A DNA stretch of 64,000 nucleotides from an uncultured Gammaproteobacteria bacterium. Lineage in GTDB: Bacteria; Patescibacteriota; Microgenomatia; Levybacterales; UBA12049. The stretch is taken from contig CAYQEE010000001.1 in the NCBI GenBank assembly GCA_964416445.1, forward strand, positions 131,676-195,675, written 5' to 3'. The notes under the pieces are model-generated. The model was not told the DNA's origin. It saw only the letters and a program-made list of their open reading frames with translations, and ran no database searches. This document shows, piece after piece, positions 1 to 64,000 of this stretch. How positions within the stretch are numbered: position 1 is the first letter of the stretch; each line of letters begins with the position of its first letter. The translations under genes were made by a program, and so were the position numbers.

Positions 1-22
1 ATAAGCAGGCAATATCATACGT

Positions 23-952
23 ATGAACAAGCCAGAATTATCAATAATTATTCTTAACTACAACACCAAGAAAATCACTTTAGAAGCAATAAAGTCTATA
101 GAAGAAAATTATTCCAAAGAGGTAAAGTCTGGTATATTTGAAGTATTAGTTGCTGATAATGCCTCTCCTGACAATTCAATTGCAGCATTTACTGCATATA
201 AAAAAATAACAACGATAAAACATTTTGTTGTGGTTGATAATAAAAAAAATATTGGATTTGCTGCTGGAAATAATGCTGCAATTCGTCACGCAGGCGGAAA
301 ATATATTCTTTTTCTTAACCCAGACACTGTGGTACGATCGCAAACACTCACGACAATGATTGCATTCATGGATCAACACCCTGATGCGGGAGCTGCCACC
401 TGTAAAGTTGAGATACCAAATGGCAGTATTGATGAAGCATCTCATAGAGGGTTTCCAACACCCTGGAATGCTTTTAGTCATTTCTCAGGTCTTGAGCGGT
501 TATTTCCCCATACCAGGTTATTTGATGGATACCGGCAAGGGTGGAAAAATATGAATGAGATACATACAGTTGATGCAATTGTTGGAGCCTTTATGATTGT
601 TCCGAGAAAAGTAGGTGAAGAAGTTGGATGGCTTGATACAGATTATTTTTTCTATGGTGAGGATTTAGACTTTTGTTATACCATTAGAGAACACGGGTAT
701 AACATTTATTATGTTCCTACGGTATCGATTCTTCATTATGGAGGAGTTTCAAGCGGTATTAAAAAACAATCGCAACAAATTACTACTGCAAACATTCAAA
801 CAAAAACACTTGTTCAAAATGCAAGGTTTGATGCTATGCGTATTTTCTATGAAAAACATTATGTAAAAAAATACCCGAAATTTATTACCTGGATTGTGTT
901 AAAAGGAATTGATTATCTTCATAAGCGAAACCTACCTCAAATAAATAAGTAG
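23..952 (+). CDS. Family 2 glycosyltransferase (GT-A fold)
   Basis: The N-terminus 'LSIIILNYNTKK' followed by 'VADNASPDNS' is a typical GT2 start. DxD-like 'YGEDLDF' is also present. The ORF is 309 aa. Confidence 0.8.
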   Translation: MNKPELSIIILNYNTKKITLEAIKSIEENYSKEVKSGIFEVLVADNASPDNSIAAFTAYKKITTIKHFVVVDNKKNIGFAAGNNAAIRHAGGKYILFLNPDTVVRSQTLTTMIAFMDQHPDAGAATCKVEIPNGSIDEASHRGFPTPWNAFSHFSGLERLFPHTRLFDGYRQGWKNMNEIHTVDAIVGAFMIVPRKVGEEVGWLDTDYFFYGEDLDFCYTIREHGYNIYYVPTVSILHYGGVSSGIKKQSQQITTANIQTKTLVQNARFDAMRIFYEKHYVKKYPKFITWIVLKGIDYLHKRNLPQINK

Positions 953-1024
953 TTTTTCTGATTGAGAGATTTGTTTTTCCAATTAAATAAAGAATTAGTT
1001 ATTATTTTCTTATATAATAGATAC

Positions 1025-2149
1025 ATGGATAATCAGTCGTTCCGAATTGGAATCGATGCACGTCTTTGGAATGAAACCGGTGTTGGACGATATATTCGGA
1101 ATCTTGTTGATGGGCTAAGCGTAGTAGATAAAAAAAACCATTATTATCTTTATGTAAAAAAAAGGGAGTTTGAAGAAATTCAGCTACCAAATATAAATTT
1201 CCATAAACGTTTAGCTGATATTCATTGGCATTCTATTCGTGAACAGGTGCTTTTGCCAAAAATCTTTTTACGTGATCAACTCGATCTCATGCATTTTCCC
1301 TATTTTTCCTACCCGTTATTTTATCACAAGCCTTTTGTTCTCACGATTCATGACTTAATTCTCAATCATTTTCCGACAGGAAAGGCTTCAACGTTACCAG
1401 GATGGCTTTATCAAATAAAATATATGAGTTATCAATTTTTGTTACAAAATGGAGCACAAAAAGCAAAAAAAATTATAACTGTTTCTCAAGCGACAAAAAA
1501 GGAAATTATCGAACATCTTGGTGTATCCAGTGATAAAGTAGTGGTGACGTATGAAGGTGTTGATGTCCATTTTTCATCACGAAATCATAATGGAATATCA
1601 CAAGGATCAAAAAAATATTTTCTTTATGTAGGGAATGCATACCCGCATAAAAATGTACAAGTTCTTCTCAAAGCATTCTCGAGATATTATAAAAAAAACA
1701 GGTTTATCCAATTAGTTCTGGTAGGAAAGAAAGATTTTTTTTATAATCGTGTTCTCCAAGAATGCAAAAAACTCAACCTTTCTGATGCAGTAGTGTTTTA
1801 TACTGATGTTACTGATGAAATGCTTACGTATTTATATCAACATGCAATTGCACTTATATTACCATCGTTTATGGAGGGGTTTGGATTACCTGCGCTTGAA
1901 GCAATGTCACAGAAATGTTTAGTTATTGCTTCGGCAATACCAGCATTTCAGGAAATATGTCAAAATGCAGCACTCTATTTTGATCCGCATAATGAACTGG
2001 AACTTGAACAAACATTGATCGAAGCGACAATGCAACGTGATAAAATGCTTCCTATCATTACAAAAGGCATTGAGCGTGTAAAACAATTTTCATGGGAGAA
2101 AACTGCCGCCGAGACAGTAACAATTTATGAAAGTAGCATTCGTCTATGA
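1025..2149 (+). CDS. GT4-type (GT-B fold) glycosyltransferase; start moved to the internal ATG at 1025
   Basis: C-terminal 'EGFGLPALEAM' is the GT4 donor-binding signature. The N-terminus 'FRIGIDARLW' fits the family. The track start at 962 adds an unlikely 21-aa extension. Confidence 0.75.
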   Translation: MDNQSFRIGIDARLWNETGVGRYIRNLVDGLSVVDKKNHYYLYVKKREFEEIQLPNINFHKRLADIHWHSIREQVLLPKIFLRDQLDLMHFPYFSYPLFYHKPFVLTIHDLILNHFPTGKASTLPGWLYQIKYMSYQFLLQNGAQKAKKIITVSQATKKEIIEHLGVSSDKVVVTYEGVDVHFSSRNHNGISQGSKKYFLYVGNAYPHKNVQVLLKAFSRYYKKNRFIQLVLVGKKDFFYNRVLQECKKLNLSDAVVFYTDVTDEMLTYLYQHAIALILPSFMEGFGLPALEAMSQKCLVIASAIPAFQEICQNAALYFDPHNELELEQTLIEATMQRDKMLPIITKGIERVKQFSWEKTAAETVTIYESSIRL

Positions 2150-3245
2150 TCGGGTAAACAAGTGGGGAGGTGCTGAACGAGTTTTATTGATTCTCAAAGA
2201 GCTTTTCCCAGATGCCCCTTTGTTCACATCTGTCTATAATAAGCAAACAGCTGCATGGGCTAAAAAATTTACTGTTTACCCATCATTTTTACAACAATTT
2301 CCTTTTGCGAAGTCATATCATGAATGGTTTCCTCTCCTTATGCCGTTAGCTTTTGAAAGTTTTTCTTTTGATGCATACGATTTAGTTATTTCTGTTACCA
2401 GTGAAGCGGCAAAAGGTATTATTACCAAACCGGAAACAACGCATTTGTGTATTTGTTTAACACCAACAAGATATCTTTGGAGTGGATATGCAACGTATTT
2501 TTCGAATACGTTCTTCCGATTTCTGTCAAAACCGCTTGTTTCATATTTACGAACATGGGATAAGATTGCAGCATCAAGACCTGATTATCTCGTTGCGATT
2601 TCTCACGAGGTGCAAAAAAGAATTCAAATGTATTACCATCGAGAATCGACCGTCGTGTATCCTCCACTCCTTCTTGATACGACGTCTTCTGGCTATCTTT
2701 CCCAAGGAACAGATGATAGCGGGTACTTTTTGGTTGTTTCTCGTCTTGTTTCTGCCAAACGAATAGATATAGCTATCCAAGCTTGTAATATGCTACAGTT
2801 GCCTTTGAAAATTATCGGGGTTGGATCAGAAATGAAATATTTACAACAGATTGCTGGATCAACCATTTCTTTCCTTGGTAACTTGACTGATAGTGATCTC
2901 GTAAGGTATTATAAAGGCTGTTGTGCTCTGATATTCCCAGGATATGAAGATTTTGGCTTAACGGTTCTCGAAGCACAAGCATTTGGTAAACCCGTTATTG
3001 CGTATAAGGCTGGAGGAGCATTAGAAACAATTCATGAAGGGAAGACGGGTGAATTCTTTTCTCCGCAAACTGCTGATGCATTAGCGAAGAAAATAGTTGA
3101 ATTATTGAGAAATAAAAAATTAACAAGAGAGAGAACAGAGCAATCTTTTTATGCAGATGCTTGTAGAATGCATGCGAGTAAATTTACCAAAGAACATTTT
3201 AAACGACAAATACAAGACATAGTACAACAAGTAATGAACAAATAA
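2127..3245 (+). CDS. GT4-type glycosyltransferase; paralogous neighbour of the previous gene
   Basis: 'YEDFGLTVLEAQAFGKPVIA' is the GT4 E-x7-E motif. The gene overlaps the upstream GT4 by 23 nt, consistent with an operon. Confidence 0.75.
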   Translation: MKVAFVYDRVNKWGGAERVLLILKELFPDAPLFTSVYNKQTAAWAKKFTVYPSFLQQFPFAKSYHEWFPLLMPLAFESFSFDAYDLVISVTSEAAKGIITKPETTHLCICLTPTRYLWSGYATYFSNTFFRFLSKPLVSYLRTWDKIAASRPDYLVAISHEVQKRIQMYYHRESTVVYPPLLLDTTSSGYLSQGTDDSGYFLVVSRLVSAKRIDIAIQACNMLQLPLKIIGVGSEMKYLQQIAGSTISFLGNLTDSDLVRYYKGCCALIFPGYEDFGLTVLEAQAFGKPVIAYKAGGALETIHEGKTGEFFSPQTADALAKKIVELLRNKKLTRERTEQSFYADACRMHASKFTKEHFKRQIQDIVQQVMNK

Positions 3246-3249
3246 TTAT

Positions 3250-4332
3250 ATGAGAATTGTAGTTTTTGCAGGAGGAGTTGGAAGTCGATTATGGCCGTTA
3301 TCTCGAAAAAATCAACCAAAACAATTTGGAAAAATTATTGGTGATTCGTCCACGTTACAACAAACCGTTGAACGATTAATTCCTTCCTTTGTCAAGGAAA
3401 AAATCTTTATTTCAACTGGGAAAAGATATAAAGATGTTGTTCTTGAACAATTACCAGAGTTACCTCAAGATAACTTTATTTTCGAACCCGAAATGCGTGA
3501 TGTTGGTCCAGCCATTGGTCTCGCTGCATTTCTGCTAGGATCGAAAGATTTAGATGAACCAATGGGAATTGTTTGGAGTGATCACATGTTAAAGCAAGAT
3601 AAGGCTTTTCGAGATGCGTTGAAGGTTGCTGAAAAAAACGTGATCAACGGTAAGTCAAATTTTGTGTTCATTGCACAAAAACCTCGCTTTGCAAGTCAAA
3701 ACATGGGGTGGATTCAAATTGGTGAAAAGAATAACATTGTTGATGGAATTGCATTGTATGAATTCAAGAAGTTAAAATATCGTCCAAAATTATCTCAAGC
3801 AGAGGATTTTTTTCAAAGTAAACAATATGTTTGGAATTTAGGGTATTTTGTTACAACTCCTCGTTTTCTTATGAATCTTTATTATAAATTTGCCCCGGAG
3901 ATGGCTGAAAAATTACTCATGATTAGCAAATCATGGGGTACAAAAGTATTTACCATGACGTTAGATACCATTTATCCAACACTTGAAAAAATAAGCTTTG
4001 ATGATGCAATTCTAGAGAAAATGTCACCTGATAACATATCGGTAATTTCAGAAGATCTTGGTTGGAGTGATATCGGTGCGTGGGAATCATTAAAAGAAGC
4101 ACTCGCTGCAACCGAAGACGAGAATGTTACAAAGGGAAATGTCTTAATTAAAGATTCACAAGATTCATTATTTTTCAATTTTACGAAACAACTTATTGTA
4201 GGAATTGATTTAGATGATATGATTGTAGTAAATACCGATGATGTTATTTTAATTTGTCCAAAATCGTCTGTTCCTAAGATTAAAAAGATTGTAGAGAATC
4301 TGAATGGGACATCACACGAACATTTGGCATAA
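3250..4332 (+). CDS. Mannose-1-phosphate guanylyltransferase-like sugar nucleotidyltransferase
   Basis: The N-terminus 'MRIVVFAGGVGSRLWPLSRKNQPKQF' matches the ManC/GMPP G-x-G-x-R-L motif. Confidence 0.7.
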   Translation: MRIVVFAGGVGSRLWPLSRKNQPKQFGKIIGDSSTLQQTVERLIPSFVKEKIFISTGKRYKDVVLEQLPELPQDNFIFEPEMRDVGPAIGLAAFLLGSKDLDEPMGIVWSDHMLKQDKAFRDALKVAEKNVINGKSNFVFIAQKPRFASQNMGWIQIGEKNNIVDGIALYEFKKLKYRPKLSQAEDFFQSKQYVWNLGYFVTTPRFLMNLYYKFAPEMAEKLLMISKSWGTKVFTMTLDTIYPTLEKISFDDAILEKMSPDNISVISEDLGWSDIGAWESLKEALAATEDENVTKGNVLIKDSQDSLFFNFTKQLIVGIDLDDMIVVNTDDVILICPKSSVPKIKKIVENLNGTSHEHLA

Positions 4333-4335
4333 CAT

Positions 4336-5001
4336 ATGTCATACACCGAAGTAAAAAAAAGTGTGCTCTATGAGTTTGCCAAGAGGTTAATTGACATTGT
4401 GTTTTCTACGTTTCTTTTAATTCTTTTCTCACCAATCATTGTTGTTGTTGCCATTGCGATCAAATTCAATTCTTCAGGTCCAATTCTTGCCGATACTCCA
4501 CAACGCGTTGGTGAAAATGGAAGATTATTTAAAATGTATAAGTTTCGATCTATGATCCAAAATGCGCATGAAATACTGAGGGAAAATCCACAATTTGCTG
4601 AATTATTCGATGCATATAAAAAAGGAAGTTATAAACTAAAAAATGATCCTCGAATTACGAAGGTAGGAAGATTTATCCGGAAATATTCTCTTGATGAAGT
4701 ACCGCAACTGATAAATGTCTTAAAAGGAGATATGAGTTTAGTCGGTCCTCGAGCATATTATCCGGACGAACTTAGAGAGCAACAAAAAAAATACCCGTAT
4801 ACACGTGATTCAGTAAAATTTGTGCTTTCAGTAAAACCTGGTATTACGGGGTACTGGCAAGTGAGTGGAAGAAGTGAAATTAATTTTGATAAGCGCATTC
4901 AAATGGATGCCTATTATGTTCACAAACGGTCAATTTTTTATGACTTATACATCATTGCAAAAACTCCTTGGGCAATGATTTCAGGGAAAGGTGCATTATA
5001 A
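4336..5001 (+). CDS. Bacterial sugar transferase (small monotopic phosphoglycosyl transferase, PglC/WbaP C-terminal-domain type)
   Basis: An N-terminal membrane re-entrant helix is followed by 'KMYKFRSM' and '[21 protein letters not shown]'. These are characteristic of the PF02397 family. Confidence 0.75.
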
Positions 5002-5144
5002 AATAGAAAAAATAGTACAAAAATAAGGAAATGAGAACGGATTAGATACGCTTATTTGCATGATAGAGGAATCTCATTTTAGATACTATTTTCTGATATC
5101 TGTCAAGAATTGACAGAATAGTTTTTATCAATTACGATAGTTTA

Positions 5145-7103
5145 ATGGATGGCTTCGAAAAGTTTGATTTGCAAGCAAACAGGAAAAAAGTAGCCTCCGC
5201 TAGAGAAGATGCTAGCTTTAGAGAAATGAGAAAAAATAAAAAAACCACCAAACGAAAAATACTTTTTACAGTGCTTGGAGTCCTTGTTGTCATTGTGCTT
5301 TTTGTTATTTTAGGTGTCGTTCTTCCAGGAATGAGTGTTGCAAAAAATGCAAAATTAACAATGGCTGACGCTCAACAAGTGGAGTATTGGGCAAAACATG
5401 AGAATGTGAATCTTGCTTCATCTAATTTAGATCAAACGAAAGCAGATTTATTAAAAACGCAAGCATCATTGCATCATATGGCATATTTGAAATTTATTCC
5501 TCCATTTAGTATGTATTACAATGATGCTGATCATTTAATCAATGCAGGTTTTGCTGGACTACAAGGAGGGAGAGTCCTTATTGATTCTGTCTCTCCTTAT
5601 GCTGATGTATTAGGGTTGAAAGGGCAGGGAACCTTTACCGGTGGTACAGCAGAACAACGAATTCAAACTGCGGTAACGACATTAAGTAAAATTACTCCAA
5701 ATATAGATAAAATATCGCAGTCGTTAGTAGTCGTAAAACAAGAATTAGATCAAGTTGATCCAAATCATTATCCTTCCCTCTTAGGAGGAGATAAAGTTAA
5801 AAAGTATCTTTCAGAAGCAAGAACTGTTGCAGATGGTGCGGATACATTTGTAAAAGAAGCAACACCCTTAATTAAAGTATTACCCGTACAATTAGGAGAG
5901 CCTGATCAAAAGAAATACCTAGTATTATTTCAAAATAATGCTGAACTGCGCGCAACAGGAGGATTTATCTCAGCATATACCGTGCTCAATTTTGAGCATG
6001 GCGTGATGCATCCTGAAAAAGCAGATGACATTTATACTCTTGATGGAACAATTCCAACAGCATATAAACCAATTGCTCCCAGGCCAATTCTTGATTATCT
6101 AGCAAATGTTCCGCAATTAAATCTTCGTGACACGAACCTTTCACCAGATTTTGAAACATCAATTAATACCTTTAATTCTTTGTACACGAAGGCTGGTTCC
6201 TATGAGAAAGTTGATGGTATCATTGCCATTGATACCCAACCAATGGTTGATGCTATTGATATTTTGGGAGGAGAAATCCAAGTGGATGGTGTTACGATGA
6301 CTTCACATACTAATCCAATTTGTCATTGCGCTGATGTTATTTATCAACTTGAACAAAATGTTGATACACCAGTTAATTATGTTAAGACAAATAGAAAAGG
6401 AATTATTGGGGACTTAATGGTAGCAATTATTCATAAAGCATTTTCATCGTCACCGAAATTATATTGGGGTCCATTATTCCAAACTCTCCTCACTGATACC
6501 GCACAAAAACATATTCTCTTTGATGTGTATAATCAAGATGCGCAATCCGGTATAGAAGCTTTAAATGCTGCCGGAAAGATTGTTCCCTTTGAAGGCGATT
6601 ATCTCCATATTAATGATGTTAATTTCGGTGGTGCCAAATCTAATCTCTTCGTTACCGAAGCGGTGTCACAAAATTATCAAATCAATTCAGATGGTTCAAT
6701 TCAAAAGACCATAACAATAAATTATAAAAATCCATATCCTCCTTCCAATTGTAGTTTGAAAGATCAAAGTCTTTGTTTGAATGCGACCCTGCGAGATTGG
6801 TTGCGAATCTATGTGCCACAGGGAAGTCAGTTAGTTAATTCACAAGGATCAGAGGTCAAGTTAACTACGTATGATGAACTCGGTAAAACAGTTTTCGATG
6901 GGTTCTTAACAGTGAGACCACTGGGTATCGCAAACTTTACGATTACCTATAAGTTACCATTTAAAGTTGCTGGTAATTCATTACCAGTACTTATTCAAAA
7001 ACAACCTGGAACCAATAGTAATCAGTACACGATATCGGTGAATGGAAATCAAGTAGATCAATTTCCTTTACTTCAAGATAAAACTCTTAAACTTACTCCA
7101 TAA
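5145..7103 (+). CDS. DUF4012-domain membrane-anchored protein
   Basis: There is one N-terminal TM segment. 'FQNNAELRATGGFISAY' is the hallmark DUF4012 motif. The gene lies at the end of the glycan locus. The DUF4012 assignment rests on motif recall only. Confidence 0.55.
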   Translation: MDGFEKFDLQANRKKVASAREDASFREMRKNKKTTKRKILFTVLGVLVVIVLFVILGVVLPGMSVAKNAKLTMADAQQVEYWAKHENVNLASSNLDQTKADLLKTQASLHHMAYLKFIPPFSMYYNDADHLINAGFAGLQGGRVLIDSVSPYADVLGLKGQGTFTGGTAEQRIQTAVTTLSKITPNIDKISQSLVVVKQELDQVDPNHYPSLLGGDKVKKYLSEARTVADGADTFVKEATPLIKVLPVQLGEPDQKKYLVLFQNNAELRATGGFISAYTVLNFEHGVMHPEKADDIYTLDGTIPTAYKPIAPRPILDYLANVPQLNLRDTNLSPDFETSINTFNSLYTKAGSYEKVDGIIAIDTQPMVDAIDILGGEIQVDGVTMTSHTNPICHCADVIYQLEQNVDTPVNYVKTNRKGIIGDLMVAIIHKAFSSSPKLYWGPLFQTLLTDTAQKHILFDVYNQDAQSGIEALNAAGKIVPFEGDYLHINDVNFGGAKSNLFVTEAVSQNYQINSDGSIQKTITINYKNPYPPSNCSLKDQSLCLNATLRDWLRIYVPQGSQLVNSQGSEVKLTTYDELGKTVFDGFLTVRPLGIANFTITYKLPFKVAGNSLPVLIQKQPGTNSNQYTISVNGNQVDQFPLLQDKTLKLTP

Positions 7104-7139
7104 ATTTGGTATACTGATCCACAGCGATAGCTACTGCCT

Positions 7140-7682
7140 ATGAGAACATTTAAAACTACTGGTATTATTATCAAACGAAAAAATATTGGCGAAGCAGATC
7201 GGTATATTACCGTATTTACAAAAGAGCATGGAAAAATTTCTATTAAAGCGAAAGGTGTTCGAAGAATCACGAGCCGGCGGTCTTCGCATGTAGAATTATT
7301 GAATTACGGCATTCTTAATTTGTATAAAGGACAAGGAACTCCGGTACTCACAGAAATTGAAACATGCAATTCTTTCCATGAGATAAAGGCAGATTTAGAA
7401 AAAACAGGTTTAGCGTACCATCTCTGTGAGCTAATTGATGGATTGTGTCCTGAAAATCAAGAGCTCTCAAATGTTTTCTCACTTTTTCTGGATACTTTAG
7501 AAAAGCTTTCAAGAAATGAGTCGCCAAAGAGTATTGTCCATACATTTGAACGTTCATTACTTAATGTACTTGGCTATTGGTCAAGTCAAAAGGATATTAG
7601 CCAATCGCAAGTAGAACATTTAATTGAAAATATTTTAGAAAGAAAATTAAAGACGTTACAAATACTTCCTCAGTTACAGTAG
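7140..7682 (+). CDS. recO: DNA repair protein RecO (short form)
   Basis: 'GIIIKRKNIGEADRYITVFTKEHGKISIKAKGVRR' matches the RecO N-terminal OB-fold consensus. At 180 aa it is shorter than typical RecO. Confidence 0.65.
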   Translation: MRTFKTTGIIIKRKNIGEADRYITVFTKEHGKISIKAKGVRRITSRRSSHVELLNYGILNLYKGQGTPVLTEIETCNSFHEIKADLEKTGLAYHLCELIDGLCPENQELSNVFSLFLDTLEKLSRNESPKSIVHTFERSLLNVLGYWSSQKDISQSQVEHLIENILERKLKTLQILPQLQ

Positions 7683-7727
7683 CCAGCAGGGCTTTTTTCA
7701 AGAGAGCTTTTCTGATATCATACAGGC

Positions 7728-9185
7728 ATGCAAGAAAATAGTATGGAAAAAATTATTGCTTTAGCAAAGCGTAGAGGATTTATTTATCCTGGTTCAGAAA
7801 TATATGGGGGACTTGCTAATACCTATGATTATGGTCCTGTGGGTACTGAATTACTGCGAAATATTAAGAATGTTTGGTGGCAGAATTTTGTCCAGTCCAG
7901 AGATGATATGGTTGGTCTTGATGCAAGTATTATCTCACATCATCAGATCTGGGAAGCATCAGGACATGTTTCTGGTTTTGCTGATGCAATGGTAGACTGT
8001 AAACACTGTAAAGCTCGAATGCGCGCTGACCATCTCATTGAAAATTTTATCGAGATACGGGGTGCGAAATTGAGAGATGTAATTGTCCTTGTTGAAAAAA
8101 TTACTGATGTTGAACTCAAAGAAGCATTAGATACGGGAAAAGTAGAAGGATGGAGTACAGAGAAACTTGATGAGTTTATAAGACTTTTTCAGATACCTTG
8201 TCCGAATTGTGGGGAAAATGATTGGACGAAAGTACGTAAATTTAACCTCCTTTTCCCTGTACAACTAGGTATTGTTGAGGGTGAAGGTGGTCTAGGGTAT
8301 CTTCGAGGTGAAACAGCGCAGGGTATGTTTATTAACTTCAAAAATGTTGTTGCTTCAAACAGAATAAAATTACCATTTGGAATTGCGCAAACTGGGAAAA
8401 GTTTTCGAAACGAAATTACTCCAGGAAACTCTGTTTTTCGTACGATTGAATTTGAACAAGGAGAGATTGAATATTTCTTTGATCCACAGGTAACAAAGTG
8501 GGAAGATGCCTATGAATCATGGAAAATCGCAATGTATGATTTTGTTACAAGAATTCTTGGAATTAAAGGGGAGAATCTTCGTTGGAGAGAGCATACGGAT
8601 AAAGAACGTTCTTTTTATAGTAAACGAACCGAAGATCTTGAATATAAGTTTCCTTTTGGTTTTAAAGAATTATGGGGACTTGCCTATCGAACCAATTATG
8701 ATCTTACCCAGCATCAAAGTTTTTCAAAAAAAGATTTAACATATATGGATCAGGAAACAGGAAGGAAAATATTACCTCATGTTATTGAACCAGCGGTGGG
8801 GATAAATCGATTGTTACTTATGGTACTGGCGGATGCGTATGATGAGGATGAAAGTCGTGTCGTCTTACGATTAGCCCCAAAAATTGCACCCGTGAAAGCG
8901 GCTGTTTTTCCCTTACTTCGGAATAAACCTGAGTTGGTGGAAAAAGCAAGGGAAATTTATACTGTACTGAAACAGAATATTAATGGTCTTATTCAGTATG
9001 ATGATCGAGGTAATATAGGAAAGCGATATCTCTCACAAGATGAAATTGGAACTCCTTATGGAATAACTGTTGATTTTCAGACATTAGAAGATAATACCGT
9101 AACCGTTCGGGATAGAAATACAACCAAGCAGGAGCGTATTGCTGTTGATTCCTTATTATCCTCTCTCCAAACACGTCTTCGTTAA
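7728..9185 (+). CDS. glyQS: Glycyl-tRNA synthetase, dimeric alpha2 (archaeal/eukaryotic-like) type
   Basis: 'IIALAKRRGFIYPGSEIYGGLANTYDYGPVGTELLRNIKNVWW' is the canonical N-terminus of class II alpha2 GlyRS. Size is 485 aa. Confidence 0.85.
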   Translation: MQENSMEKIIALAKRRGFIYPGSEIYGGLANTYDYGPVGTELLRNIKNVWWQNFVQSRDDMVGLDASIISHHQIWEASGHVSGFADAMVDCKHCKARMRADHLIENFIEIRGAKLRDVIVLVEKITDVELKEALDTGKVEGWSTEKLDEFIRLFQIPCPNCGENDWTKVRKFNLLFPVQLGIVEGEGGLGYLRGETAQGMFINFKNVVASNRIKLPFGIAQTGKSFRNEITPGNSVFRTIEFEQGEIEYFFDPQVTKWEDAYESWKIAMYDFVTRILGIKGENLRWREHTDKERSFYSKRTEDLEYKFPFGFKELWGLAYRTNYDLTQHQSFSKKDLTYMDQETGRKILPHVIEPAVGINRLLLMVLADAYDEDESRVVLRLAPKIAPVKAAVFPLLRNKPELVEKAREIYTVLKQNINGLIQYDDRGNIGKRYLSQDEIGTPYGITVDFQTLEDNTVTVRDRNTTKQERIAVDSLLSSLQTRLR

Positions 9186-9359
9186 GAAACAGTATCTCGC
9201 ATCGTGTGCTATTTTGTTAGTGTATGCAGGTTGCCGCTATGAACTATTCCTATAGTAAGTTTGACAAGATTCTTTCACATTCAATAATATCTCATTACCT
9301 AGTTCTTATGGAAGATAGGTATGTTCTTTTTATTACCGTAAAATAAAGTCAGTTACTGC

Positions 9360-9388
9360 TTGATTTCTTATAATTCGTGTGATACAAT
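9360..9388 (+). promoter_or_regulatory. Candidate sigma70-like promoter TTGATT-17-TACAAT, about 50 nt upstream of the 9439 CDS
   Basis: The -35 TTGATT (9360-9365), a 17-nt spacer and the -10 TACAAT (9383-9388) were read directly. It lies in a 250-nt AT-rich intergenic region. Confidence 0.35.
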
Positions 9389-9438
9389 AATTATCCTATA
9401 ATAATCTAATCAGCGCCAAAAAGGGTCTTTCAGAATTT

Positions 9439-10875
9439 ATGAGTCAAATAGCAGAAACAAGAGGAACGCGCCATTTAATGGGCAAGTATCTCGCTTCGGC
9501 AGATATAGCTGTCAAACCATTTACCTTACGACATGAAAAGACATATGTAGGTCAGCGTGACGCACAAACTATCAAATTTCTTGAACGATCACTCACAGGC
9601 ATAGCCCTTATTAATCCTGCTTTACAGCAGGCAGCATCTCAGTTGCCTGGAATTGCAGAAGGGCAATTAGTTACGGCAAAACCACTCTTAGATACCTATA
9701 TGCAAGTTGCGTCGGCTCCCAAGTCTGAGCAAACAAGCCAACAATTAGCGGAATTAACGGCGACCATTCTTACAGATACCACTGTGCAAGGAGATTTGCA
9801 GAGTTATATGCGTTTTGTAAAAGCATCTGGAGTAATTGAGGATATCAGTGATATGACGAAAATCATGAGAAAATTTTACGTTGCAAATGCTTTATTAAAT
9901 GATAAAAATACAACAAGTAAACGAAGAGAGCAGATAGCGACGATTAAGAGACAATATCGAAAACTACCAGAAATTAGTGAAGTTGACGCAGAGGAGATTG
10001 TATTACCTTCGAATAGAACTACTCAAAGAGATATTTTGGGAAGAGTTGGTCATGATATCGGTCATACTTTTACTCCATTACAGGGTAATTTAGACATTTT
10101 AAAACTAAAGATGAGAAAACAAGAAGATAAACTAAAACCGGAGGATTATTTATCCTTCTATATTACAACAATGAAAGTATATGAAAAAGCACGAGGGGTT
10201 GATGAATATCTCCAACGCATACCATTTTTATTACGCAATGAAATCCATGTTGAGAATTTAACTATACCGATTGTCAGGGAAATTTTTAACACGCATTATC
10301 TCCAAACATTAATTGATCAAGGAGTTTCTGTAGAAACAGGTGATAAATTAACTCCCGAACAATTTCCAAGTATTAAATGGGAAAAAACGGCAGCAGCTCA
10401 GGTTGCTACGAATTTGGCAAGTAATGTTTTGGAAATTTTCAATGCCAAACATACAAGCTCGCTTCAGGAGAGGAACGAACCTGATGAACGAGCTCCAGAA
10501 GCAATGCCGCAATCGTTGCCTCATCACGTTACTGTTTCTGAAAGAATACTTCAAGGACGTCAATTATATGAAATGTTTCGAGTTTCTTCAGAAATGAATG
10601 AGCAAGGCAATGAATCACTCTTTCCTCCCCAATTTGCAAATCGATCATTTTATGTTCTTGAATTCGTGGATAATGGTCGTGAACTAAACGATTATATCGC
10701 GAATAATGGGTTTCAAGTAGGATTCTCAACAAATGAAGCAACTGAGACGAAACGTCGTGGAGATGGAATTAGTAGACAAGCTGAGTTTTCAAAAAATAAT
10801 TTCGGTATCTTCATTCTTCCCCGGAAACGTGTTGATGGGGTAGGTACCAGTATTTCTGTTATTATCCCTGTATGA
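9439..10875 (+). CDS. Hypothetical soluble protein with degenerate histidine-kinase-like motifs (HisKA-like 'GHDIGHTFTPLQGNLDIL'; HATPase-like 'VDNGREL ... GDGISRQ')
   Basis: A long ORF with no TM segments, flanked by AT-rich intergenic regions. The motif resemblance was judged by eye only. Confidence 0.45.
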   Translation: MSQIAETRGTRHLMGKYLASADIAVKPFTLRHEKTYVGQRDAQTIKFLERSLTGIALINPALQQAASQLPGIAEGQLVTAKPLLDTYMQVASAPKSEQTSQQLAELTATILTDTTVQGDLQSYMRFVKASGVIEDISDMTKIMRKFYVANALLNDKNTTSKRREQIATIKRQYRKLPEISEVDAEEIVLPSNRTTQRDILGRVGHDIGHTFTPLQGNLDILKLKMRKQEDKLKPEDYLSFYITTMKVYEKARGVDEYLQRIPFLLRNEIHVENLTIPIVREIFNTHYLQTLIDQGVSVETGDKLTPEQFPSIKWEKTAAAQVATNLASNVLEIFNAKHTSSLQERNEPDERAPEAMPQSLPHHVTVSERILQGRQLYEMFRVSSEMNEQGNESLFPPQFANRSFYVLEFVDNGRELNDYIANNGFQVGFSTNEATETKRRGDGISRQAEFSKNNFGIFILPRKRVDGVGTSISVIIPV

Positions 10876-11010
10876 TATGGTGAGTCTGCTATAAAAAGCG
10901 AAAAAGATGTGAGCAGATTCTTATCATAATAATATAACTTCTTGCCTCAATGTTATGTGAGACAATCGTTGAAATAGCTTGTTTGGAAAGAAGTGTACTT
11001 GCTCGTTTCC

Positions 11011-11283
11011 TTAAAAGAAATCTTGATTGTCATTATCCTTGTGATTGCTTAATGATGGTTGACCATTAGAAGCATCCACTTGTATGAATTCTTCTTTAAT
11101 TTTAACAAATTCATTTTCAACTTCTTGCAAACGGTTTCTACATTGCTTGATTAATTCCTTTCCCTCTCGTAATTTATGTAAACCTTCATCAAGATCAATT
11201 TCTTCATTCTGAAACCAAGTATTAATTTCTTCAAGTCGCTTCACTGATGTGGTGAAATCAATTTTTTTTACCGAATCGCTCAT
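11011..11283 (-). CDS. xseB: Exodeoxyribonuclease VII small subunit
   Basis: 'VKRLEEINTWFQNEEIDLDEGLHKLREGKELIKQCRNRLQEVENE' has the XseB coiled-coil signature. It overlaps xseA by 4 nt. Confidence 0.8.
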   Translation of the reverse strand: MSDSVKKIDFTTSVKRLEEINTWFQNEEIDLDEGLHKLREGKELIKQCRNRLQEVENEFVKIKEEFIQVDASNGQPSLSNHKDNDNQDFF

Positions 11284-12650
11284 ATATTCACCTCCTTTAT
11301 CTGTGACTGTACTTTGCCATCGTAGAAGTGAATGGTAACTACGTCCCCGTTCTTAGTTTGTGATGGAGATTTAATTACTTTTCCTTGTATATCTTTTGTA
11401 ATACTATATCCTTGTTTTAATTTTACTTGTGGGTCACAGAGTGAGAGAACGTGTTCATGGTCTTTGATTTTTTTAGTTAAAAGGTAATACCAATTTTTGG
11501 CATCTTTTTCTATGCTTTTATCGAGATAGGTGAAATTTTGAAGTTGTGTATTCATTCGTTGATGAAATCGTTCGAAATTATAGGTGAAAGTATCTTCAAT
11601 ATGTTTTATTTTCTGTAACATATCTCTGAAACATCGCATTAACGAGTCTTGATAATGCGTTATATCTTTCTGACACTGATAAATATGTTTTGCATAGTTA
11701 CTCATAATGTTATTTTGGAAATAGGTTAGGTTAGTCAGACATGCTTGATATGTATTTTTAAATCGGGTTACTATGTTTTCTTCAATTGTTTCAATTCGTT
11801 GAGCAATCTGAATCCAAGGCTCTGCAAGCATTTTTCCAGCATGTAACGGCACTGAGGCACGAACATCAGCAACTAAATCAGCTATTGTTACGTCTCGTTC
11901 ATGTCCAATAGCAGTAAGAACGGGTGTTTTTGAACTATGAATTGCTTTAGCAATTTCCATACTGTTAAATGCTTGAAGACTTTCCAAACTTCCCCCTCCT
12001 CGGGCTATCACGAGTACATCCAGTGGCTCAGGTAATTCGTTGAACCAACGGATTGCTTGTTGAATACTTTCGATTGCGTTTATTCCTTCAACTCGTACAT
12101 CATAAAAGGAAATATGTAAGCCATGATTTCCTAACCCCATCAAAAAATCAGTAATGACGACTCCTGATCGAGAAGTTATGAGTCCGATTCGTTGGGGAAA
12201 TTGCGGCAGGATTCGTTTTCTCTCTTGACGGAAGTATCCCGCTGCATCAAGTTCTTTCTTTAACTTTTCAAATGCAAGTTTTAAAGCGCCTTCACCAACA
12301 GGCATAATATACTGAACCTGCAAAGAAAGTTTGCCATAAGGTTTATATATTTCTGCATATCCAATAATTTTTACTTCCATTCCTTCTTCGAGGATAAATC
12401 CAATGTTCCGCAATGTGTTTTGCCAAGCAAAACAATTAAGAACAGCTTTTTCTTTTTTATCGCATAAGGTGAAATACACTGCAGCTCCTCGTGTATCAAT
12501 TTTACCGATTTCTCCTTGTACGGTTCCTTTCAGGGGTTTGAGAGCATAATTGAGGTAGCTCAAATACTCGCTCACACTAAAAATTTGATCATCTTTTTCT
12601 GATATCTCTTCGTCAGGTGTATAATGTGATACAGAATAAGGAGCAGTCAT
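11280..12650 (-). CDS. xseA: Exodeoxyribonuclease VII large subunit
   Basis: An OB-fold N-terminus is followed by 'GLITSRSGVVITDF' and 'IARGGGSLESLQAFN', both conserved XseA motifs. Confidence 0.85.
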   Translation of the reverse strand: MTAPYSVSHYTPDEEISEKDDQIFSVSEYLSYLNYALKPLKGTVQGEIGKIDTRGAAVYFTLCDKKEKAVLNCFAWQNTLRNIGFILEEGMEVKIIGYAEIYKPYGKLSLQVQYIMPVGEGALKLAFEKLKKELDAAGYFRQERKRILPQFPQRIGLITSRSGVVITDFLMGLGNHGLHISFYDVRVEGINAIESIQQAIRWFNELPEPLDVLVIARGGGSLESLQAFNSMEIAKAIHSSKTPVLTAIGHERDVTIADLVADVRASVPLHAGKMLAEPWIQIAQRIETIEENIVTRFKNTYQACLTNLTYFQNNIMSNYAKHIYQCQKDITHYQDSLMRCFRDMLQKIKHIEDTFTYNFERFHQRMNTQLQNFTYLDKSIEKDAKNWYYLLTKKIKDHEHVLSLCDPQVKLKQGYSITKDIQGKVIKSPSQTKNGDVVTIHFYDGKVQSQIKEVNI

Positions 12651-12727
12651 AGTGGTAATTAGGTATTATAACATACTCCGTTAAGAGCAAAAATAATAAA
12701 ACGCTTCATGCTATACTCAGGGAAATT

Positions 12728-12988
12728 ATGCAAAAAGAATATTATATAAACGCGAGTGAACTTGGTGATTATGTATATTGTAAACGTGGTTGGTGGTTGC
12801 GATGTAATGGAATAATGACGGGAAGTAATAACGATATGATTCGAGGGACAAATGCTCACATACGTTTATCTCAAGCACTTGATCTGAATAGAAAAAAAAC
12901 AAATATCGCTTGGATAATCATTATACTTGCAATCGGTTTGTTAATGCTGTTACTGAGTATTTTTTTGATGACAAACATGCGGCAGTAA
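12728..12988 (+). CDS. Cas4/DUF83-like PD-(D/E)XK nuclease, N-terminal fragment. It carries the N-terminal Cys motif 'YVYCKRGWWLRC', 'GTNAHIRLSQAL', then one TM helix
   Basis: Motif order matches the Cas4 N-terminus. It ends with a hydrophobic helix. The stop and the next ATG form 'TAATATG'. Confidence 0.5.
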   Translation: MQKEYYINASELGDYVYCKRGWWLRCNGIMTGSNNDMIRGTNAHIRLSQALDLNRKKTNIAWIIIILAIGLLMLLLSIFLMTNMRQ

Positions 12989-12989
12989 T

Positions 12990-13466
12990 ATGTTTTATCT
13001 TATAATTATTACTCTTGGAATTTTTTTATTAGGCATATTTCTTCTCGTATTTACCTCAAACCAAAATCGGTCATTTGGTATTCTTACCAGAAAAAAAATC
13101 TACCAAGATACAGAGGAAAAACCGGGAAAAACATTGTATGCTACAACGCTTCCTCTTAGAGGAAAACCTGATTATCTTATTCAACAAGGAAAGGCAATTA
13201 TTCCCGTGGAAGTAAAAACTGGGAAAACGCCGAATTCTCCGTATATGAATCATAGTATGCAACTTATGGCATACTGTCTGTTGGTTGAGGAGACATTTCA
13301 TCAACGTCCTCTTGGTGGCTACTTACGGTATCCTGAAAAAGAATTTAAATTACTTTATACAGAAGAAGCAGAACAATCAGTAAGAAATCTCGTATGGGAA
13401 ATGATTAAAAATAAAAAAACAAATCAAGAATATTTTTGTAGGCATCCAGAACATAACAAATGCTAA
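12990..13466 (+). CDS. Cas4/DUF83-like PD-(D/E)XK nuclease core. One TM helix is followed by 'GKPDYLI', 'IPVEVKTGK', the QxxxY motif 'QLMAYCLL', and C-terminal Cys 'CRHPEHNKC'
   Basis: RecB-family motifs II and III, QxxxY and the C-terminal cysteines are present in Cas4 order. It is in a different frame from the upstream fragment. Confidence 0.55.
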   Translation: MFYLIIITLGIFLLGIFLLVFTSNQNRSFGILTRKKIYQDTEEKPGKTLYATTLPLRGKPDYLIQQGKAIIPVEVKTGKTPNSPYMNHSMQLMAYCLLVEETFHQRPLGGYLRYPEKEFKLLYTEEAEQSVRNLVWEMIKNKKTNQEYFCRHPEHNKC

Positions 13467-13783
13467 AAAGTAAGGAAAGTCCTCAGGTATCATGTCCACA
13501 TTGACATTTTTTTTGCTGTAACAAAACTTCCACCATACCTTCTAATTTCCCAATTTTTTCAGACATTCGAAAAAGTTCTTTTAATATATGCGGTGGTACA
13601 TCATGAACTTTATGAGGTGGTTGTAGTGGAAGTTTCCTTTGATCTTCAGAAAAAGGTTTTTGCTCAGGCATAGAAGTGATACTAAAGAAAAAATGTAAGT
13701 AATCTATAAGAAAAAGGGAAATTTTTGATATGTAAAGTAACTTAGTGTTTGACAGATAGAGATGATTATGTCATTATTTTTAT

Positions 13784-14206
13784 ATGGTAGATCAAAATGT
13801 TCCGCAGCAAAATACTACTGTAACTGACCCAATAGCACCTTCTGTGCAAACGGATCCACAATCCAGTATGCCACTCCAAGGTGTAGTAACAGAAGATGTT
13901 TTAATGAACCCTCCTCAGCCGGGACAACCAACAGATATCCCTTTCGAACAACAGGATGATTCTGGGGCAAACGCAAATTATATTGAAAATGTTGGTGGTT
14001 CTTTTTTTGATTTATTGAATGATGTACTGAGTAAGCAAGAATTAATGGCAGATATTGCAAAAGAGATGAATGTCACGACATTGAATTGTAGCAAAATTGC
14101 GGAAGGTATCCAAAACAAAATAAAACAAAATCAATTAACAAAAGAAGAAATTGCTTTTATTTTAACAGCTACGTTAGTAGATTTACCTCCTGAAGAACAA
14201 AGTTAA
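13784..14206 (+). CDS. Hypothetical acidic protein
   Basis: A 140-aa ORF rich in Pro/Gln/Asp/Glu. No recognisable domain. Confidence 0.4.
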   Translation: MVDQNVPQQNTTVTDPIAPSVQTDPQSSMPLQGVVTEDVLMNPPQPGQPTDIPFEQQDDSGANANYIENVGGSFFDLLNDVLSKQELMADIAKEMNVTTLNCSKIAEGIQNKIKQNQLTKEEIAFILTATLVDLPPEEQS

Positions 14207-14252
14207 ACAGATACAAAAAATATTCATTAAGCATCTTGAGACTCTCGCCATA

Positions 14253-15848
14253 TTATGCCTCGATAGCTTTTCCTGTTGTGCCAACAACGGCACCTCCTAA
14301 TACTCCGAGTATTGCAGCTGCCATTGCTAATAATGGATTCAATTTATCTTTATCGGGATCGTCACCTAAGGCTTTAATTTGTTCTCCTATTTGATTATAT
14401 TTTGCCATTAATTCATCGCGACTCATTTCAGTGAGCGGTTTTTCAGCGGCGGCAGGTTTATTTTCCTGAGCTATTTTTTTGTCGATTTGATTCCTCTGTT
14501 GTAAATTAGCTAATTCGTTTTGTTCATCAGTACTTAACGGAGTTTCTTGATCTTGTAATACTTTCATTCGGACTCTATCGTCATCAGATAAGGGAGTATG
14601 ATTCGCTCGTTCTTGCTGTCTGTCCTGATTAGTATTCGTTGCTGTTTCCTGAGCTGGTTCTTTCGCAGCTTTTGCTTCAAGTTGCATTTGTTGCCGTGCA
14701 TATCGTATCGCTTCTGCTCGAGCCTCTGCGAGATCTTCATCGTTTCGAGCCTGAACCATTCGTTGATTGAATTTATCGGTAAAATGACGGCTATTCATTG
14801 CTTGTTCATCAGAGATGACGACTCGTTTTTCCTGACCTGGCTCGCTTTGCGCTTGTTCTCGATGTTGTCTTCGGATTTCGTTAAACGCGCGTTGCCTTGC
14901 TACTTGTAATTCTGCAAAGGATACCTGATCTAATCGCACTCGTTCAGCAACAACCGGCAGTGGCTCGGTATTTTGCTGACCGTTCTCGCCAGAGAGATTT
15001 GGAAGTGCGTCAGTATGAACACCCTCACTCGTATCTGATGAAACGAGATGTAAGTTTACTGTTTCTCGCGCATTTGCTTTCGATCGTATTGAGTTTTGCT
15101 GTAAGTGTGCAAGTCTCTGTTCCTCAGCTCTTTTTTCAGCTCTCATGAGTGAAACCTGTTTGGCTACTTCATCTGCGAACTTTGGATCATTGTAGACATC
15201 CGCTGCCTCTTGCACTAACCCTTGCATCATATCTCGTCTGATTTGTTCTTCTTGAGCTCGAGAAGGCATATTTCCTGTATCTTCCATGATTTGTTCGATT
15301 CGTTGGGTAACTGCTTGGTTTAACTCTGAGCTGGTAAACGCTTGCGATCGAATATCTGCTTGTAATTGTTGTTCGTTATGTTGATTACGTTTTTGACGAA
15401 GACGACAAATATCAATTGCTTCTTTACGTGCATCTTTTCGCTCTTTGTCCGTTAATGTCCTTTTTGTTTCTCCTCGTTTCGCGTCAACAACGGACTTGAG
15501 TTCGGCAGCCACTTCAGCGCGATTGTTCCGAACAAATCGTCTATCTTGACCGGTCAATACTCGAACAGAATCAATTCGTACCACAGTTCGAGACCATTCT
15601 CGGGAAGTTCTTCCTTTCTGAAGCACCTCGCCGGTACGTAATTTTACTAAGCCTTCATGAGCATTTCCTGTATCACGGTCAGTGCGTAATCGCTTTGCAA
15701 CTTGTTGTGCCCACCATTGTTGTGCTTTTTCTTTGAATGAAGGACCTTGTTTTTCAGCAACCTTATCTTTGATTTCTTTTCGCTTGACGAGTTGTTCACT
15801 ACTCATTTGAGGTAGCGGTCGTAGTGGTGTTGGTGCATTATTTGGCAT
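14253..15848 (-). CDS. Hypothetical highly charged (R/E/Q/A-rich) coiled-coil protein with a C-terminal transmembrane anchor
   Basis: 531 aa of low complexity. The C-terminus 'LLAMAAAILGVLGGAVVGTTGKAIEA' is hydrophobic. Local GC is visibly higher than in the surrounding DNA. Confidence 0.55.
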   Translation of the reverse strand: MPNNAPTPLRPLPQMSSEQLVKRKEIKDKVAEKQGPSFKEKAQQWWAQQVAKRLRTDRDTGNAHEGLVKLRTGEVLQKGRTSREWSRTVVRIDSVRVLTGQDRRFVRNNRAEVAAELKSVVDAKRGETKRTLTDKERKDARKEAIDICRLRQKRNQHNEQQLQADIRSQAFTSSELNQAVTQRIEQIMEDTGNMPSRAQEEQIRRDMMQGLVQEAADVYNDPKFADEVAKQVSLMRAEKRAEEQRLAHLQQNSIRSKANARETVNLHLVSSDTSEGVHTDALPNLSGENGQQNTEPLPVVAERVRLDQVSFAELQVARQRAFNEIRRQHREQAQSEPGQEKRVVISDEQAMNSRHFTDKFNQRMVQARNDEDLAEARAEAIRYARQQMQLEAKAAKEPAQETATNTNQDRQQERANHTPLSDDDRVRMKVLQDQETPLSTDEQNELANLQQRNQIDKKIAQENKPAAAEKPLTEMSRDELMAKYNQIGEQIKALGDDPDKDKLNPLLAMAAAILGVLGGAVVGTTGKAIEA

Positions 15849-15852
15849 AAAA

Positions 15853-16185
15853 TTATTGTTCTTTTAAGAGTTTTGCAACATTAATTGCATGTTCAATATT
15901 TCCTGATTTGATTGCTGCATGCATTTGATCAATTGCTTGCGCTTCTTTCTCTGTCTGATCTTTTGAAAATTCAAGTGAGTAGACAAATTTTGCCTCTGAG
16001 TAATGTTCCCCGAGCAGTTTTAATTTTTCTAATAGTTCTACTCGATTTTTTACCGGAAGCAAATCAAGAAAGTCACTTGCAAGCTTTTTAGCAGTATCGG
16101 TACTTAATGAATTATTTTCTAAGTGTTTGATAATGATATCCAGTAATTCTTCTTCAACAGTTTGTGTTTGTTGTTGTAAATCCAT
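15853..16185 (-). CDS. Hypothetical small acidic protein, immediately upstream of the charged coiled-coil gene and probably in the same operon
   Basis: 110-aa ORF separated by a 4-nt gap. Helical and acidic. Confidence 0.45.
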   Translation of the reverse strand: MDLQQQTQTVEEELLDIIIKHLENNSLSTDTAKKLASDFLDLLPVKNRVELLEKLKLLGEHYSEAKFVYSLEFSKDQTEKEAQAIDQMHAAIKSGNIEHAINVAKLLKEQ

Positions 16186-16441
16186 AAATAAAATACAGTT
16201 TTAGTACCTATTACTAATAGTGGCACAGAGCAGTTCACTCTGTCAATAATTTATTTACCTTACGATTTACTTTACTGTTTGTTTTTTAGAAAAAGAAAAC
16301 AATGGGGCAGAGTTCATTGAGAAAGTAATGTCGTAACACGAACGAGATTAGAGCAATACATATCATATGATAAGCCAATTTGTAGGCCAAATGCGAATAT
16401 TGGTATGCATTTGACAAATCCCTCTGAGTTGTTACAATGAT

Positions 16442-16933
16442 ATGAGGATGAACCAAAAAGTAGTTATTATCTTAATTACTGTTCTTGTGGCAATTATTAT
16501 AGCAGGAGGGGGATATTTTCTCTACGCGAAAAATCAGGGCAATCAACAGCAGCAACAAAACCAGTTACCAACACAATCAGCACAGCAATCAGGAAATATA
16601 CCAACATTATCACCTGATGATATAGGGCTTACGTTAAAGCAAAGTACGTCAGGTAAATTTGCGGGTCATGGGCTTGATATGACCATAACTAAGTTATCAG
16701 GAATATCAAATATTGATTGTCAATTCTCTTACACGGCACAAGGCAATTTACCCAGAGGTGGAATTTGTACCTCTGTATCGGTAAAACCTGGTGATACTAT
16801 TGTGCAACAGGAATATCCTTTTGGTACGTGTTCAGATGTCTGCCATTTTGATAGTGGGGTAAGCGATGTCAAAATGGTCCTAAAAATTACGAAGACGGAT
16901 GGAAATACCTATCAAGTTTCTGCATCGCTGTAA
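16442..16933 (+). CDS. Hypothetical membrane-anchored or secreted protein with a Gln-rich linker and 4 Cys
   Basis: An N-terminal TM or signal segment 'VVIILITVLVAIIIAGGGYFLYA', then a poly-Q stretch, then a Cys-containing beta-rich C-terminus. Confidence 0.5.
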   Translation: MRMNQKVVIILITVLVAIIIAGGGYFLYAKNQGNQQQQQNQLPTQSAQQSGNIPTLSPDDIGLTLKQSTSGKFAGHGLDMTITKLSGISNIDCQFSYTAQGNLPRGGICTSVSVKPGDTIVQQEYPFGTCSDVCHFDSGVSDVKMVLKITKTDGNTYQVSASL

Positions 16934-17063
16934 TAATTCTTCGTAAAGATCTCAGTCATTTATTACTTTTTTTTCTTTACTTTTCACAATAACAAGCAAT
17001 TTCGTATTCAATTTCTCATGATTTCCCTCTTGACACCCTGTGAAAAATGTTTCAAAATGGATG

Positions 17064-17090
17064 AAGTAGTACCAAGTAGGAAAAAGTAGG
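17064..17090 (+). promoter_or_regulatory. Putative MraZ operator: three direct repeats AAGTAG(G) spaced exactly 10 bp apart, ending 15 bp before the mraZ ATG
   Basis: The repeats were read at 17064, 17074 and 17084. MraZ is known to bind arrays of short direct repeats with 10-bp periodicity in its own promoter. Confidence 0.45.
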
Positions 17091-17104
17091 AAACATGAAA
17101 CGTT

Positions 17105-17563
17105 ATGGTAATTGGACAGTATGAAGGAAAAGTCGGCGATAAATTTCAAGCAGCTTTTCCTAAAAAATTTCGAGATGAGTTAGGTAACAAACTCATCATG
17201 ACAAAAGGATTTGAAAACTGTTTAATAATTGTTTCTGAAGATCGTTGGAAAACCTTACTTGAAGGCACGAACGGAATACCTTTTACGAATCGGAATACAA
17301 GAGAATTACAACGATTTTTACTTGGCAACGCAACATTTGTCGAATTAGACAATAAAGGAAGATTTGTCATACCAGATTATTTACGGAAATATGCGCAATT
17401 AGGAGAGGACATTATCTACGCAGGAATTGAACGATTTGTTGAAGTTTGGAGTAAAGAAGCATGGGAAAAACATCAACAGCATTTGTCAGAAAATATTGAG
17501 TCAATTGCTGAAAGATTATCAAATAATCCTGCCCAAGAGAGGTCGGAGCGTTTGAATGAGTGA
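17105..17563 (+). CDS. mraZ: Transcriptional regulator MraZ
   Basis: Two SpoVT/AbrB-like halves, 'MVIGQYEGKVGDK ... DRW' and 'DNKGRFVIPDYLRKYA ... VEVWSKEAW'. It is the first gene of the dcw block. Confidence 0.85.
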   Translation: MVIGQYEGKVGDKFQAAFPKKFRDELGNKLIMTKGFENCLIIVSEDRWKTLLEGTNGIPFTNRNTRELQRFLLGNATFVELDNKGRFVIPDYLRKYAQLGEDIIYAGIERFVEVWSKEAWEKHQQHLSENIESIAERLSNNPAQERSERLNE

Positions 17564-18437
17564 ATATCATAAAAGTGTACTTTTACAAGAATCGATTGAA
17601 GCGTTACGCATTAAGCAAGGAAGTCGAATTATTGATGGAACGCTGGGAGGGGGAGGTCATACCCGAGAAATAATACGTCAAGGTGGCATTGTTCTTGGTA
17701 TAGACATTGATGATCATGCTATTCAGTTTGTCAGTAACGAACTGAATAGTGAGATAGAGCTTCATAAGCTCACCGTTGTAAAGGGTAATTTTAGAAATAT
17801 TGACAAGATTGCCAAGGAACAGTCATTTGAGCATGTTGACGGAATACTTCTTGATATAGGCGTATCAAGCAGTCAGTTTGATACCAAATCAAGAGGCTTT
17901 AGTTTTCGAGAAGATGCGAGACTTGATATGCGAATGGATATGAGTTTATCCGTAACCGCAGCAGATCTCGTGAATGGATTAAATAAAGGTGAGCTCATTG
18001 AGTTATTTACGAAGCTTGGTGAAGAACCATTTGCCAAGTCAATTAGTAACCATATTGTGAGCGCGAGGCAGAAAAAACGCATAGAAACAACAGGAGAATT
18101 AGCGCGGATAGCTGAGATGGCGTACCCAAAAGGGTTTAAAAAAATCCATCCGGCTACCAAAATATTTCAGGCGTTACGGATTGCGGTGAATGATGAATTG
18201 CATAGTTTAGAAGATGTAATGCCAAAAGCTTTAGATCTTTTAGCAACGCAGGGAAGGCTTGTAGTCATTTCGTTTCATTCACTCGAAGATCGTATTGTTA
18301 AAAATTATTTTAAAAAAGCAGAAGCTGAGCATAAAGGCAGGATACTAACTGAGAAGCCGATTGTCCCCACTGGGGACGAAATGGAAGCGAATAAACGTTC
18401 GCGAAGTGCGAAATTACGGGTATTTGAAAAGTTATGA
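17556..18437 (+). CDS. rsmH: 16S rRNA (cytosine1402-N4)-methyltransferase RsmH (MraW)
   Basis: 'HKSVLLQESIEALRIKQGSRIIDGTLGGGGHTREI' is the canonical RsmH N-terminus and SAM motif. Confidence 0.9.
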   Translation: MSEYHKSVLLQESIEALRIKQGSRIIDGTLGGGGHTREIIRQGGIVLGIDIDDHAIQFVSNELNSEIELHKLTVVKGNFRNIDKIAKEQSFEHVDGILLDIGVSSSQFDTKSRGFSFREDARLDMRMDMSLSVTAADLVNGLNKGELIELFTKLGEEPFAKSISNHIVSARQKKRIETTGELARIAEMAYPKGFKKIHPATKIFQALRIAVNDELHSLEDVMPKALDLLATQGRLVVISFHSLEDRIVKNYFKKAEAEHKGRILTEKPIVPTGDEMEANKRSRSAKLRVFEKL

Positions 18438-18730
18438 AAAAGTTAGAATTTAGTATCCTTTGTATTGTCGTTATTGTCGCTTTAGCACTTATTTGTGTGA
18501 AAATAGGGGTTGATACGCTTTTTACCGCAAGTGGAGATGAATACAGTCAAATCCAAACAGAGACGCAAAAGCTACAAACTGAAAATATTATTCTGAAAGA
18601 GCGAATTCTTGCGCAATCATCCTATTTTAATATTGCGTCTGAAGCAGCCTCTCTCGGATTTATTCCGAGTGATGCAAAGACAAGTATTGTCCTAACAAAT
18701 CCAGCCGAACCATTTGCATATAACCAATGA
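18434..18730 (+). CDS. ftsL: Cell division protein FtsL-like (TM plus coiled coil)
   Basis: 98 aa with an N-terminal TM helix and a coiled-coil segment. It sits between rsmH and ftsI with 4-nt overlaps on each side. Confidence 0.55.
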   Translation: MKKLEFSILCIVVIVALALICVKIGVDTLFTASGDEYSQIQTETQKLQTENIILKERILAQSSYFNIASEAASLGFIPSDAKTSIVLTNPAEPFAYNQ

Positions 18731-20427
18731 GGTGGAGATATCTTCTCATTTTCATTTTATTTATTCTGTCATTCCTGAGTATATGGATGAAGCTTGGTTA
18801 TTGGCAATTAGTGAAAGCAGAAGAGCTGTCCAGTATGGGACAAGCGCAATATGCGCAATATTTAGAAATACCTCCGAATCGTGGTGATATTGAGACATCA
18901 GATACATTTCCATTTGTTACGAATAAGATGTCGTATCTTGTTTATGGCAATCCCAAATTAGTACAAGATGTTGCGAAACTGTCCCAAACGTTGGCTCCCT
19001 TTTTACAAAGTGATCCTGCATCGATAAGTGCAGAATTATCATTAAACCGTGTTTGGGTGCCATTAAGAACGGGAGTGGATAATACAGTGAAAGAACAAAT
19101 CGATGCGTTGCATATTCCTGGTATCGGTTTTCAAGAAACTCCATCTCGTTATTATCCTGAAGCTTCAATGGCAGCCCAATTAGTTGGTTTTGTTGGCAAA
19201 GATACTTTTGGTGAAGATAAAGGATATTTTGGGCTCGAAGGCTATTATGATTGGCAATTACGAGGAAGAGTTGGAAGAACAACAATTATTCATGACGCAT
19301 TTGGAAAACCGGTGCTTGCGAAATTAACAGAAAATTCAGGACAGCAAGATGGCAGAACACTTATTCTTCATGTCGACCGAAGGATTCAGTATTTGGTTGA
19401 ACAGCAATTATCAGCCGGTATTCAAAAATTTGGTGCACAGAGTGGCACTGCTGCTGTAATGGATCCCAAAACAGGTGGAATTCTTGCGATGGCGAGTTTT
19501 CCTTCATTTGATCCCCGTAATTTTTGGCAATACGACCAATCATTATATGTGAATCCTTTTATCACTGATACGTATGAGCCTGGTTCAACGTTTAAACCTT
19601 TAGTGATGGCTGCTGCATTTGATGCTGGCCTTTTGGTGCCAACAAGTACATGTCCTTCATGTTCAGGTCCTGCAGAAGTTGGCGGATATGCTATTCATAC
19701 ATGGGACGATAAGTACTTTCCCAATACAAATATGATCGATATTATGATCCACTCAGATAATACCGGAATGGTATATGTAGCACAAAAGCTTGGATTAAAT
19801 GGTATGCTGAGTTATTTACATAAATTTGGAATTGGTCAGCAAACAGGAATTGATTTACAAGGAGAATCATCGCCTGATTTAAAAGTACCTGATCAATGGT
19901 ATCCGGTTGATCTAGCGACAGCTGGGTTTGGGCAAGGATTAGCAGTAACTCCGATAGAACTCCTTGATGCTTTTTGCAGTATTGGCAATGGAGGAGCAAG
20001 AATGGAACCCCATGTAGTTTCACAAATTCATACTGCAGATGGGCAAACGATCACAATTCCTCCGAAAGTACTCGATCGACCAATTTCTCCCATTACCGCA
20101 AAAGTAATGACAGAAATATTAGTTGATACGGTAAATAAAGGAGAAGCAAGCTTCGCGAGATTGAAAGGGTACCGAATTGCAGGGAAAACAGGAACTGCAT
20201 CCATTGCAAAAGATGGACACTATGATAGTCGGAATACTATTGCCTCTTTTGAGGGATTAGTTCCGGCAGATAATCCGAAATTTTGTATGCTCGTTGTATT
20301 AAACCAACCGCAAGTGTCTATTTATGGTTCTGAAACAGCTGCCCCAATATTTTTTAATATTTCTCGTGATCTTTTAAATTATTATGGTATTATGCCAACA
20401 GAACCATTAACAACCACCAGTCAATAA
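18727..20427 (+). CDS. ftsI: Penicillin-binding protein (FtsI/PBP2-type transpeptidase)
   Basis: Transpeptidase motifs SxxK ('STFKP'), SxN ('HSDNTGM') and KTG ('GKTGTAS'). An N-terminal TM helix is present. Confidence 0.85.
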   Translation: MRWRYLLIFILFILSFLSIWMKLGYWQLVKAEELSSMGQAQYAQYLEIPPNRGDIETSDTFPFVTNKMSYLVYGNPKLVQDVAKLSQTLAPFLQSDPASISAELSLNRVWVPLRTGVDNTVKEQIDALHIPGIGFQETPSRYYPEASMAAQLVGFVGKDTFGEDKGYFGLEGYYDWQLRGRVGRTTIIHDAFGKPVLAKLTENSGQQDGRTLILHVDRRIQYLVEQQLSAGIQKFGAQSGTAAVMDPKTGGILAMASFPSFDPRNFWQYDQSLYVNPFITDTYEPGSTFKPLVMAAAFDAGLLVPTSTCPSCSGPAEVGGYAIHTWDDKYFPNTNMIDIMIHSDNTGMVYVAQKLGLNGMLSYLHKFGIGQQTGIDLQGESSPDLKVPDQWYPVDLATAGFGQGLAVTPIELLDAFCSIGNGGARMEPHVVSQIHTADGQTITIPPKVLDRPISPITAKVMTEILVDTVNKGEASFARLKGYRIAGKTGTASIAKDGHYDSRNTIASFEGLVPADNPKFCMLVVLNQPQVSIYGSETAAPIFFNISRDLLNYYGIMPTEPLTTTSQ

Positions 20428-20757
20428 TTAGCGAATTCCTGTTCCCGGATTAACTGGTGCTGTGGGAGCGAGAGGAAGAGGTTTGTCGCCTTCAGCAGCA
20501 AGTAACATTCCCTCTGAATATTCGTCCATCATTTTACGAGGTTCCAAGTTAATAATAAAGAGAAATGATGCGCCAATAAGTGATTCTGGAGTGTACCATT
20601 TTGCAATTCCTGAAAATATGGTTTTTTGACCTTCGTCTCCAAAATCAACGACCAGTCGTAATAATTTCTCTGATCCCTCTTTTTTAGTACAAGCAATGAT
20701 CTTTCCGATTCGAAGATCAAGCGATTCAAAAACGGAAAAAGGTATTACTGATTTCAT
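20428..20757 (-). CDS. tRNA-binding domain protein (CsaA/Myf-like)
   Basis: 'LDLRIGKIIACTKKEGSEKLLRLVVDFGDEGQKTIFSGIAKWYTPESLIG' matches the tRNA-binding OB-fold consensus. Confidence 0.7.
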   Translation of the reverse strand: MKSVIPFSVFESLDLRIGKIIACTKKEGSEKLLRLVVDFGDEGQKTIFSGIAKWYTPESLIGASFLFIINLEPRKMMDEYSEGMLLAAEGDKPLPLAPTAPVNPGTGIR

Positions 20758-20797
20758 ATTTGCATTATATGTATTTCTCTAACTGAGATCAAGCAGA

Positions 20798-21121
20798 TCA
20801 TTGAAACGAAAAGGCTATGGTATCAAACTTTTTTATTCTTTTTTCGATAATGGTATTTGCTGGTAATTCTAGAACAGTATGGAATTGTGGATTCCAAAAG
20901 TAACAACGATTAGGCATAAGCGATTTTTTATATGCAACAACTTGATTTTCATTATTGAGTATAACAACATCAATTGGAAAACGCATGCCGAAAGTATGAA
21001 TACCGAATCGTGTTGATAAGACGACTGACTCTGGAGTGGTTTTTCCTAATAATCCAATCGTTTGTTCAAGAAATGATGTCAATTTCCGAACGGTCAATAA
21101 ATGTGATGAAGTATTTGACAT
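20798..21121 (-). CDS. DUF192-like small protein
   Basis: 'FGIHTFGMRFPIDVVILNNENQVV' resembles the DUF192 core motif. Size is 107 aa. Confidence 0.45.
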   Translation of the reverse strand: MSNTSSHLLTVRKLTSFLEQTIGLLGKTTPESVVLSTRFGIHTFGMRFPIDVVILNNENQVVAYKKSLMPNRCYFWNPQFHTVLELPANTIIEKRIKKFDTIAFSFQ

Positions 21122-21150
21122 GTTTGTTTCGCTCTATTTACAATAGATAT

Positions 21151-21990
21151 ATGCGATTAGGTTTATTATACAAGTTTGTGCTGGTCAATTTGCTCATGAT
21201 TTTGCTCGCGTTCATATTACCGACTATCCCGCATATGCAGGTTGATGTCATTCTTATTCCAGCTACTTTTCTATTTGGAACAATTTATAGTTTTGAAATA
21301 TTTATTGTATTAGGAAATTTTTCTGAGTTAAAAAAATTACTTGCATCCGAAACGGCAAATCTTGTTTTTATTTATTATATTGCAAAAAGTATCGGCGATG
21401 GTTTTGCGAATGCAATTACTGAGAGAATCGAAAATTATACATTAACATCAATAGACTATTCATTAAAATATCATATCTCTTCAACAGATCAAGATTTCTT
21501 ATCAATTGCAGAACCAATTAAAACCGTAACAATACGAGGAGAAAGGCAGTCAGTTGCTCTCGAATCAATTAATAAAAGTTTTCATAAAATTGTGGAAGCA
21601 AGGTATCAACTCGGTCAAGTAGCTCCTCGAGAAATTGGATCAGGCGAATGGGCAATGCTCACGATACTTGGGTGTATTCTGATTGTGGTTCTTTTTTTGA
21701 GTAGGGGATCTGATGATATATCAAAAGTCTTTTCAGCAATTTTCTCGGCTACGGTAGTTGGAACATTAATCCTTCTTGATGAAGCAGATTCTAACCATAT
21801 TCAAGAAACACAACTGGAATATGAAATATTTAATCAGGTATTAGAAGATATGGGAAAAACTCGGTATTATCCAAAATTTGCGTTAAGAAAGAGACTGATT
21901 ACTCCCCCAAAAGGAAAACCATATCGTGTTGGCGTATTTCCTCAGTATCCAAATTTAACAAAAAGAGAAATTGAACTGGTGAATGCATAA
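21151..21990 (+). CDS. Hypothetical polytopic membrane protein; start moved to the internal ATG at 21151
   Basis: The track ORF start overlaps the upstream minus-strand gene. From 21151 onward there are TM helices and no recognisable domain. Confidence 0.45.
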   Translation: MRLGLLYKFVLVNLLMILLAFILPTIPHMQVDVILIPATFLFGTIYSFEIFIVLGNFSELKKLLASETANLVFIYYIAKSIGDGFANAITERIENYTLTSIDYSLKYHISSTDQDFLSIAEPIKTVTIRGERQSVALESINKSFHKIVEARYQLGQVAPREIGSGEWAMLTILGCILIVVLFLSRGSDDISKVFSAIFSATVVGTLILLDEADSNHIQETQLEYEIFNQVLEDMGKTRYYPKFALRKRLITPPKGKPYRVGVFPQYPNLTKREIELVNA

Positions 21991-21994
21991 GACA

Positions 21995-22573
21995 TTATTG
22001 ATGAATATAACGTTTGAGATACTGAATAATAAAATGATAATGTGTATAATAAATAGCAACATTAGCAAGTAAAAGTCCAGGAAAGATAATCAGTTTTTCA
22101 AAGAAACCTCCAGTTTTTATTCGTAAATGTTTTATCGGCGGAAATCCAAACTTAATTGGAATAGGAAATAACCACGGGACGCCTTCTCGAGTAATCGTGT
22201 CCATAATTAAGTGGGAAAAAAAACCAATCATAAAACTCCACCAAACAATGGTTTCGTCAACGACAATCGTATGTCTTGCAACAAAAAGTGCATAATGGAA
22301 GGCAAAACCGAAAAGCGCAAGTCCAACTAATGAATGTGAGATGAAACGATGGCCACCGAAAAGTGGTGCAATGATTTTCCCCCAAATAGTTCCTGCAGGA
22401 ACCTCATGCCAAAGTTTTGCAGTAGGCTGATCAATATCAGGGGCAAGCCCTCCAATAAGATTTGCTGCAAGAGCAATCATGAGCGTACCAAGAGATAGCG
22501 TATGTACTGGTTCAAAGAAAATAACAAACGAGACAGCGGTAAATGCTGCTAAATCATGTGTTCGGCCAGTCAT
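21995..22573 (-). CDS. Membrane-bound metal-dependent hydrolase (DUF457/YdjM-like); start at the internal ATG at 22573
   Basis: 'MTGRTHDLAAFTAVSFV' and multiple intramembrane His residues are typical of DUF457. The 5' extension of the ORF is AT-rich and unlikely to be coding. Confidence 0.5.
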   Translation of the reverse strand: MTGRTHDLAAFTAVSFVIFFEPVHTLSLGTLMIALAANLIGGLAPDIDQPTAKLWHEVPAGTIWGKIIAPLFGGHRFISHSLVGLALFGFAFHYALFVARHTIVVDETIVWWSFMIGFFSHLIMDTITREGVPWLFPIPIKFGFPPIKHLRIKTGGFFEKLIIFPGLLLANVAIYYTHYHFIIQYLKRYIHQ

Positions 22574-22754
22574 ATATACTATAATACATAATTTTGCTTT
22601 CCGTTGTGAAGTTTTTTTCTTTTCGTAATAATTTTGTAGGATTTCTGTAATAAAAAATATAAAATTGATATTATTCGTATCTTTTTTATTCATATTGTTA
22701 TACATAATATATCTTGACCAATTGTCGAATCGTTTGATAGCGTTATAGGTCTAC

Positions 22755-24290
22755 ATGGTTACACAAAAATATAGTCTCCTTATTAGAGCAATTTTTATAT
22801 TATTTTTCTTCACTGTTGCTGCAATATACCCGCAAAGAAGTCGTGCTGCACAGCTATCATTATTGCCGTTGGGATGGCATTTAACTGCTTCTCGGGGACC
22901 TGCACAAGCGTACCAAACTGTTGATAGAACAATCTTGCAAAATGCGCAAACTATCGGTATAACCTATAATTTACATGGTCTTTGTCTTATTCCTGGTGAT
23001 GCATCAGCAATCATTTTTGATCAAAATGGTTGGAAATATATTTCTCTTGCGAATTATGGGAAAAATTGTTTTGAAGGTAATCAAACGGTAACAATTCCAC
23101 TTACACATTTTAAAGATATTGTAACGAATCAGCCATTGAACCCTAACCGTCCATTAACCGGTTCTCTTCATACGCGATTTTGGAGTACAAATGTCTATGC
23201 GGTTGATATTCGAACAATTGATGTTATAACAACACAACCAGTATCTCAAGCAAATGTTACACCATCACTTCCGGTAAGTACTGTCGTGCTTACACCACTG
23301 ACAACACCTTCACATCCTTCTCAAAAACCAACGTTGCAACCCAGTCTCCTTACCCCAACACCCGTTCCTGTAGACACCCTTCCTTCATGGACGATTAAAA
23401 GTGTTGATGCAATGAAATACACGAAGGATGCTGTTTGTAGTCCGGTTTCATCTTCTTGGATAGACACATGGGTAGCTAAGGCAGCAAATGTCGGTGCCAA
23501 TTTTATTGCCATTTCAACTCCTTATGATAATCCTGATTGTGGTGATAGTGTTGCCTATACAAAAATGTGGGTAAACGCTATTCGATCACATGGGTTGCAT
23601 GTATGGTTTCGACAAATGCCGTTAGCATTTGAAGGTATTTATAGAGTTCAGAAATCAACTTCGACGACCTATCTCGATCAGATTGCACATTATATTTTTG
23701 CAAATAAAAATAATTATCAATCGGGAGATATTTTCACACCAATACCTGAACCACAAAATGGAGGAATTGGCGGCGTAACGTATTGTCCAAATAATCAGTG
23801 TGAATTTTCCAGTAAAGAAGCATTCAATCAGTGGTTGCGCGACGCAATGACTATTTCAAAGAATGCTTTTACTCAGGCAGGTATTTCAGGAGTACAGGTT
23901 GGATTTTTTGGATTTGATGGCTTTATCGCATGGGGAGATCATAATCCAGATTGGCACGGAATTTTGGAAGATAAAACGGTACAGGCAATGGGGAATATTA
24001 CGATTGACCATTATCCAGAAGCAATTGGGGAAACAATGCAACAAGGTTTAGATTCATTACAAGCCAAGTACCCACGGATACCTATAATCATTGGTGAATG
24101 GGGCACTGTTACAGGTGGGAATGTGGTTGCGCAAGTGAAAACGAGTATGGGAGCAGCAAAAAGGCCGAATGTTATTGGATTTAATTATTGGCAGTTTGGC
24201 CCGGGAGGAAGTGGAGAACAGCTGATTAATAGTGATTTTTCTTCACGAGAACAATTCAGTGCTGTGCAATCATTTTATCAATTACGGTAA
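22755..24290 (+). CDS. Secreted protein with an N-terminal signal peptide, a Pro/Thr-rich linker and a C-terminal domain with clan GH-A-like glycoside hydrolase motifs
   Basis: Signal peptide 'LLIRAIFILFFFTVAAIYP', then a PT-rich linker at residues ~170-215. 'IIIGEWG' is a candidate nucleophile motif and 'IPEPQ' a candidate acid/base motif. Confidence 0.45.
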   Translation: MVTQKYSLLIRAIFILFFFTVAAIYPQRSRAAQLSLLPLGWHLTASRGPAQAYQTVDRTILQNAQTIGITYNLHGLCLIPGDASAIIFDQNGWKYISLANYGKNCFEGNQTVTIPLTHFKDIVTNQPLNPNRPLTGSLHTRFWSTNVYAVDIRTIDVITTQPVSQANVTPSLPVSTVVLTPLTTPSHPSQKPTLQPSLLTPTPVPVDTLPSWTIKSVDAMKYTKDAVCSPVSSSWIDTWVAKAANVGANFIAISTPYDNPDCGDSVAYTKMWVNAIRSHGLHVWFRQMPLAFEGIYRVQKSTSTTYLDQIAHYIFANKNNYQSGDIFTPIPEPQNGGIGGVTYCPNNQCEFSSKEAFNQWLRDAMTISKNAFTQAGISGVQVGFFGFDGFIAWGDHNPDWHGILEDKTVQAMGNITIDHYPEAIGETMQQGLDSLQAKYPRIPIIIGEWGTVTGGNVVAQVKTSMGAAKRPNVIGFNYWQFGPGGSGEQLINSDFSSREQFSAVQSFYQLR

Positions 24291-24310
24291 TAGTCTCAAA
24301 AACGAAGTGA

Positions 24311-25696
24311 TTACCAGGAAAATGGTAGTTGAAATAATTTTTTATCAACGCAATATTGTAATCGGTTCAAAATTGCGGAAGGATACTCTTTTGAGAGAAA
24401 ATCAAACTTGGGGCGGTAATACATATTTGCCATAGAAAATTGCGATACATAGTGATACAGCGTTTCTACCGATGCTGTTAATGTTTGTTGAGAAGCAGTA
24501 ACTGGTGAAACATGCATATCATATCCTGTGGTATAGAAGGACTCGTTTTTTTGGTAAATATCATATGGCCAATAATGCTTCGCTAAATGAGAAGGGTATT
24601 GTATTGATAAGTCTGCTTGAGGACGTCCTGTGGTTGGGTCATTGAGTAAATTAAATAGCATAAGAGAAACGCCAATTGTTCCTATTGTGTAGGGGTTTTC
24701 CTTTCGTACTACTTTTTCATAAAAATCATTCATGCTTGGTAGCTGTTCAAACATCGTAAACGTCGAATTATATCCTAAACGGTTTGGGCAAAATTCGCCA
24801 AAATAGATTGCATCAGTTTCTTGGTCAATTAAGAGCGATGCATCCCAAATAAATAGTCCTTGGTGTTTTTTTGCCAATTCATCAACAATGGGTGGAAATG
24901 CAATATCATGAATTTTCCCTTGCATTGGTAACGGGAAAACAATATCTCCTGCAGAGCCAACTTGGAAGGAAATGTTACCGCTCCCGATGAATTTATTTTC
25001 TATCATGAGGTTCATTCCCAGTGGAACACCATCATAATAGATTTTTTCAGGAGTTATTTCGATGACTGAAGGGATTTTTTTTTCTAAAAAAAATCCAGAA
25101 TTTTCATATGCTTCTTGATGAATAAGTAGATTCTCAATAATGTGTTTTGTTGCCACGTGAGGATTTTCGGTGTGCGGAAGGAATGTAGGAATTGCTTCTG
25201 TTTGACTTTTAAGTACCCAGACATGTTTCGTATTTTTCAGAAATGATATCGCGTCTGCAACTCGTTGGAATGGTTGTTTCTCTGCAACCAGTAATTCTGA
25301 GTAATGCGAAAGAACAAAATCTTTTGCAAGGTTTCGATCAATTTCAAAAAGTCTATTTTGCATGGTAGGAAATTGACCATGAAATCCTAACTTCTTTACT
25401 TTTTCAGCGTAATAATATAAGGTATTAGATTCACAAATCACAAAATAATTTTGCGGATCAGGTATTTTTTTTAATTGACTAATCAAGGTGTCAGCAGGAA
25501 TTTTTTCAATCATATTGTCATATCGCATGAGGCGATGCTTTGTATCATAGCTATCTTCTTCGTTTTGTAATGCTTCAGAGGTGATAATGCCTTTATCATT
25601 TTGTACTTGTCCAACAATCACTTCATGTCCTTCTTGTTGTAAATGGTAAGCTAAAGCGAGTCCATTTCCTTCGTACGTAAATACAATATATTTCAT
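24311..25696 (-). CDS. PurD-like ATP-grasp ligase, paralog 1 of 2; function unknown
   Basis: A PurD-like N-domain 'MKYIVFTYEGNGLALAYHL'. The ATP-grasp core 'VWVLKSQTE ... FFLEKKIPSVIEITPEKIYYDG ... GSGNIS' is present. 'YFGEFCPNRLGYNS' corresponds to the PurD 'LEFNxRFGDPE' motif. Confidence 0.55.
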   Translation of the reverse strand: MKYIVFTYEGNGLALAYHLQQEGHEVIVGQVQNDKGIITSEALQNEEDSYDTKHRLMRYDNMIEKIPADTLISQLKKIPDPQNYFVICESNTLYYYAEKVKKLGFHGQFPTMQNRLFEIDRNLAKDFVLSHYSELLVAEKQPFQRVADAISFLKNTKHVWVLKSQTEAIPTFLPHTENPHVATKHIIENLLIHQEAYENSGFFLEKKIPSVIEITPEKIYYDGVPLGMNLMIENKFIGSGNISFQVGSAGDIVFPLPMQGKIHDIAFPPIVDELAKKHQGLFIWDASLLIDQETDAIYFGEFCPNRLGYNSTFTMFEQLPSMNDFYEKVVRKENPYTIGTIGVSLMLFNLLNDPTTGRPQADLSIQYPSHLAKHYWPYDIYQKNESFYTTGYDMHVSPVTASQQTLTASVETLYHYVSQFSMANMYYRPKFDFLSKEYPSAILNRLQYCVDKKLFQLPFSW

Positions 25697-25697
25697 A

Positions 25698-27101
25698 TTA
25701 AAAGGTTACCGGAAAAGGAAGGGTATATAATTTTTTCTGTAATCCATATCGTAAGCGATTTAATATTGATGTTGAGTAGTCCATTGATAAATAATCTGAT
25801 TTTGGTCGGTAATACACACCTGCTAGTGAAAAATTTTCAACATTTCGAAAAAGATGTCTGACTGATTCATCAATTGTTTTTCCAGATCCTGTAATTAAAG
25901 AAAGATACCAATCAGTGCCAACTATTCTCATCTTATCATTTTTCTTTTTTTTGTACACATCGAACGGCCAGACATCTTTTTGAATCATTTCCGGATAATT
26001 AATTGATGCTCCTGAAAGAATATGACGTTCATGGGGATCACGGGAAAGATTAAAGAGCGTGACTGAAGACCCAACGGTTCCTAAAGTAAATGGATTTTTC
26101 TTTTTGACAACTGATTCAAAAAAATGACTTGTTGATGGTAATTGAGCCAGTTCGGTAAAAAACGAATTGTATCCGACTCGATTTGGACAAAACTCACCAA
26201 AATAAACAATGCCTGTGTGTTTATCAATTAATAGTGATGCGTCCCAAATAAAAAGCCCTTTATGTCTTTTCGCTAATCGGTCCACAATTGGAGGAAAACA
26301 AATATCATGTATTTTACTTTCCATACTTATTGGAAAAACAAGATCTGCTGCACAGTAGGTTTGGATTGAAAGGTTACCACTACCAATCGGTTTATTCTCA
26401 AAATTAATGGTCATTCCTAATGGAACGCCGTCGTAATAAATTTTCTCCGGAGTGATTTCAACAACTGACGGAATTTTACGTTCAAGTATAAATCCGGCCT
26501 CTTCATAATAGTCTTTAAATGCTTCCATATTTTCAATGACTTGTCTTTTGGCAAGCTCGACATTATTCGTTGTCGGAACAAATGTTTGTGAGATTTCTGT
26601 TTTTCCTTTCAGTACCCAAACCGTTTGGGAATCTTTGAGAAATTTCTTTGCACGGTTTATTGTGCGAAATTCTTCTTTTTCAGCGATTTGTACTGATGGA
26701 TAATATTTTTTTACAAAATTTTTCGAATAGTCTCGGTCAACTTCAAATAAACGATCTTGTTCAGTAGGAAAAATTCCATGAAATCCTAAATCTTTTATTG
26801 CGTCAGCGTAACGAAAAAGATTATTAAAATCAAAGAAGACGAAATAATCGTGTGGATTTTTAATTCGACGCATTCGTTTAATAAGTGTATCAGCGGGAAC
26901 CCGTTCAACGATATTTTTATAGAGTGAAAGGCGACGTTTCTTAGTAAACGCACTTTCTTCGCCGTTTCTTCTTTTTTCTTCTTTAGTTAATGTTGATTTA
27001 AAATCATCAACATGTCCGATAATTACTTCATTTCCTTCATCCTGGAGATGTTTTGCTAGGGGGTAACCATAGCCATCAAACGTGAAGATAATATATTTCA
27101 T
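25698..27101 (-). CDS. PurD-like ATP-grasp ligase, paralog 2 of 2; a tandem duplicate roughly half identical to its neighbour
   Basis: Same motif set as paralog 1: 'VWVLKGKTE', 'FILERKIPSVVEITPEKIYYDGVPLGM', 'YFGEFCPNRVGYNS'. The gap to its neighbour is 1 nt. Confidence 0.55.
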   Translation of the reverse strand: MKYIIFTFDGYGYPLAKHLQDEGNEVIIGHVDDFKSTLTKEEKRRNGEESAFTKKRRLSLYKNIVERVPADTLIKRMRRIKNPHDYFVFFDFNNLFRYADAIKDLGFHGIFPTEQDRLFEVDRDYSKNFVKKYYPSVQIAEKEEFRTINRAKKFLKDSQTVWVLKGKTEISQTFVPTTNNVELAKRQVIENMEAFKDYYEEAGFILERKIPSVVEITPEKIYYDGVPLGMTINFENKPIGSGNLSIQTYCAADLVFPISMESKIHDICFPPIVDRLAKRHKGLFIWDASLLIDKHTGIVYFGEFCPNRVGYNSFFTELAQLPSTSHFFESVVKKKNPFTLGTVGSSVTLFNLSRDPHERHILSGASINYPEMIQKDVWPFDVYKKKKNDKMRIVGTDWYLSLITGSGKTIDESVRHLFRNVENFSLAGVYYRPKSDYLSMDYSTSILNRLRYGLQKKLYTLPFPVTF

Positions 27102-27162
27102 TAATAACTTATAATGTTAAACGAATCTCAGCGGGAAATCAATATTAGATTTACTCTTCCTG

Positions 27163-28443
27163 GTGTTCTTTTGCTATCAGGGATATAATACGATCATGTG
27201 GCAACAAGCTAAAAATATTTATCACTTACTTATTTCCTTTTTTGTGAATCTTTCTCAAGGATTTCCAGGGCGGAAATTAATTGTCATTGGGGTTACAGGG
27301 ACAAGTGGGAAAACAACCACGTCGCATATGCTCTATGAAGTTCTGAGAGCGTCAGGAAAACAAGTTGCATTAATTTCGTCAATAAAAGCAGTAATTGGCG
27401 GAAAAGATATTGATACAGGATTTCATGTTACAACGCCAGGCCCGGATGTATTACCAAAATATTTACATCAAGCAGTCGAAGCTCATGATCACTATGTTGT
27501 TCTTGAAGTTTCTTCTCATGCGCTTGATCAAAATCGAGCAGCATTTATTCCTTTTCATATAGGAGTTTTAACGACGCTTGCCCATGAACACTTGGATTAC
27601 CATAAGACATTTCTCAATTATGCAAAAGCGAAATTTAAGTTACTCCACAGAGCAAAAACTGCTGTAATTCCTGAGAAAAGTATTCCGCTTGATATTAAAA
27701 AAGGGGTACATTATGAAAAACTTAAAAAGGTCGTAACGTTTGGATTGTCACAAGGACAAGTAACTCAATCAGAATGGCAATTGCGCCTGAAAGTCCCAGG
27801 AGATTATAATCTCCTGAATGCACTTGCAGCAGCTGCAGTTGGAGAACTTCTCCATATTCCCCATGATAGTATTAAAAAAACGTTAGAAAACTTTTCTGCA
27901 ATTCCGGGGAGGTTTGAAGAAATTCCTAATGCATTTGGTTTTCGAGTTATTATTGATTTTGCTCATAAACCCGATGCGTTAGAAGAAGTTTTGAAAACAG
28001 CACGAAAACAAGTAACAACAAATGGGAGAATTATTGTCATGTATGGATGTGCAAGCCAGCGTGATGTATTAAAACGGCCTATTATGGGAAAAATAAGTGG
28101 AGAACTTGCTGAAATCACTGTTTTAACTGATGAAGATCCACGACTGGAAAATTCTATGAAAATTATCAACGAGATAGCACAAGGTTGTCTTGAAGCACAC
28201 GCAAAAGAAATATCCGCGAGAGCGCATCAACCTTCAACAAAAACACATGTTTTTTATAAAATACCAAACCGAAAAGAAGCAATTATCTTTATCATAACGA
28301 AACTTGCAAGAAAAGATGATATTATACTGTTTTGTGGAAAAGGTCATGAACAATCGATGAATTATCATGGAATTGAAACACCTTGGAATGAACATCTTGT
28401 TGTTGCTAATGCATTAGCCATGTATGGAGAAAAAAAACATTAA
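27163..28443 (+). CDS. MurE-like Mur ligase lacking the N-terminal UDP-binding domain
   Basis: P-loop 'GVTGTSGKTTTS' sits at residue ~45. 'LAHEHLDYHKTF', 'GRFEEI', 'DFAHKPDALEEVL' and 'GCASQRDVLKRPIMG' are Mur ligase motifs. C-terminal 'GKGHEQ' is MurE-like. Only 61 nt separate it from the divergent upstream gene, so there is no room for a canonical N-domain. Confidence 0.6.
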   Translation: MFFCYQGYNTIMWQQAKNIYHLLISFFVNLSQGFPGRKLIVIGVTGTSGKTTTSHMLYEVLRASGKQVALISSIKAVIGGKDIDTGFHVTTPGPDVLPKYLHQAVEAHDHYVVLEVSSHALDQNRAAFIPFHIGVLTTLAHEHLDYHKTFLNYAKAKFKLLHRAKTAVIPEKSIPLDIKKGVHYEKLKKVVTFGLSQGQVTQSEWQLRLKVPGDYNLLNALAAAAVGELLHIPHDSIKKTLENFSAIPGRFEEIPNAFGFRVIIDFAHKPDALEEVLKTARKQVTTNGRIIVMYGCASQRDVLKRPIMGKISGELAEITVLTDEDPRLENSMKIINEIAQGCLEAHAKEISARAHQPSTKTHVFYKIPNRKEAIIFIITKLARKDDIILFCGKGHEQSMNYHGIETPWNEHLVVANALAMYGEKKH

Positions 28444-29857
28444 ACATATTCATTTTATTGGTATAAAAGGAGTAGGAATGGCTCCACTCGCAATTATTGC
28501 AAAGGAAGCTGGATTTCAAGTCTCTGGATGTGATGTCGCTGATTCGTTTATTACTGATACGCCCTTGCGAACAGCTGGCATACATCCACTGGTTGGATTC
28601 CATCCATTACATTTGAAAGGTGTCGATCTTGTTATAACAACGGGAGCACATAACGGGAAGAATAATCCTGAGGTATTGCAAGCAGATAGACTGCATATCC
28701 CAATTCGTATGCAAGGTCAAGCAGTTGGTGAGTTTATGAAAGGTGACTTGTTTCATAGAAAGTTAAAGGGAATATCGGTTGCCGGTTGTCATGGTAAAAC
28801 GACTACGACTGCTTTAGTAGCAACACTTTTAAAAAACGGGCAGTATGATCCTTCGTTTGTTATTGGAACTGGAGAAATTCCCTCGCTTGGAGGATCTGGT
28901 CATTATGGTCATGGTGATTACTTTATTGCAGAAGCCGATGAATATGCTACCGATCCTCAGGGTGATCGAACTCCAAAGTTTCTTTGGCATCATCCGGAGA
29001 TTGCTATTATTACGAATATAGAATTTGATCATCCAGATTTGTATAAAAATATCGAACAAACTGAAAATGCTTATGCTCAGTTTGTGAAAAATATCCATTC
29101 GAATGGTGTGCTTATCGCGAACGGAGATGATGAACATGTGCGAAAAATTCTGAAAAATGTTTCATGTAGAACTACACTTTTCGGTTTTAATTCGAATAAT
29201 GATTATGTTCTACAAAATATCCGCATTCGTGACAGGAAGACATTTTTTACTCTTTCAGATAAAAAAGGATTTGATCAAGAATTCGCCGTCAATGTTATTG
29301 GTACTCATAACGCATTTAATGCAACCGCTGCACTTTTTGTCGCGAAAGAGGTAGGTATGTCGGACAGTGATATCCAGTCGGGATTATTTTCCTTTCATGG
29401 AACAAAAAGACGATTTGAATATAAAGGAAAGCTTGTTTCTGGTGCGCTTCTCTATGACGATTACGCCCATCATCCGACAGAAATTCAGGCAACTCTTGCG
29501 GCGCTGCATGCAGCTCACCCAAGCAGTAACATTGTCGCTATTTTCCAACCGCATACCTTCAGTAGAACTAAAATAATGTTCGATGATTTTATTAACTCAT
29601 TTTCTGATGCACGGATTGTTTTGCTAACTCAAATATATGCCTCAAAACGCGAAGCTCCTGATGGATCCATTTCTTCAGAAATGCTTGTTGCAGCCTTGCA
29701 AAAGGCAGGCAAAAAGGTTGTTTTTGTACCACAGCTCAACGATGTGGTAGAATACGTACACAAACAACATTGGGATGAATCCTATTGTCTTATTACCTTA
29801 GGCGCAGGAGACATCTATAAAATAGAAGATCAATTAACCAAAGAAGAACTGCTTTAG
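28424..29857 (+). CDS. murC: UDP-N-acetylmuramate--L-alanine ligase
   Basis: 'HFIGIKGVGMAPLAIIAKEAG' is the MurC Rossmann N-domain. The P-loop 'GCHGKTTTT' is present. Full three-domain length of 477 aa. Confidence 0.85.
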   Translation: MEKKNIKHIHFIGIKGVGMAPLAIIAKEAGFQVSGCDVADSFITDTPLRTAGIHPLVGFHPLHLKGVDLVITTGAHNGKNNPEVLQADRLHIPIRMQGQAVGEFMKGDLFHRKLKGISVAGCHGKTTTTALVATLLKNGQYDPSFVIGTGEIPSLGGSGHYGHGDYFIAEADEYATDPQGDRTPKFLWHHPEIAIITNIEFDHPDLYKNIEQTENAYAQFVKNIHSNGVLIANGDDEHVRKILKNVSCRTTLFGFNSNNDYVLQNIRIRDRKTFFTLSDKKGFDQEFAVNVIGTHNAFNATAALFVAKEVGMSDSDIQSGLFSFHGTKRRFEYKGKLVSGALLYDDYAHHPTEIQATLAALHAAHPSSNIVAIFQPHTFSRTKIMFDDFINSFSDARIVLLTQIYASKREAPDGSISSEMLVAALQKAGKKVVFVPQLNDVVEYVHKQHWDESYCLITLGAGDIYKIEDQLTKEELL

Positions 29858-29863
29858 CCTATT

Positions 29864-31192
29864 ATGGACATATTTAAAGTGACCGGTGGTATACCGTTAC
29901 GAGGAACAACATCCGTTTCAGGTGCCAAGAACGCTGCATTGAAAGCCGTTGTTGCAGCGTGTTTAACGTCTGAAGAAGTTATCATTCATAACATTCCGCT
30001 GATTTCAGATTTTTACTATATGGTAGACATTATGAAGCTTTTGGGAGCTTCCGTTGTTATAAAAGACCATACCGTTCATGTACGCATGAAAAAATTTCAT
30101 CGATCGACCATTCCTCTTGATATTGCCGCTCAAATGCGAACTTCCGCAATGTTTATTGGCCCGCTCCTCGCTCGTACGGGGAAAGCATTAATACCCAATC
30201 CTGGAGGGTGTCGGCTTGGAGCACGTCCCATAGATCGAACAATTAATGGGGTGCGACATTTGAATGCAAAAATTGCTTATAACAGCGAAGACGGTTATTT
30301 TCATGCACAAACAAGAAAACTCAAAGGTACAATGTATACTTTTGAAAAGAACACCCATGTCGGTACAGAAACGATGATTATTGCGGCAGCCCTTGCAGAA
30401 GGTAAAACAATACTGAAAAATGCCGCAGAAGAGCCTGAAATTGATGATCTGATTGAACTATTAAATAATATGGGTGCAAATGTGATGCGTACCGCAAAAA
30501 GAGAAATAACGATTGTTGGGGTAGAAAAGCTTCATGGAGCTACCATTACTATTCACCCTGATCGTAATGAAATTGTTACTTTTGCCATTGCTGCTATTTT
30601 AACAAAAGGTGATATTTTTATTAATGACGCACATACCGTCGATTTACAAGCGTTTCTTACTGCAGTAGATCAAGCAGGTGCAGGATACGAAAAAACAGAG
30701 AAAGGAATTAGATTTTATGCAAAAGATACAATTCAAGCAACGAATTTGACAACGTCAGTATATCCAGGATTTATGACGGACTGGCAAGCGCCATGGGCAA
30801 TTCTTATGACTCAAGCACAAGGGACATCAACAATACATGAGACAGTATTTGAAAATAAGTTTGGCTACATTTATGATTTACGAAAAATGGGTGCTCATAT
30901 CGATTTTTACAATCCTCAAGTTCAAAATCCTGAAGCAGTGTATAATTTTAATTTATCAGATGATCGACCTGATTATTATCATGCTATCAAGATTTTTGGT
31001 CCAACCAAGCTGCATAATGCGATAGTCACGATGATTGATATTCGCGCAGGAGCCGCTGTTGTATTAGCTGCATTAGCTGCAAAAGGTACGTCGACAATTT
31101 TTGGTATTGAAAAGCTTGATAGAGGATATGAAAAATTTGAGAAACGATTACGAAGTCTTGGTGCAAAAGTAAAACGAATGAGACAACCATGA
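29864..31192 (+). CDS. murA: UDP-N-acetylglucosamine 1-carboxyvinyltransferase
   Basis: 'MDIFKVTGGIPLRGTTSVSGAKNAALKAVVAACL' is the canonical MurA N-terminus. Size is 442 aa. Confidence 0.9.
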   Translation: MDIFKVTGGIPLRGTTSVSGAKNAALKAVVAACLTSEEVIIHNIPLISDFYYMVDIMKLLGASVVIKDHTVHVRMKKFHRSTIPLDIAAQMRTSAMFIGPLLARTGKALIPNPGGCRLGARPIDRTINGVRHLNAKIAYNSEDGYFHAQTRKLKGTMYTFEKNTHVGTETMIIAAALAEGKTILKNAAEEPEIDDLIELLNNMGANVMRTAKREITIVGVEKLHGATITIHPDRNEIVTFAIAAILTKGDIFINDAHTVDLQAFLTAVDQAGAGYEKTEKGIRFYAKDTIQATNLTTSVYPGFMTDWQAPWAILMTQAQGTSTIHETVFENKFGYIYDLRKMGAHIDFYNPQVQNPEAVYNFNLSDDRPDYYHAIKIFGPTKLHNAIVTMIDIRAGAAVVLAALAAKGTSTIFGIEKLDRGYEKFEKRLRSLGAKVKRMRQP

Positions 31193-31920
31193 AAGATAAC
31201 ATTGCAGCAATTATTCTTGCAGCGGGAAGAGGTAAACGAATGGAATCAACTGATAAAAATAAAGTTGTCTTTCCTTTAAAAGGAAAACCAATGATTGCGT
31301 ATACTATTCGTTTACTTAACGAGTTGGATATTTCTGAAATTATCGTTGTTGTGGGTTTTGCAAAAGAATCAGTGTATGAAGTATTAGGAACATCTGTACA
31401 GTATGCTGAACAAAAAGAACAGCGAGGAACAGCGGATGCGGTATGGGAGGGTCTAAAAAAAGTATCTGATTCGGTATCACATATTTTGGTATTGAATGGT
31501 GACGATTCTGCATTCTACACGAAAGAAGTAGTACAAGCGCTTATAACAAAGCATATTCATTCTTCGGATGTCATAACATTATTGACAACAAAACGAGAAA
31601 ATCCATATGGAATTGGAAGAATAGTCAGGACAAAAAACAAAAAATTAGTTAAAATAGTGGAAGAGAAGGATGCAAGTGAAGAAGAAAAAATGATAACTGA
31701 AGTCAATGTTGGGTGTTATCTCTTTACAAGTTCGTATCTTAAGAGAGCGCTTCCCAAATTAGAAAAAAGTTCTATCACCGGCGAGTATTATTTAACAACG
31801 TTGGTTGATATGGCGCTGCAAGAAAAGTTACCAGTTGAAACAGTTACTGATCCGAATTTACGATGGCATGGAATCAATACGAAGGAAGATTTACAAAAGG
31901 CAGAAACCTATTTTATGTAA
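31189..31920 (+). CDS. GlmU-like N-terminal sugar nucleotidyltransferase domain, as a stand-alone gene
   Basis: 'AAIILAAGRGKRMES' is the G-x-G-x-R NTase motif. At 243 aa it matches the GlmU pyrophosphorylase domain only. Confidence 0.6.
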   Translation: MKDNIAAIILAAGRGKRMESTDKNKVVFPLKGKPMIAYTIRLLNELDISEIIVVVGFAKESVYEVLGTSVQYAEQKEQRGTADAVWEGLKKVSDSVSHILVLNGDDSAFYTKEVVQALITKHIHSSDVITLLTTKRENPYGIGRIVRTKNKKLVKIVEEKDASEEEKMITEVNVGCYLFTSSYLKRALPKLEKSSITGEYYLTTLVDMALQEKLPVETVTDPNLRWHGINTKEDLQKAETYFM

Positions 31921-31926
31921 TAGATC

Positions 31927-32568
31927 ATGAATAATACATTTGCGCCAGAGCACTATTTTGATTTAACAAATTGTACATTTGCTGATATCTTTCAAGGGAA
32001 AGAAGCAGTATGGGAAGTTTTAGGAAATTTGGGAGACTTCTTACAAAAACAATTTACCGACAAAAAGATCATTGCGAATTATAAGGATAGTACCAACATT
32101 TATGTCGGTGAAGGAACGATTATTGAAGAAGGCGCGTATATTAAAGGTCCAGCAATTATTGGAAAAAATTCATTTATTGGTCATGCCGCTTATTTACGGC
32201 AAAATTGTCTTTTTGATGATGATGTCTCAATTGGACATGGAAGTGAAGTAAAAAATAGTATTGTCTTTTCCCATTCTGCAATTGCTCATTTGAATTATAT
32301 TGGCGATAGTATATTTGGACACAATGTTAATATCGGTGGTGGAGCGAAAACAGCTAATTTCCGATTAGATGGAAGGACGATTCCTGTTAGAGAGGGAGAT
32401 AACAAGATTGATACGGGGCTCACGAAATTTGGAGCGATTTTGGGTGATGAAACAAAAATAGGAGTTAATGCTGTTTTGAATCCGGGAACTATTCTTGGAA
32501 AACGAGTCCATGTTTTTCCTCTCAAGCTGGTATTTGGAACCCATGGTGAGGGAACAGTTATTAAATAA
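31927..32568 (+). CDS. Left-handed beta-helix (hexapeptide-repeat) acyltransferase, probably the separated GlmU acetyltransferase half
   Basis: Hexapeptide repeats are visible, for example 'IGDSIFGHNVNIGGGAKTANF'. It begins 6 nt after the NTase gene. Confidence 0.55.
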   Translation: MNNTFAPEHYFDLTNCTFADIFQGKEAVWEVLGNLGDFLQKQFTDKKIIANYKDSTNIYVGEGTIIEEGAYIKGPAIIGKNSFIGHAAYLRQNCLFDDDVSIGHGSEVKNSIVFSHSAIAHLNYIGDSIFGHNVNIGGGAKTANFRLDGRTIPVREGDNKIDTGLTKFGAILGDETKIGVNAVLNPGTILGKRVHVFPLKLVFGTHGEGTVIK

Positions 32569-32572
32569 GTAT

Positions 32573-33256
32573 ATGAACCATTACCAGAAAAAAATTATAT
32601 TGTTTGATATTGATTATACATTATTTAACGCACAACACTTTCGCGAATCATTTATGCAACTCCTTGCAAATAGAATTCCCCATAGCAATAAAAATGAATT
32701 ACTTACCATACTTCAGGAAGTATACGATGAAGAAAAAATGAAAACAAGTTTTTTTGATCCTCGATCGTTTTTAGCGCTTCTTGAAAAAAGAATACCTTAT
32801 TTATCAGATAAAAATTTACTTGAGAAAGCAATTATGAATGAAGCGTTACTTGAAGAAGCATTGTACAAGGAGTCAAAAGAAGTTTTGTCTTTACTTGCTA
32901 AAAATAACGATGTTTTGTTAGGAATATTTTCTTGGGGTAATATTCCTGTTCAAAAAGCAAAAATTAAACTCCTTGATGCATATTTTCATCGTGAACATAT
33001 TCATATCGTTGAATTTGATAAAAAAAATGCATTGCCTAATATATTAGCAAAATATCGTAACTGGGACATTTATCTGATCGATGATTATCAGGAGGTGTTG
33101 CTAGAGGCTAAAAAACTGTTGCCTGAAATTCATACCATTTGGATCAAACGTCCTGAAACAGAAGGGAAACGGGAAATATTTGATTATTTCACCCCAGATA
33201 GTATAATAAGGTCCTTGTCGGAGATTATTCCGTATTTTCAAGGTAAACAACGATAA
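32573..33256 (+). CDS. HAD-superfamily hydrolase; start at the internal ATG at 32573
   Basis: The DxDxT motif 'ILFDIDYTLF' lies near the N-terminus. The longer track ORF would overlap the previous gene by 74 nt. Confidence 0.55.
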   Translation: MNHYQKKIILFDIDYTLFNAQHFRESFMQLLANRIPHSNKNELLTILQEVYDEEKMKTSFFDPRSFLALLEKRIPYLSDKNLLEKAIMNEALLEEALYKESKEVLSLLAKNNDVLLGIFSWGNIPVQKAKIKLLDAYFHREHIHIVEFDKKNALPNILAKYRNWDIYLIDDYQEVLLEAKKLLPEIHTIWIKRPETEGKREIFDYFTPDSIIRSLSEIIPYFQGKQR

Positions 33257-33257
33257 T

Positions 33258-35018
33258 ATGTGTGGAATTTTTGGTTATGTTGGTCATAGAAGAAATGCTC
33301 CTCAAATAATTTTTGAAGGATTAAAAGTGTTGGAGTATCGCGGATATGATTCATGGGGGATTGCGGTAAAAGTAGGCGAAACGATCTCAATTGAGAAACA
33401 TGTTGGCAAAATAGGAGAAACGAAAATATCCTTGCCAGAAAGTTCGATTGGAATAGGTCATACAAGATGGGCTACTCATGGAGGCGTCACTATCCAAAAT
33501 GCGCATCCTCATCTTGATTGTACAAAAAAAATAGCAGTACTTCAAAATGGTATCGTTGAAAATTATCAAGAATTAAAAGATGAATTAATTGCAAGAGGTC
33601 ATATCTTTTTCTCTGAAACAGATACGGAAGTGATTGCTCATCTCATTGAAGACTATGCAAAGCAAGAAGAATTTTCATATGCTGTTCGCGATGCGTTTAA
33701 TCGATTAAAAGGATTAAATGCAATTCTAGTGATTAATACAAAAGGATCGGAAATAATTGTTGCAAAAAATGGTTCTCCACTCGTAATTGGTATTGGAGAA
33801 GATGAATTTTTTGTAGCATCTGATATTGTTGGCATATTGCCTCATACGAGACAAGTTATTTTTCTTAAAGACAACGAGATGGCAGTATTAGGAAGACAAA
33901 TGAACGTCTATACGCTTCCTCAAGGGACAAAACAGGAACCACAAATTGAAACAGTTAACTGGAAAATTGAACAGGCAGATAAAGGTACCTATCAGCACTT
34001 TATGTTTAAAGAGATACATGAGCAACCAACCATTGTTCGTAATATTGCACAAACATATAGTGATCAAGTGGTTGATTTAGCACAGGTAGTAAGCAATGCA
34101 AAAGGTACTTTTTTTATTGGTTCAGGAACAGCGTTTCATGCGTGTCTTGCAGGCGTTTACTTGTTTTCGAAAGTTTCTAAGAAACACGTGAATACGGCAC
34201 CAGCTTCTGAATTTAATTATTTAGAGGATTTCCTTACTCCAGAAAGTTTAATTGTTGCTTTATCGCAGTCAGGAGAGACAATTGATGTCATTGAGCCACT
34301 TACCCGTGCTAAAGGAAAAGGTAGCGCTATTGCGGGTTTGGTAAATGCTCTAGGATCAACTATTTATCGAATGGCAAATTATAAAATGCTTCTTGGTGCA
34401 GGACCCGAAAAGGCAGTTGCTTCAACCAAGGCATATATTGCAAAGCTTTCAGTTCTGTTTATGTTGGCATATGCTGTTTCGGGAAAAATTTCAAAAGCAC
34501 AAGAGCTATTATTACTCGCTGCTGATGAAATTCAACGGATATTGGAACCAGAGAATTTAGAAAATTTGAAAGAAATTGCCAAAGTATTAGCATCAGTAAA
34601 TCATATTTATACTATTGGTCGAGGAGTATCATATCCGACCGCGTTAGAGGCTGCTTTAAAAATAAAAGAAGTGAGTTATATTCATACAGAAGGATTAGCA
34701 GGGGGAGAACTAAAACATGGGCCAATTGCTCTTATTGACAAAGGAACTCCGTGTTTTGTTTTTGCTCCTGAAGACGATACTTATGATGCCATTATCTCGA
34801 ACGCTACTGAAATTAAAGCACGAGGAGGAATTATGATTGGTGTTTCTTCTAAACGAGCGAGAGTATTTGACCACTTTATAGAAGTAAAGGATGTTGGACT
34901 TGCGTCAATTATTACGCAAAATATTCCTGCACAAATCATTGCCTATTACCTTGCATTAGAGAAGGGACTTGATCCAGATAAACCTCGAAATTTAGCCAAA
35001 AGTGTAACAGTGAAATAA
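33258..35018 (+). CDS. glmS: Glutamine--fructose-6-phosphate aminotransferase (isomerizing)
   Basis: The N-terminal nucleophile 'MCGIFGYVGHR' is followed by two SIS domains. Size is 586 aa. Confidence 0.9.
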   Translation: MCGIFGYVGHRRNAPQIIFEGLKVLEYRGYDSWGIAVKVGETISIEKHVGKIGETKISLPESSIGIGHTRWATHGGVTIQNAHPHLDCTKKIAVLQNGIVENYQELKDELIARGHIFFSETDTEVIAHLIEDYAKQEEFSYAVRDAFNRLKGLNAILVINTKGSEIIVAKNGSPLVIGIGEDEFFVASDIVGILPHTRQVIFLKDNEMAVLGRQMNVYTLPQGTKQEPQIETVNWKIEQADKGTYQHFMFKEIHEQPTIVRNIAQTYSDQVVDLAQVVSNAKGTFFIGSGTAFHACLAGVYLFSKVSKKHVNTAPASEFNYLEDFLTPESLIVALSQSGETIDVIEPLTRAKGKGSAIAGLVNALGSTIYRMANYKMLLGAGPEKAVASTKAYIAKLSVLFMLAYAVSGKISKAQELLLLAADEIQRILEPENLENLKEIAKVLASVNHIYTIGRGVSYPTALEAALKIKEVSYIHTEGLAGGELKHGPIALIDKGTPCFVFAPEDDTYDAIISNATEIKARGGIMIGVSSKRARVFDHFIEVKDVGLASIITQNIPAQIIAYYLALEKGLDPDKPRNLAKSVTVK

Positions 35019-35020
35019 CT

Positions 35021-35713
35021 ATGACAAAAACCATTGTTATTCTTCATGGTTGGAGACTAACAGGGCAAAAATATCAAAATATCCAGAAAATTTTTGAGCA
35101 GCATGGTTTTACTGTATATTCTCCTGATTTACCGGGAAGTGGATCTGAAAAATTAACCAAACCGATTATGAAAATAGATGATTATATCGATTTTGTGGTT
35201 GACTATTTCCAAAAACATACTATTAAGAAAGCTATTGTTATTGGTCATTCATTTGGGGGAAGAGTTGGTGCAAAACTTGCTGCAACACATCCAGAATTGG
35301 TCGAAAAATTAATTCTCACTGGTGCACCATTAATAAAACAACAGTTGCCATTTCGTAAAAAAGTACTTGTTTATTTTGCTAAATTTGTTAAAAAGATAGT
35401 TATAGCAAAAAAAATGAGAAAATTACTGTATTATATTCTTGGCGAGTGGGATTATTATAAAACAACTCCTGAAATTCGTGAAACGTTTAAAGCAATCATA
35501 GCTGAGGATATTGCACAAAATCTTTCTCAAATCACCGTACCCACTTGTATTATTTGGGGTGGTGAGGATACATTTGTTGGCAAGTCGTTAGGTCGGCAAA
35601 TTGCTAGTCAAATTCCAGGTTCAACATATAAGGAAATTCCTCATGCAACGCATAAACTGCCTTATGAATATCCAGAAAAGTTCGCAGGGAGTGTTTTATC
35701 ATGGGTGCAGTAA
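35021..35713 (+). CDS. Alpha/beta-fold hydrolase
   Basis: 'IVILHGW' together with the nucleophile elbow 'GHSFGG'. Confidence 0.65.
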   Translation: MTKTIVILHGWRLTGQKYQNIQKIFEQHGFTVYSPDLPGSGSEKLTKPIMKIDDYIDFVVDYFQKHTIKKAIVIGHSFGGRVGAKLAATHPELVEKLILTGAPLIKQQLPFRKKVLVYFAKFVKKIVIAKKMRKLLYYILGEWDYYKTTPEIRETFKAIIAEDIAQNLSQITVPTCIIWGGEDTFVGKSLGRQIASQIPGSTYKEIPHATHKLPYEYPEKFAGSVLSWVQ

Positions 35714-37317
35714 CCATTGCTTCGTATTTCCACACTATTGTTTTCGGGGCCTTTATCCTTTGGGTACTAAGGAATGTCCTTTTTTGGGTTGGTTTGTGGC
35801 AAGATAAAGAATATCGATTAGATAGATTAGTGGTTCATTTGACAGAAACCGTACAAGGGAGACATGTATTTACTTCATGGGGTAATAGATTAAAATGGTT
35901 ATTTTTTTTAGGATATATCTTTGTTGCTTTCTATGATACCTATGCGACCTGGTATGAATTATTGCTCGGATTATTCTTTATTCTCCAAGCATTATTTATT
36001 ATCAAAGATGGATGGTATCATCGGATAAAACGTCCAGTTTTTACTTCCAAAGCACTTGTCCTCATTGTGCTGAGTCTATTATTTATAAGTGTTTTTTTGA
36101 TTTACCCGCTGATGAATACTTTCTTTTGGTTATTATTTGTCGACCGAACACTCCCTTTTGTTGTTGCACTTTTTGTCTTTTTTATGGCATTTCCGACAGA
36201 GGTTGCCGAAGATATTAAAATTGGCAATGCAAAAAAAAAGATGCAGCGGTTAGAAAAAATATTGGTTATTGCGGTAAGCGGTAGTTATGGGAAAACATCA
36301 ACAAAAGAGTATATTGCACAGGTACTATCGCATAAATACAAAGTTGTTAAAACACCTGGATCAAATAATACTCCTGTTGGTATAGCAAATACGATCTTGC
36401 ACAAAATACATAATGATACGGAAGTATTTGTGGTTGAAATGGGTGCTTATAAACTCGGAGAAATTGCCGAATTAACTCAAATTGTTGCTCCATCAATCAG
36501 TGTTACTACTGCTATCAGTGATCAACATATATCTCTCTATGGAAGTTTACAAAATGTTATTAATTCTGAATATGAACTCATTCACGCGTTACCAAAAAAT
36601 GGTTTGGCATTGTTTAATGGGAACAGTAAAAATATAGAAAAACTTTTTGATCGAGCAAAAATTGAGAAGGTGTGGTATCAAGTATTTACTCGAAAGCCAA
36701 AAGACAATCCGCGAATTGGAGCATATCATGTTCAAGCGAGTATTCGCGGAGTAACGTTTACTGCATTGTTACATGGAAAAGAATTCTTGTGTAAAACACC
36801 ATTGTTTGGTGTCCATGTGGTTGAAAATATTTTACCTGCTCTATTTTTAGCAGATCGTTTAGGATTTAGCAAAAAAGAAATGAGTAAAGCAATAGCAGAA
36901 TTGCAACCTCCTGCACAAACGATGATCAAACGTGAGTTGCGCAATGGTGCGTTTGCAATGGATGACACATTTAATGCAAGTCCTGAGTCGGTTTTTTCAG
37001 CAATGGATTTTTTAAAGCTTTCACCGAAAAAGAAAATATTTGTCTTAGCTCCTCTTACCGAACTTGGCAGTGAAGCAAAAAAAAGACATTTTCAGGTAGG
37101 AGAAAAAGCAAGCGGAATATGTGATTTCTTATTTTTACTCAACAGTAATTTTTCATCTGAAATCTCGAAAGGCGTTATTGAAGGAAAGGGAACTTGTCAC
37201 GTACAAATTGCTCGGCCTGAAGAAATAGCAAAAATCATTGCAAAACTTACGAAAAAAGGAGATATGATAATCTTTGAAGGAAAAGAATCAAAAATGGTTA
37301 TGAATAAATTATTATGA
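35701..37317 (+). CDS. MurF-like UDP-MurNAc-pentapeptide synthetase catalytic and C-terminal domains, fused to a ~190-aa N-terminal polytopic membrane domain
   Basis: MurF motifs: 'AVSGSYGKTSTKEY', 'GSNNTPVGIANTIL', 'VVEMGAYKLGEIAEL', 'MDDTFNASPESV'. The first ~190 aa have about 5 hydrophobic helices and replace the usual MurF domain 1. Confidence 0.65.
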   Translation: MGAVTIASYFHTIVFGAFILWVLRNVLFWVGLWQDKEYRLDRLVVHLTETVQGRHVFTSWGNRLKWLFFLGYIFVAFYDTYATWYELLLGLFFILQALFIIKDGWYHRIKRPVFTSKALVLIVLSLLFISVFLIYPLMNTFFWLLFVDRTLPFVVALFVFFMAFPTEVAEDIKIGNAKKKMQRLEKILVIAVSGSYGKTSTKEYIAQVLSHKYKVVKTPGSNNTPVGIANTILHKIHNDTEVFVVEMGAYKLGEIAELTQIVAPSISVTTAISDQHISLYGSLQNVINSEYELIHALPKNGLALFNGNSKNIEKLFDRAKIEKVWYQVFTRKPKDNPRIGAYHVQASIRGVTFTALLHGKEFLCKTPLFGVHVVENILPALFLADRLGFSKKEMSKAIAELQPPAQTMIKRELRNGAFAMDDTFNASPESVFSAMDFLKLSPKKKIFVLAPLTELGSEAKKRHFQVGEKASGICDFLFLLNSNFSSEISKGVIEGKGTCHVQIARPEEIAKIIAKLTKKGDMIIFEGKESKMVMNKLL

Positions 37318-38549
37318 AACGAGTAAATGCTATTGGGTTATCACCAAATACGAGCATGCGCGATGTTCTTATTGCCTGCAAACAAATGATTAACCCACGA
37401 ACCTATCAAAAAGGCCCTGCGATAACCACTATCGAAAAATGGTTTCTCTCGTATTTTCAGGTAGGATCTGCGGTTTCGTTTTCTCATGGACGAACTGCAC
37501 TCTATGCGATCATGAAAGCGCTTGAAATTGGAAGAGGTGATGAAGTTATTTTACAAGCGTTTACTTGTGTAGTTGTTCCTAATATGATTGTTGCTTTGGA
37601 TGCACAACCAATTTATGCGGATATTACGAAAAACTTGACGATAGATCCTCGTGATGTTGAAAAAAAAATTACCAAAAAAACAAAAGCAATTATTGTACAA
37701 CATACGTTTGGTATTCCTGCAGATATGGAGGCACTTATGGCCATTGCAAAGAAACATAAGATATCGCTTATTGAAGATGTTGCTCATACCATTGGAGGTA
37801 CCTATAAGGGGAAAAAATTGGGAACGTTTGGTATAGCAAGTATTTTTAGTTTTGGAAGAGATAAAGCATTCTCCTCGGTATTTGGAGGAATTGCCATTAC
37901 GAATGATACCGATCTTGGAGAAAAATTGCGAAATTTTCAAAAAAATATTCCTTTTCCATCAAAACAATGGATAGCACAACAACTCTTTCATCCGATTGCT
38001 TTTTCCGTTATTTTGCCTACATATAATTCGGGGTTTGGAAAGCTTATCCTTGTTGTGTTGCAGAAATTACATTTCTTATCCTTTCCAGTAAGTCGTGATG
38101 AGCGAAAGGCACTCTTTTCTCAATCATTGCTGAAGCGATTTCCTAATGCTCTTGCGATACTTGCATTGCAACAACTTGAGCAGCAAGAAAAATTTAATTC
38201 AAAAAGAATAGCAATTAGCCAAAAATATCAAGAAGTATGCCAAGTGAAAGGTATTTCGATTATGAGCAATGAACGATATCCTTACCTTAGATTTCCTCTT
38301 CGAGTAGCAAACCCCCAAGCAATGCGCTCATTTTTTAAAGCGAAAAGGAATATTTATTTAGGCGATTGGTATGCACATGTTCTTGATCCCAGAGGGAGTG
38401 ATTTTACAGCAGTTTCCTATACAAAAGGATCTTGTCCTGTCGCTGAAGCTATTGCCTGTCAAATTATCAACTTGCCAACATACCCATCGATGTCAGACAA
38501 TGATGTGACTGAGGTAATTGATCTCCTCAAACAATATGATACAAATTAA
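37314..38549 (+). CDS. DegT/DnrJ/EryC1/StrS-family PLP-dependent sugar aminotransferase
   Basis: Family motifs 'ILQAFTCVVVPNMI', 'IIVQHTFGIPADM' and 'SFGRDKAF' (PLP lysine region). Confidence 0.75.
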   Translation: MKRVNAIGLSPNTSMRDVLIACKQMINPRTYQKGPAITTIEKWFLSYFQVGSAVSFSHGRTALYAIMKALEIGRGDEVILQAFTCVVVPNMIVALDAQPIYADITKNLTIDPRDVEKKITKKTKAIIVQHTFGIPADMEALMAIAKKHKISLIEDVAHTIGGTYKGKKLGTFGIASIFSFGRDKAFSSVFGGIAITNDTDLGEKLRNFQKNIPFPSKQWIAQQLFHPIAFSVILPTYNSGFGKLILVVLQKLHFLSFPVSRDERKALFSQSLLKRFPNALAILALQQLEQQEKFNSKRIAISQKYQEVCQVKGISIMSNERYPYLRFPLRVANPQAMRSFFKAKRNIYLGDWYAHVLDPRGSDFTAVSYTKGSCPVAEAIACQIINLPTYPSMSDNDVTEVIDLLKQYDTN

Positions 38550-39552
38550 AGAAATCATCAGTAAAACAAGTTGGAATGCTTTTTTAGAACTTATTCCAGC
38601 GGAAAATTATCCTTTTTTCCAAACATGGAATTGGGGAGAGATTCAAAAAAATAACGGATTTCCTATTATCCGGCTAGGTATATATGATGAAAATAAATTA
38701 GTTGGTATTTGTTTAGTTGTTGATATTAATGCAAAACGAGGTCACTATTTCCATTTGCGTCATGGGCCCGTCTTGCTTGATTTTGAAAAATATTTCGATC
38801 CCTTAATCGGGTATATAACAAAACAAGCACAAGCGAAGAACGCTGCATTTTTGCGAATAAGTCCGCTTTTAAAAAAAGATACACTTTTTTTAGATTTTTT
38901 TATAAAACGAAAATTTCGATACGCACCTATTCATAATATGGATGCAGAGATTTGTTCATTGTTGAATATTCAAAAATCTGAACAGGAATTGTTAAGTGGA
39001 ATGAGGAAATCTCATCGGTATTTGATAAAAAAAGCGAAAACGATGACAATTAGCATTCGTAAAAGTACGGACAAAAAAGATATAGAAAATTTTTTGCAGC
39101 TCTATGAAGATTTTTCATCCAAAAAGCATTTTGTTGCGCATAAGGGAATTCTTGAGGAATTTACCGTATTACAGAAAGATGATGAAATTGCTTTATTTCT
39201 TGCTACCTACGAAGAAAAAATTATAGCAGGAATTCTTATCGATTATATTGGTCCTGTTGCCATTTATCATCATGCAGCAAGCAATGCGCAATATCGTAAT
39301 ATTCCTGCAAATTATTTGCTTCTATGGGAAGCTATTATTGAAGCGAAAAAGCGGAACAAATTGTATTTTAACCTCTGGGGAATTGCTCCGACAGAAAGTA
39401 AAAAACATCCTTGGAGTGGGTTTACTCTTTTTAAGACTGGCTTTGGTGGCGAACGAGTAGAATTTTTGCATGCTATGGATTTACCTTTATCGCAATCGTA
39501 CTGGAAAACATATGTTATCGACTGGATAACAAAGAAACGAAAAGGATACTAA
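38518..39552 (+). CDS. FemAB-family aminoacyl-tRNA-dependent peptidoglycan peptidyltransferase
   Basis: The N-terminus '[31 protein letters not shown]' matches the FemABX consensus. Size is 344 aa. Confidence 0.6.
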
Positions 39553-39625
39553 ATATAAACAGATTTTATTGTTCTGCTTTGATCACTTGCAAAACCGTAG
39601 TGCATTTGTTAGGATCAAATTCACT

Positions 39626-40774
39626 ATGCTAATCAAACCTCAAAATTCTAACTTCGCTAAGATCCGAGTCGTTGGGGTTGGCGGTGGAGGCAATAACGCT
39701 TTAAATTCCATGATTTCTCAGAGTCAAATTCAAGGAGTTGATTTCATTTCCGTGAATACAGATGCACAAGCATTACTGCATGCGCAAGCAACATCAACAA
39801 AATTACAAATTGGTGAAAAATTGACAAAAGGTTTGGGAAGTGGTGGAGATCCTGACATAGGAAAACAAGCAGCTGAAGAATCTGCGGAAAAAATAAAAGA
39901 CATGTTAGAAGGATCCGATATGGTTTTCCTTGCAGCTGGTATGGGGGGAGGGACGGGTACTGGTGCTGCACCAATTATTGCCAGAATATCTAAAGAGCTT
40001 GGTGCATTAACCATCGCAGTGGTAACAAAACCATTTACTTTTGAAGGCACCCGTCGAATGGTAAATGCTGAGGATGGCATCGAAAACTTAAAAGATAAGG
40101 TTGATACGCTTATTGTTATTCCAAATCAGCGGATTCTTGATGTCGTTGATAAAAAAGTTTCACTTCTGGAAGCTTTCCGAGTCGCTGATTCAGTACTTTC
40201 TCAAGGAGTTCAAGGAATATCAGATCTTATTACTATGCCTGGACTCATTAACGTCGATTTTGCTGACGTTCGAACGATTATGACAAACGCGGGATCGGCA
40301 TTAATGGGTATCGGTACTGGTTCAGGAGATGGAAGAGCGCAAAATGCTGCTCGAGCTGCTGTTGCATCGCCACTTCTTGAAATTTCTATGGATGGAGCTC
40401 GCGGAGTTCTCTTTAATATTACTGGAGGAGCAGACCTCACGATGAATGAAGTTGATGAAGCAGCAAAAATTATTGCTGATGCAGCAGATCCCGATGCTAA
40501 TATCATTTTTGGCACGGCTATAGACGAATCACTCAAAGATCAAATCAAAATTACTGTTATAGCGACAGGATTTGATTCAACAAAAAGCCGATTAAAAGAA
40601 TTTATGCCCGCCTACGGAGTAAATTACCAAAATCAAGAACAACAATCATCAGTGCAAAAACCAAAACCACAACAAGCACCGCAGCCGCAACAAATGGTAA
40701 ATGAACCAGAATCTACTGAACAAACTGATGAGGAAGTTTGGGATATCCCCGCGTTTCTTAGACAAAAGAATTAA
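39626..40774 (+). CDS. ftsZ: Cell division GTPase FtsZ; start at the internal ATG at 39626
   Basis: '[17 protein letters not shown]' and the tubulin signature '[13 protein letters not shown]'. The C-terminus is Gln/Pro-rich. Confidence 0.9.
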
Positions 40775-41102
40775 TTCATAGTATATCTTCGTTAATCGTT
40801 CAGCTTTAGGTATAGGAGTTAATCTATACAGAATAGGGAATTGATTAAACTGTGTTGCTTGAAAAATAACCTATAATATTCTATACTTAACTTACGATAT
40901 CTATGATAAAAGCTGAACGAGGAGGACCACAACATATACTTTCTAGCCTTGTGGGAAAAGTGATTATCCCAAATCATTCGCTGAAGATTCGTAACTTGGA
41001 TACTGCTTGGAAATTTCCTCGAAGATCTGTTGAAGAATTGACGACTGATATTCGGAGAGTCAGAAGTTAGCTCTTGTTTCAGAAATATGCGGTATTGCGA
41101 GT

Positions 41103-41309
41103 ATGGCTGTCAGTTTATTGGGTGCAGGAATAGCTCTTGCTTCAGGAGAGACAGCAACTGCTGGGATGGTGCTTATTGGATTTGGAGCATCTGCCTCATC
41201 ACTCGGGATCCCAAAAATGATCAATGATGATTCAATAGAACGTTCTCATGAAATTGCCAGACAGATCAGTCAAAATGAAGCTACCAGACGATGGATTAAT
41301 CGTCGTTAG
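41103..41309 (+). CDS. Possible small membrane protein
   Basis: 68 aa with a Gly/Ala-rich hydrophobic N-terminal half. No homology recognised. Confidence 0.3.
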   Translation: MAVSLLGAGIALASGETATAGMVLIGFGASASSLGIPKMINDDSIERSHEIARQISQNEATRRWINRR

Positions 41310-41318
41310 CTTTTCTTC

Positions 41319-41795
41319 TTATTTCTTCCACGCATTGAGAGTTTGACGCATGATGGCTAATTCTCCCAGATGATATGCGTTATGATCAGCAACAAGATGA
41401 AATTCTCTCAGATATGTTTGATGTGTTCCTTGAGGTATTTTCGCAGTAAGATCTATTGTCTCATCAAGTGCTAATTCTTGAAGTTTTTTGCGATCTGCAA
41501 TGAATTCCTCTACTGTTTTATCCCATTCATTTTTTGTAACCATATCGTTTACAGAGGGCCAATAATCATCTGGCCATTTTGGTTCATTATAATGAGGATT
41601 TACCATAAAATCGAGAATATCATGTTGGGTAAATCGCATATGTTCGATTAATGCCCACGCAGAATAGGTACCATTCGGAAAAATAGTATTCATAGCAGGT
41701 TTCGGAAACCCTTTTACTGCTTCTTCAAAAGGCATATGTGCTTGATCGCCACGTAACAAATGAACAATATTTTCTCTGATTACTTTTACATCCAT
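41319..41795 (-). CDS. DinB/YfiT-like four-helix-bundle metal-dependent hydrolase superfamily protein
   Basis: His-containing helices 'WALIEHMRFTQHDILDF' and 'HNAYHLGELAIMRQ'. Confidence 0.5.
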   Translation of the reverse strand: MDVKVIRENIVHLLRGDQAHMPFEEAVKGFPKPAMNTIFPNGTYSAWALIEHMRFTQHDILDFMVNPHYNEPKWPDDYWPSVNDMVTKNEWDKTVEEFIADRKKLQELALDETIDLTAKIPQGTHQTYLREFHLVADHNAYHLGELAIMRQTLNAWKK

Positions 41796-41895
41796 ACATC
41801 TCTTATAATCAATTATGATAAAAAATGCAACAATATCTTTATTTTCTTACGAAAAACGAGAGATATCTCCCGCTTTTCGAAGAAAAGTAATCTGA

Positions 41896-42171
41896 TTAGT
41901 TTGCCCCTTCGCCATCAGAAGTACCTATCTGGTCATTTTCTTGGGTATCAGTTTTTTGTGAAACTGATTGTGATGGCTTTGGACTTATACCATCATCTTG
42001 TACTTCTTGATCTTGAACTGACACAACATTTTGCTTTGGTGACACTTGGGCCTGAACAGAAGTTGGTCCAAGATGGGCCACTGTAAATATGGTTGCTACG
42101 ATGCCTATGATGCCAAATGTAAGTATTGGTATCGTAATTTTTTTCAGTATTTTTTCTTTCATTGCTATCAC
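41896..42171 (-). CDS. Small protein with an N-terminal TM anchor and an acidic, Gln/Ser-rich tail
   Basis: 91 aa. 'IPILTFGIIGIVATIFTVA' is hydrophobic. Confidence 0.35.
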   Translation of the reverse strand: MIAMKEKILKKITIPILTFGIIGIVATIFTVAHLGPTSVQAQVSPKQNVVSVQDQEVQDDGISPKPSQSVSQKTDTQENDQIGTSDGEGAN

Positions 42172-42236
42172 CTCCTTTCTCTAAAACTATATATAATTTT
42201 CAATGGGAAGAACGTGAGAATACTATGAAGATACTG

Positions 42237-43241
42237 CTATTTTGGTAATACAATCGTAAAAGTCGAGCCCTTTCCTTCTTGAGAAGATACGGATACTTTT
42301 CCATGATGTTTTACGACTGCTGATTTGACAATTGCGAGTCCAAGTCCATAGCCTTTTGTCTCTCCGCGTGAAGTATCAACGCGGAAAAATCGGTCAAATA
42401 TTTTTTTTTGATTTTCTTTTGTAATACCAATTCCTGTGTCGTGAATAGAGACAACAATAGTATTTTTTGCATCAACTAATAGAATCGTTATTTTTCCGTA
42501 AGGAGGAGTGTACATAATTGCATTGTTGAGAAGATTATAAAATAATTGTCTCAGTAGAGTATAATGACCTCGTATCGTTGGGGGAGTAGCAATAGTGTCT
42601 TTTGTTGTAAAAGTAACAGCTAAATGTTTTTTCTTGCTCTTCAATAAAAGAGATTGATTAACCTCATAAATTAAATCAATGATATCAACATATTCTGTGT
42701 GCCGTACTGTATTGTTTTGGTCATTCTTTGCTAAAAAGAGTAAGTTTTTAATCAATTGAGATAATCTATCTGTTTCTTCTTTAATACTCACAAATGTTCT
42801 CTTATAATGATTAATAGCATGTTCTTTATGGAGTATTATTTCTATTTCACCGCTGATAATAGAAAGTGGTGTACGCATCTCGTGTGATACATCAGAAACA
42901 AATTGCTTTTGTTGTTCATAGATTATTTGAATTGGAGAAAGTGTTTGTTTCGCAAGGAAAAAAGATGCAATAGGAATAAGTACTAGAAGTCCCCCATTAA
43001 GAAAAATAAGAATAGTAGCTAGTTTATCGAGAGCAACATCCCCAGCAATGGTTATCATCTTGCTGTTTGTCTTTCCTACAATATCCTTCTCGGATCCTTG
43101 TTTTTGTTGTACCTGGCTAATATATCCTTCACCAACTGAGTTGTCCATCCAGGTATACAGACCAAAGCTAAATATCCAAAAAAGGAGTAAAAAAAGTAGT
43201 GAATAGAAAATAGTAAGTTTAATTTGTGCATGGTGAAACAT
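42237..43241 (-). CDS. Two-component sensor histidine kinase
   Basis: Two N-terminal TM helices. H-box 'VSHEMRTPLSIISGEIE'. HATPase G-box 'GYGLGLAIVKS'. Confidence 0.8.
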   Translation of the reverse strand: MFHHAQIKLTIFYSLLFLLLFWIFSFGLYTWMDNSVGEGYISQVQQKQGSEKDIVGKTNSKMITIAGDVALDKLATILIFLNGGLLVLIPIASFFLAKQTLSPIQIIYEQQKQFVSDVSHEMRTPLSIISGEIEIILHKEHAINHYKRTFVSIKEETDRLSQLIKNLLFLAKNDQNNTVRHTEYVDIIDLIYEVNQSLLLKSKKKHLAVTFTTKDTIATPPTIRGHYTLLRQLFYNLLNNAIMYTPPYGKITILLVDAKNTIVVSIHDTGIGITKENQKKIFDRFFRVDTSRGETKGYGLGLAIVKSAVVKHHGKVSVSSQEGKGSTFTIVLPK

Positions 43242-43242
43242 G

Positions 43243-43916
43243 TTATGTTACTTTCATAATATAACCTGAGCCTCGCATCGTATAAATTAACTCTTTATCT
43301 TGTGATTTTGTTTGTAATTTTTTACGAAGATATTTCACATAGGTTTCTACAATATTGGAAAGTCCTTGATAATTATAATCCCAGACATGTTCTAATAGTT
43401 CAGTTTTTGTAATAACTTGATTTACGTGACGCATGAAATATTCAAGCAGTGCATATTCTCGTGTCGTCAAAATAATAGTCTTATTTCCTCTTTTTGCCAT
43501 TCGCGTTGCGGGGTCTAGGGTGAGTGTATCAATTTTCAGAAGCACAGGATCAGCTTTTTTACCTCGTCTTATCAGAGCTCTAATTCTTGCAGAAAGTTCT
43601 GAGAAGGCGAAGGGTTTTGTTAAATAGTCATCTCCGCCCGCATCGAGTCCTGTTACACGATCTTCAATTGCGTCTTTTGCTGTAAGCATAAGAATGGGAA
43701 TATGTGTGTTTTTGGTTCGAATAGATCGACAAACATACATACCGTCACCATGTGGTAACATAATATCGAGTATAATACAATCATAATTGTTTATTGCGAA
43801 TTTATATAAGCTTCTTCACCAGAGGATGCAATATCAACCACATAGCTTTCTTCCATAAGGCCACGTCTAATAAATTTTGCGATTTTTACTTCATCTTCAG
43901 CTATCAATATTTGCAT
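43243..43916 (-). pseudogene. OmpR-family response regulator interrupted by an apparent single-base frameshift inside the receiver domain, near 43790-43800. It may be a pseudogene or a sequencing indel
   Basis: The upstream piece (43791-43916) reads 'MQILIAEDEVKIAKFIRRGLMEESYVVDIASSGEEAYINSQ*'. Upstream of the downstream ORF's ATG, its frame reads '...NNYDCIYLDIMLPHGDG' followed by 'LTAKD ... wHTH'. Together they form a complete receiver plus winged-helix domain. Confidence 0.5.
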
Positions 43917-43999
43917 TATGTTATAATAGCTCGAGGAACATGAAAATAAAATGAGAAATTCCCATGCTATTCTCATAATCAGGTTTCTATAATTTATTT

Positions 44000-44812
44000 A
44001 TGAATCTACTCAAAAACTGGCAGGGGAAAAAAACAGCAGCAATTGGTCGTAAAATTTTAAATAAGGTTCCAGAGGTTACTTTGTATTTTTGGTTAATTAA
44101 AATTTTATGCACCACTGTAGGTGAAACCGCAGCGGATTACCTTAATTCTACGTTGAATTTTGGTTTAACTGGAACGACAGTAATCATGAGCATCCTTTTT
44201 CTTATCACTCTCTTCTTTCAATTTCGATCGCGGAAATATATTCCTGGAATATATTGGCTCGCTGTTGTTTTGATTAGTGTTGTTGGTACCCTCATTACTG
44301 ATAATCTGACCGATAAGCTTGGTATCAGTTTGATAACAACGACCGTTGTTTTTGGAGTTATCCTGGGGTTAGTTTTTACAGTATGGTATAAATTTGAAAA
44401 GACCTTATCGATTCATACAATTTCAAAAATGCGTCGTGAAGGATTTTATTGGCTTGCTATTCTCTTTACATTTGCACTTGGAACTGCGGCCGGAGATCTT
44501 GCTGCAGAGCGACTCAATATCGGTTATTTGAATTCTGCAATCATGTTTGGTGCGTTGATTCTTGTCATAGCTATTGCACATATGCGGTTTAAATTACCGG
44601 CAGTTTTATCCTTCTGGCTTGCATATATCTTAACCCGTCCTCTTGGAGCGTCAATTGGGGATTATTTATCACAGCCTCGTGAAAATGGTGGGTTAAGTTT
44701 AGGGACCGTAACTACCAGCGGTATATTTCTATTTACCATTTTCGTCACGGTACTCTATCTTACCTTCACCAAAAAAGAAGCAGTTGCTACCAGTGAAGAG
44801 GCCCTTGGATAA
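44000..44812 (+). CDS. Hypothetical polytopic membrane protein
   Basis: 270 aa with about 7 TM helices and no recognised motif. Confidence 0.5.
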   Translation: MNLLKNWQGKKTAAIGRKILNKVPEVTLYFWLIKILCTTVGETAADYLNSTLNFGLTGTTVIMSILFLITLFFQFRSRKYIPGIYWLAVVLISVVGTLITDNLTDKLGISLITTTVVFGVILGLVFTVWYKFEKTLSIHTISKMRREGFYWLAILFTFALGTAAGDLAAERLNIGYLNSAIMFGALILVIAIAHMRFKLPAVLSFWLAYILTRPLGASIGDYLSQPRENGGLSLGTVTTSGIFLFTIFVTVLYLTFTKKEAVATSEEALG

Positions 44813-45003
44813 CAAAGAGAAAAAATTATTTACCCAGTCTTACCCTTTATATTCAATACTTGCTTGATATAGCTTGCTTCGTTATAAAGAATATTATGTA
44901 ATATTTGCGCATATATGAAAAAATATCGTTTTGTCAAAGAAATATTACCACTATATACTTTAATTTCTTTAGTGGCTGTTGTAGAGTAATAGTATACCGT
45001 GAC

Positions 45004-46479
45004 ATGAAACATGCAAATCGTAAGCGCAAGAAAAAAAATCAAGGAATGAAGCTTTCTCTTTTACTCAGTATCATTTTGTTATTTTTTCTCTGTTTAGCGT
45101 TAACTATTGCTTTATTCTTCCTACAACTTCCACAAGATATTCGTCAACATGCTGCTGGGCCAACAACATATGGTACGTGTAGTGGTTCAAGCCCTTCGCA
45201 GAGTGGTAATTGTTACGCTACGCCCAATTCGTGTGCCTCGCAAGGGTTAACTCAATACTATTCATCATTTGTTCCCCAGATCACCCAATGTGGACAACAA
45301 GCATACCTTGCAGGCGTAACTGCTGGTACATCGGTTAGCTGTTGCCCGAATCAACCGAACGGCTATCCCAACTCCTACGGATCTTGTGGAGCAACAAACC
45401 AAGGTACCTGTACGAGCAGTGCTTGTGTTGGAACGCCACTATATACTGATACCGTTCCTACGCAATGTTCCTATAATGGTTCTCAGGCGGCATTAGCAGT
45501 TGGGACACAAATGTACTGTTGTTCATTACCACCAACGCCTACCCCAACTCCAACGATTGATCCGTGCTCAACATTACAGTTAAATCCCAATTGTGCTATA
45601 ACAGCGAACAAGAGCGGTAATTTTTGTGGCGGGAATGCTCCTCCGAGTAATTGTCAGTTAGGAGGTAATGCAAATACGCTGTATTCATGTCAATGTAATG
45701 CCCAAGGTAAGAACTGCGTGATGGTTAGTTCTCAGAATTGTGCACAATCACAAAATGGTGCGTGTATTGTCATTCCTGGTGGGGTAAACGCAGACCACTG
45801 TGGCACAGTTTCACCTCCTCCCGTTGCCGCAGCATTCTCGTTCAACCTTACTGGTATTGGACCAGGAGGAAATAAAAACCCGGGACGCAAAACGCGGACC
45901 TTTTTTCTCTATTTCTCTCCTCATCAATTTGCCAGTGCGTTACTTGCTCAAAATACGAATCAACGAGTGTTAGGTACCCAAGTGATCAAGGTTTCTGGCA
46001 CTGCGACCTATAATGCTTCAGCTGGAGGGTTTCAAGCTTCAAATATTTCCCTTGCTGCAGTTCCCGCGGGGCAATATGATGTAATTCTTCATGTCGATGG
46101 ATCACTCGATAAATTTTTACAACCTATTGGCGGCGCACCATATTTTACTATTACGAATGGTCAGCCAATTACGCCGAGTTCAGTTTCTCTTTCAGGAGGA
46201 GATATTGCCCCTCCTCCTTCAGGTGATAATTTTGTTGATATTCAAGATTATAATGCGCTGATTACCTGTATGAACAATGTCAATTGTGCAAATAAAACAT
46301 TAGCAGATATTAATGATGATGGAATTGTAGATGGAACAGATTTACAGCTTCTCCTGCAGTCTTTTGGTCAGTTGGGTGATAGTTTTAGTAGTCCCTTATT
46401 CGGTTGTGTTCTTGACCCAAATTGTAAAACGGGGGGAGGTACGATACAATTTTGTCAGTTGGTTTGTAAAATACAATGA
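45004..46479 (+). CDS. Cys-rich secreted protein with a Pro-Thr linker and a C-terminal dockerin-like domain; start at the ATG at 45004
   Basis: Signal/TM 'LSLLLSIILLFFLCLALTIALFF', many Cys, and 'PPTPTPTPTPTIDP'. The dockerin-type repeat is 'DINDDGIVDGTDLQLLLQSFGQ', with a weaker preceding repeat 'GDNFVDIQDYNALI'. Confidence 0.55.
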   Translation: MKHANRKRKKKNQGMKLSLLLSIILLFFLCLALTIALFFLQLPQDIRQHAAGPTTYGTCSGSSPSQSGNCYATPNSCASQGLTQYYSSFVPQITQCGQQAYLAGVTAGTSVSCCPNQPNGYPNSYGSCGATNQGTCTSSACVGTPLYTDTVPTQCSYNGSQAALAVGTQMYCCSLPPTPTPTPTIDPCSTLQLNPNCAITANKSGNFCGGNAPPSNCQLGGNANTLYSCQCNAQGKNCVMVSSQNCAQSQNGACIVIPGGVNADHCGTVSPPPVAAAFSFNLTGIGPGGNKNPGRKTRTFFLYFSPHQFASALLAQNTNQRVLGTQVIKVSGTATYNASAGGFQASNISLAAVPAGQYDVILHVDGSLDKFLQPIGGAPYFTITNGQPITPSSVSLSGGDIAPPPSGDNFVDIQDYNALITCMNNVNCANKTLADINDDGIVDGTDLQLLLQSFGQLGDSFSSPLFGCVLDPNCKTGGGTIQFCQLVCKIQ

Positions 46480-47042
46480 ACAATATGGTAATGAAAAAAT
46501 ATACTCCTCTTTTTATGGTAATTACCGTACTTGTGGCAATACTTATTTTTTTTATTATTCAAAAAAGCAGTCATGATATTTTTACAACTGCAATCGCGAC
46601 TCCCACACCGTATGTTGTTTCCGTAACACCTATTTCGCCAAACGCTGTTGCCACACTTTCATTAAAGCAGGAACAACAAAATACCGTAACAGTTCACATC
46701 GATAGTCAGAATAAGCCGGTTACTGCGGTACAACTCGCATTATCATACAATCCACAAGTATTATCTTCGGTTACCATAAACCCTGGTCAATTTTTTACAA
46801 ATCCTGTTGTGTTAAGTAATACTGTTGATCCACATAAGAAAATGATATTTTATGTGCTAGCGATTCGGCCAAATCAGCAGCCACCAACAGGGATAGGTGA
46901 TCTCGCAACGATTACCTATACCGTTAATTTTGGTGTTGCTAGCACTATTTCCTTAGAATTTTTGCCTCAAACGAAGATAACAGAACTTGGTATAGAAGAA
47001 TCAATATTGAAAAGAGCAACAGGAATTGAAATTCCAATATAA
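46476..47042 (+). CDS. Membrane-anchored cohesin-like domain protein
   Basis: An N-terminal TM helix, a Pro/Thr linker, then 'VTAVQLALSYNPQVLSSVTINPGQFF', which resembles the cohesin YDPxxLE core. It overlaps the dockerin gene by 4 nt. Confidence 0.45.
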   Translation: MNNMVMKKYTPLFMVITVLVAILIFFIIQKSSHDIFTTAIATPTPYVVSVTPISPNAVATLSLKQEQQNTVTVHIDSQNKPVTAVQLALSYNPQVLSSVTINPGQFFTNPVVLSNTVDPHKKMIFYVLAIRPNQQPPTGIGDLATITYTVNFGVASTISLEFLPQTKITELGIEESILKRATGIEIPI

Positions 47043-47053
47043 ACGGAGAAATG

Positions 47054-47434
47054 TTATTTTATAAGGGATTTTAAGTGAGCTCCAATAACTTTCGTTGAAA
47101 TAACACCAATGATATTTCCTTCTTTCATAACCATCAATCTTCGAATTTTATATTTTGTTAAAATTTCTGCAGCTTCTAACACATCGGTGTTGTGATCAAT
47201 CATAATCAAAGGATAATTTTTAATTCGATCAACCTCAATATTATCTGCCTCTTTGCCACGAGCAAGTACTCGTTCAATAATATCTCCTTGAGTAACAATA
47301 CCGACAATATCGTCGTTTGTTCCGACAAGAAGAGAGCCTACTTTTTTTTCGGCCATCAATCGTGCTGCATCTCTGGCAGTAGCTTGTGGGCTAATATAAT
47401 ACAGCTGGGTATACATGATATCTTTTACTTTCAT
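47054..47434 (-). CDS. CBS-domain pair protein
   Basis: Two CBS motifs, 'VGSLLVGTNDDIVGIVTQGDI' and 'IRRLMVMKEGNIIGVIS'. Confidence 0.75.
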   Translation of the reverse strand: MKVKDIMYTQLYYISPQATARDAARLMAEKKVGSLLVGTNDDIVGIVTQGDIIERVLARGKEADNIEVDRIKNYPLIMIDHNTDVLEAAEILTKYKIRRLMVMKEGNIIGVISTKVIGAHLKSLIK

Positions 47435-47765
47435 GGCTGTACTTTCCTTTCTTGGATAATATCAGACGAATCTTATTAATGCAAGTGGAATTAATAAGCA
47501 AAACGATAAAGTGATTTTTCTCGGTAATCATGAAAATAACAGTAATTTTGTAGCGAAAGTGTCGTATTTCAACGAACTTATTATGCCATTTCTCTCTGGA
47601 CCTTGAAATTTTACAAAAATCCTTATATAATGAATTTATCCTTATTAATAGTGCAGAAGACATGAGGTCTTAAAACCCTAGTCATATCGGCTAGGCTTTC
47701 TTTTTTAAAAGCCGCAGAACGCAGACATAGGTTAATTTGAATCGTAAGGTAAATAAGAGAAGAAT

Positions 47766-49514
47766 ATGTCAAAAAAGTCAAAGGGGCATACAAAGTTAAA
47801 TCAGTGGTTTGCAACGTCGATTTGTGGAAATGATATTTTAAGTTCTACATTTTATGTATCTGGAGTTGCGATTGTTTTTGCAGGGGTTTACGCTCCGATT
47901 GTCCTCGCGTTAATTGTTCTCGTATTGTTTTTTTATAAAGGTGTTTATACAGAAGTTGTTGAAGCATTGCCGATTAATGGAGGTGCGTATAATTGTTTGT
48001 TGAACGCTTCCTCAAAACCATTTGCAGCAATTGCAGGAACCATGACAATTTTATCGTATATGGCTACCGCGGTTTTGTCAGGCAATACCGCAATAGAATA
48101 TCTTCATTCAGTGATTAAATTTCCCGTCATACCAGTAACGATCGCATTGCTCTTGGCTTTTGCGTTGTTAGTTATTTCAGGGATTAAAGATTCTGCAAAA
48201 GTAGCGTTTACTATTTTTGCAACACATGTGATCGTTTTAACGCTCTTTCTCATACTCGGTGGCTGGTATGTTTTTCATGGGCATTCGTATCTTATGCAAA
48301 ATGTACATTTTACCCAAAATGGTATAGTTAATAAAAAAGGCCTTATGACGGCCTTGTTTTTTGGTTTTGCGACATCACTTTTAGGAGTATCAGGTTTTGA
48401 ATCGTCAGCAAATTTTGTTGAAGAACAAGCACCTGGTGTATTTCGAAAAACGCTGAGAAATATGTTAATTGGTGTTGGAATTTTTAATCCTTTGATCGCA
48501 CTTATTGTCTTAAATGTCCTACCCTATGCACATATTGCCTCAGCTGAAGATTTTCTTCTCTCCGACGCGGCTAAAGTTCTCGGGGGACATATATTCCAAT
48601 ATATAGTCATTGGTGACGCGTTTCTTGTACTTGCCGGAGCAGTATTAACGGCGTTTGTGGGAGTAAGTGGGTTAATGTATCGCATGACCACTGATGGGTG
48701 CTTACCAAATTTTCTTGCAAAACAAAATACGAAAGGTTCATATCCATATATCATTGTTGCATTCTTCATTTTTTCCGCTTCCATATTACTGGTAACACAA
48801 GGAAATCTGCTATCGTTGTCTGGGTTATATACCATTGCATTTTTAAGTGTCATGAGTTTGTTTGCTCTCGGAAATTTAATCATGCGTCGGACTCGGCCGA
48901 CTTTGAAGCGAACATATTATGCAAGTCAAGTATTAGTTTTCCTCGCATTTCTCGCCACTGCGAGTGGAGTGATTGGAAATATTCAAATTAATCATGAGAA
49001 CTTCTTTTTCTTCTGTATCTATTTTATTCCCGCTATGGCAATTGTATTATTATCAATCAATGAAGATGTGTTTATGAAAGTATTGTTAGGTCTCACTCGT
49101 AAAATTCCTACGGTATATGGTTATTTACATAAACATTTTGAAGATCTTATCAATGGAAAGTTTGTTGTTTTTATCCATCATCCGCACAGAATTCATGAAA
49201 TTCTTACCTATATTGATAGAAACGAAATTGGCAGATCAATTTATTTAGTTCACTGCAATAATAACGAAAAAGGTGCGCAATATGATAAAAGTTTTAAAGA
49301 ATTACTGCATATTGTTCCAGCTCTTCAAAAAGCTGGTGTGTTTCCACACCTTCGGTTACATGTATTATATAAAGAGAAACCGTTTGGACCTGATACCATT
49401 GATGATATTTCAAAAGAATTACATGTGAGAAAAAACAGAATTCTTATCGGCTCAATTCATGAAGAACATCCATTTGATTATGAGGAGTTAGGTGGCGTTC
49501 GTATCATCTTCTAA
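47766..49514 (+). CDS. APC-superfamily amino acid permease with a ~140-aa cytoplasmic C-terminal extension
   Basis: About 12 TM helices with APC-like spacing. The soluble C-terminal domain has no recognised family. Confidence 0.7.
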   Translation: MSKKSKGHTKLNQWFATSICGNDILSSTFYVSGVAIVFAGVYAPIVLALIVLVLFFYKGVYTEVVEALPINGGAYNCLLNASSKPFAAIAGTMTILSYMATAVLSGNTAIEYLHSVIKFPVIPVTIALLLAFALLVISGIKDSAKVAFTIFATHVIVLTLFLILGGWYVFHGHSYLMQNVHFTQNGIVNKKGLMTALFFGFATSLLGVSGFESSANFVEEQAPGVFRKTLRNMLIGVGIFNPLIALIVLNVLPYAHIASAEDFLLSDAAKVLGGHIFQYIVIGDAFLVLAGAVLTAFVGVSGLMYRMTTDGCLPNFLAKQNTKGSYPYIIVAFFIFSASILLVTQGNLLSLSGLYTIAFLSVMSLFALGNLIMRRTRPTLKRTYYASQVLVFLAFLATASGVIGNIQINHENFFFFCIYFIPAMAIVLLSINEDVFMKVLLGLTRKIPTVYGYLHKHFEDLINGKFVVFIHHPHRIHEILTYIDRNEIGRSIYLVHCNNNEKGAQYDKSFKELLHIVPALQKAGVFPHLRLHVLYKEKPFGPDTIDDISKELHVRKNRILIGSIHEEHPFDYEELGGVRIIF

Positions 49515-49584
49515 TTCCTTACCTAATTCTCAAGTAATTATCACCTAATATTTATCATGTCTCAGTAAAATTTGTCTCCTTGGT

Positions 49585-49779
49585 ATGACAAAAGTTACGA
49601 ATCAAAAAACGTTGCCGTTTAACTTTAATCCTGATCGGTATGTTGGATTTTGTCGAATATGTGGCAGAGAAGTTACCAAACGGGTTGCAGAGTTTTCGCA
49701 GAAAACATATGGTCTGATTCAGTGTTATTCTTGCCAGCGAAAAGGAGGAAAAAACTATGGTAGATCAAAAAGCCGTTGA
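49585..49779 (+). CDS. Small zinc-ribbon protein
   Basis: CxxC ... CxxC: 'FCRICGREV ... QCYSCQRKG'. Confidence 0.4.
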   Translation: MTKVTNQKTLPFNFNPDRYVGFCRICGREVTKRVAEFSQKTYGLIQCYSCQRKGGKNYGRSKSR

Positions 49780-50194
49780 TACGAAAAAACAAACTAAAAC
49801 GATTGAAGAAAAAATCAAAGAAGTAAATGAAATCTTAACGAAAGGTGAACCAGGAAATATTAGTGTTGATACGTACTCAGGTTATTCTGGATATAAGCCG
49901 CAATTTATTATTGATGCAATGAATGCGATATTTGGTATTGGAGGATGGGGTTTTGAAGAGCTTTCAAGTAGTTTAGAAGGCGGTGTTGAAGGAAAGAATG
50001 CAACAATGGCTGTTGGTCAAGTGAAAGTATGGATTAAAGGAGTAGAATTTGCCCCTGTTGGTTGGGGGCAAAGTAGAATTACGAAAGGTGATATTGGTGA
50101 TGCGAAAAAAGGTGCTCAAACTGATGCAATAAAAAAAGCACTTTCTTATTTTTCAATTGGAAATAGAGCATATCATGGTCTTCTGAAGGGATAA
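49757..50194 (+). CDS. Rad52/Rad22-family single-strand annealing protein
   Basis: 'YKPQFIIDAMNAIFGIGGWGFEEL' matches the Rad52 '[22 protein letters not shown]' motif. 'AKKGAQTDAIKKALSYFSIGNRAYHG' matches '[23 protein letters not shown]'. Confidence 0.65.
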   Translation: MVDQKAVDTKKQTKTIEEKIKEVNEILTKGEPGNISVDTYSGYSGYKPQFIIDAMNAIFGIGGWGFEELSSSLEGGVEGKNATMAVGQVKVWIKGVEFAPVGWGQSRITKGDIGDAKKGAQTDAIKKALSYFSIGNRAYHGLLKG

Positions 50195-50248
50195 TTACCC
50201 CCGAGATATTTCAGTAAATTTCCCAAACCTGTTATCATGTAAAATATT

Positions 50249-51479
50249 CATGGGAAAAAAATTCAATCAACAGGCATCTGTATGGGTTACTTTGGCCTTA
50301 TTCGTTATATTTCTTTTAGCGATCTTTTTTCGATTTTTTAATTATACGAATCGATGGGGGTTAGCTTCTGACCAAGCGAGGGATGCTATCATCATTGAAC
50401 GATCAATCCAATAGCATACATTTCCTCTTATTGGTCCATTCTCTGCTTCAGGACCGTTTGTTTTTGGTCCTTCCTGGTATATTTTCTTTATTGTTTTTAC
50501 TTCAGTATTTCCCCAATGGGTCATGACGCCATGGATTGTTCAAAGTATTATATTTACCCTCATGGTATTTGCGATGGTAAAAATTGGAGAAGAAATTGAA
50601 CAGAAAAGCTTAGGATTACTTTTTGGATTATTTACCGCAATCTCTACCGCGCAAATTACATTATCAACAAATCTTATTTTTTCAGCGCTCGTGAGTTGTT
50701 TCTCCGTAGGTTGTTTATATTACTTTTTACGATGTCTTAAAAAAGATTCGGTAATAAACTTTTTTATATTAGCATTATTAATGTCGGTTGCCATTACGGT
50801 ACATTTTCAGGCCATTCCTTTATTGATATTGTTGGTAATTGCTTGGGCAAAAAAGCGAATGAAACCGAAATATCTCTTCTACAGTATTGGTGGGTTTATC
50901 ATACCGTTTATACCACTTATTATTTTTGATACACAAACGGGTTTTTACGAAAGTACGCATCTCGTACAGTTTTTTCTTTTTAATCATGATGCGTATATAA
51001 CGAAACGTTGGTTAATTTACGCTGGGCAATTCTGGCCTGATGTGTGGGGTGATATAATTGGTGGGAATTTGTTTATCGGTGCCCTGCTTATGGTTATTTC
51101 TTTTGGTATCGCTGCCTATCAAATAGGGAAGAAACAATTAAATAGGGAAATGGGTTATTCCCTCATTGCTTTTGCTGGAATATTTATTCTGCTTCGATAT
51201 TTTCGTGGAATTCTTTTTGAAGGTTTTCTTTCGTTTCTGCATCCATTTGTCCTCTTAATCAGTGCGTGGGTATGTTTGCAAATTTATAAAATGCATAGAA
51301 TTATTGGGTTTTGTTTTATTCTTTTGATTGTTGTTCTGACAATGGTAAATAGTTTGAATGCAATACTTCATTCAACAAATAACACCGATAAGGAAACGCA
51401 AATTCTTGAAAATGTTATTGAAACAAAATATCCAAATAAAACATATGCTTTGTATGATTTTCAATATAAAAATACATAG
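50249..51479 (+). pseudogene. GT-C fold membrane glycosyltransferase (ArnT/PMT, GT39/GT83-like) with an apparent 1-nt frameshift in a T6A3 homopolymer at 50333-50341
   Basis: The frame from the 50249 ATG reads 'MGKKFNQQASVWVTLALFVIFLLAIFFRFF' and stops at 50369. The downstream ORF frame is open back to 50319 and reads 'NYTNRWGLASDQARDAIIIEPINPIAY...', an ArnT-like 'W..DExRYA' loop, before continuing into the 318-aa polytopic ORF at 50523. Confidence 0.5.
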
Positions 51480-51509
51480 CAAAGCCTTCCTTTATCACTT
51501 TTTATTCTT

Positions 51510-51725
51510 TTGAAAAAGGAAAATAATACCAAAGGAACACGAATCGGGTTGTCGAATCGGTTATTACAAGATCCTCGGTATCCACTTATGTACCATATTG
51601 AATTACCTTATCCGATCTATGTCTATGACTTAAATCGTGCAACAGTTGGTGATATAAAGAAGGATCAATGGATACTGGTTAATCCAAGAGCAGTCTACAG
51701 CTCTATTGAAGATTGGTATAAATAA
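51510..51725 (+). CDS. Small hypothetical protein
   Basis: 71-aa ORF with no recognisable features. Confidence 0.25.
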   Translation: MKKENNTKGTRIGLSNRLLQDPRYPLMYHIELPYPIYVYDLNRATVGDIKKDQWILVNPRAVYSSIEDWYK

Positions 51726-51743
51726 CTGTTTTCTAAGTCTCAA

Positions 51744-54581
51744 TTGAATAATACCAGTATTTTCGATACAATTGGCTATATGTTTAAGCCTGTTTCTGCA
51801 AAAATTGAATTTCCGAAACTTGAAGAAGAACTTATCAAGTATTGGAAAGAAAATAACATTTTTGAAAAATCAATTTCTACTCGTCCGGAAGATAAGCGAT
51901 GGACGTTTCTTGATGGACCTCCGTTTATTACCGGAATGCCTCATTATGGAACACTGCTCTCGAGTATTCCTAAGGATGTTTTTGGAAGGTATTGGACCAT
52001 GAAAGGATTTCGTGTCCGAAGAGTATGGGGATGGGACTGTCATGGATTACCTGCAGAAAATAAGGTAGAAAATAAACTTGGGCTTAAAAGTAAACGAGAA
52101 ATTGTTGAAAAAATAGGCGTAAAAAAATTTATAGATGAATGTAAATCGTATGTGAGTGAAGTTTCGTCAGAATGGGAATGGTACATCGATCATATTGCCC
52201 GTTGGGTTGATTTTAAACATGCCTATAAAACTATGGATCTTTCTTATATGGAAACGGTCATGTGGGTATTTAAGCAAATGTATGAAAAAGGACTCATCTA
52301 TAAAGGTTTGCGAGTTTCTCTCTACTGTCCTCATTGTGCAACGCCGATTTCCAATTTTGAAGTTGCTATGGATGCTGAAAATCATAAAGAGTTACTTGAT
52401 CCCGCTGCGACATATAAATATAAACTTGTTGGAGAAAAGGATACCTTTATCTTGGCATGGTCTACAACTCCTTGGAATAAATTAGTGACGCCTGCTCTTG
52501 CAGTGAATCCTAAATTTACCTATGTAAAAGTAAAACAGGGAAACGAATATTATATTCTGGCAGAGACAACATTGAACATGTTACAGAGGGAACCGTATGA
52601 AGTTGTTGAAAAAATGAAAGGAAAAGATCTCGTGGGAAAACAGTTTGAACCGCATTATGATTTTTATCAAATAGAACCTGGTAAGAGAGCATTTATCATT
52701 GTTGGTGGCGACTTTGTAACCGCTGAAGAAGGCACAGGAGTTGTTACTATTGCGGCATATGGAGAAGAGGATTTAAAAGTAATGCAAGAAGAGAATATTG
52801 AAATTGCTATTCATTTAGATGAAGAAGGAATGATAAAAGCAGATGTTCCTCAATTCGGTGGACTATATTACTTAAAAGCGAATAAATTAGTTAATCAAGA
52901 TTTAGAAAAACGAGGATTAGTATATCATGAGTATCAATATGCTCATACGGTGCCACTTTGTTGGCGATGTCATACGCGGTTGTATTATGCTCCCCAAGAT
53001 GCGTGGTACGTTGATATTCAAAAAATGAAAAAACAAATGGAAGAAACGAATGAGTTAGTGAATTGGTTTCCCCCTCACTTTAAGTATGGACGTTTTTTGA
53101 AAAGCTTACAGTCCGCTCCTGACTGGTGTATTTCTCGAAGTCGATTCTGGGGCTCACCTGTGCCTGTCTGGGAATGTGTCTGTGGAGAACGAATCGTTCC
53201 CGGTTCAATTCATGAGCTTGAAACATTGTCAGGGGAAAAAATAACTGATTTACATAAGCCAGAGATTGATGAGGTCGAGATTCATTGTTTAAAATGTGGG
53301 AAAGTTGCAAAACGAGTTCCTGAAGTATTAGATAGCTGGATTGAAGCGGGGAGTGCTTCCTTTGCTGAACGGCATTTCCCGTTTGAAAAAAATGAAAAAC
53401 TTGCTGATTTTTTTCCTGCAGATTTTATTACCGAATACACCGGGCAAATTCGCGCGTGGTTTTATGTCCTTCACGTTATAGCAAACGCGCTGTATAAATC
53501 AAATGAATTTAAAAATGTGTTAGTCACTGGCGTTATTTTAGGTACGGATGGTCGGAAAATGAGCAAAAATTTTGGAAATTATCCAGATCCAAAAGAGATG
53601 TTGCAAAAATATGGAGGGGATGCATTACGATTGTATTTACTTGGTAGTCCTGTTATGCATGGAGAAGACATCATTATTTCTGAAGAACAATATCGTAATC
53701 AAGTACGAGGCATGTTGCTGATTTTGTGGAATTCATATAACTTTTTTATGATGAATGTGCAGACCGATGGATGGGAACCAAAAACAAAAAGTGAAAAAAG
53801 TAGTCATGTGTTAGATACATGGATCATTTCGCTTCTTCATTCGCTTGCCAAACAAGTAACCAATGATTTGGAAAAGTATGATACGGTCGCAGCTGTTGAA
53901 CGGTTTCGAAAATTTATTGATGCATTCTCTACCTGGTATATTCGTCGGAGTCGAGAGCGAGTGGGTCCAACGGCAGAAGATCCTGTTTCCAAAGAGCAGT
54001 TCTATCAAACAGGATTTACTGTTTTTACTACTCTTTCAAAACTTCTCGCGCCAATAATTCCTTTTATGAGCGAAGAAATATACCGAAATTTAACACAGGA
54101 AGCATCGGTTCATTTAGCCTATTGGCCGGTTGTGAATGAATCATTACGTGATAAAAAACTTGAAGAACAAATGAAAACTGCACGGTTATTAGTTGAGGAA
54201 GCGCTATCTCAGAGAAAAGCTGCACAAATAAAGGTCCGACAACCATTACAAAAAGTGACACTTGCAACACCAGAACCATTACCGAACGGGATACTCAAAT
54301 TGATTCAAGACGAACTTAATGTGAAAGAAGTTGAAAATACCAAAGGTGATATGCTCGTGAATTTGCATACCGAGATAACCCCTGAACTGAAAGAAGAAGG
54401 CGAAGCACGAGATATTGCACGGGCAATACAGGAAGAACGAAAGAAATTAGGCACCTCGCGAACAGAACAGGTGCATGTTACTTTGCCAACTTGGCCAAAA
54501 GCATTTGAATCGTATATTAAGAAAAAAGCACTTGTTGCTACGCTGCAAAAAGGGGATCAATTCAAAGTAACTCGGTTATGA
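51744..54581 (+). CDS. ileS: Isoleucyl-tRNA synthetase, type 2 (eukaryote/archaea-like)
   Basis: 'PPFITGMPHYGTLL' is the HYGH variant. 'GWDCHGLPAE', 'WCISRSRFWGSPVPVW' and KMSKS 'KMSKNFGNY' are present. Size is 945 aa. Confidence 0.9.
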   Translation: MNNTSIFDTIGYMFKPVSAKIEFPKLEEELIKYWKENNIFEKSISTRPEDKRWTFLDGPPFITGMPHYGTLLSSIPKDVFGRYWTMKGFRVRRVWGWDCHGLPAENKVENKLGLKSKREIVEKIGVKKFIDECKSYVSEVSSEWEWYIDHIARWVDFKHAYKTMDLSYMETVMWVFKQMYEKGLIYKGLRVSLYCPHCATPISNFEVAMDAENHKELLDPAATYKYKLVGEKDTFILAWSTTPWNKLVTPALAVNPKFTYVKVKQGNEYYILAETTLNMLQREPYEVVEKMKGKDLVGKQFEPHYDFYQIEPGKRAFIIVGGDFVTAEEGTGVVTIAAYGEEDLKVMQEENIEIAIHLDEEGMIKADVPQFGGLYYLKANKLVNQDLEKRGLVYHEYQYAHTVPLCWRCHTRLYYAPQDAWYVDIQKMKKQMEETNELVNWFPPHFKYGRFLKSLQSAPDWCISRSRFWGSPVPVWECVCGERIVPGSIHELETLSGEKITDLHKPEIDEVEIHCLKCGKVAKRVPEVLDSWIEAGSASFAERHFPFEKNEKLADFFPADFITEYTGQIRAWFYVLHVIANALYKSNEFKNVLVTGVILGTDGRKMSKNFGNYPDPKEMLQKYGGDALRLYLLGSPVMHGEDIIISEEQYRNQVRGMLLILWNSYNFFMMNVQTDGWEPKTKSEKSSHVLDTWIISLLHSLAKQVTNDLEKYDTVAAVERFRKFIDAFSTWYIRRSRERVGPTAEDPVSKEQFYQTGFTVFTTLSKLLAPIIPFMSEEIYRNLTQEASVHLAYWPVVNESLRDKKLEEQMKTARLLVEEALSQRKAAQIKVRQPLQKVTLATPEPLPNGILKLIQDELNVKEVENTKGDMLVNLHTEITPELKEEGEARDIARAIQEERKKLGTSRTEQVHVTLPTWPKAFESYIKKKALVATLQKGDQFKVTRL

Positions 54582-55663
54582 TGCATCAAAAGCTGCCGTT
54601 GTATCTTGATATTAAGTTAATTCTACCGGTACTTGTATTGGTTACGTTAAGTTTGGTAACGTTGTTCTCCATCGATGTCTCGTTTTTTCGCTATCAGTTA
54701 TTATTTTGTATTGCATCGATAATCGTTTTTTTATTTGTTTCACAAATTGATTATCGATCCTTGGAAATGCTATCCGTACCTATTTATATCGGTTCACTTA
54801 TTTGTCTTTTGATTGTTTTATTTTTGGGATTTTCCACAAGAGGTGCAGTTCGATGGCTCGCGCTTTTTGGATTTAGTATCCAATTTTCTGAAATTTTGAA
54901 ACCATTACTTGCGATTTCTCTTGCGTCATTTCTTGCTCAAAAGAATGTGATGTCTCGAAAAGTGTTATTCCAGGTTTTACTTTTTGTCGCCCCGATTGCT
55001 TTTCTTATCTATCGTCAACCAGATCTCGGCAATGCACTTATTTACCTTGGGACTGTTTTTTTAACATTGTTAGTCTTTGGTTTTCCTCTTCGTTGGTTTT
55101 TTGTTGGCATTGTGGCTATAACGGGAAGTATACCTTTAATTTGGAGATTTCTTCATGAGTATCAAAGAGCTCGGTTATTAACTTTTTTTCATATTACCAA
55201 CGATCCCTTAGGAATATCCTACAACGCAATTCAATCAGTAATTGCTGTTGGTTCAGGAACATTACTTGGAAAAGGATTAGGACAGGGAACACAGTCTGGA
55301 CTGAGATTTCTTCCTGAACGGCATACAGACTTTATTTATGCAACGCTTTCCGAGGAATTAGGCTTTGTCGGTTCCGTGATTATCTTAATTGCGTTCGGAT
55401 TTCTTTTTATGAGGTTGTATGCTATTTTTAAAGAAAGTAATGACCTATTTTCACGAGTTTTCATTGCTGCGTGCTTCTTTTTGATGCTTATTCAGTGTGT
55501 CGTCAATATTGGTATGAATATTGGTATGTTGCCTATTGTGGGTGTTACGCTACCATTTGTCTCCTATGGTGGGAGTTCGTTGTTATCCAATGCTATTTTT
55601 CTTGGTCTTGTTTCTGCTATGGGAAGGTATGCGAAGACCCGAAATGTGCTGGAAATTGCCTAG
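54578..55663 (+). CDS. SEDS-family peptidoglycan glycosyltransferase (RodA/FtsW-like), second copy in the window
   Basis: 'PERHTDFIYATLSEELGFVGS' is the SEDS signature. 10 TM helices. Confidence 0.8.
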   Translation: MMHQKLPLYLDIKLILPVLVLVTLSLVTLFSIDVSFFRYQLLFCIASIIVFLFVSQIDYRSLEMLSVPIYIGSLICLLIVLFLGFSTRGAVRWLALFGFSIQFSEILKPLLAISLASFLAQKNVMSRKVLFQVLLFVAPIAFLIYRQPDLGNALIYLGTVFLTLLVFGFPLRWFFVGIVAITGSIPLIWRFLHEYQRARLLTFFHITNDPLGISYNAIQSVIAVGSGTLLGKGLGQGTQSGLRFLPERHTDFIYATLSEELGFVGSVIILIAFGFLFMRLYAIFKESNDLFSRVFIAACFFLMLIQCVVNIGMNIGMLPIVGVTLPFVSYGGSSLLSNAIFLGLVSAMGRYAKTRNVLEIA

Positions 55664-55690
55664 CGCTTTTGGTATAATGATAACTATTGT

Positions 55691-56074
55691 ATGAAATACG
55701 CAGTTATTATAAGTGGAAACAGACAATATAAAGTCTCAGAAGGAGATATTATTGAGGTTGATCAACTTGCCGGTAAGGTAGAAGATACCCATACGTTTGC
55801 GCAAGTGCTTCTTTATGTAGATGGAGATAAAAGCCAGTTTGGAACACCACTGTTGTCACATGTTCCCGTTACCGGAAGTATTGTTTCGCATAAAAAAGGG
55901 AAAAAAATTCGCGTTGCTAAATTTAAAGCAAAATCTCGCTATCGAAGAGTACAAGGTTTTCGACCTGCAGTAACGCTTGTAAAAATTACTTCTATCGGTT
56001 CACAAGAAGGCACAAAAGATACAGCTTCTCCAGCGAAAGTAAAATCTGAAAAAAAAGAAACAGTTCAAAAATAA
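55691..56074 (+). CDS. rplU: 50S ribosomal protein L21
   Basis: 'MKYAVIISGNRQYKVSEGDIIEVD' is a canonical L21 N-terminus. Confidence 0.9.
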   Translation: MKYAVIISGNRQYKVSEGDIIEVDQLAGKVEDTHTFAQVLLYVDGDKSQFGTPLLSHVPVTGSIVSHKKGKKIRVAKFKAKSRYRRVQGFRPAVTLVKITSIGSQEGTKDTASPAKVKSEKKETVQK

Positions 56075-56077
56075 CTC

Positions 56078-56107
56078 TTGACAAGTTGTGAAAATTTTTT
56101 ATAGAAT
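56078..56107 (+). promoter_or_regulatory. Candidate promoter TTGACA-17/18-TAGAAT upstream of rpmA
   Basis: The -35 TTGACA at 56078-56083 and a -10-like ATAGAAT at 56101-56107 were read directly. An internal promoter between rplU and rpmA is not required, so confidence is low. Confidence 0.3.
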
Positions 56108-56136
56108 AGGATTGGTTTTCACAGGAGATACGAACT

Positions 56137-56388
56137 ATGGCACATACAAAACAAGCAGGAGCAGTAAAAGGTAATAGAGATTCAATAGCAAAGCGTTTAG
56201 GCGTAAAACTTTATGCTGGCCAAAAAGTGAAAGCCGGAAATATCATTGTGAGACAAAAAGGGACAAAATTCTTTCCTGGTAATGGGGTAGATATGGGGAA
56301 AGATTTTACGATATTTTCTCTTGTTGAAGGTATAGTTAAATTTAAGAGACTTAAAGGCAAGAAAATTATAGAGGTTGTTAATGGATAA
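56137..56388 (+). CDS. rpmA: 50S ribosomal protein L27
   Basis: '[29 protein letters not shown]' is a canonical L27 N-terminus. Confidence 0.9.
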
Positions 56389-57217
56389 TACGGATAATAG
56401 AATATACGAACTAGAAACACATTTAATTCAGTTAAACCCGCTTCAGCCTCGAGGCGTCATCATGCCCGAATCCCTTACCGATTTAGTTGATTCAATTCGC
56501 GAGCAGGGTATTCTTGAACCACTCATCGTCGCTCAAACTCCCGCAGGATATCAGTTAATTGCGGGCGAACGTCGATTGCGAGCTGCAAAAATTCTCGGTA
56601 TTCAGAAAGTGCCTGTTGTTATTAAAGAAACAACACCTCAAGGTATTTTAGAAATGTCCATTGTTGAAAATGTACAGCGGGAAGACTTAAATCCTATTGA
56701 GCGTGCACTTGCATATAAACGGTTAATTGATGAATTTGGATTAAGTACAAACGAAGTTGCAAGAAGAGTTGGTAAAAGTGTTCCAACAATTTCTAATACA
56801 ATTCGTTTGCTTTCCTTGCCAGATGCAATCAAAGACGCACTTGTTGCAGGTGTTATCACTGAAGGGCATGTGCGACCACTCATTTCACTGGGTGACACGG
56901 CACTTATGTTAACATTATTCAAAAAAATATTGAAGGAAAATAGTACGGTAAGGCAAACAGAGGAGATGGCACGACACGCAAAAGGGGAAATTCAAAAAAA
57001 GGAACCACAAACGCATAAATCAAAAATCTATATTCCCGAACTAGTTGAGATGGAAAAATTAATACAAGAGCGTCATGGGTTTTCTAAAGTGCAATTAAGT
57101 CAATCACGCAGTTTAGCAAGAATTGTAATAGAAGTAAAAGGTGATCTTGAAGAAACGACGCAACATGTAAAAAATGTCGTCAAATTGCTACTTGAAGTAG
57201 AAAATAAACCTTCATAA
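56375..57217 (+). CDS. parB: Chromosome partitioning protein ParB (Spo0J)
   Basis: ParB box '[40 protein letters not shown]' and HTH '[24 protein letters not shown]'. Confidence 0.85.
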
Positions 57218-57743
57218 TTTCTCATAAGTTTTCACACTCTACTGGATTTTCTTCCTAGGTTACCTGCTATACTATATTCACGATGATTTTTCTTGCTGGA
57301 GATAAGCATGGATACGCAGCAATATAATGTGTTGCTGCATATCTTCATGCACTTCACCTTTCTTTGTAAATGTTGGAATTAAACATGAACACGGGGATAT
57401 GAGACTTGAAGATTTTATTCCTCTCGGAACAATATGTTTTGGAAAATAGAGAGAATAGCGGAATACTTTCCTTTGGTACTGTTATTGGTGTTGAAGTCGG
57501 AGCAAATAAGTTTGCTTGAATAAGAGCTTGTTTAGCAACAAATGAGCAAATAGCAAAGTGGGCAAAAATATATGATAAAACTAATATTTTATGTTTATCT
57601 GGATGGCAGACGAGTATAGAAATGATACAAAAAATTGTAGCCACATGGAAGCACGCAGAATATGATGGAAATGAGAAAAGACTCCACATGTTTACGAAAT
57701 TTGAAACTTGGCATTAAGTCTGCGTTTTGAATAATTATTGAAC

Positions 57744-58361
57744 TTATTTTTGTCTATTTGGTGGAAAGGGGTTTTTGACGAGTCTGGCCGTATTCACTGG
57801 CCAATATACGAAAAGTGATTTACCAATAAGATTTTTTCTTGGAACAAATCCCCACTCACGAGAGTCTGAACTATATGGTCGGTTATCTCCCATGACAAAG
57901 AAATTATCTTGGGGGACCGTTATAGTATTTTCAGGTCCATCATGTAGATATGAACCACCGTATGTTTTAACATCAGATTGTAAGTAGGGACTTTCGTCAA
58001 AGAGTTGTCCATTCACGTAAACATTTCCATCTTGAAGATATATCTTATCACCGGGAAGACCAATAACTCGTTTAATAAAATCTTTATCAGGTGAAGGAGG
58101 AGCAATAAAAACAATAACATCGCCTCGATTTGGATCTCCAAAACGCAACGAAATTAAATTCGTTAAAACATATTCTTTATCTTTAAACGTCGGATACATA
58201 GATTCCCCAGTAACTTGAAACGGACGAAAAAGAAAAATATAAATAACGAGAAAGATTGACGCTGCAATCAAAATGCTCTCTATTGTGTCAACCAAAAAAG
58301 CATAAATTTTTCTGACTATTTCCACAGTATCTATTGTCACGGATTTCTGAAATTTTGTCAA
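57744..58361 (-). CDS. lepB: Signal peptidase I
   Basis: S26 motifs 'GESMYPTF' and 'GDNRPYSSDSREWG'. An N-terminal TM anchor is present. Confidence 0.85.
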   Translation of the reverse strand: MTKFQKSVTIDTVEIVRKIYAFLVDTIESILIAASIFLVIYIFLFRPFQVTGESMYPTFKDKEYVLTNLISLRFGDPNRGDVIVFIAPPSPDKDFIKRVIGLPGDKIYLQDGNVYVNGQLFDESPYLQSDVKTYGGSYLHDGPENTITVPQDNFFVMGDNRPYSSDSREWGFVPRKNLIGKSLFVYWPVNTARLVKNPFPPNRQK

Positions 58362-58394
58362 CGTTGGTATTTTATGATACTATGGATCCCACTT

Positions 58395-58468
58395 GGATCT
58401 GTAGCTCAGTTGGCTAGAGCGTTGCATTCACATTGCAAAGGCCAGTGGTTCGAGCCCACTCAGGTCCA
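58395..58468 (+). tRNA. tRNA-Val (anticodon CAC); CCA not encoded
   Basis: The cloverleaf was folded by hand. Acceptor GGATCTG pairs with CAGGTCC, 7 bp including one G-U. D-arm GCTC/GAGC. Anticodon stem TTGCA/TGCAA with loop TTCACAT. T-arm AGTGG-TTCGAGC-CCACT. Discriminator A. Confidence 0.8.
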
Positions 58469-58648
58469 CATCAAATAGTTATCGGACACCCCCGTCAGGT
58501 CGTGTTCCTGCGCCACCTCCCGTGCCTGATCCTCCACCGCTTAACATAGTCCACCTCCTTTCCTAGGTATATTCTGAACCTTCCAGAGAATATACAGGCA
58601 TAATAAGAATAGCTTAAAACGAGGGTAAGATGTACGTAATAAGGTGGA

Positions 58649-59953
58649 TTATGGAATAAATGATTTAATAAGATCAATTAATTTTTTAAAAAATTTGCCA
58701 CTCGGGAGACTTTTATGTCCAATTTTTGGCAGAGAGAACCCAAATGAAGATTTTTTATCTAACTTAGCACCAAAACGAATTAAACCAATAGCTGTTGCAA
58801 AGGGAGTATCTTGAATTTCATCGACAATACCCTTCATATTGCTAGGAGCACCAACTCGAACAGGCATTGCAAGCATTCGTTTAGCAGAATCAACAATCCC
58901 AACTGTTCGAGCGCCACCTCCCGTAATGACTAACCCTGCAGGAGTTTGGCCACCTAAACCACTTTTTTTGAGTTCATGACCGACCATCGTGAATATTTCG
59001 TTAAGACGTGGTCTGATGATACCCTCGACCAGCGTCTTTTTAGATACTTTATGGAGTTCCTCAGGTAATGACAATGAAGAAAGATCAATTTCATCATGAT
59101 TTCGGTGTTGTTCTTTCTTGTCAGTTTCCAAAACTTGCTCTTCCATATAGGTTGGCCGCTTTGGTGGATTTGAAAGAAATAATTTTATTTTTTCAGCACT
59201 TTCAAGGGAAACCCGCAAACCAATTGCTAAATCATTCGTAACATGTCGTGAACCAATAGGCAAAACTGATGAGTACGCAATAGAGCCTTCAATATATACG
59301 GATATATCTGTTGTTCCTGCTCCGATATCGACTAAGATAATACCTAATTCTTTCTCAGTATCAGAAAGAACCGCAAGTGAGCTTGCGTAACCACTAAAGA
59401 CTACATCATCCACATCCACTCCGACTTCAGTAAGCGCCTTTTCAAGGTTACGAATTGCTGTCGTACTTGCCGTAATAATATGGGTATCAACTTCTAACCG
59501 GACACCCGTCATTCCGGTTGGGTCTTTAATTCCTTCTTGCCCATCGACGGTGTAGTTTCTAGGAAGTACATGCAAAACCTCTCGTGATGACGGAAGTGAT
59601 ACCGCACGAGCAGCGTCGATGACTCGGACGAGGTCATTATGTCCAATTTCACCTTCAGGTGTGGACACGGCAACAACACCTTTTGAATTGATACTTTCAA
59701 TATGATTTCCATCAATTGAGGTAATAACATGCGAAATAGAATGGCCAGCCATACGCTCTGCAGCTTCTAACGAAGAATTGATAGCGACAACAGCATCTTC
59801 AATATCAACTATTTGTCCTTTTCGAATTCCTGCGGATTTTACTTCGGAGACGCCAAGTACGTTGACAATACCCTCTTCATCAACTTTTGCAATTATAGTG
59901 ACAATTTTTGATGTCCCAATGTCAATACCTACGATTATTTTCCCATCAGCCAT
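58649..59953 (-). CDS. ftsA: Cell division protein FtsA
   Basis: Actin-fold N-terminus 'IIVGIDIGTSKIVTIIAKV' and 'DIGAGTTDISVY'. The C-terminus is an amphipathic membrane-targeting helix. Confidence 0.9.
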   Translation of the reverse strand: MADGKIIVGIDIGTSKIVTIIAKVDEEGIVNVLGVSEVKSAGIRKGQIVDIEDAVVAINSSLEAAERMAGHSISHVITSIDGNHIESINSKGVVAVSTPEGEIGHNDLVRVIDAARAVSLPSSREVLHVLPRNYTVDGQEGIKDPTGMTGVRLEVDTHIITASTTAIRNLEKALTEVGVDVDDVVFSGYASSLAVLSDTEKELGIILVDIGAGTTDISVYIEGSIAYSSVLPIGSRHVTNDLAIGLRVSLESAEKIKLFLSNPPKRPTYMEEQVLETDKKEQHRNHDEIDLSSLSLPEELHKVSKKTLVEGIIRPRLNEIFTMVGHELKKSGLGGQTPAGLVITGGGARTVGIVDSAKRMLAMPVRVGAPSNMKGIVDEIQDTPFATAIGLIRFGAKLDKKSSFGFSLPKIGHKSLPSGKFFKKLIDLIKSFIP

Positions 59954-59957
59954 ACTT

Positions 59958-60392
59958 TTAAAACGTTATCACCGGATTATCATAACGAAAATCTATCCGG
60001 TGAAATCGCTTTCCTTCTATTGTAAGCTGCCTCTCAATAAGTTGTAAAGAGGCGATTTGCTGTTCTATATCTTTCTGATTGCTTAAAATAATTTCTTGAT
60101 TGCTTGGTAGGGTTACGAGGGTATTATTATTTTGTGCTGGTTGAACTGAAGTATATTCGATGCTGTTTTTATCGAGTGCCTGGCGAACGAGGGATGAGTA
60201 ATCTTGCGTGTTCGGTAAGATTTTTACCTCGTGTTTCATCAATGGGAGTGGGCTTGCAAGAATTTTTTTTCCAGAAAAGAGGAAGTAACTGACAAATAAT
60301 ATGCTTAAGGTACCAAAAAAGATGCAAGCAGCAAGTAATGATTTATTAATAATGGAACGGAGTTTACGTTTGTGTGGAACTTTTTTGAGCAT
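59958..60392 (-). CDS. FtsQ/DivIB-like short cell-division protein (TM plus POTRA-like region)
   Basis: 144 aa with an N-terminal TM helix. It sits between murG and ftsA with a 4-nt gap. Identified by position and architecture only. Confidence 0.45.
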   Translation of the reverse strand: MLKKVPHKRKLRSIINKSLLAACIFFGTLSILFVSYFLFSGKKILASPLPLMKHEVKILPNTQDYSSLVRQALDKNSIEYTSVQPAQNNNTLVTLPSNQEIILSNQKDIEQQIASLQLIERQLTIEGKRFHRIDFRYDNPVITF

Positions 60393-61482
60393 AGGTCAAG
60401 ATTGTTAGTATATTCTTTGCTGCATCTTTATGAAGCAGAATGTCGGAGTCTGGTTTTTGGTTCGTGCTATTTCCTTTCTGATTAATCATATCATGAATAT
60501 GCTGGAGGAATTGTTCAGGAGTTGCGTTCTGTTGTAAAAGAATCTGGCCTTTTCCATGCGCTTTAAAAAATAGTGCATTTTTTCGTTGTTCATCATGTTG
60601 GGTGTGGGGAAGCGGAATAAGAAGTGCTTGTTTTTGCATGACTAACAACGTGGTAATTGTGTTCATTCCTGCACGCGAAATAATAAGATCAGCCTGAGCA
60701 AATATCGAGACAATATCTTTGGGATCAACAAATTTTACCAATGTATACCTATTTTTAGCCAGTGGACTGAGGGCATCTTTTTTTTCGGTAAGATTGTCGA
60801 AATCATGAAATTCTTTCGCATCACCAGTCTGGTGAAAAACGGTATAGTATTTAACTAATTCTCCGAGCGTTGCTGATACGAGCATATTGATGGCATGAGA
60901 ACCTTGGCTACCGCCAACAATGACGAGTCGATGTCGATTGCTTATCTCTTCTGTGCTTGGTATCTTGTGTGAAAAAATTTCTGATACAGCAGGATTACCA
61001 GTGAGCGCGATTTTGTTCCGATTAAAAAAATTGCTAGAACTCTGCCATGAGATACAAATCTTTGTTGCAAAAGGTGCAATCACTCTGTTTGCAAGTCCTG
61101 CTTCAAGGGTTTGTTCATGAATAACAATAGGAATTCGCAAAAGAAAACCAACCAAGCAAATAGGGACTTGCACATATCCGCCAAATCCGAGAATAATTGT
61201 TGGACGAAATGTTTTAATAATACGAAATGCCTGCCAAAATCCAATGGGAATTTTCAATATTGATGCGAATGAATGGTTTGTCCACTTTCGTTGAAATCTT
61301 CCTGTCGTGATCTCAGCAAATGGTATCTTTCGTTTTGTGAGAATTTGATATTCAAGCGAAAGCGTTTTTTCACCTTCTAAAGCAGTTTTTCTTCCCACGT
61401 AGAGCAGATGTGCTTCAGGAGGAAGTGCTTCAATAACTGCCAAAGCTGGGGTAAAATGGCCACCAATAATGAGAACTCTCAT
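60364..61482 (-). CDS. murG: UDP-N-acetylglucosamine--N-acetylmuramyl-(pentapeptide) pyrophosphoryl-undecaprenol N-acetylglucosamine transferase
   Basis: Start moved to the internal ATG at 61482, giving 'MRVLIIGGHFTPALAV', the MurG G-loop. This start overlaps the ftsW stop by 4 nt. C-terminal GT-B domain is present. Confidence 0.85.
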   Translation of the reverse strand: MRVLIIGGHFTPALAVIEALPPEAHLLYVGRKTALEGEKTLSLEYQILTKRKIPFAEITTGRFQRKWTNHSFASILKIPIGFWQAFRIIKTFRPTIILGFGGYVQVPICLVGFLLRIPIVIHEQTLEAGLANRVIAPFATKICISWQSSSNFFNRNKIALTGNPAVSEIFSHKIPSTEEISNRHRLVIVGGSQGSHAINMLVSATLGELVKYYTVFHQTGDAKEFHDFDNLTEKKDALSPLAKNRYTLVKFVDPKDIVSIFAQADLIISRAGMNTITTLLVMQKQALLIPLPHTQHDEQRKNALFFKAHGKGQILLQQNATPEQFLQHIHDMINQKGNSTNQKPDSDILLHKDAAKNILTILTYAQKSSTQT

Positions 61483-62549
61483 ATGCTTTGTTTTCGAATA
61501 TTCAATAAAATACCAATCGAACATAAATCAATGATTAATGATGAACCCCCATACGAAATGAAAGGCAGTGGAACCCCGGTGAGAGGAAACAATGTTGTCT
61601 GAGCTCCTAAATTAATAATCATTTGCATTGTTAAAAATGCGGTGATGCCACCTGCTAATAGTTTACCAAACGTATCTCTTGCTCGCATAGCTATAAAGAG
61701 TCCTCTCCAAGCAAGGACTGCTAATACGACAAGCAAAATGGTTGAACCTATAAAACCAAATTCTTCTGCGATGATAGCAAAAATAGAATCAGTAGTGTTC
61801 TCGGGTAAATACGCATATTTTTGCAGTGAATTACCAATGCCTACTCCTGTAAGTCCTCCCGAACCAAGGGCAATTAATATTTGTGTGACATGATAATGCG
61901 CGGGGTTTGAGGGATCGGTAGGATTAAGGAATGTTGCTAATCGTTTCGCGCGATATGGTTCAATCTTAATGAGAATAAACCCAAGAATGCCCAGAATTGG
62001 TCCCATAATACCTAAATAGAGAAAATTTCCCCCCGACAGAAAATATAAAATGAGTGCTTCAGAAAGAATAATAATTGCTGTTCCCATATCAGGTTCTAAA
62101 AGAACTAAAACGAGAACAAGTCCGACTAATAAGAGAAAGGAAAAAAATCTTCCTTTTTCTTTATTGGAAAACCATGCAGCAAGGTATATGGCTAACGTTA
62201 ATTTAACGAACTCTGCAGGTTGCAGTACCGTAAAGTGGAAATTAAGCCATCGGTGAGCGCCTAAAATTGGTTGACTCAATCCAGGAATAAACACCATCAG
62301 TAGGAGAAGAATAGCAAGAATAAGTAAAGGAAGTGATAGTTTATAAAATTTGTGATAATCAAAATAAGTCAGAAAAGACATTCCAATAAATCCAAAAATC
62401 ATCCATATCGATTGATCCTTAATGTAATGAAATTTATCTCCATGGAAATCACGGTATGAAATAAATGATGAAGCGTCGTAAATCATGAGAAAGCCAAATA
62501 ACGTTAGTGCAATAACACCAATGAGCAGTACGAGGTCTATTTTTTTCAT
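61479..62549 (-). CDS. ftsW: SEDS-family lipid II flippase/peptidoglycan polymerase FtsW
   Basis: Start at the internal ATG at 62549, giving 'MKKIDLVLLIGVIALTLFG', which overlaps the mraY stop by 4 nt. 'ENTTDSIFAIIAEEFGFIGS' is the SEDS signature. Confidence 0.85.
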   Translation of the reverse strand: MKKIDLVLLIGVIALTLFGFLMIYDASSFISYRDFHGDKFHYIKDQSIWMIFGFIGMSFLTYFDYHKFYKLSLPLLILAILLLLMVFIPGLSQPILGAHRWLNFHFTVLQPAEFVKLTLAIYLAAWFSNKEKGRFFSFLLLVGLVLVLVLLEPDMGTAIIILSEALILYFLSGGNFLYLGIMGPILGILGFILIKIEPYRAKRLATFLNPTDPSNPAHYHVTQILIALGSGGLTGVGIGNSLQKYAYLPENTTDSIFAIIAEEFGFIGSTILLVVLAVLAWRGLFIAMRARDTFGKLLAGGITAFLTMQMIINLGAQTTLFPLTGVPLPFISYGGSSLIIDLCSIGILLNIRKQSI

Positions 62550-63553
62550 CTGATGAGCGCGAGATATAGTCCGACGATAGCAAAGAAGAAACCGAGTAAC
62601 CAAGCCCGCATAACAATTTTAGGTTCTTCCCATCCTTTATGTTGCAAATAGAGATGAAAAGGCGATACAGGAAATAATTTTTTATGAAAAAACTTTTTCC
62701 AAATCATTTGTAATAATGATGATCCTGCTTCAATAATAAAAACGCCTCCGATGACGGCAAGCGCGATTGTTTTTCCGGATAACAAACCAATCACTGCTAA
62801 CACAGCACCTAATGATAATGAACCGACATCTCCGAGCCAGATTCTCGCTTTATAGATATTAAAATAAAGAAAGGCTCCCACAGACCCCATAAGTAGAGCA
62901 ATAAAAATACCGAGCGATGGGTCCAATTGTTGTGCTGAAATAGCTAAAAAGGCGACAAGACAAATAAGAAATAATCCTGATGCGAGCCCATCTAATCCAT
63001 CAGCGATATTAGAAGCGTTTGCAAACCAAACAATTACAGCAGCTGCAAACGGAATATATAAATAACCGACACTTGCCAGACCAAAACCACGTATGTAGAT
63101 AAAATTACCATTTAATTTTGTATAAAAAATAACGGCAATAATTAATGCAAGGATCAATTGAATAATGAGTTTATGACGAAGTCTAAGGCCAAAAAATGCT
63201 GATCGAATATTAGTCATTTTTTTTAGATCATCATACAGACCAAGCATACCAAAACCTATAAACGAAATGAGAAGTACTGTTAATGCCCAAGGGTTAATTT
63301 TTACATTTAAAAGACCATAGGCCCAAAACGTAAGAATTGAGACTGCAACAATAATGAGCAGTCCTCCCCCAATAGGAGTGCCAACTTTCCAAGAATGAAA
63401 TTTATCAAAGATTGTTGCACGTTTATTGAAAGGATCTTTCGTTGCTTGCGTACGTCGTTGCAGCTTAATTTTATATAAGAAATCAATAAAAGGCACAAGT
63501 AAAATTGCCGTGATAAACGACGATAATATGGATAAACCGAGGAGTTGCACCAT
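62546..63553 (-). CDS. mraY: Phospho-N-acetylmuramoyl-pentapeptide transferase
   Basis: 'NASNIADGLDGLASG' is the MraY signature. About 10 TM helices. Confidence 0.9.
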   Translation of the reverse strand: MVQLLGLSILSSFITAILLVPFIDFLYKIKLQRRTQATKDPFNKRATIFDKFHSWKVGTPIGGGLLIIVAVSILTFWAYGLLNVKINPWALTVLLISFIGFGMLGLYDDLKKMTNIRSAFFGLRLRHKLIIQLILALIIAVIFYTKLNGNFIYIRGFGLASVGYLYIPFAAAVIVWFANASNIADGLDGLASGLFLICLVAFLAISAQQLDPSLGIFIALLMGSVGAFLYFNIYKARIWLGDVGSLSLGAVLAVIGLLSGKTIALAVIGGVFIIEAGSSLLQMIWKKFFHKKLFPVSPFHLYLQHKGWEEPKIVMRAWLLGFFFAIVGLYLALIR

Positions 63554-63649
63554 ACCGTCTATTATACGTCAGTAGCCGAGTATAAACAATGTAGAGTTGA
63601 GTGATAGTATGATATCTTATAGTATTTATATTGTAGCTATGCCAACTTG

Positions 63650-64000
63650 TTATTGGACTACATAACCTAAGCCTGATCGTGTAGTCGTCGAAGTTGGTAT
63701 GCCATTTTTCCAGTCTATTTCAATATAAACGCGGGAATTAAACAGCGCGTTGAGGTTTGCGATACTTTTTCTGGCTGTTGTATCAATGACATCACCTGTA
63801 TCGCCAACAAAGACATATTTTCCATCAGTACTATGCAAAAGCCAACCATCTCCTAAACAGTCATATGCGCAATTTGCTTGGTTTTGATTGAACGGATGTA
63901 CAGGAATATCTGCGATTTGTTGAGGTACCGTTGTTTGTGCATTGGATACATTAAACACGTGAACGTAATTACAAGTATAATCGATAACATACAGTTCTTT
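63650..64000 (-). CDS. Hypothetical protein, C-terminal part only; the ORF runs off the window edge
   Basis: The frame stays open through position 64000 beyond the ATG at 63958. No recognisable domain. Confidence 0.35.
   Translation of the reverse strand, partial: KELYVIDYTCNYVHVFNVSNAQTTVPQQIADIPVHPFNQNQANCAYDCLGDGWLLHSTDGKYVFVGDTGDVIDTTARKSIANLNALFNSRVYIEIDWKNGIPTSTTTRSGLGYVVQ

What the first reader, a model, noticed from the sequence alone, without database searches (positions are those of the whole stretch)
12728..13466. Split, membrane-embedded Cas4-like nuclease with no CRISPR context
Read in order, the two ORFs reproduce the full Cas4/DUF83 motif series. Fragment 1 has the N-terminal Cys 'YVYCKRGWWLRC' and a motif I-like 'GTNAHIRLSQAL'. 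Fragment 2 has motif II 'GKPDYLI', motif III 'VEVKTGK', QxxxY 'QLMAYCLL' and C-terminal Cys 'CRHPEHNKC'.

The series is broken exactly where each piece carries a strongly hydrophobic helix. The upstream piece ends in one ('IAWIIIILAIGLLMLLLSIFLM') and the downstream piece begins with one ('MFYLIIITLGIFLLGIFLLVF').

The two pieces are in different frames, joined by 'TAATATG', and T7 homopolymers flank the junction. This is therefore one of two things: a frameshifted single gene encoding a Cas4-like nuclease with an inserted TM hairpin, or a genuine two-subunit membrane-assembled nuclease.

No cas genes or repeats are nearby.
Basis: seen in the sequence. Interest (0 to 1): 0.65.

Follow-up and report, generated by a model that had tools for sequence, protein, structure and literature searches.

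The report
Two-gene, membrane-anchored split Cas4-like nuclease
Two adjacent small genes each encode half of a Cas4-type DNA nuclease ending or starting in a membrane helix; the split is real, is conserved in hundreds of Chloroflexi and candidate-phyla genomes, is not linked to CRISPR, and was not found described in the papers searched.

Summary
ORF1 (12728-12988, 86 aa) matches positions 1-60 of the Cas4 profile and ends in a transmembrane (TM) helix. ORF2 (12990-13466, 158 aa) starts with a TM helix and matches positions 51-150.

The split is not a frameshift or assembly error:
- The same 739 nt are exact in three independent assemblies.
- 78 of 83 non-redundant related loci (Chloroflexota and candidate phyla) carry both halves as separate same-strand genes. 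One more fits by eye and four are cut by contig ends. None of them is fused.
- Junctions range from -7 to +877 nt, and 14 loci have a whole gene between the halves.

Catalytic motifs are intact in 73 of 73 pairs. The metal-ligand patterns of the two halves covary, and charge bias puts both soluble parts in the cytoplasm. An AlphaFold model of the joined halves best matches solved Cas4 structures.

Single-chain relatives carry 2, 4 or 8 TM helices at the same site.

CRISPR plays no part: one locus of 83 lies next to an array, and that locus has its own canonical cas4. Neighbours are housekeeping or DNA-repair genes (xseAB and recO here; nadK-recN in Chloroflexi).

Most likely this is a two-subunit, membrane-tethered, cytoplasm-facing DNA-end nuclease. 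Its cellular role is inferred only.

The parts
12728..12988 (+). ORF1, the N-half subunit (86 aa): Cas4 N-terminal helical part followed by a C-terminal TM helix
   Evidence: Matches Cas4 profile positions 1-60. Homologues of 78-94 aa make up all of the top 120 among 2212 clusters.
12779..12781 (+). ORF1 Cys18, which corresponds to the first (N-terminal) metal-cluster ligand of Cas4
   Evidence: Invariant in 27 of 27 aligned pairs. Aligns with the 'FCKRQW' Cys of Cas4 8d3l_I.
12845..12859 (+). Motif I (G40..H44, 'GTNAH')
   Evidence: G40 and H44 are invariant. The pattern G-x3-H is present in 73 of 73 ORF1 homologues.
12905..12970 (+). TM helix 1 (ORF1 aa 60-81), followed by a 5-residue tail
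   Evidence: KD19 maximum 3.20. Across 73 pairs, K+R averages 2.26 before the helix and 0.59 after it, and the tail has a median of 3 aa.
12986..12992 (+). Junction TAA-T-ATG (stop of ORF1, one base, start of ORF2); probable translational coupling
   Evidence: In relatives the gap is -7 to +20 nt in 49 of 78 loci, and the ATGA overlap is the commonest form.
12990..13466 (+). ORF2, the C-half subunit (158 aa): N-terminal TM helix followed by the PD-(D/E)XK catalytic core
   Evidence: Passes the PF01930 and PF12705 cut-offs. 741 homologous clusters, nearly all 156-185 aa.
12990..13052 (+). TM helix 2 (ORF2 aa 1-21), which starts at the initiator Met
   Evidence: KD19 maximum 2.93. K+R averages 0.05 before the helix and 2.89 after it, and the head has a median of 0 aa.
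13161..13172 (+). Motif II 'GKPD' (catalytic Asp61)
   Evidence: G58, P60 and D61 are invariant. Present in 73 of 73 pairs.
13203..13217 (+). Motif III 'PVEVK' (Glu74, Lys76)
   Evidence: P72, E74 and K76 are invariant. Present in 73 of 73 pairs.
13260..13277 (+). Q-x3-Y-C motif 'QLMAYC'
   Evidence: Q91, Y95 and C96 are invariant.
13437..13463 (+). C-terminal 'CRHPEHNKC'; the conserved part is C150-x-H152-x2-H155, which replaces the canonical C-x2-C-x5-C
   Evidence: The C-x-H-x2-H pattern occurs in 13 pairs of the window's clade.

Best explanation
The locus encodes a heterodimeric, membrane-anchored nuclease of the Cas4 / RecB-like PD-(D/E)XK family, made from two translationally coupled genes.

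What each half supplies:
- ORF1 gives the N-terminal helical part, with the first metal-site Cys and the motif I His, and ends in one TM helix.
- ORF2 begins with one TM helix and gives the catalytic core: motif II Asp, motif III Glu-x-Lys, and Q-x3-Y. It also gives the remaining metal ligands, which here are Cys-x-His-x2-His rather than three Cys.

How the halves would assemble:
- ORF1 inserts with its N-terminus in the cytoplasm, and ORF2 with its N-terminus outside.
- The two TM helices then lie antiparallel, with almost nothing exposed outside the cell.
- Both soluble parts meet on the cytoplasmic face.
- There they rebuild one Cas4 fold, clamped by a metal site that bridges the two chains.

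The enzyme works independently of CRISPR.

The architecture, topology and complementarity of the halves are shown by sequence evidence.

Three things are inferred: physical assembly, nuclease activity on DNA ends (Cas4 relatives are 5'-3' ssDNA exo/endonucleases), and the cellular role. My best guess for the role, at about 0.4, is housekeeping DNA-end processing in repair or recombination, held at the inner face of the membrane.
For: Homology of each half to complementary parts of Cas4:
- Shown by profile searches.
- A profile of joined pairs hits solved Cas4 8d3l_I in two stretches: profile 3-62 to Cas4 6-65, and profile 152-243 to Cas4 102-192. This leaves about 50 extra residues, which are the two TM helices.
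- An AlphaFold model of the joined halves has pLDDT 77.3 and pTM 0.65. The core scores 85-95, and there is a long helical hairpin at residues 35-81 and 87-114.
- Its best Foldseek matches are Cas4 8d3l (E 1.8e-6), MGME1, Cas4-Cas1 7mi4, ACE1, SSO0001 and Dna2.

The split is genuine:
- The same 739 nt are exact in assemblies of three sequencing runs.
- 78 of 83 non-redundant loci have both genes on the same strand, and none is fused.
- Gaps run from -7 to +877 nt in all three frame relations, and 14 loci have a roughly 212-aa gene between the halves.
- The N-half family has 2212 clusters, and its top 120 are all 78-94 aa.

The halves depend on each other:
- Catalytic motifs are intact in 73 of 73 pairs.
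- ORF1 'C' pairs only with ORF2 CxxCx5C (57 pairs) or CxHxxH (13 pairs). ORF1 'CxCC' pairs only with ORF2 'CxxC' (3 pairs).

Topology:
- Charge bias places both soluble parts in the cytoplasm.
- Most single-chain relatives carry an even number of TM helices at the same site: 2, 4 or 8 in 29 of the 36 classed as single-chain.

Not CRISPR, not phage:
- One distinct locus of 83 lies next to an array, and it has its own canonical Cas4-Cas1-Cas2 with Cas12a.
- No relatives were found in IMG/VR.

Repair-type neighbours:
- xseA, xseB and recO in the window.
- nadK-recN downstream on the same strand in 37-41 Chloroflexi loci, and SSB in 11.
- PIF1-type helicase, UvrC/Cho, RNase T and an AP_endonuc_2 family gene next to other members.
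Against: - No experiment or expression data were available.
- Physical association of the halves is inferred. The model was made from an artificial fusion, with an unpaired and shallow alignment of the N-half. Coordinates could not be inspected, so the proximity of Cys18 to C150/H152/H155 was not checked.
- The window's clade lacks the canonical three C-terminal Cys, so the type of metal site is unknown.
- Motif I reads H-I here, where most relatives have H-E or H-R.
- The repair role rests on gene neighbourhood only. The nadK-recN linkage could be inherited synteny within one class, neighbourhoods in candidate phyla are not conserved, and no enrichment test was done.
- TM helices were scored by hydropathy, not by a dedicated predictor.
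Confidence: 0.7

Rival explanations
1. Sequencing or assembly frameshift, or a recent pseudogene, of a single-chain Cas4-like gene with an inserted TM hairpin.
For: Single-chain 2-TM relatives exist. The junction lies in an AT-rich stretch between two T7 runs.
Against: The identical 739 nt occur in three independent assemblies. The split is present in 78 of 83 related loci from two phyla, with varied junctions and sometimes a gene in between. The ORF2 frame upstream of its ATG is full of stops, and ORF2 starts exactly where its homologues start. All catalytic motifs are intact.
Confidence: 0.02
2. Programmed frameshifting or stop-codon readthrough joins the two ORFs into one protein.
For: The stop and start are one base apart. 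A few relatives are in frame with a 3-nt gap.
Against: Across the 78 loci there is no conserved frame relation, slippery site or spacing. The gaps found include -7, -4, -1, +1, +2 and +3, and they run up to +877 nt.
Confidence: 0.02
3. The halves do not assemble. ORF2 is a self-sufficient, truncated, membrane-anchored nuclease, and ORF1 is an unrelated small membrane protein or regulator.
For: ORF2 holds motifs II, III and Q-x3-Y, and it passes the Pfam thresholds alone.
Against: ORF1 is homologous to the missing N-terminal part of Cas4, including the cluster Cys and the motif I His. The two genes co-occur strictly. Metal-ligand patterns covary between them. Single-chain relatives keep both parts.
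Confidence: 0.08
4. The architecture is the same, but the role is to deal with incoming DNA at the membrane. That could mean destroying phage or plasmid DNA (defence), or processing or degrading DNA taken up by competence machinery for recombination or nucleotide salvage.
For: A membrane tether puts the nuclease where foreign DNA enters. Candidate-phyla bacteria are thought to depend on scavenged nucleotides (my own knowledge, not tested here). Integrases lie near some members.
Against: No defence-island context was seen, and PADLOC finds nothing in the window's neighbours. There are no relatives on viral contigs. Linkage in Chloroflexi is to nadK-recN, not to competence or defence genes. No com genes were seen next to any member examined.
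Confidence: 0.25
5. It is a true CRISPR adaptation Cas4 acting in trans with a distant cas1-cas2.
For: It belongs to the Cas4 family. One Roizmanbacteria locus lies about 800 nt from a 27-repeat array.
Against: That locus already has a canonical 179-aa cas4 next to cas1-cas2. The other 82 loci and the whole 64-kb window have no array.
Confidence: 0.03

Closest known systems
Solo-Cas4 (Cas4-family genes outside CRISPR-cas loci; Hudaiberdiev et al. 2017, PMC5704561; M. mazei Solo-Cas4, PMC12501428)
   Same: It has Cas4 profile and fold matches and chromosomal genes without cas neighbours. The 2017 survey already noted monophyletic solo-Cas4 in many Chloroflexi and in candidate phyla such as Roizmanbacteria, with function unknown. 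Levybacteria solo-Cas4 sit on a long branch of its supplementary tree.
   Different: Described solo-Cas4 are treated as soluble single chains. The M. mazei enzyme is a soluble oligomer with a [4Fe-4S] cluster. Here the protein is cut into two genes, each with a TM helix, and the window's clade replaces the three C-terminal Cys by C-x-H-x2-H. Neither the main text nor the held supplements of the 2017 paper mention membrane segments or a split.
CRISPR-associated Cas4 (for example type I-C 8D3L, I-G Cas4-Cas1 7MI4, SSO0001 4IC1)
   Same: These are the best sequence-profile and structure matches. The order of motifs is the same, with an N-terminal Cys and C-terminal ligands clamping the fold.
   Different: There is no cas1/cas2 partner and no CRISPR. 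About 50 extra residues (two TM helices) sit between the motif I helix and the beta core. There are two polypeptides.
Single-chain membrane-inserted Cas4-like proteins found here (for example P0282 with 2 TM, P0276 with 4 TM, P0261 with 8 TM on archaeal chromosome CP070629.1)
   Same: The soluble N- and C-parts and the insertion site are the same, and the metal ligands are canonical. The gene context is housekeeping.
   Different: They are one polypeptide, and their hairpin has a real outer loop. I found no description of this group either.
RecB/AddB nuclease domains, Dna2, MGME1, Exo5 (Cas4-like DNA-end nucleases)
   Same: Same fold and catalytic motifs. MGME1, Dna2 and AdnA are among the structural hits. 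This is the basis for expecting DNA-end processing.
   Different: Those enzymes are soluble, and several of them (RecB, AddB, Dna2, AdnA) carry the nuclease as one domain of a large helicase-containing protein or complex. None has TM segments.
Membrane-anchored competence nucleases (EndA of S. pneumoniae, NucA of B. subtilis); from my own knowledge
   Same: A nuclease held at the membrane by a TM segment.
   Different: The folds are unrelated, the catalytic domain faces outside the cell, and each is a single chain.

Membership tests
Cas4 / PD-(D/E)XK (PF01930, PF12705, TIGR00372) | RecB-type motifs in order: I (His), II (Asp), III (Glu-x-Lys), Q-x3-Y | tested here: met
   H44 is in ORF1. D61, E74, K76, Q91 and Y95 are in ORF2. 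All are invariant in the alignments and present in 73 of 73 pairs.
Cas4 / PD-(D/E)XK (PF01930, PF12705, TIGR00372) | Profile score above the curated cut-off | tested here: met
   ORF2 scores 28.8 bits on PF01930 (cut-off 22.7) and 31.7 bits on PF12705 (cut-off 22). TIGR00372 is reached only by the joined halves (66.1 vs 65 bits). ORF1 alone is below all cut-offs.
Cas4 / PD-(D/E)XK (PF01930, PF12705, TIGR00372) | Cas4/RecB nuclease fold | tested here: met
   The AlphaFold model of the joined halves has Cas4 8d3l, 7mi4 and 4ic1, plus MGME1 and Dna2, as top Foldseek hits, all with probability 1.00. TM-scores are low (0.25-0.42) because of the inserted hairpin.
Cas4 / PD-(D/E)XK (PF01930, PF12705, TIGR00372) | Four Cys for a [4Fe-4S] cluster: one N-terminal plus C-x2-C-x5-C at the C-terminus | tested here: not met
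   The window has C18 plus C150-x-H-x2-H, and the Cys triad is absent. Chloroflexi members of the same split family do have it (57 pairs). Metal binding itself cannot be tested with these tools.
Cas4 / PD-(D/E)XK (PF01930, PF12705, TIGR00372) | Single soluble polypeptide of about 160-220 aa | tested here: not met
   There are two genes, each with one TM helix at the break.
CRISPR-associated Cas4 (adaptation module) | Encoded with cas1/cas2 and a CRISPR array | tested here: not met
   There is no array in the 64 kb and no cas family hit among called genes from about 6 kb upstream to 10 kb downstream. Only 1 of 83 related loci lies near an array, and it has its own cas4.
Solo-Cas4 | A Cas4-family gene located outside cas loci | tested here: met
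   Same evidence as the row above. The candidate-phyla and Chloroflexi solo-Cas4 clades are noted in PMC5704561.
Any Cas4-family nuclease | Metal-dependent DNA nuclease activity | not testable with these tools
   Inferred from intact catalytic residues only.

The most novel reading that the evidence does not exclude
The split pair and its single-chain relatives with 2, 4 or 8 TM helices may form an unrecognised, widespread class of integral-membrane Cas4-like nucleases in bacteria and archaea. In this reading the membrane part does more than anchor the enzyme. It could couple DNA passage or membrane-proximal DNA (uptake, segregation at the septum, conjugation) to strand degradation. The window's version would then be a natural case of a soluble enzyme fold rebuilt from two chains through pairing of TM helices.
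Probability: 0.2. Interest if true: 0.8.

Novelty: new variant of a known kind. Interest (0 to 1): 0.65.

Why it matters
Cas4 is one of the most studied nuclease families of prokaryotic immunity, yet its many solo members have no assigned role. This finding matters for three reasons:
- A large solo-Cas4 clade is membrane-embedded, and in two phyla it is split into two obligate genes. There are at least 260 species-level genomes, 741 clusters of the C-half and up to 2212 of the N-half. This changes how these genes should be annotated, because the 80-aa half is often missed or called hypothetical.
- It gives a concrete hypothesis to test: a nuclease confined to the inner face of the membrane and linked to repair genes.
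- It offers a natural model for assembling an enzyme from fragments through TM-helix pairing and a shared metal site.

Tried and rejected
2. Two larger unpaired alignments, A4 and A6, placed much of the N-half homologues (their motif I region and TM helix) onto the TM helix 2 region of the query. I dropped them and used the 34-row A5, where only the TM helix is misplaced.
3. A single-sequence search with ORF1 found only 3 proteins, because short TM-rich queries share few words with the index. A profile query was needed.
4. The promoter and terminator scan near the pair was no better than shuffles.
5. The roughly 212-aa gene between the halves in 14 Chloroflexi loci has no Pfam or NCBIfam family. 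It gives only weak HEAT-like PDB hits.
7. A quick neighbour-joining tree groups the multi-TM single-chain forms together, but it cannot tell fission from fusion.
8. Model coordinates are not exposed, so the distances at the metal site could not be measured.
9. The source organism could not be named. The nearest relatives are Levyibacteriota and Roizmanbacteria, and the window has 36.7% G+C.

Full report
**1. What is in the window**

Two same-strand ORFs lie at 12728..12988 (ORF1, 86 aa) and 12990..13466 (ORF2, 158 aa). They are joined by TAA-T-ATG. The ORF2 frame upstream of its ATG is full of stop codons.

Hydropathy maxima over 19 residues are 3.20 for ORF1 aa 63-81 and 2.93 for ORF2 aa 4-22, far above the usual 1.6 threshold for a membrane helix.

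The two T7 runs are real but ordinary. The window has 36.7% G+C and 1.36 A/T runs of 7 or more per kb, and these two runs encode Phe-rich helices.

**2. Both halves are Cas4, and they are complementary**

- ORF1 aa 7-65 aligns with positions 1-60 of TIGR00372 (cas4) at E 2.8e-5.
- ORF2 aa 39-138 aligns with positions 51-150 at E 5.9e-12.
- ORF2 alone passes the Pfam cut-offs of PF01930 and PF12705.
- The joined sequence reaches 66.1 bits against the TIGR00372 cut-off of 65.
- In PADLOC both halves hit mainly Cas4 models; ORF2 also has weaker hits to DruK and PDC-S01.

A profile built from 27 joined pairs hits solved Cas4 8d3l_I in two stretches. Profile 3-62 aligns with residues 6-65, and profile 152-243 aligns with residues 102-192. 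The family therefore carries about 50 extra residues between the motif I helix and the beta core, which is the length of two TM helices.

An AlphaFold2 model of the joined halves has mean pLDDT 77.3 and pTM 0.65. The core scores 85-95, and a long helical hairpin spans residues 35-81 and 87-114. Its best Foldseek matches are Cas4 8d3l (E 1.8e-6), MGME1, Cas4-Cas1 7mi4, ACE1, SSO0001, Dna2 and AdnA.

Caveats on the model:
- It is an artificial fusion.
- The N-half alignment was shallow and unpaired.
- I could not read the coordinates.

**3. The split is real and old**

A search with the joined sequence gave 741 clusters. Nearly all of the top 120 are 156-185 aa and cover only the ORF2 part.

A profile of the N-half found 2212 clusters, and the top 120 are all 78-94 aa. 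JGI labels many of these small proteins as Cas4.

A scan of one genome per species found 260 genomes with an ORF2 relative, and I fetched 80 of them. A few are Levyibacteriota or Roizmanbacteria, or carry source labels I think doubtful ('uncultured Gammaproteobacteria', Bryobacteraceae). Most are Chloroflexota of the class Anaerolineae.

The survey covered 83 non-redundant loci:
- 78 have an ORF1 homologue upstream on the same strand (HMM E-values from about 1e-4 to 1e-38; three of them are truncated, see below).
- One more (L028) has it by inspection.
- The remaining four are cut by a contig end.
- No locus has a fused gene.

The distance from the ORF1 stop to the ORF2 start is not fixed:
- It is -7 to +20 nt in 49 loci, in all three frame relations. 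The ATGA overlap is the commonest form.
- It is 39-225 nt in 15 loci.
- It is 572-877 nt in 14 Chloroflexi loci, 13 of which carry a whole gene of about 212 aa between the halves; L026 has an unrelated ORF there.

The window's own 739 nt are exact in assemblies of three separate sequencing runs.

Together these results exclude an assembly frameshift, a recent pseudogene and conserved programmed recoding. Three loci (L030, L035, L071) do have a truncated ORF1, which could be errors or decay.

**4. The halves look made for each other**

Motif I (G-x3-H) is in ORF1. Motifs II (G-x-P-D), III (P-x-E-x-K) and Q-x3-Y are in ORF2. All are intact in 73 of 73 pairs (invariant columns).

In solved Cas4, one N-terminal Cys and three C-terminal Cys hold the Fe-S cluster (the four-Cys feature is summarised in PMC13621843; their N- and C-terminal positions are from my own knowledge). 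Here those ligands are shared between the two genes, and their patterns covary perfectly:

| ORF1 pattern | ORF2 pattern | Pairs |
|---|---|---|
| single Cys | C-x2-C-x5-C | 57 (Chloroflexi) |
| single Cys | C-x-H-x2-H | 13 (the window's clade) |
| C-x-C-C | C-x2-C | 3 |

The window therefore probably has a Cys2His2-type site bridging the chains. That is inference.

**5. Topology**

Over the 73 pairs:
- K+R averages 2.26 in the 12 residues before the ORF1 helix and 0.59 after it. The tail beyond the helix has a median of 3 residues.
- K+R averages 0.05 before the ORF2 helix and 2.89 after it. The helix starts at the initiator Met (median head 0 residues).

By the positive-inside rule, both soluble parts are cytoplasmic and the helices are antiparallel. 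They behave like a hairpin cut in its outer loop.

**6. Single-chain relatives**

An exhaustive phmmer search with the joined sequence gave 958 representatives at E up to 1e-3. I classified the top 150:
- 82 are C-halves with one N-terminal TM helix, which is the split type.
- 36 carry both the N-terminal motif and the core in one chain. For 29 of them the hydropathy count gives an even number of TM helices between the two parts: 2 (13 proteins, for example P0282 at 268 aa), 4 (9, for example P0276 at 327 aa) or 8 (7, for example P0261 at 596 aa).
- The other 7 counted 0, 1 or 3. Some of these may be soluble relatives, merged gene calls or miscounts.

An even number keeps the two parts on the same side of the membrane, which is what reassembly of one domain requires.

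P0261 lies on a 3.58-Mb chromosome beside genes for ribosomal protein L15e and FtsZ, so it is archaeal.

A quick tree groups the multi-TM forms together but does not root the family. Fission of a 2-TM ancestor seems the simpler story, but it is not shown.

**7. Context and role**

The window has no CRISPR-like repeats. Its neighbours are recO, glyS, xseB and xseA (divergent from the pair), and then mraZ-rsmH-ftsI.

Among the 83 loci only one, a Roizmanbacteria contig, lies next to an array. That locus has its own Cas12a, canonical 179-aa Cas4, Cas1 and Cas2.

No relatives were found in 2.9 million viral contigs, within the limits of the peptide patterns used. No neighbour in the window matches a defence model.

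In Chloroflexi the pair is followed on the same strand by three genes:
- NAD kinase, in 37 loci, about 40 nt downstream.
- A small zinc-ribbon membrane protein, in 32 loci.
- RecN, in 41 loci (TIGR00634, 555 bits).

SSB is within about 1 kb in 11 loci.

Other members sit beside a PIF1-type helicase (twice), UvrC/Cho with RNase T, LigD_N, a GIY-YIG nuclease or an AP_endonuc_2 gene.

This recurrence of repair genes in unrelated lineages is my reason to favour membrane-tethered DNA-end processing in repair or recombination. The support is limited, for three reasons:
- It is neighbourhood evidence without a statistical test.
- The nadK-recN link may be inherited synteny.
- Neighbourhoods in candidate phyla are otherwise not conserved.

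A role against or on incoming DNA remains a serious rival.

**8. Known or new**

The 2017 Cas4 survey records solo-Cas4 as monophyletic in many Chloroflexi and common in candidate phyla, with unknown function. Neither its text nor its held supplements mention membrane segments or a split.

Four full-text searches on Cas4 with membrane, transmembrane or split terms found nothing relevant. The library lacks most subscription journals, so absence of a description is not proof.

I rate this a new variant of a known kind. It is a Cas4-family nuclease by sequence, motifs and fold. Its architecture is undescribed in two respects: it is an integral membrane protein, and here it is split into two obligate genes. 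The window's clade also has an altered metal site.

Noticed in passing
L033 5224-6000, and likewise L034, L036, L037, L041, L043, L054, L056, L068, L071, L074, L077, L084: In 13 Chloroflexi loci a conserved gene of about 212 aa on the same strand ('MSVLNKIAFYQNRRDEVPNQELAR...') sits between the two Cas4 halves. It has no Pfam or NCBIfam match and only weak HEAT-repeat-like PDB hits (2db0 and transportin, E about 0.01). It may be a third partner.
   Followed up: partly
P0261, P0270, P0272, P0292 (8 TM); P0268, P0276, P0278, P0289 (4 TM); L091 5001-6791: Single-chain relatives carry 4 or 8 TM helices at the same insertion site. The TM segments contain repeated 'ALxWLxGxxxFLY'-like motifs, which suggests tandem duplication of the hairpin. 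One of them lies on an archaeal 3.58-Mb chromosome (CP070629.1) beside the L15e and FtsZ genes.
   Followed up: partly
P0257; L089 5001-5729: This is a fused 2-TM relative that keeps the window clade's C-x-H-P-E-H-N ending. However, motif I, E-x-K and Q-x3-Y are replaced ('VPILKKHD', 'ILELMALC'), so it is probably catalytically dead. It sits next to a PIF1-type helicase gene.
   Followed up: no
L009 169-4909 (same contig as L003): A Roizmanbacteria contig carries a partial Cas12a-like ORF, a canonical 179-aa Cas4, Cas1, Cas2 and a 27-repeat CRISPR array. The array ends about 800 nt upstream of the split pair, so two different Cas4-family genes lie side by side.
   Followed up: partly
L016, L017, L018: A small subgroup has moved cluster ligands between the genes. 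ORF1 has C-x-C-C, and ORF2 has only C-x2-C and no His motif.
   Followed up: partly
L030, L035, L071: The ORF1 homologue is truncated (36-37 aa, or with the TM helix lost) while ORF2 is intact. This could be assembly error or decay of the N-half.
   Followed up: no
window 14253-15848 (-) and 9439-10875 (+): Two large ORFs flank the locus, of 531 aa (highly charged, Gln/Glu/Arg-rich, with a hydrophobic C-terminal end) and 478 aa. Neither has an NCBIfam or PADLOC hit, and no Pfam hit is on record for the corresponding called genes.
   Followed up: partly
They match no family and do not recur next to the pair in other loci.
   Followed up: yes
Chloroflexi loci, e.g. L021 7428-7956: A conserved protein of about 175 aa, with an N-terminal C-x2-C...C-x2-C zinc ribbon and several TM helices, lies between nadK and recN in 32 loci.
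   Followed up: no
L006, L007, L008, L010-L013, L015-L017, L028: Several public MAG records that hold close relatives are labelled 'uncultured Gammaproteobacteria' or Bryobacteraceae. Their gene content and their similarity to Levyibacteriota and Roizmanbacteria suggest mislabelled or contaminated candidate-phyla bins.
   Followed up: no

Follow-up and report, generated by a model that had tools for sequence, protein, structure and literature searches.

Tandem ATP-grasp proteins encoded beside a mur operon in a Patescibacteria genome belong to an undescribed PurD-like family common to bacteria and uncultured phages

What do two adjacent PurD-like ATP-grasp genes do beside a peptidoglycan-precursor operon in a stretch of DNA that lacks ddl, murD and murB? 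The question arose from 64 kb of DNA from a Levyibacteriota-like (CPR) genome, analysed as a whole (hereafter, the window), for which the original prediction had noted two paralogous ligase genes and proposed that they take the place of Ddl or make an addition to the stem peptide. The ORF listing contained both genes, adjacent and on the minus strand, with the predicted lengths. Gene B (25698..27101, minus strand) comes first in the pair and encodes a PurD-like ATP-grasp protein of 467 aa; gene A (24311..25696, minus strand) comes second and encodes its paralogue of 461 aa. The BLASTP alignment of the two proteins extended over the full length, with 243/463 identities (52%), 71% positives and E=0, which clearly confirmed the predicted paralogy. 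The common N-terminus, MKYI(V/I)FT(Y/F), and the motifs LFIWDASLLID and YFGEFCPNR(L/V)GYNS were likewise present in both proteins. At the junction (25694..25700, minus strand), the sequence reads TAA-T-ATG, that is, a single base parts the stop codon of B from the start codon of A. Judging from this spacer, which implies co-transcription, A and B are probably transcribed together and translationally coupled.

As predicted, the pair runs divergently from an operon of a murE-like gene (27163..28443, plus strand), murC (28424..29857, plus strand) and murA (EPSP_synthase, 29864..31192, plus strand). The AT-rich spacer between the two units comprises 61 bp (27102..27162) and contains the sequence TATAAT; promoters in both directions are presumed to lie within it. 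A consensus promoter scan of the region around the pair gave sites no more numerous than in shuffled sequence, and a terminator scan around A and B performed no better than on shuffled sequence.

The AlphaFold model of B (pLDDT 90.2, pTM 0.89) showed the multi-domain fold of PurD. In a Foldseek search against the PDB, the best 15 matches were all PurD proteins, i.e. GAR synthetases, with E values of 2e-20 to 4e-16 and 13-15% identity over 461-491 aligned columns covering the full length; the TM value against PurD structures was about 0.6. Biotin carboxylases came after PurD in the ranking, and no Ddl structure was found among the 50 best matches; a Ddl-like fold was rejected on this basis. PurD profiles matched A and B weakly but collinearly. 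The order of the motifs corresponded to that of PurD as well, with E..[KR]...K.F, a central Lys strand, an E-F-x-x-x-R catalytic loop and a C-terminal YR..D; the catalytic loop E-F-C-P-N-R-x-G-Y-N-S aligned to the YTIEFNCRFGDPE segment of 5vev. Thus, the assignment to PurD-type rather than Ddl-type ligases was correct. As read from the alignment, the glycine-rich loop of PurD is absent from the B domain, and residues 31-66 of the model seem to add a charged helical segment to the N domain.

The structural matches, the profile matches and the automatic name of phosphoribosylamine-glycine ligase, which homologues carry in some databases, would be in line with A and/or B being ordinary PurD in purine biosynthesis. 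However, B and A reached only 18.4 and 11.4 bits, respectively, with TIGR00877 (purD), whose cut-off is 288, and neither matched GARS_N, GARS_A or GARS_C of Pfam at E<=1. Although the best templates were PurD, no PurD family threshold was reached. The PurD signature E-F-N-x-R-x-G-D-P-E is replaced by EFCPNRxGYNS in both proteins, and since the position of the Mg-binding Asn differs (EFCPNR vs EFNxR), the chemistry is perhaps not identical. Furthermore, the 64-kb window contains no pur genes, relatives occur in two to four copies in single small genomes, and phage copies lie within late structural blocks. Membership in PurD was rejected on four grounds, namely the sequence thresholds, the loop motif, the number of copies and the gene context, and an ordinary purine role, already judged unlikely in the original prediction, is barely conceivable. 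We conclude that A and B are not GAR synthetases. Neither protein had a match in Pfam, including the Dala_Dala_lig domains, or in PHROGs or PADLOC, and neither is a member of an NCBIfam family.

Nine residues, E120, R123, K165, E215, E235, D287, E303, R308 and R449 in B, were invariant in an alignment of 46 sequences that reached down to 26% identity with its first sequence. All nine were aligned and identical in A, and none was flagged in the comparison of A with the rest. Both the fold and the conserved Lys, acidic Mg-binding residues and loop Arg (K165, D287, E303, R308) are those of ATP-grasp enzymes; on this basis, A and B are predicted to be catalytically active. Both also carry the motifs TPEKxYYDG, WDAS and GEFCPNR. 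These three motifs, the nine invariant residues and a length of about 460-470 aa define what we call the T family. Four family representatives contain inteins exactly at GEF/C of the EFCPNR loop, in keeping with an ATP site that is critical for function. The sequence EFCPNRxGYNS also resembles the ExSPRxH[ND][ST]G signature of PurK and PurT, enzymes that act on ribonucleotides.

Among 1.84 billion proteins, the T family comprised 519 representatives at 50% identity clustering (E<=1e-3), too few to hold the bulk of canonical PurD. A separate search at 90% clustering gave 482 homologues. The hosts are Patescibacteria, Gammaproteobacteria, Verrucomicrobia, Chloroflexi and uncultured phages, and about 50% identity is kept between distant phyla, which points to horizontal transfer. 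Most members are single-copy; single MAGs with two to four copies exist. Longer members carry inteins or extensions without a Pfam match, and are not domain fusions. A gene designated f1 (or v4) follows the T gene at 28 of the 75 genome loci and at several phage loci; its product is a small helical protein of 125-180 aa with the motif RYDxxGD...HExxE...FD. No T-f1 fusions were found. A six-frame search detected no f1 homologue in the window, and f1 occurred at no tandem-clade locus. Because the window lacks f1, with which so many other members are paired, the ancestral function may be unrelated to the envelope. The f1 protein had no match in Pfam or PADLOC, and its moderately confident model (pLDDT 64.5) had no fold match in the PDB; our initial suspicion of a MazG-like protein or a metallohydrolase is therefore unsupported. 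Our search of the literature on PurD-like ATP-grasp proteins, ATP-grasp proteins in CPR peptidoglycan and phage homologues returned nothing that describes the T family; the ATP-grasp protein of a paper on pseudomurein is CarB-like and not of this family (PMC11915815). Thus, A and B belong to an undescribed PurD-like family common to bacteria and uncultured phages.

A and B each form an old clade, and the duplication, itself ancient, is confined to one clade of the CPR (Patescibacteria). B is the slower-evolving paralogue: B-type orthologues are 67-76% identical, whereas A-type orthologues share just 48-56% with the A protein of the window, and the nearest database relative is 81% identical for B and 60% for A. 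Residues S166, V248, C453 and F459 are specific to the A type. The genes are arranged in the order B-A in the window, L006-L009, L103 and L105, and in the order A-B in L104, L109 and L110. Across L006, L007, L008, L009, L103, L104, L105, L109 and L110, they are separated by 1-7 nt or overlap by 4 nt.

The neighbourhoods of the pair vary. Locus L105, whose B copy is 70% identical, has the same divergent mur-operon arrangement as the window and is syntenic on both sides. Within the tandem clade, the mur operon adjoins the pair in these two loci only. They count as one context, so that mur adjacency accounts for one of about seven independent contexts; synteny with mur genes was found in L105 and did not extend to the other lineages of the clade. 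In L008 and L009, a GT4-GT4-NTP_transferase-Bac_transf-DUF4012 cluster lies beside the pair, and MurT/GatD is encoded at a distance of 4-6 kb in L101 and L010. Further tandem-clade lineages have an MJ0043_C protein or a radical-SAM gene beside the pair, and SET-domain genes adjoin it in L101 and L103; the SET-domain and radical-SAM neighbours could instead indicate protein or nucleotide modification. The neighbours in Aquicella, L103, L104/L109 and L106 are unrelated. Just upstream of the T gene in the Udaeobacter loci lies a gene for an LbH (left-handed beta-helix) protein that is 38% identical to the product of 31927-32568 in the window.

Pfam revealed only three Mur ligases in the window, which PDB sequence searches assigned as MurE-like, MurC and MurF-like, with no MurD. 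Pfam revealed no Dala_Dala_lig or MurB domain; the scans and precomputed Pfam calls covered 52 of the 53 non-overlapped ORFs of at least 120 aa, all except 47054..47434 (126 aa), and four further listed ORFs that lie inside longer opposite-strand ORFs stand outside the count of 53. The gene upstream of mraY, just past the window end, encodes at least 528 aa without a PDB match and is not a Mur ligase. Hence, ddl, murD and murB are indeed lacking within these 64 kb, most dcw genes being present. Such a gene content, and the need of MurF for a dipeptide donor, would agree with A and B replacing Ddl or MurD, either by supplying the dipeptide or by extending the stem peptide of UDP-MurNAc by an amino acid. 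The adjacent MurE-like protein, which has no UDP-binding N-terminal domain, hints at an unusual pathway; the divergent mur operon recurs in L105, and the L103 pair is located near an MR_MLE-family enzyme, an Asparaginase_2 and an M20 peptidase. However, the contig is at least 260 kb long and the window covers only 64 kb of it, so that ddl, murD and murB may sit elsewhere. The T family also occurs in Gammaproteobacteria, Verrucomicrobia and Chloroflexi, which have canonical Ddl and MurD, and in phages, mostly away from mur genes, and its distribution does not follow the absence of Ddl. A and B have the ligase superfamily and chemistry, and here the Mur ligase neighbours, in common with Ddl and other cell-wall ATP-grasp ligases, but their fold is PurD-like, and Ddl is about 150 residues shorter. 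With the mur link confined to a single neighbourhood, the proposed Ddl substitution or stem-peptide addition is unsupported: A and B are probably not a stand-in for Ddl or MurD, and we give this reading a slim chance.

A rather different origin is suggested by the phage homologues, which were detected on 17 distinct IMG/VR contigs (18 loci, two of them on one contig) with 25-45% identity in the best segment. There, the T gene has a fixed position as the last gene at the end of the late/structural block, beside lysis genes; in several loci it is followed by an f1 homologue, and some contain a gene for an M23-like lysin. T and f1 might accordingly form a phage-derived accessory module for phage-host interaction or for protein or nucleic-acid modification, with domesticated copies in CPR and an incidental mur context. 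The inteins, the signs of horizontal transfer, the SET-domain neighbours and the likeness of the loop to the PurK/PurT motif are compatible with such a module, as is the Aquicella copy, which lies amid Ntox11, restriction-modification and Ku/LigD genes. On the other hand, PADLOC and PHROGs gave no match, a tblastn search of 50,697 GenBank phage records with the window protein and two divergent homologues gave none, and none was found on plasmids. The CPR copies sit amid housekeeping genes without prophage signs, and nucleotide-metabolism genes would be unusual at a late-operon position. We regard the phage module as possible but doubtful. The same searches led us to discard a known phage family (PHROGs, GenBank phages), a plasmid-borne gene and, with A, B and f1 all lacking PADLOC matches, a known anti-phage defence component; a fold search of BFVD returned generic ATP-grasp matches only (TM<=0.38). 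Alternatively, A and B could make a free small molecule unrelated to the envelope, for example a compound resembling a dipeptide, an aminoacyl-polyamine or some related amide. This is suggested by the operon in L105, B-A-ATP-grasp_3-PLP decarboxylase (fold-type-III). The decarboxylase matched DAP, ornithine and D-ornithine/D-lysine decarboxylases in the PDB (E 1e-14 to 1e-22) and, about as well as DAP decarboxylase, N-citrylornithine decarboxylase and BtrK. Three tandem-clade loci have polyamine genes nearby, namely AdoMet_dc (L101), Spermine_synth (L104/L109) and the decarboxylase (L105), and the Amidohydro_2 and Peptidase_M42 hydrolases that adjoin some other family members could reverse an amide bond. 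Yet the partner genes are all absent from the window, each association is confined to a single lineage, and the late-gene position in phages is left unexplained; we consider a free product unlikely.

The explanation that we favour, to which we give about an even chance, is that A and B are two active carboxylate-amine ligases, distinct from PurD, that act together on an amide product, possibly an envelope-related one. As in PurD, a carboxylate would be activated by ATP as an acyl-phosphate and passed on to an amine, yielding an amide-linked compound in which an amino acid or small carboxylate is joined to the amine. Since the genes are kept adjacent and are probably coupled, joint action is most likely; the proteins may form a hetero-oligomer or perform two consecutive ligations on one product. 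The four-gene operon of L105, with its third ATP-grasp gene and its decarboxylase, would fit a pathway that builds amides. In this lineage, the product would probably feed an envelope precursor, for instance an amino sugar, a sugar nucleotide or a peptide side group. Hints at the envelope come from the mur operon, the GT cluster (L008, L009), MurT/GatD, the Udaeobacter LbH protein and the phage lysis genes; against them, the envelope-type neighbours are inconsistent between loci. In compact CPR genomes, chance proximity to envelope genes is expected at an appreciable rate. N-acylation of an amino sugar, predicted earlier in view of a DegT aminotransferase gene (37314..38549), is compatible with PurD-like chemistry and the recurrent sugar-nucleotide neighbours but is as tentative as the stem-peptide role. 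A more specific version of the favoured explanation appears rather improbable to us, namely that A and B are the first recognised members of a new ATP-grasp family that travels between phages and bacteria, and that in this CPR clade the gene, once duplicated, was taken into the synthesis of peptidoglycan or envelope precursors. There, it could for example make a dipeptide available, or form a side group from an amino acid or amine or attach one. Its setting would be a MurE without the UDP-binding domain and dcw clusters without murD and ddl. If such a recruitment took place, the pathway would be an unrecognised variant of cytoplasmic peptidoglycan synthesis. An envelope or peptidoglycan product in general would mean a new cell-wall step in uncultivated bacteria and a route by which phages alter the wall, and with any other product, PurD-like ligases would gain a new class of substrates.

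Irrespective of the product, none of the family libraries tested here recognised this enzyme, which has about 470 residues and is strongly conserved. The T family, being conserved, multicopy in tiny CPR genomes and present in many uncultured phages, is a defined target for enzymology, and its delimitation corrects the automatic phosphoribosylamine-glycine ligase names that are spreading in databases. A and B share with PurD, along their entire length, the multi-domain architecture of an ATP-grasp enzyme (Foldseek E about 1e-20); the acyl-phosphate-to-amine chemistry is presumably shared as well. They differ from it by the low identity of 13-15%, the sequence models that they do not reach, the loop motif and the missing purine-pathway context, and their family differs by multiple copies per genome, phage members, inteins and the f1 partner. 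The L105 operon resembles the BtrJ/BtrK and N-citrylornithine decarboxylase pathways, which belong to butirosin and siderophore synthesis, respectively, in combining ATP-grasp and PLP decarboxylase genes; the similarity is at the superfamily level, neither a carrier protein nor an NIS synthetase was observed, and the window has neither the third ligase nor the decarboxylase. The C-terminal domain of Campylobacter jejuni Cj1438 is an ATP-grasp amidoligase that decorates surface glycans. If A and B form amides on sugars of an envelope polymer, as proposed here, their reaction would be like that of Cj1438-type amidoligases, an analogy by description and not by membership, and glycosyltransferase and sugar-nucleotide neighbours recur around the T family.

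The two minus-strand genes described as paralogs in the original prediction were both recovered at full length. Gene A (24311..25696) encodes 461 aa and gene B (25698..27101) encodes 467 aa; the two proteins align end to end with 52% identity and 71% similarity (E=0), and the motifs quoted for them are present in both. Since only a single base separates the TAA stop codon of B from the ATG start codon of A, the genes are best regarded as one transcription unit, which is probably translationally coupled. An AT-rich spacer of 61 bp lies between the start of B and the divergent operon. Convergent with A, a plus-strand gene (22755-24290) encodes a 511-aa protein without Pfam match; on reading of the sequence, its N-terminus resembles a signal peptide and its linker is rich in Pro, Thr, and Ser. 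The C-terminal 298 aa of this protein share 64% identity with the product encoded at the corresponding position of L105, one of the homologue loci compared.

Neither A nor B matched any Pfam, PHROGs or PADLOC model, and the sole NCBIfam signal was purD (TIGR00877), with 18.4 bits for B and 11.4 bits for A versus a cut-off of 288. A 26-sequence profile retrieved PurD chains from the PDB at only E=0.009-0.17, yet the matches were collinear. The AlphaFold model of B was confident (pLDDT 90.2, pTM 0.89). Its best 15 PDB matches were all GAR synthetases, aligned over the full length with E values of 2e-20 to 4e-16 and 13-15% identity, and biotin carboxylases came next; no Ddl structure occurred among the 50 best matches. 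Thus, the predicted PurD-type assignment holds at the level of the fold, but not as family membership. Where the catalytic loop of PurD reads EFNxRxGDPE, the A/B family has EFCPNRxGYNS.

The PurD-like ATP-grasp family to which A and B belong comprises 482 clusters at 90% identity. At 50% identity and E<=1e-3, it has 519 representatives among 1.84 billion proteins, far too few for the bulk of canonical PurD to be included. A core clade keeps ~50% identity across several bacterial groups, namely Levyibacteriota and other Patescibacteria, Gammaproteobacteria (Coxiellaceae, Aquicella lusitana), Udaeobacter and other Verrucomicrobia, Anaerolineales, Nitrospirota, and one acidobacterial MAG. Horizontal transfer is the best explanation for this patchy spread. 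More divergent members (25-45% identity over the best segment) occupy 18 loci on 17 distinct phage contigs of IMG/VR, and none were found in GenBank phages or plasmids. Nine residues (E120, R123, K165, E215, E235, D287, E303, R308, and R449) are invariant in an alignment of 46 family sequences with identities to the first sequence as low as 26%, and C305 is nearly invariant across the same set; A and B retain all of them. Furthermore, LAGLIDADG inteins are present in four family representatives (P0160, P0188, P0203, and P0206). They reside between F304 and C305: the N-extein ends in GEF and the Cys follows, which places the insertion inside the catalytic loop, between EF and CPNR. Such a position is typical of inteins in essential ATP-binding sites, and we read it as good, if indirect, evidence that the family members are active enzymes.

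In a neighbour-joining tree, the clade of A-type copies is sister to that of B-type copies, and both fall within a single group restricted to Patescibacteria, the tandem clade, so the duplication is older than the separation of five lineages or more. B-type copies share 67-76% identity with B of the window, while A-type copies share only 48-56% with A; the best database relative is 81% identical for B versus 60% for A. On these identities, A evolves about twice as fast as B. Though faster evolving, A keeps the catalytic residue set; conserved A-type substitutions are G166S, T248V, G453C, and Y459F. The paired genes are 1-7 nt apart or overlap by 4 nt, and both gene orders occur: B-A in the window, L006/L007, L008/L009, L103, and L105, and A-B in L104, L109, and L110. 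The persistence of the pairing argues for a joint function. A B-type copy stands alone in L005, L010, and L101. A third, single-copy paralogue, accompanied by the small-protein gene f1 described below, occurs at locus L102, whose sample also yielded the contig of the window, and related MAGs contain three or four family copies each.

According to the Pfam annotation, the division and cell-wall genes of the window form three dispersed blocks: mraZ-rsmH-(small ORF)-ftsI (17105-20427); murE-like, murC, murA, NTP_transferase, left-handed beta-helix (LbH, hexapeptide-repeat) protein, unknown gene, glmS, hydrolase, murF-like, DegT, FemAB, and ftsZ (27163-40774); and, on the minus strand, mraY-ftsW-murG-(144 aa)-ftsA (58649-63553). 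A polysaccharide cluster of GT2, GT4, GT4, NTP_transferase/ManC-like, Bac_transf, and DUF4012 genes occupies 23-7103 on the plus strand. The three Mur ligases were classified by PDB sequence search. The MurE-like ligase (27163-28443, plus strand; 415-426 aa) is devoid of the N-terminal UDP-binding domain, as its residues 35-397 align to 99-457 of Thermotoga MurE (4bub); the L105 orthologue has 398 aa. The absence of domain 1 is unusual for a MurE, and a different substrate may be recognized. The second ligase is MurC (E 7.5e-79). Only residues 177-530 of the 538-aa MurF-like ligase (35701-37317, plus strand) align to MurF, and its N-terminal extension of ~180 aa had no PDB sequence match. The DegT gene (37314-38549) follows, and then a FemAB-family gene (38518-39552) just before ftsZ. 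The claimed absence of ddl, murD, and murB was borne out for the 64 kb, which are part of a ~260-kb contig: none of them appears in the window annotation. A PDB search with the gene upstream of mraY, past the window end, gave no match. The window also contains a split GlmU-like pair (31189-32568, plus strand), consisting of a 243-aa NTP_transferase and a 213-aa LbH protein. Two FtsW/RodA/SpoVE-family genes are present, one within the mraY-ftsW-murG block (61479-62603, minus strand) and the other (54578-55663, plus strand) adjoining ileS and the gene for ribosomal protein L21.

We compared seven independent contexts of the tandem clade. In the window and L105, the pair is divergent from murE-like/murC/murA. 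In L105 (8001-13423), which represents a sister lineage, B and A form a tight four-gene operon with an ATP-grasp_3 gene (424 aa) and a gene for a divergent fold-type-III PLP decarboxylase (446 aa); both additional genes are absent at the syntenic position in the window. The ATP-grasp_3 protein had no PDB sequence match, and the decarboxylase matched DAP, ornithine, and D-ornithine/D-lysine decarboxylases as well as N-citrylornithine decarboxylase and BtrK. In L008 and L009, the pair is divergent from a GT4-GT4-NTP_transferase-Bac_transf-DUF4012 block that corresponds to 962-7103 of the window, there 17 kb from A/B. The remaining neighbors are an MJ0043_C protein (L006, L007); SET-domain genes, a 504-aa protein of unknown function, Asparaginase_2, GNAT, MR_MLE, and M20 (L103); a downstream radical-SAM gene with Spermine_synth 5 kb upstream (L104, L109, L110); MurT/GatD at a distance of 4-6 kb (L101, L010), with a SET gene and AdoMet_dc nearby in L101; and a weakly MGDG_synth-like protein (L005). 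Envelope-related neighbors are thus recurrent, yet inconsistent, and some envelope proximity is expected by chance in dense CPR genomes. The SET-domain (lysine methyltransferase-like) genes adjoin the ATP-grasp genes in L101 (9401-9820) and L103 (10791-11938); their products are 47% identical, and the loci are otherwise different.

Clustering of the ORFs of 75 genome loci revealed a small-protein gene, f1 (131-182 aa; motif MRYDDVGDY...LHEFIEY...ID.FD...H..A...E), directly downstream of the ATP-grasp gene in 28 of them (e.g., L012, L018, and L024). The ATP-grasp gene of the phage contigs closes a late/structural block. It is followed in several of them by v4 (124-137 aa), a homologue of f1 according to tblastn (E 1e-8 to 3e-7) and a joint HMM, and in some by an M23-like lysin gene just downstream. 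The joint family (124-182 aa; motif RYDxxGD[YW]...HExxE...FD...H...E) includes L102:2834-3301 and, in phages, L089:2344-2721 and L091:11454-11867. No Pfam or PADLOC model matched f1; its predicted structure, with a moderately confident helical core, found no fold match in the PDB. The f1/v4 protein probably serves the ATP-grasp protein as functional partner or as substrate. The window contains no f1 in any frame. In other lineages, a hydrolase gene adjoins the ligase gene in place of f1, namely Amidohydro_2 in Verrucomicrobia and Peptidase_M42 in L085. Outside the tandem clade, Udaeobacter loci carry a sulfotransferase-like gene (by reading of the sequence) and an LbH gene just upstream of the family gene. 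The LbH product is 38% identical to that of 31927-32568 in the window, and such a homologue lies ~0.6 kb upstream in L050, L052, and others (Udaeobacter, Nitrospirota). In Aquicella, the family gene has PNP_UDP_1 on one side and genes of toxin and restriction-modification type on the other.

The ATP-grasp fold of PurD type is established, as are the conservation of Lys, acidic, and Arg residues and that of the A-B pairing. We propose that each enzyme would activate a carboxylate as acyl-phosphate and pass it to an amine, with A and B acting either within a hetero-complex or one step after the other. The resulting compound would be an amide of an amino acid or small acid with an amine. In view of the operon in L105 and of neighbors that repeatedly include sugar-nucleotide, glycosyltransferase, and mur genes, its most plausible use would be to decorate or supply a cell-envelope precursor. 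The natural acceptor of PurD is an amino sugar phosphate. Therefore, N-acylation of an amino sugar, the second idea of the original prediction, seems no less plausible than a role on the stem peptide.

The phage loci with v4 and the Aquicella neighborhood would also suit a module of phage origin that modifies proteins or nucleotides or takes part in phage-host conflict, which we consider possible but doubtful. A free small-molecule pathway, to which the L105 decarboxylase and the adjoining hydrolases could be assigned, is unlikely. Substitution of Ddl or MurD, in line with the gaps in the window, is slightly less probable again: the overall distribution of the family is incompatible with such an ancestral role, though recruitment to it within the tandem clade may have occurred. 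That A and B are true PurD enzymes, as the fold alone would allow, is extremely improbable, as score, catalytic-loop signature, and context rule them out as PurD family members. The superfamily and chemistry are already known; no description of the family, the f1 partner, the phage link, the inteins, or the tandem pair of CPR genomes was present in the literature and family libraries searched, which include Pfam, NCBIfam, PHROGs, and PADLOC.

Elsewhere in the window, a dockerin type I gene (524 aa) adjoins a cohesin-domain gene (188 aa; together 44905-47042, plus strand), a cellulosome-type pair that is seemingly unexpected in a CPR-like genome. A 145-aa protein (49757-50194, plus strand) has a Rad52/Rad22-family single-strand annealing domain, which is mainly known from phages and eukaryotes. 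Finally, the stretch 14001-16000 is of odd composition (GC 0.41 vs ~0.36 elsewhere, AT skew -0.24) and covers a minus-strand ORF of 531 aa (14253-15848) without Pfam match.

What the first reader, a model, noticed from the sequence alone, without database searches (positions are those of the whole stretch)
27163..28443. MurE-like ligase without the N-terminal UDP-binding domain
The P-loop 'GVTGTSGKTTTS' starts at residue ~45. Only 61 nt separate the ATG from the divergently transcribed neighbour, so the ~90-aa N-terminal domain of canonical MurE cannot be present.

Middle and C-terminal MurE motifs are intact: 'GRFEEI', 'DFAHKPDALEEV', 'RDVLKRPIMG' and 'GKGHEQ'. The architecture resembles MurT, CapB and FolC, which act on non-UDP substrates.

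Together with the membrane-fused MurF, this points to a non-canonical precursor pathway in this organism.
Basis: partly seen in the sequence, partly recalled or inferred. Interest (0 to 1): 0.55.

Follow-up and report, generated by a model that had tools for sequence, protein, structure and literature searches.

The report
MurE ligase lacking its uridine-binding domain
This gene is the cell-wall enzyme MurE of a Levybacteria-like (Candidate Phyla Radiation) bacterium; it truly lacks the N-terminal uridine-binding domain, as do its many relatives in that group, and MurF has lost the same domain, but it most likely still does the normal MurE job.

Summary
The ORF (best start ATG 27196, 415 aa) has only the Mur ligase middle and C-terminal domains. 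Its P-loop sits at residue 32, and no reading frame upstream could encode domain 1.

It is not an assembly error. Two independent assemblies give the same gene. Dozens of CPR orthologs (Levy-, Davies-, Gottesman-, Woese-, Roizman-, Collierbacteria, some Saccharibacteria) have an in-frame stop 57 or fewer codons before the P-loop (76-77 in two Saccharibacteria loci).

By sequence profile, fold, conserved residues and gene position it is MurE, not MurT, FolC, CapB or cyanophycin synthetase. Its nearest full-length relatives are Chloroflexota MurE, which share every catalytic and substrate motif and differ mainly by having domain 1.

MurF has also lost domain 1 in these lineages; here a four-helix membrane anchor replaces it. 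MurC in the window and MurD in a related genome keep their UDP-binding domains.

A lipid-linked substrate, as for MurT, is a low-probability, high-interest alternative.

I found no paper describing this domain loss. I rate it a new variant of a known kind, of moderate interest.

The parts
27196..28443 (+). murE, short form (415 aa). An alternative GTG start at 27163 would give 426 aa.
   Evidence: TIGR01085 scores 329.8 bits, above the 257.3 cut-off. AF2 mean pLDDT is 92.9. Foldseek top hits are MurE.
27102..27195 (.). 94-nt intergenic gap to the divergent gene on the other strand; no coding room for domain 1
   Evidence: The promoter and terminator scan found nothing above chance.
27196..27288 (+). 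Residues 1-31. A single N-terminal helix (2-20) plus linker, homologous to the last helix before the P-loop strand of full-length MurE. It carries the short-form-specific conserved N7 and H10.
27289..27318 (+). ATP-binding P-loop GVTGTSGKTT (residues 32-41)
   Evidence: invariant in alignment A1
27292..27840 (+). Mur ligase middle domain. Contains TTP (79-81), S107, Q112, R114 and K146.
   Evidence: Pfam PF08245, 5e-36. Residues are invariant. They match Mtb T195/T196/S222/R230 (alignment; residue roles from PMC6736417).
27907..28344 (+). Mur ligase C-terminal domain (binds the incoming amino acid)
   Evidence: Pfam PF02875, 2.6e-24
28132..28143 (+). EDPR motif at the position of the DNPR (meso-DAP) motif
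   Evidence: role of DNPR from PMC3829189
28424..29857 (+). murC, full length with its N-terminal UDP-binding domain; overlaps the murE stop by 20 nt
   Evidence: TIGR01082 416 bits, cut-off 335; PF01225 at residues 8-107
29864..31192 (+). murA (UDP-GlcNAc enolpyruvyl transferase family)
   Evidence: PF00275, 4.7e-75
35701..37317 (+). murF, 538 aa. Domain 1 is replaced by four predicted transmembrane segments (residues 2-172).
   Evidence: (TIGR01143 profile positions 71-407 only)
18727..20427 (+). ftsI-type PBP. It is the gene immediately upstream of short murE in most related CPR loci; here about 6.7 kb of other genes lie between.
62546..63553 (-). mraY, followed on the minus strand by ftsW (61479-62603) and murG (60364-61524)

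Best explanation
The ORF is the true, functional MurE of a Levybacteria-like (Microgenomates, CPR) bacterium. MurE is the ATP-dependent ligase that adds the third residue to the D-Glu of the peptidoglycan precursor.

It belongs to a large CPR clade in which the roughly 90-residue N-terminal domain 1, the uridine-binding part, has been cleanly deleted. What remains is the helix that leads into the P-loop strand.

Shown:
- Domain 1 is absent, and the absence is conserved across many genomes.
- It is MurE by profile, by fold and by gene position.
- The residues for ATP binding, catalysis and MurNAc-peptide binding are conserved.
- MurF has lost the same domain in parallel, while MurC and MurD keep theirs.

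Inferred:
- It holds the substrate through the domain-2 pocket (TTP 79-81, S107, R114) without gripping the uridine. The short-form-specific N7 and H10 on the N-terminal helix may help.
- The residue added is probably L-Lys or L-Orn rather than meso-DAP, because the motif is EDPR and not DNPR. This last point has low confidence.
For: Identity as MurE:
- Pfam finds the M and C domains only.
- TIGR01085 scores 329.8 against a cut-off of 257.3, aligned to profile positions 78-471.
- Best PDB sequence hits are MurE of T. maritima (6.6e-51) and M. tuberculosis.
- The AF2 model has pLDDT 92.9. Foldseek ranks 1-34 are all MurE or plant MurE-like proteins, with TM-score up to 0.84.

Not an artefact:
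- Two independent Logan assemblies carry the identical gene and neighbours.
- All 120 closest clusters have M and C domains only. Those called full length are about 390-461 aa with the P-loop at about residue 32 or 41; a few are fragments.
- In 35 CPR genome loci the in-frame stop lies 57 or fewer codons before the P-loop, or 76-77 in two Saccharibacteria loci.
- 83 of the 149 nearest 50%-identity representatives are short.

Orthology:
- Short murE sits directly after ftsI in most of the CPR loci. The order is ftsI-murE-murF-mraY-ftsW-murG in Daviesbacteria and ftsI-murE-murC-murA in others.

Same enzyme as the long forms:
- 43 long homologs (41 from loci labelled Chloroflexota or otherwise GC-rich, plus 2 CPR) share H77, TTP, S107, Q112, R114, K146, DFAH(T/K)P, RD..KR, EDPR and GKGHE. 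They differ mainly by having domain 1.

A UDP pathway is present:
- MurA, split GlmU, GlmS and full-length MurC are in the cluster.
- A normal MurD occurs in L071, a genome with short MurE.
Against: - No biochemical data exist for any short form.
- Equivalog-level NCBIfam models are not reached (best is NF001126, 317 against a cut-off of 373).
- Domain 1 is described as important for recognising UDP (PMC6113224), so its loss should weaken binding of the UDP substrate.
- MurF lost the same domain in parallel and gained a membrane anchor here. That hints at a shared cause which this explanation does not account for.
- MurD was not found in this window.
- The rest of this genome could not be searched for a second MurE or a stand-alone domain 1.
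Confidence: 0.78

Rival explanations
1. Changed substrate. MurE and MurF of these CPR bacteria, having lost the uridine-binding domain, act at the membrane on undecaprenyl-PP-linked MurNAc-peptides, as MurT/GatD acts on lipid II. MraY would then transfer a shorter precursor earlier in the pathway.
For: - Both ligases whose domain 1 has the MurE/MurF type have lost it, while MurC and MurD have not.
- In this genome and in at least 120 related clusters, a four-helix membrane domain is fused to MurF exactly where domain 1 was.
- For MurT it has been argued that the pyrophosphate sits at the boundary between the N-terminal and middle domains, and that a UDP-binding domain would clash with the membrane (PMC6113224).
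Against: - MurE has no hydrophobic segment. Its highest 19-residue Kyte-Doolittle window is 1.38, and the N-terminal helix is only moderately amphipathic. That helix is homologous to a helix also present in the long forms.
- MurF of Daviesbacteria and other lineages is short but has no membrane segment before the P-loop.
- The domain-2 contact residues are unchanged relative to the long Chloroflexota enzymes.
- It would require an unprecedented MraY specificity.
- A membrane anchor on MurF can equally serve to deliver UDP-MurNAc-pentapeptide to MraY.
Confidence: 0.1
2. Domain 1 supplied in trans. The uridine-binding function is provided by a separate polypeptide or by a partner in a complex (for example MurF, MurC or MurD), so the holoenzyme is effectively canonical.
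For: - murE overlaps murC by 20 nt, which suggests co-expression.
- MurE-MurF fusions and complexes exist (PDB 8f5d).
- Only 64 kb of this genome could be searched.
Against: - An HMM of Chloroflexota MurE domain 1 finds all long forms, including the CPR ones L010 and L014 (85 and 71 bits). It finds nothing at E<=10 in the six-frame translations of the window or of the 35 short-form loci with 6 kb of flank on each side.
- No conserved extra small gene lies between ftsI and murE.
- MurF itself lacks the domain.
Confidence: 0.07
3. A different enzyme. It is a MurT-, CapB-, FolC- or cyanophycin-synthetase-like ligase working on a substrate that is not a peptidoglycan nucleotide.
For: It has the same two-domain architecture and a short N-terminus, as in MurT (PMC6113224).
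Against: - Profile scores are far below the cut-offs of those families: folC 49 against 162.65, cyanophycin synthetase 80 against 850.
- MurT appears only at E=8e-4 in the PDB sequence search, against 6.6e-51 for MurE.
- Foldseek ranks MurE first by 14 orders of magnitude.
- Pfam finds no DUF1727 domain in the protein, and no GatD-like gene turned up in the scanned ORFs of the window.
- The gene occupies the conserved murE slot after ftsI.
Confidence: 0.03
4. Artefact. The gene is a truncated pseudogene, or mis-assembly or mis-called frames hide the N-terminal domain.
For: None beyond the unusual length.
Against: - Two independent assemblies agree.
- The start 'MWQ..KN.YH' is conserved in more than 100 clusters.
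- Upstream in-frame stops occur in 35 genomes.
- The whole length is strongly conserved, with 55% mean column identity in A1, and the fold is predicted with confidence.
Confidence: 0.01

Closest known systems
Full-length MurE of Chloroflexota (Anaerolineae and relatives), the nearest non-CPR homologs (35-40% identity)
   Same: [quoted passage not shown] All conserved motifs are shared, including H77, TTP, S107/Q112/R114, K146, DFAH(T/K)P, EDPR and GKGHE.SM.
   Different: These proteins have a canonical domain 1 (DSR...PG.LF.A..G...DGH), about 103-138 residues before the P-loop. In the short form, the conserved Arg of the pre-P-loop helix is replaced by His10.
Structurally characterised MurE (M. 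tuberculosis 2xja/2wtz, E. coli 1e8c, S. aureus 4c12, T. maritima 4bub)
   Same: The fold of domains 2 and 3 matches, with TM-score 0.78-0.84 normalised to the query. The P-loop and the Mtb T195/T196/S222/R230 equivalents are conserved.
   Different: There is no domain 1, which holds the uridine nucleoside site (PMC3829189). The motif is EDPR, where the DAP enzymes have DNPR, S. aureus has DNPA and T. maritima has DDPR.
MurT (lipid II isoglutaminyl synthase subunit)
   Same: It is a two-domain Mur ligase with a short N-terminus of about 35 residues and no UDP-binding domain (PMC6113224).
   Different: MurT needs GatD, has a DUF1727-type C-terminal region and amidates lipid II. The query shows only marginal sequence similarity to it (E=8e-4), has no GatD neighbour, and carries MurE-specific motifs.
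MurF of the same CPR lineages
   Same: It has lost domain 1 in parallel. The TIGR01143 alignment starts at profile position 64-71.
   Different: It is a different ligase step (D-Ala-D-Ala addition). In Levybacteria it carries a four-helix membrane anchor in place of domain 1, and MurE does not.

Membership tests
MurE (TIGR01085, UDP-N-acetylmuramyl-tripeptide synthetase) | Whole-protein profile score above the curated cut-off | tested here: met
   329.8 bits against a cut-off of 257.3. The equivalog-level models were not reached (NF001126: 317 against 373).
MurE | Central ATP-binding Mur ligase domain with P-loop, plus the C-terminal Mur ligase domain | tested here: met
   PF08245 at 5e-36 and PF02875 at 2.6e-24; GVTGTSGKTT at residues 32-41
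MurE | N-terminal domain 1 (uridine-binding, about 90 aa; PF01225-type) | tested here: not met
   No PF01225 hit. Profile and PDB alignments start after domain 1. No coding room upstream. The domain-1 HMM finds nothing in the window.
MurE | Domain-2 residues that bind the MurNAc-peptide and diphosphate (Mtb T195, T196, S222, R230), and the conserved Lys of the Y..AK motif | tested here: met
   T79/T80, S107, R114 and K146 are invariant or nearly so in short and long forms. Residue roles come from PMC6736417. The carbamyl-Lys assignment is from my own knowledge of E. coli MurE.
MurE (meso-DAP-adding type) | DNPR motif in domain 3 | tested here: not met
   The motif is EDPR at residues 313-316. 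The Asn that binds the DAP carboxylate (PMC3829189) is Asp here, as in the Lys-adding T. maritima enzyme (DDPR). Amino-acid specificity therefore stays open.
MurE | Position in the dcw cluster next to ftsI and other mur genes | tested here: met
   Orthologs lie directly after ftsI in most of the CPR loci examined. In the window, murE is joined to murC-murA and lies 6.7 kb downstream of ftsI.
MurE | [quoted passage not shown] | not testable with these tools
   Needs an enzyme assay
MurT/GatD | GatD (glutamine amidotransferase) partner gene and a DUF1727-type MurT C-terminal region | tested here: not met
   No such Pfam hit in the protein or in 48 of the 49 ORFs of at least 150 aa in the window. 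PDB MurT matches only at E=8e-4.
FolC / cyanophycin synthetase | Profile score above the family cut-off | tested here: not met
   folC 49.1 against 162.65; cyanophycin synthetase 80.2 against 850

The most novel reading that the evidence does not exclude
In Microgenomates and related CPR bacteria the last two cytoplasmic ligation steps have moved to the membrane. MurE and MurF, both stripped of the uridine-binding domain (MurF here even anchored by four transmembrane helices at exactly that position), would build the stem peptide on a polyprenyl-PP-MurNAc-dipeptide rather than on a UDP-linked one. That would be a re-ordered peptidoglycan precursor pathway.
Probability: 0.08. Interest if true: 0.85.

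Novelty: new variant of a known kind. Interest (0 to 1): 0.45.

Why it matters
The three-domain layout of MurC-F, with an N-terminal domain that recognises UDP, is treated as universal and guides inhibitor design. Here a large and diverse bacterial group runs on a two-domain MurE, and on a two-domain or membrane-anchored MurF.

This defines a natural minimal MurE. It raises a testable question about how, or whether, the nucleotide part of the substrate is recognised. It also offers a lineage marker for part of the CPR.

If the substrate has changed to a lipid-linked one, the order of steps in peptidoglycan precursor synthesis would differ from every studied bacterium. If it has not, domain 1 is dispensable for MurE and MurF function, which matters for enzymology and for drugs aimed at the UDP pocket.

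Tried and rejected
- **Stand-alone domain 1.** An HMM of Chloroflexota MurE domain 1 was run against the six-frame translations of the window and of all loci. It hit only the long forms and found nothing in the window or the short-form loci.
- **Assembly error.** Rejected, because two independent assemblies agree.
- **The divergent neighbours as MurE partners.** The two genes at 24311-27101 are PurD-like ATP-grasp proteins. They are absent from all 80 related murE loci, so they are not a conserved partner.
- **Promoter and terminator scan of the intergenic region.** Nothing above chance.
- **MurD in the window.** Not present, and the sequence upstream of mraY is unrelated. I used the MurD of a related genome with short MurE instead (L071).
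- **Literature.** Searches on MurE with CPR, on Mur ligase with 'lacks the N-terminal domain', on MurE and MurF with Patescibacteria, and on Mur ligase with Saccharibacteria found no description of this domain loss. Only the MurT case came up.
- **Rough NJ tree.** The CPR sequences group together with two long forms nested inside. The tree is too crude to count how many times the domain was lost.

Full report
**1. The observation**

The 27163 start is a GTG. An ATG at 27196 is used by the gene callers on two independent assemblies. It also matches the strongly conserved start 'MWQ..KN.YH' of about 120 homologous clusters. I therefore take 27196-28443 as the gene: 415 aa, with the P-loop GVTGTSGKTT at residues 32-41.

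The gap to the divergently transcribed gene, which ends at 27101, is 94 nt (61 nt from the GTG). That upstream gene is an intact 467-aa ORF with many conserved homologs. No frame is left for a domain of about 90 residues.

Several results agree that domain 1 is missing:
- Pfam finds Mur_ligase_M and Mur_ligase_C but not the N-terminal PF01225 domain. The neighbouring MurC does have PF01225.
- TIGR01085 (murE) aligns only from profile position 78 of 472.
- PDB MurE sequences align from residue 99 (T. maritima) or 139 (M. tuberculosis).

**2. Not an artefact, and not peculiar to this genome**

Two Logan assemblies from different runs carry the identical protein with the same neighbours.

All 120 closest 90%-identity clusters carry only the M and C domains. 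The full-length ones are about 390-461 aa, with the P-loop at about residue 32 or 41. The source names that exist are Candidatus Levybacteria, Daviesbacteria and Microgenomates, and several sources already call the protein MurE.

A scan of one genome per GTDB species returned 80 loci. They split into two clear groups.
- **Low-GC CPR loci.** These include Levy-, Davies-, Gottesman-, Woese-, Woyke-, Roizman-, Beckwith- and Collierbacteria, 'Patescibacteria group' and three Saccharibacteria. The in-frame stop upstream lies 57 or fewer codons before the P-loop (76-77 in two Saccharibacteria).
- **Loci mostly labelled Chloroflexota.** These have 103-138 residues before the P-loop at the most plausible start, which is full length.

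An HMM built from the Chloroflexota N-terminal domains recovers every long form. That includes two CPR long forms, L010 (a Woesebacteria record, 85 bits) and L014 (a Patescibacteria record, 71 bits). It finds nothing at E<=10 in the six-frame translation of the 64-kb window or of the short-form loci with their 6-kb flanks.

Among the 149 best representatives of 50%-identity clusters, 83 are short (P-loop at residue 56 or earlier) and 53 are long (95-129).

A rough NJ tree groups the CPR sequences together, with the two long CPR forms nested inside. The domain was therefore lost within the CPR, once or several times. This tree cannot settle how often.

**3. What it is**

It is MurE by every test I could run except the presence of domain 1.
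- *Profile.* The TIGR01085 score of 329.8 bits exceeds the curated cut-off of 257.3. FolC, cyanophycin synthetase, MurC, MurD, MurF and the pseudomurein ligases all score far below their cut-offs.
- *Fold.* The AlphaFold model is confident (mean pLDDT 92.9, pTM 0.89). The first 34 Foldseek matches in the PDB are MurE or plant MurE-like proteins (E down to 5e-33, TM-score 0.78-0.84 relative to the query). Cyanophycin synthetase, MurC and pseudomurein ligases follow only from E=1e-18.
- *Gene position.* In most related CPR loci the short gene lies directly after ftsI. The order is ftsI-murE-murF-mraY-ftsW-murG in four Daviesbacteria-type loci and ftsI-murE-murC-murA in many others. This is the classical murE slot of the division and cell-wall cluster.
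- *This window.* The cluster reads mraZ-rsmH-...-ftsI, then about 6.7 kb of other genes, then murE-murC-murA-glmU(N)-hexapeptide protein-?-glmS-hydrolase-murF-DegT-FemAB-ftsZ. The genes mraY-ftsW-murG-...-ftsA lie at the far end.

**4. Comparison with the long relatives**

I aligned 35 short sequences with 43 long ones (41 from Chloroflexota-labelled or other GC-rich loci, plus CPR L010 and L014; L055 was mis-binned as long because of an open frame upstream).

Nearly every conserved position is shared between the two groups:
- the P-loop
- H77
- TTP at 79-81
- E104, S107, H108, Q112 and R114
- the HLDYH..Y...K146 block
- GR at 238-239
- DFAH(T/K)P at 254-259
- RD..KR at 289-294
- T311 and EDPR at 313-316
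- GKGHE at 381-385

T79/T80, S107 and R114 align with M. tuberculosis T195/T196, S222 and R230. These are named as key substrate-site residues in PMC6736417. The diphosphate loop Gly83/Ser84 of that enzyme lies in the missing domain.

The alignment of the N-termini shows the short forms beginning a few residues before the last helix of the long forms, the helix that leads into the P-loop strand. The conserved Arg of that helix is replaced by His10. The only strongly short-specific conserved residues are N7, H10 and G298.

So the short protein is the Chloroflexota/CPR-type MurE with domain 1 cleanly removed.

**5. MurF shows the same loss**

The window's MurF (35701-37317, 538 aa) matches TIGR01143 only over profile positions 71-407, with residues 184-529. 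Residues 2-172 form four hydrophobic segments.

This membrane-fused form is conserved over its whole length in at least 120 clusters, named Levybacteria or Patescibacteria where a name exists.

In Daviesbacteria and other Microgenomates the MurF next to short murE is 387-425 aa. Its P-loop lies at about residue 38-48 (at most 74 with the longest possible start), and it has no membrane segment before the P-loop.

By contrast:
- MurC in the window is full length with its N-terminal domain.
- A genome with short MurE (L071) encodes a normal MurD, with its Rossmann-type N-terminus visible in the sequence and a TIGR01087 score of 339 against a cut-off of 212.

So only the two ligases that share the MurE/MurF type of domain 1 have lost it.

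**6. Mechanism**

Best explanation (confidence about 0.78): this is the working MurE. [quoted passage not shown]

The reasons are as follows.
- The enzymes that make UDP-linked precursors are present.
- The MurNAc-peptide pocket in domain 2 is unchanged.

How the loss of the uridine contacts is tolerated is an inference. It may be through weaker but sufficient binding, through N7/H10, or through closeness to partner enzymes.

The motif at the DNPR position is EDPR. The Asn that binds the free carboxylate of meso-DAP (PMC3829189) is Asp here, as in the Lys-adding T. maritima enzyme (DDPR). Together with the FemAB-family gene three genes after murF's neighbourhood, this points weakly to Lys or Orn at position 3. 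The long Chloroflexota forms share EDPR, so this feature is unrelated to the domain loss.

**7. Rivals**

- *(a) Lipid-linked substrate.* MurT also lacks the domain and acts on lipid II. Nöldeke et al. argue that the pyrophosphate sits at the boundary between the N-terminal and middle domains, so a UDP-binding domain would clash with the membrane (PMC6113224). The MurF membrane anchor replaces domain 1 at exactly that boundary. Against this, MurE has no membrane segment, other lineages have short MurF without an anchor before the P-loop, the substrate residues are unchanged, and MraY would need a new specificity. I give it about 0.1.
- *(b) Domain 1 supplied in trans.* No candidate was found nearby. 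About 0.07.
- *(c) A MurT-, FolC- or CapB-like enzyme with another function.* Contradicted.
- *(d) Artefact.* Contradicted.

**8. Novelty and score**

Annotation pipelines already label these proteins MurE, so the gene's identity is not new.

The systematic, clade-wide absence of domain 1 in MurE, with the parallel loss in MurF, did not appear in four targeted full-text searches; only the MurT precedent came up. That library is incomplete, so this is absence of evidence only.

I class it as a new variant of a known kind and score interest at 0.45. It is a real and conserved departure from the textbook three-domain Mur ligase, and it comes with a clear experiment. The most likely outcome of that experiment is that the enzyme does the ordinary reaction.

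Noticed in passing
window 24311-25696 (-) and 25698-27101 (-): Two tandem paralogs (52% identical), divergently transcribed from murE, with no Pfam or NCBIfam family. Homologs are about 470 aa and 53-81% identical over the full length in more than 120 clusters, in Patescibacteria and also in Aquicella lusitana and Gammaproteobacteria MAGs. The AF2 model (pLDDT 91) best matches PurD/GAR synthetase (E 8e-21, about 15% identity), followed by biotin carboxylases. This looks like an uncharacterised PurD-like ATP-grasp ligase family. It is not linked to murE in any of the 80 related loci.
   Followed up: partly
window 35701-37317 (+): MurF has four predicted transmembrane segments (residues 2-172) in place of domain 1. 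This form is conserved in at least 120 clusters of 499-558 aa (plus one partial and one longer fusion). Other Microgenomates have a short MurF (387-425 aa) with no membrane segment before the P-loop, also lacking domain 1.
   Followed up: partly
window 35021-35713 (+) and homolog P0183: An alpha/beta-hydrolase gene sits immediately upstream of murF and overlaps its start. One homolog, P0183 (738 aa), is a MurF carrying alpha/beta-hydrolase Pfam domains, which suggests a functional link between the two.
   Followed up: no
window 37314-39552 (+): A DegT/DnrJ/EryC1-type aminotransferase and a FemAB-family peptidyltransferase lie between murF and ftsZ. This points to a modified sugar or stem peptide, or to an interpeptide bridge, in this organism's wall.
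   Followed up: no
window 31189-32568 (+): GlmU appears split into two genes: a nucleotidyltransferase (243 aa) and a separate hexapeptide-repeat protein (213 aa). In several related loci the hexapeptide hit lies in a longer ORF of 381-493 aa.
   Followed up: no
L003, L009, L012, L016, L020, L022, L023 and other loci: Several low-GC contigs with CPR-type gene order (ftsI-YdjM-murE-murC-murA) carry record titles such as 'uncultured Gammaproteobacteria', 'Limnocylindrales' or 'Methylomirabilota'. These are probably mislabelled or contaminated bins.
   Followed up: no
window 44905-47042 (+): Proteins with a dockerin type I domain (524 aa) and a cohesin domain (188 aa) lie next to each other. These are cellulosome-like modules, unusual in a CPR genome.
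   Followed up: no
L033 (Anaerolineae) 161-3706: A 1158-1182-aa ORF carries a full-length MurE (domain 1 at about 671-760, P-loop at about 780) in its C-terminal half, behind a long N-terminal extension I did not identify.
   Followed up: no
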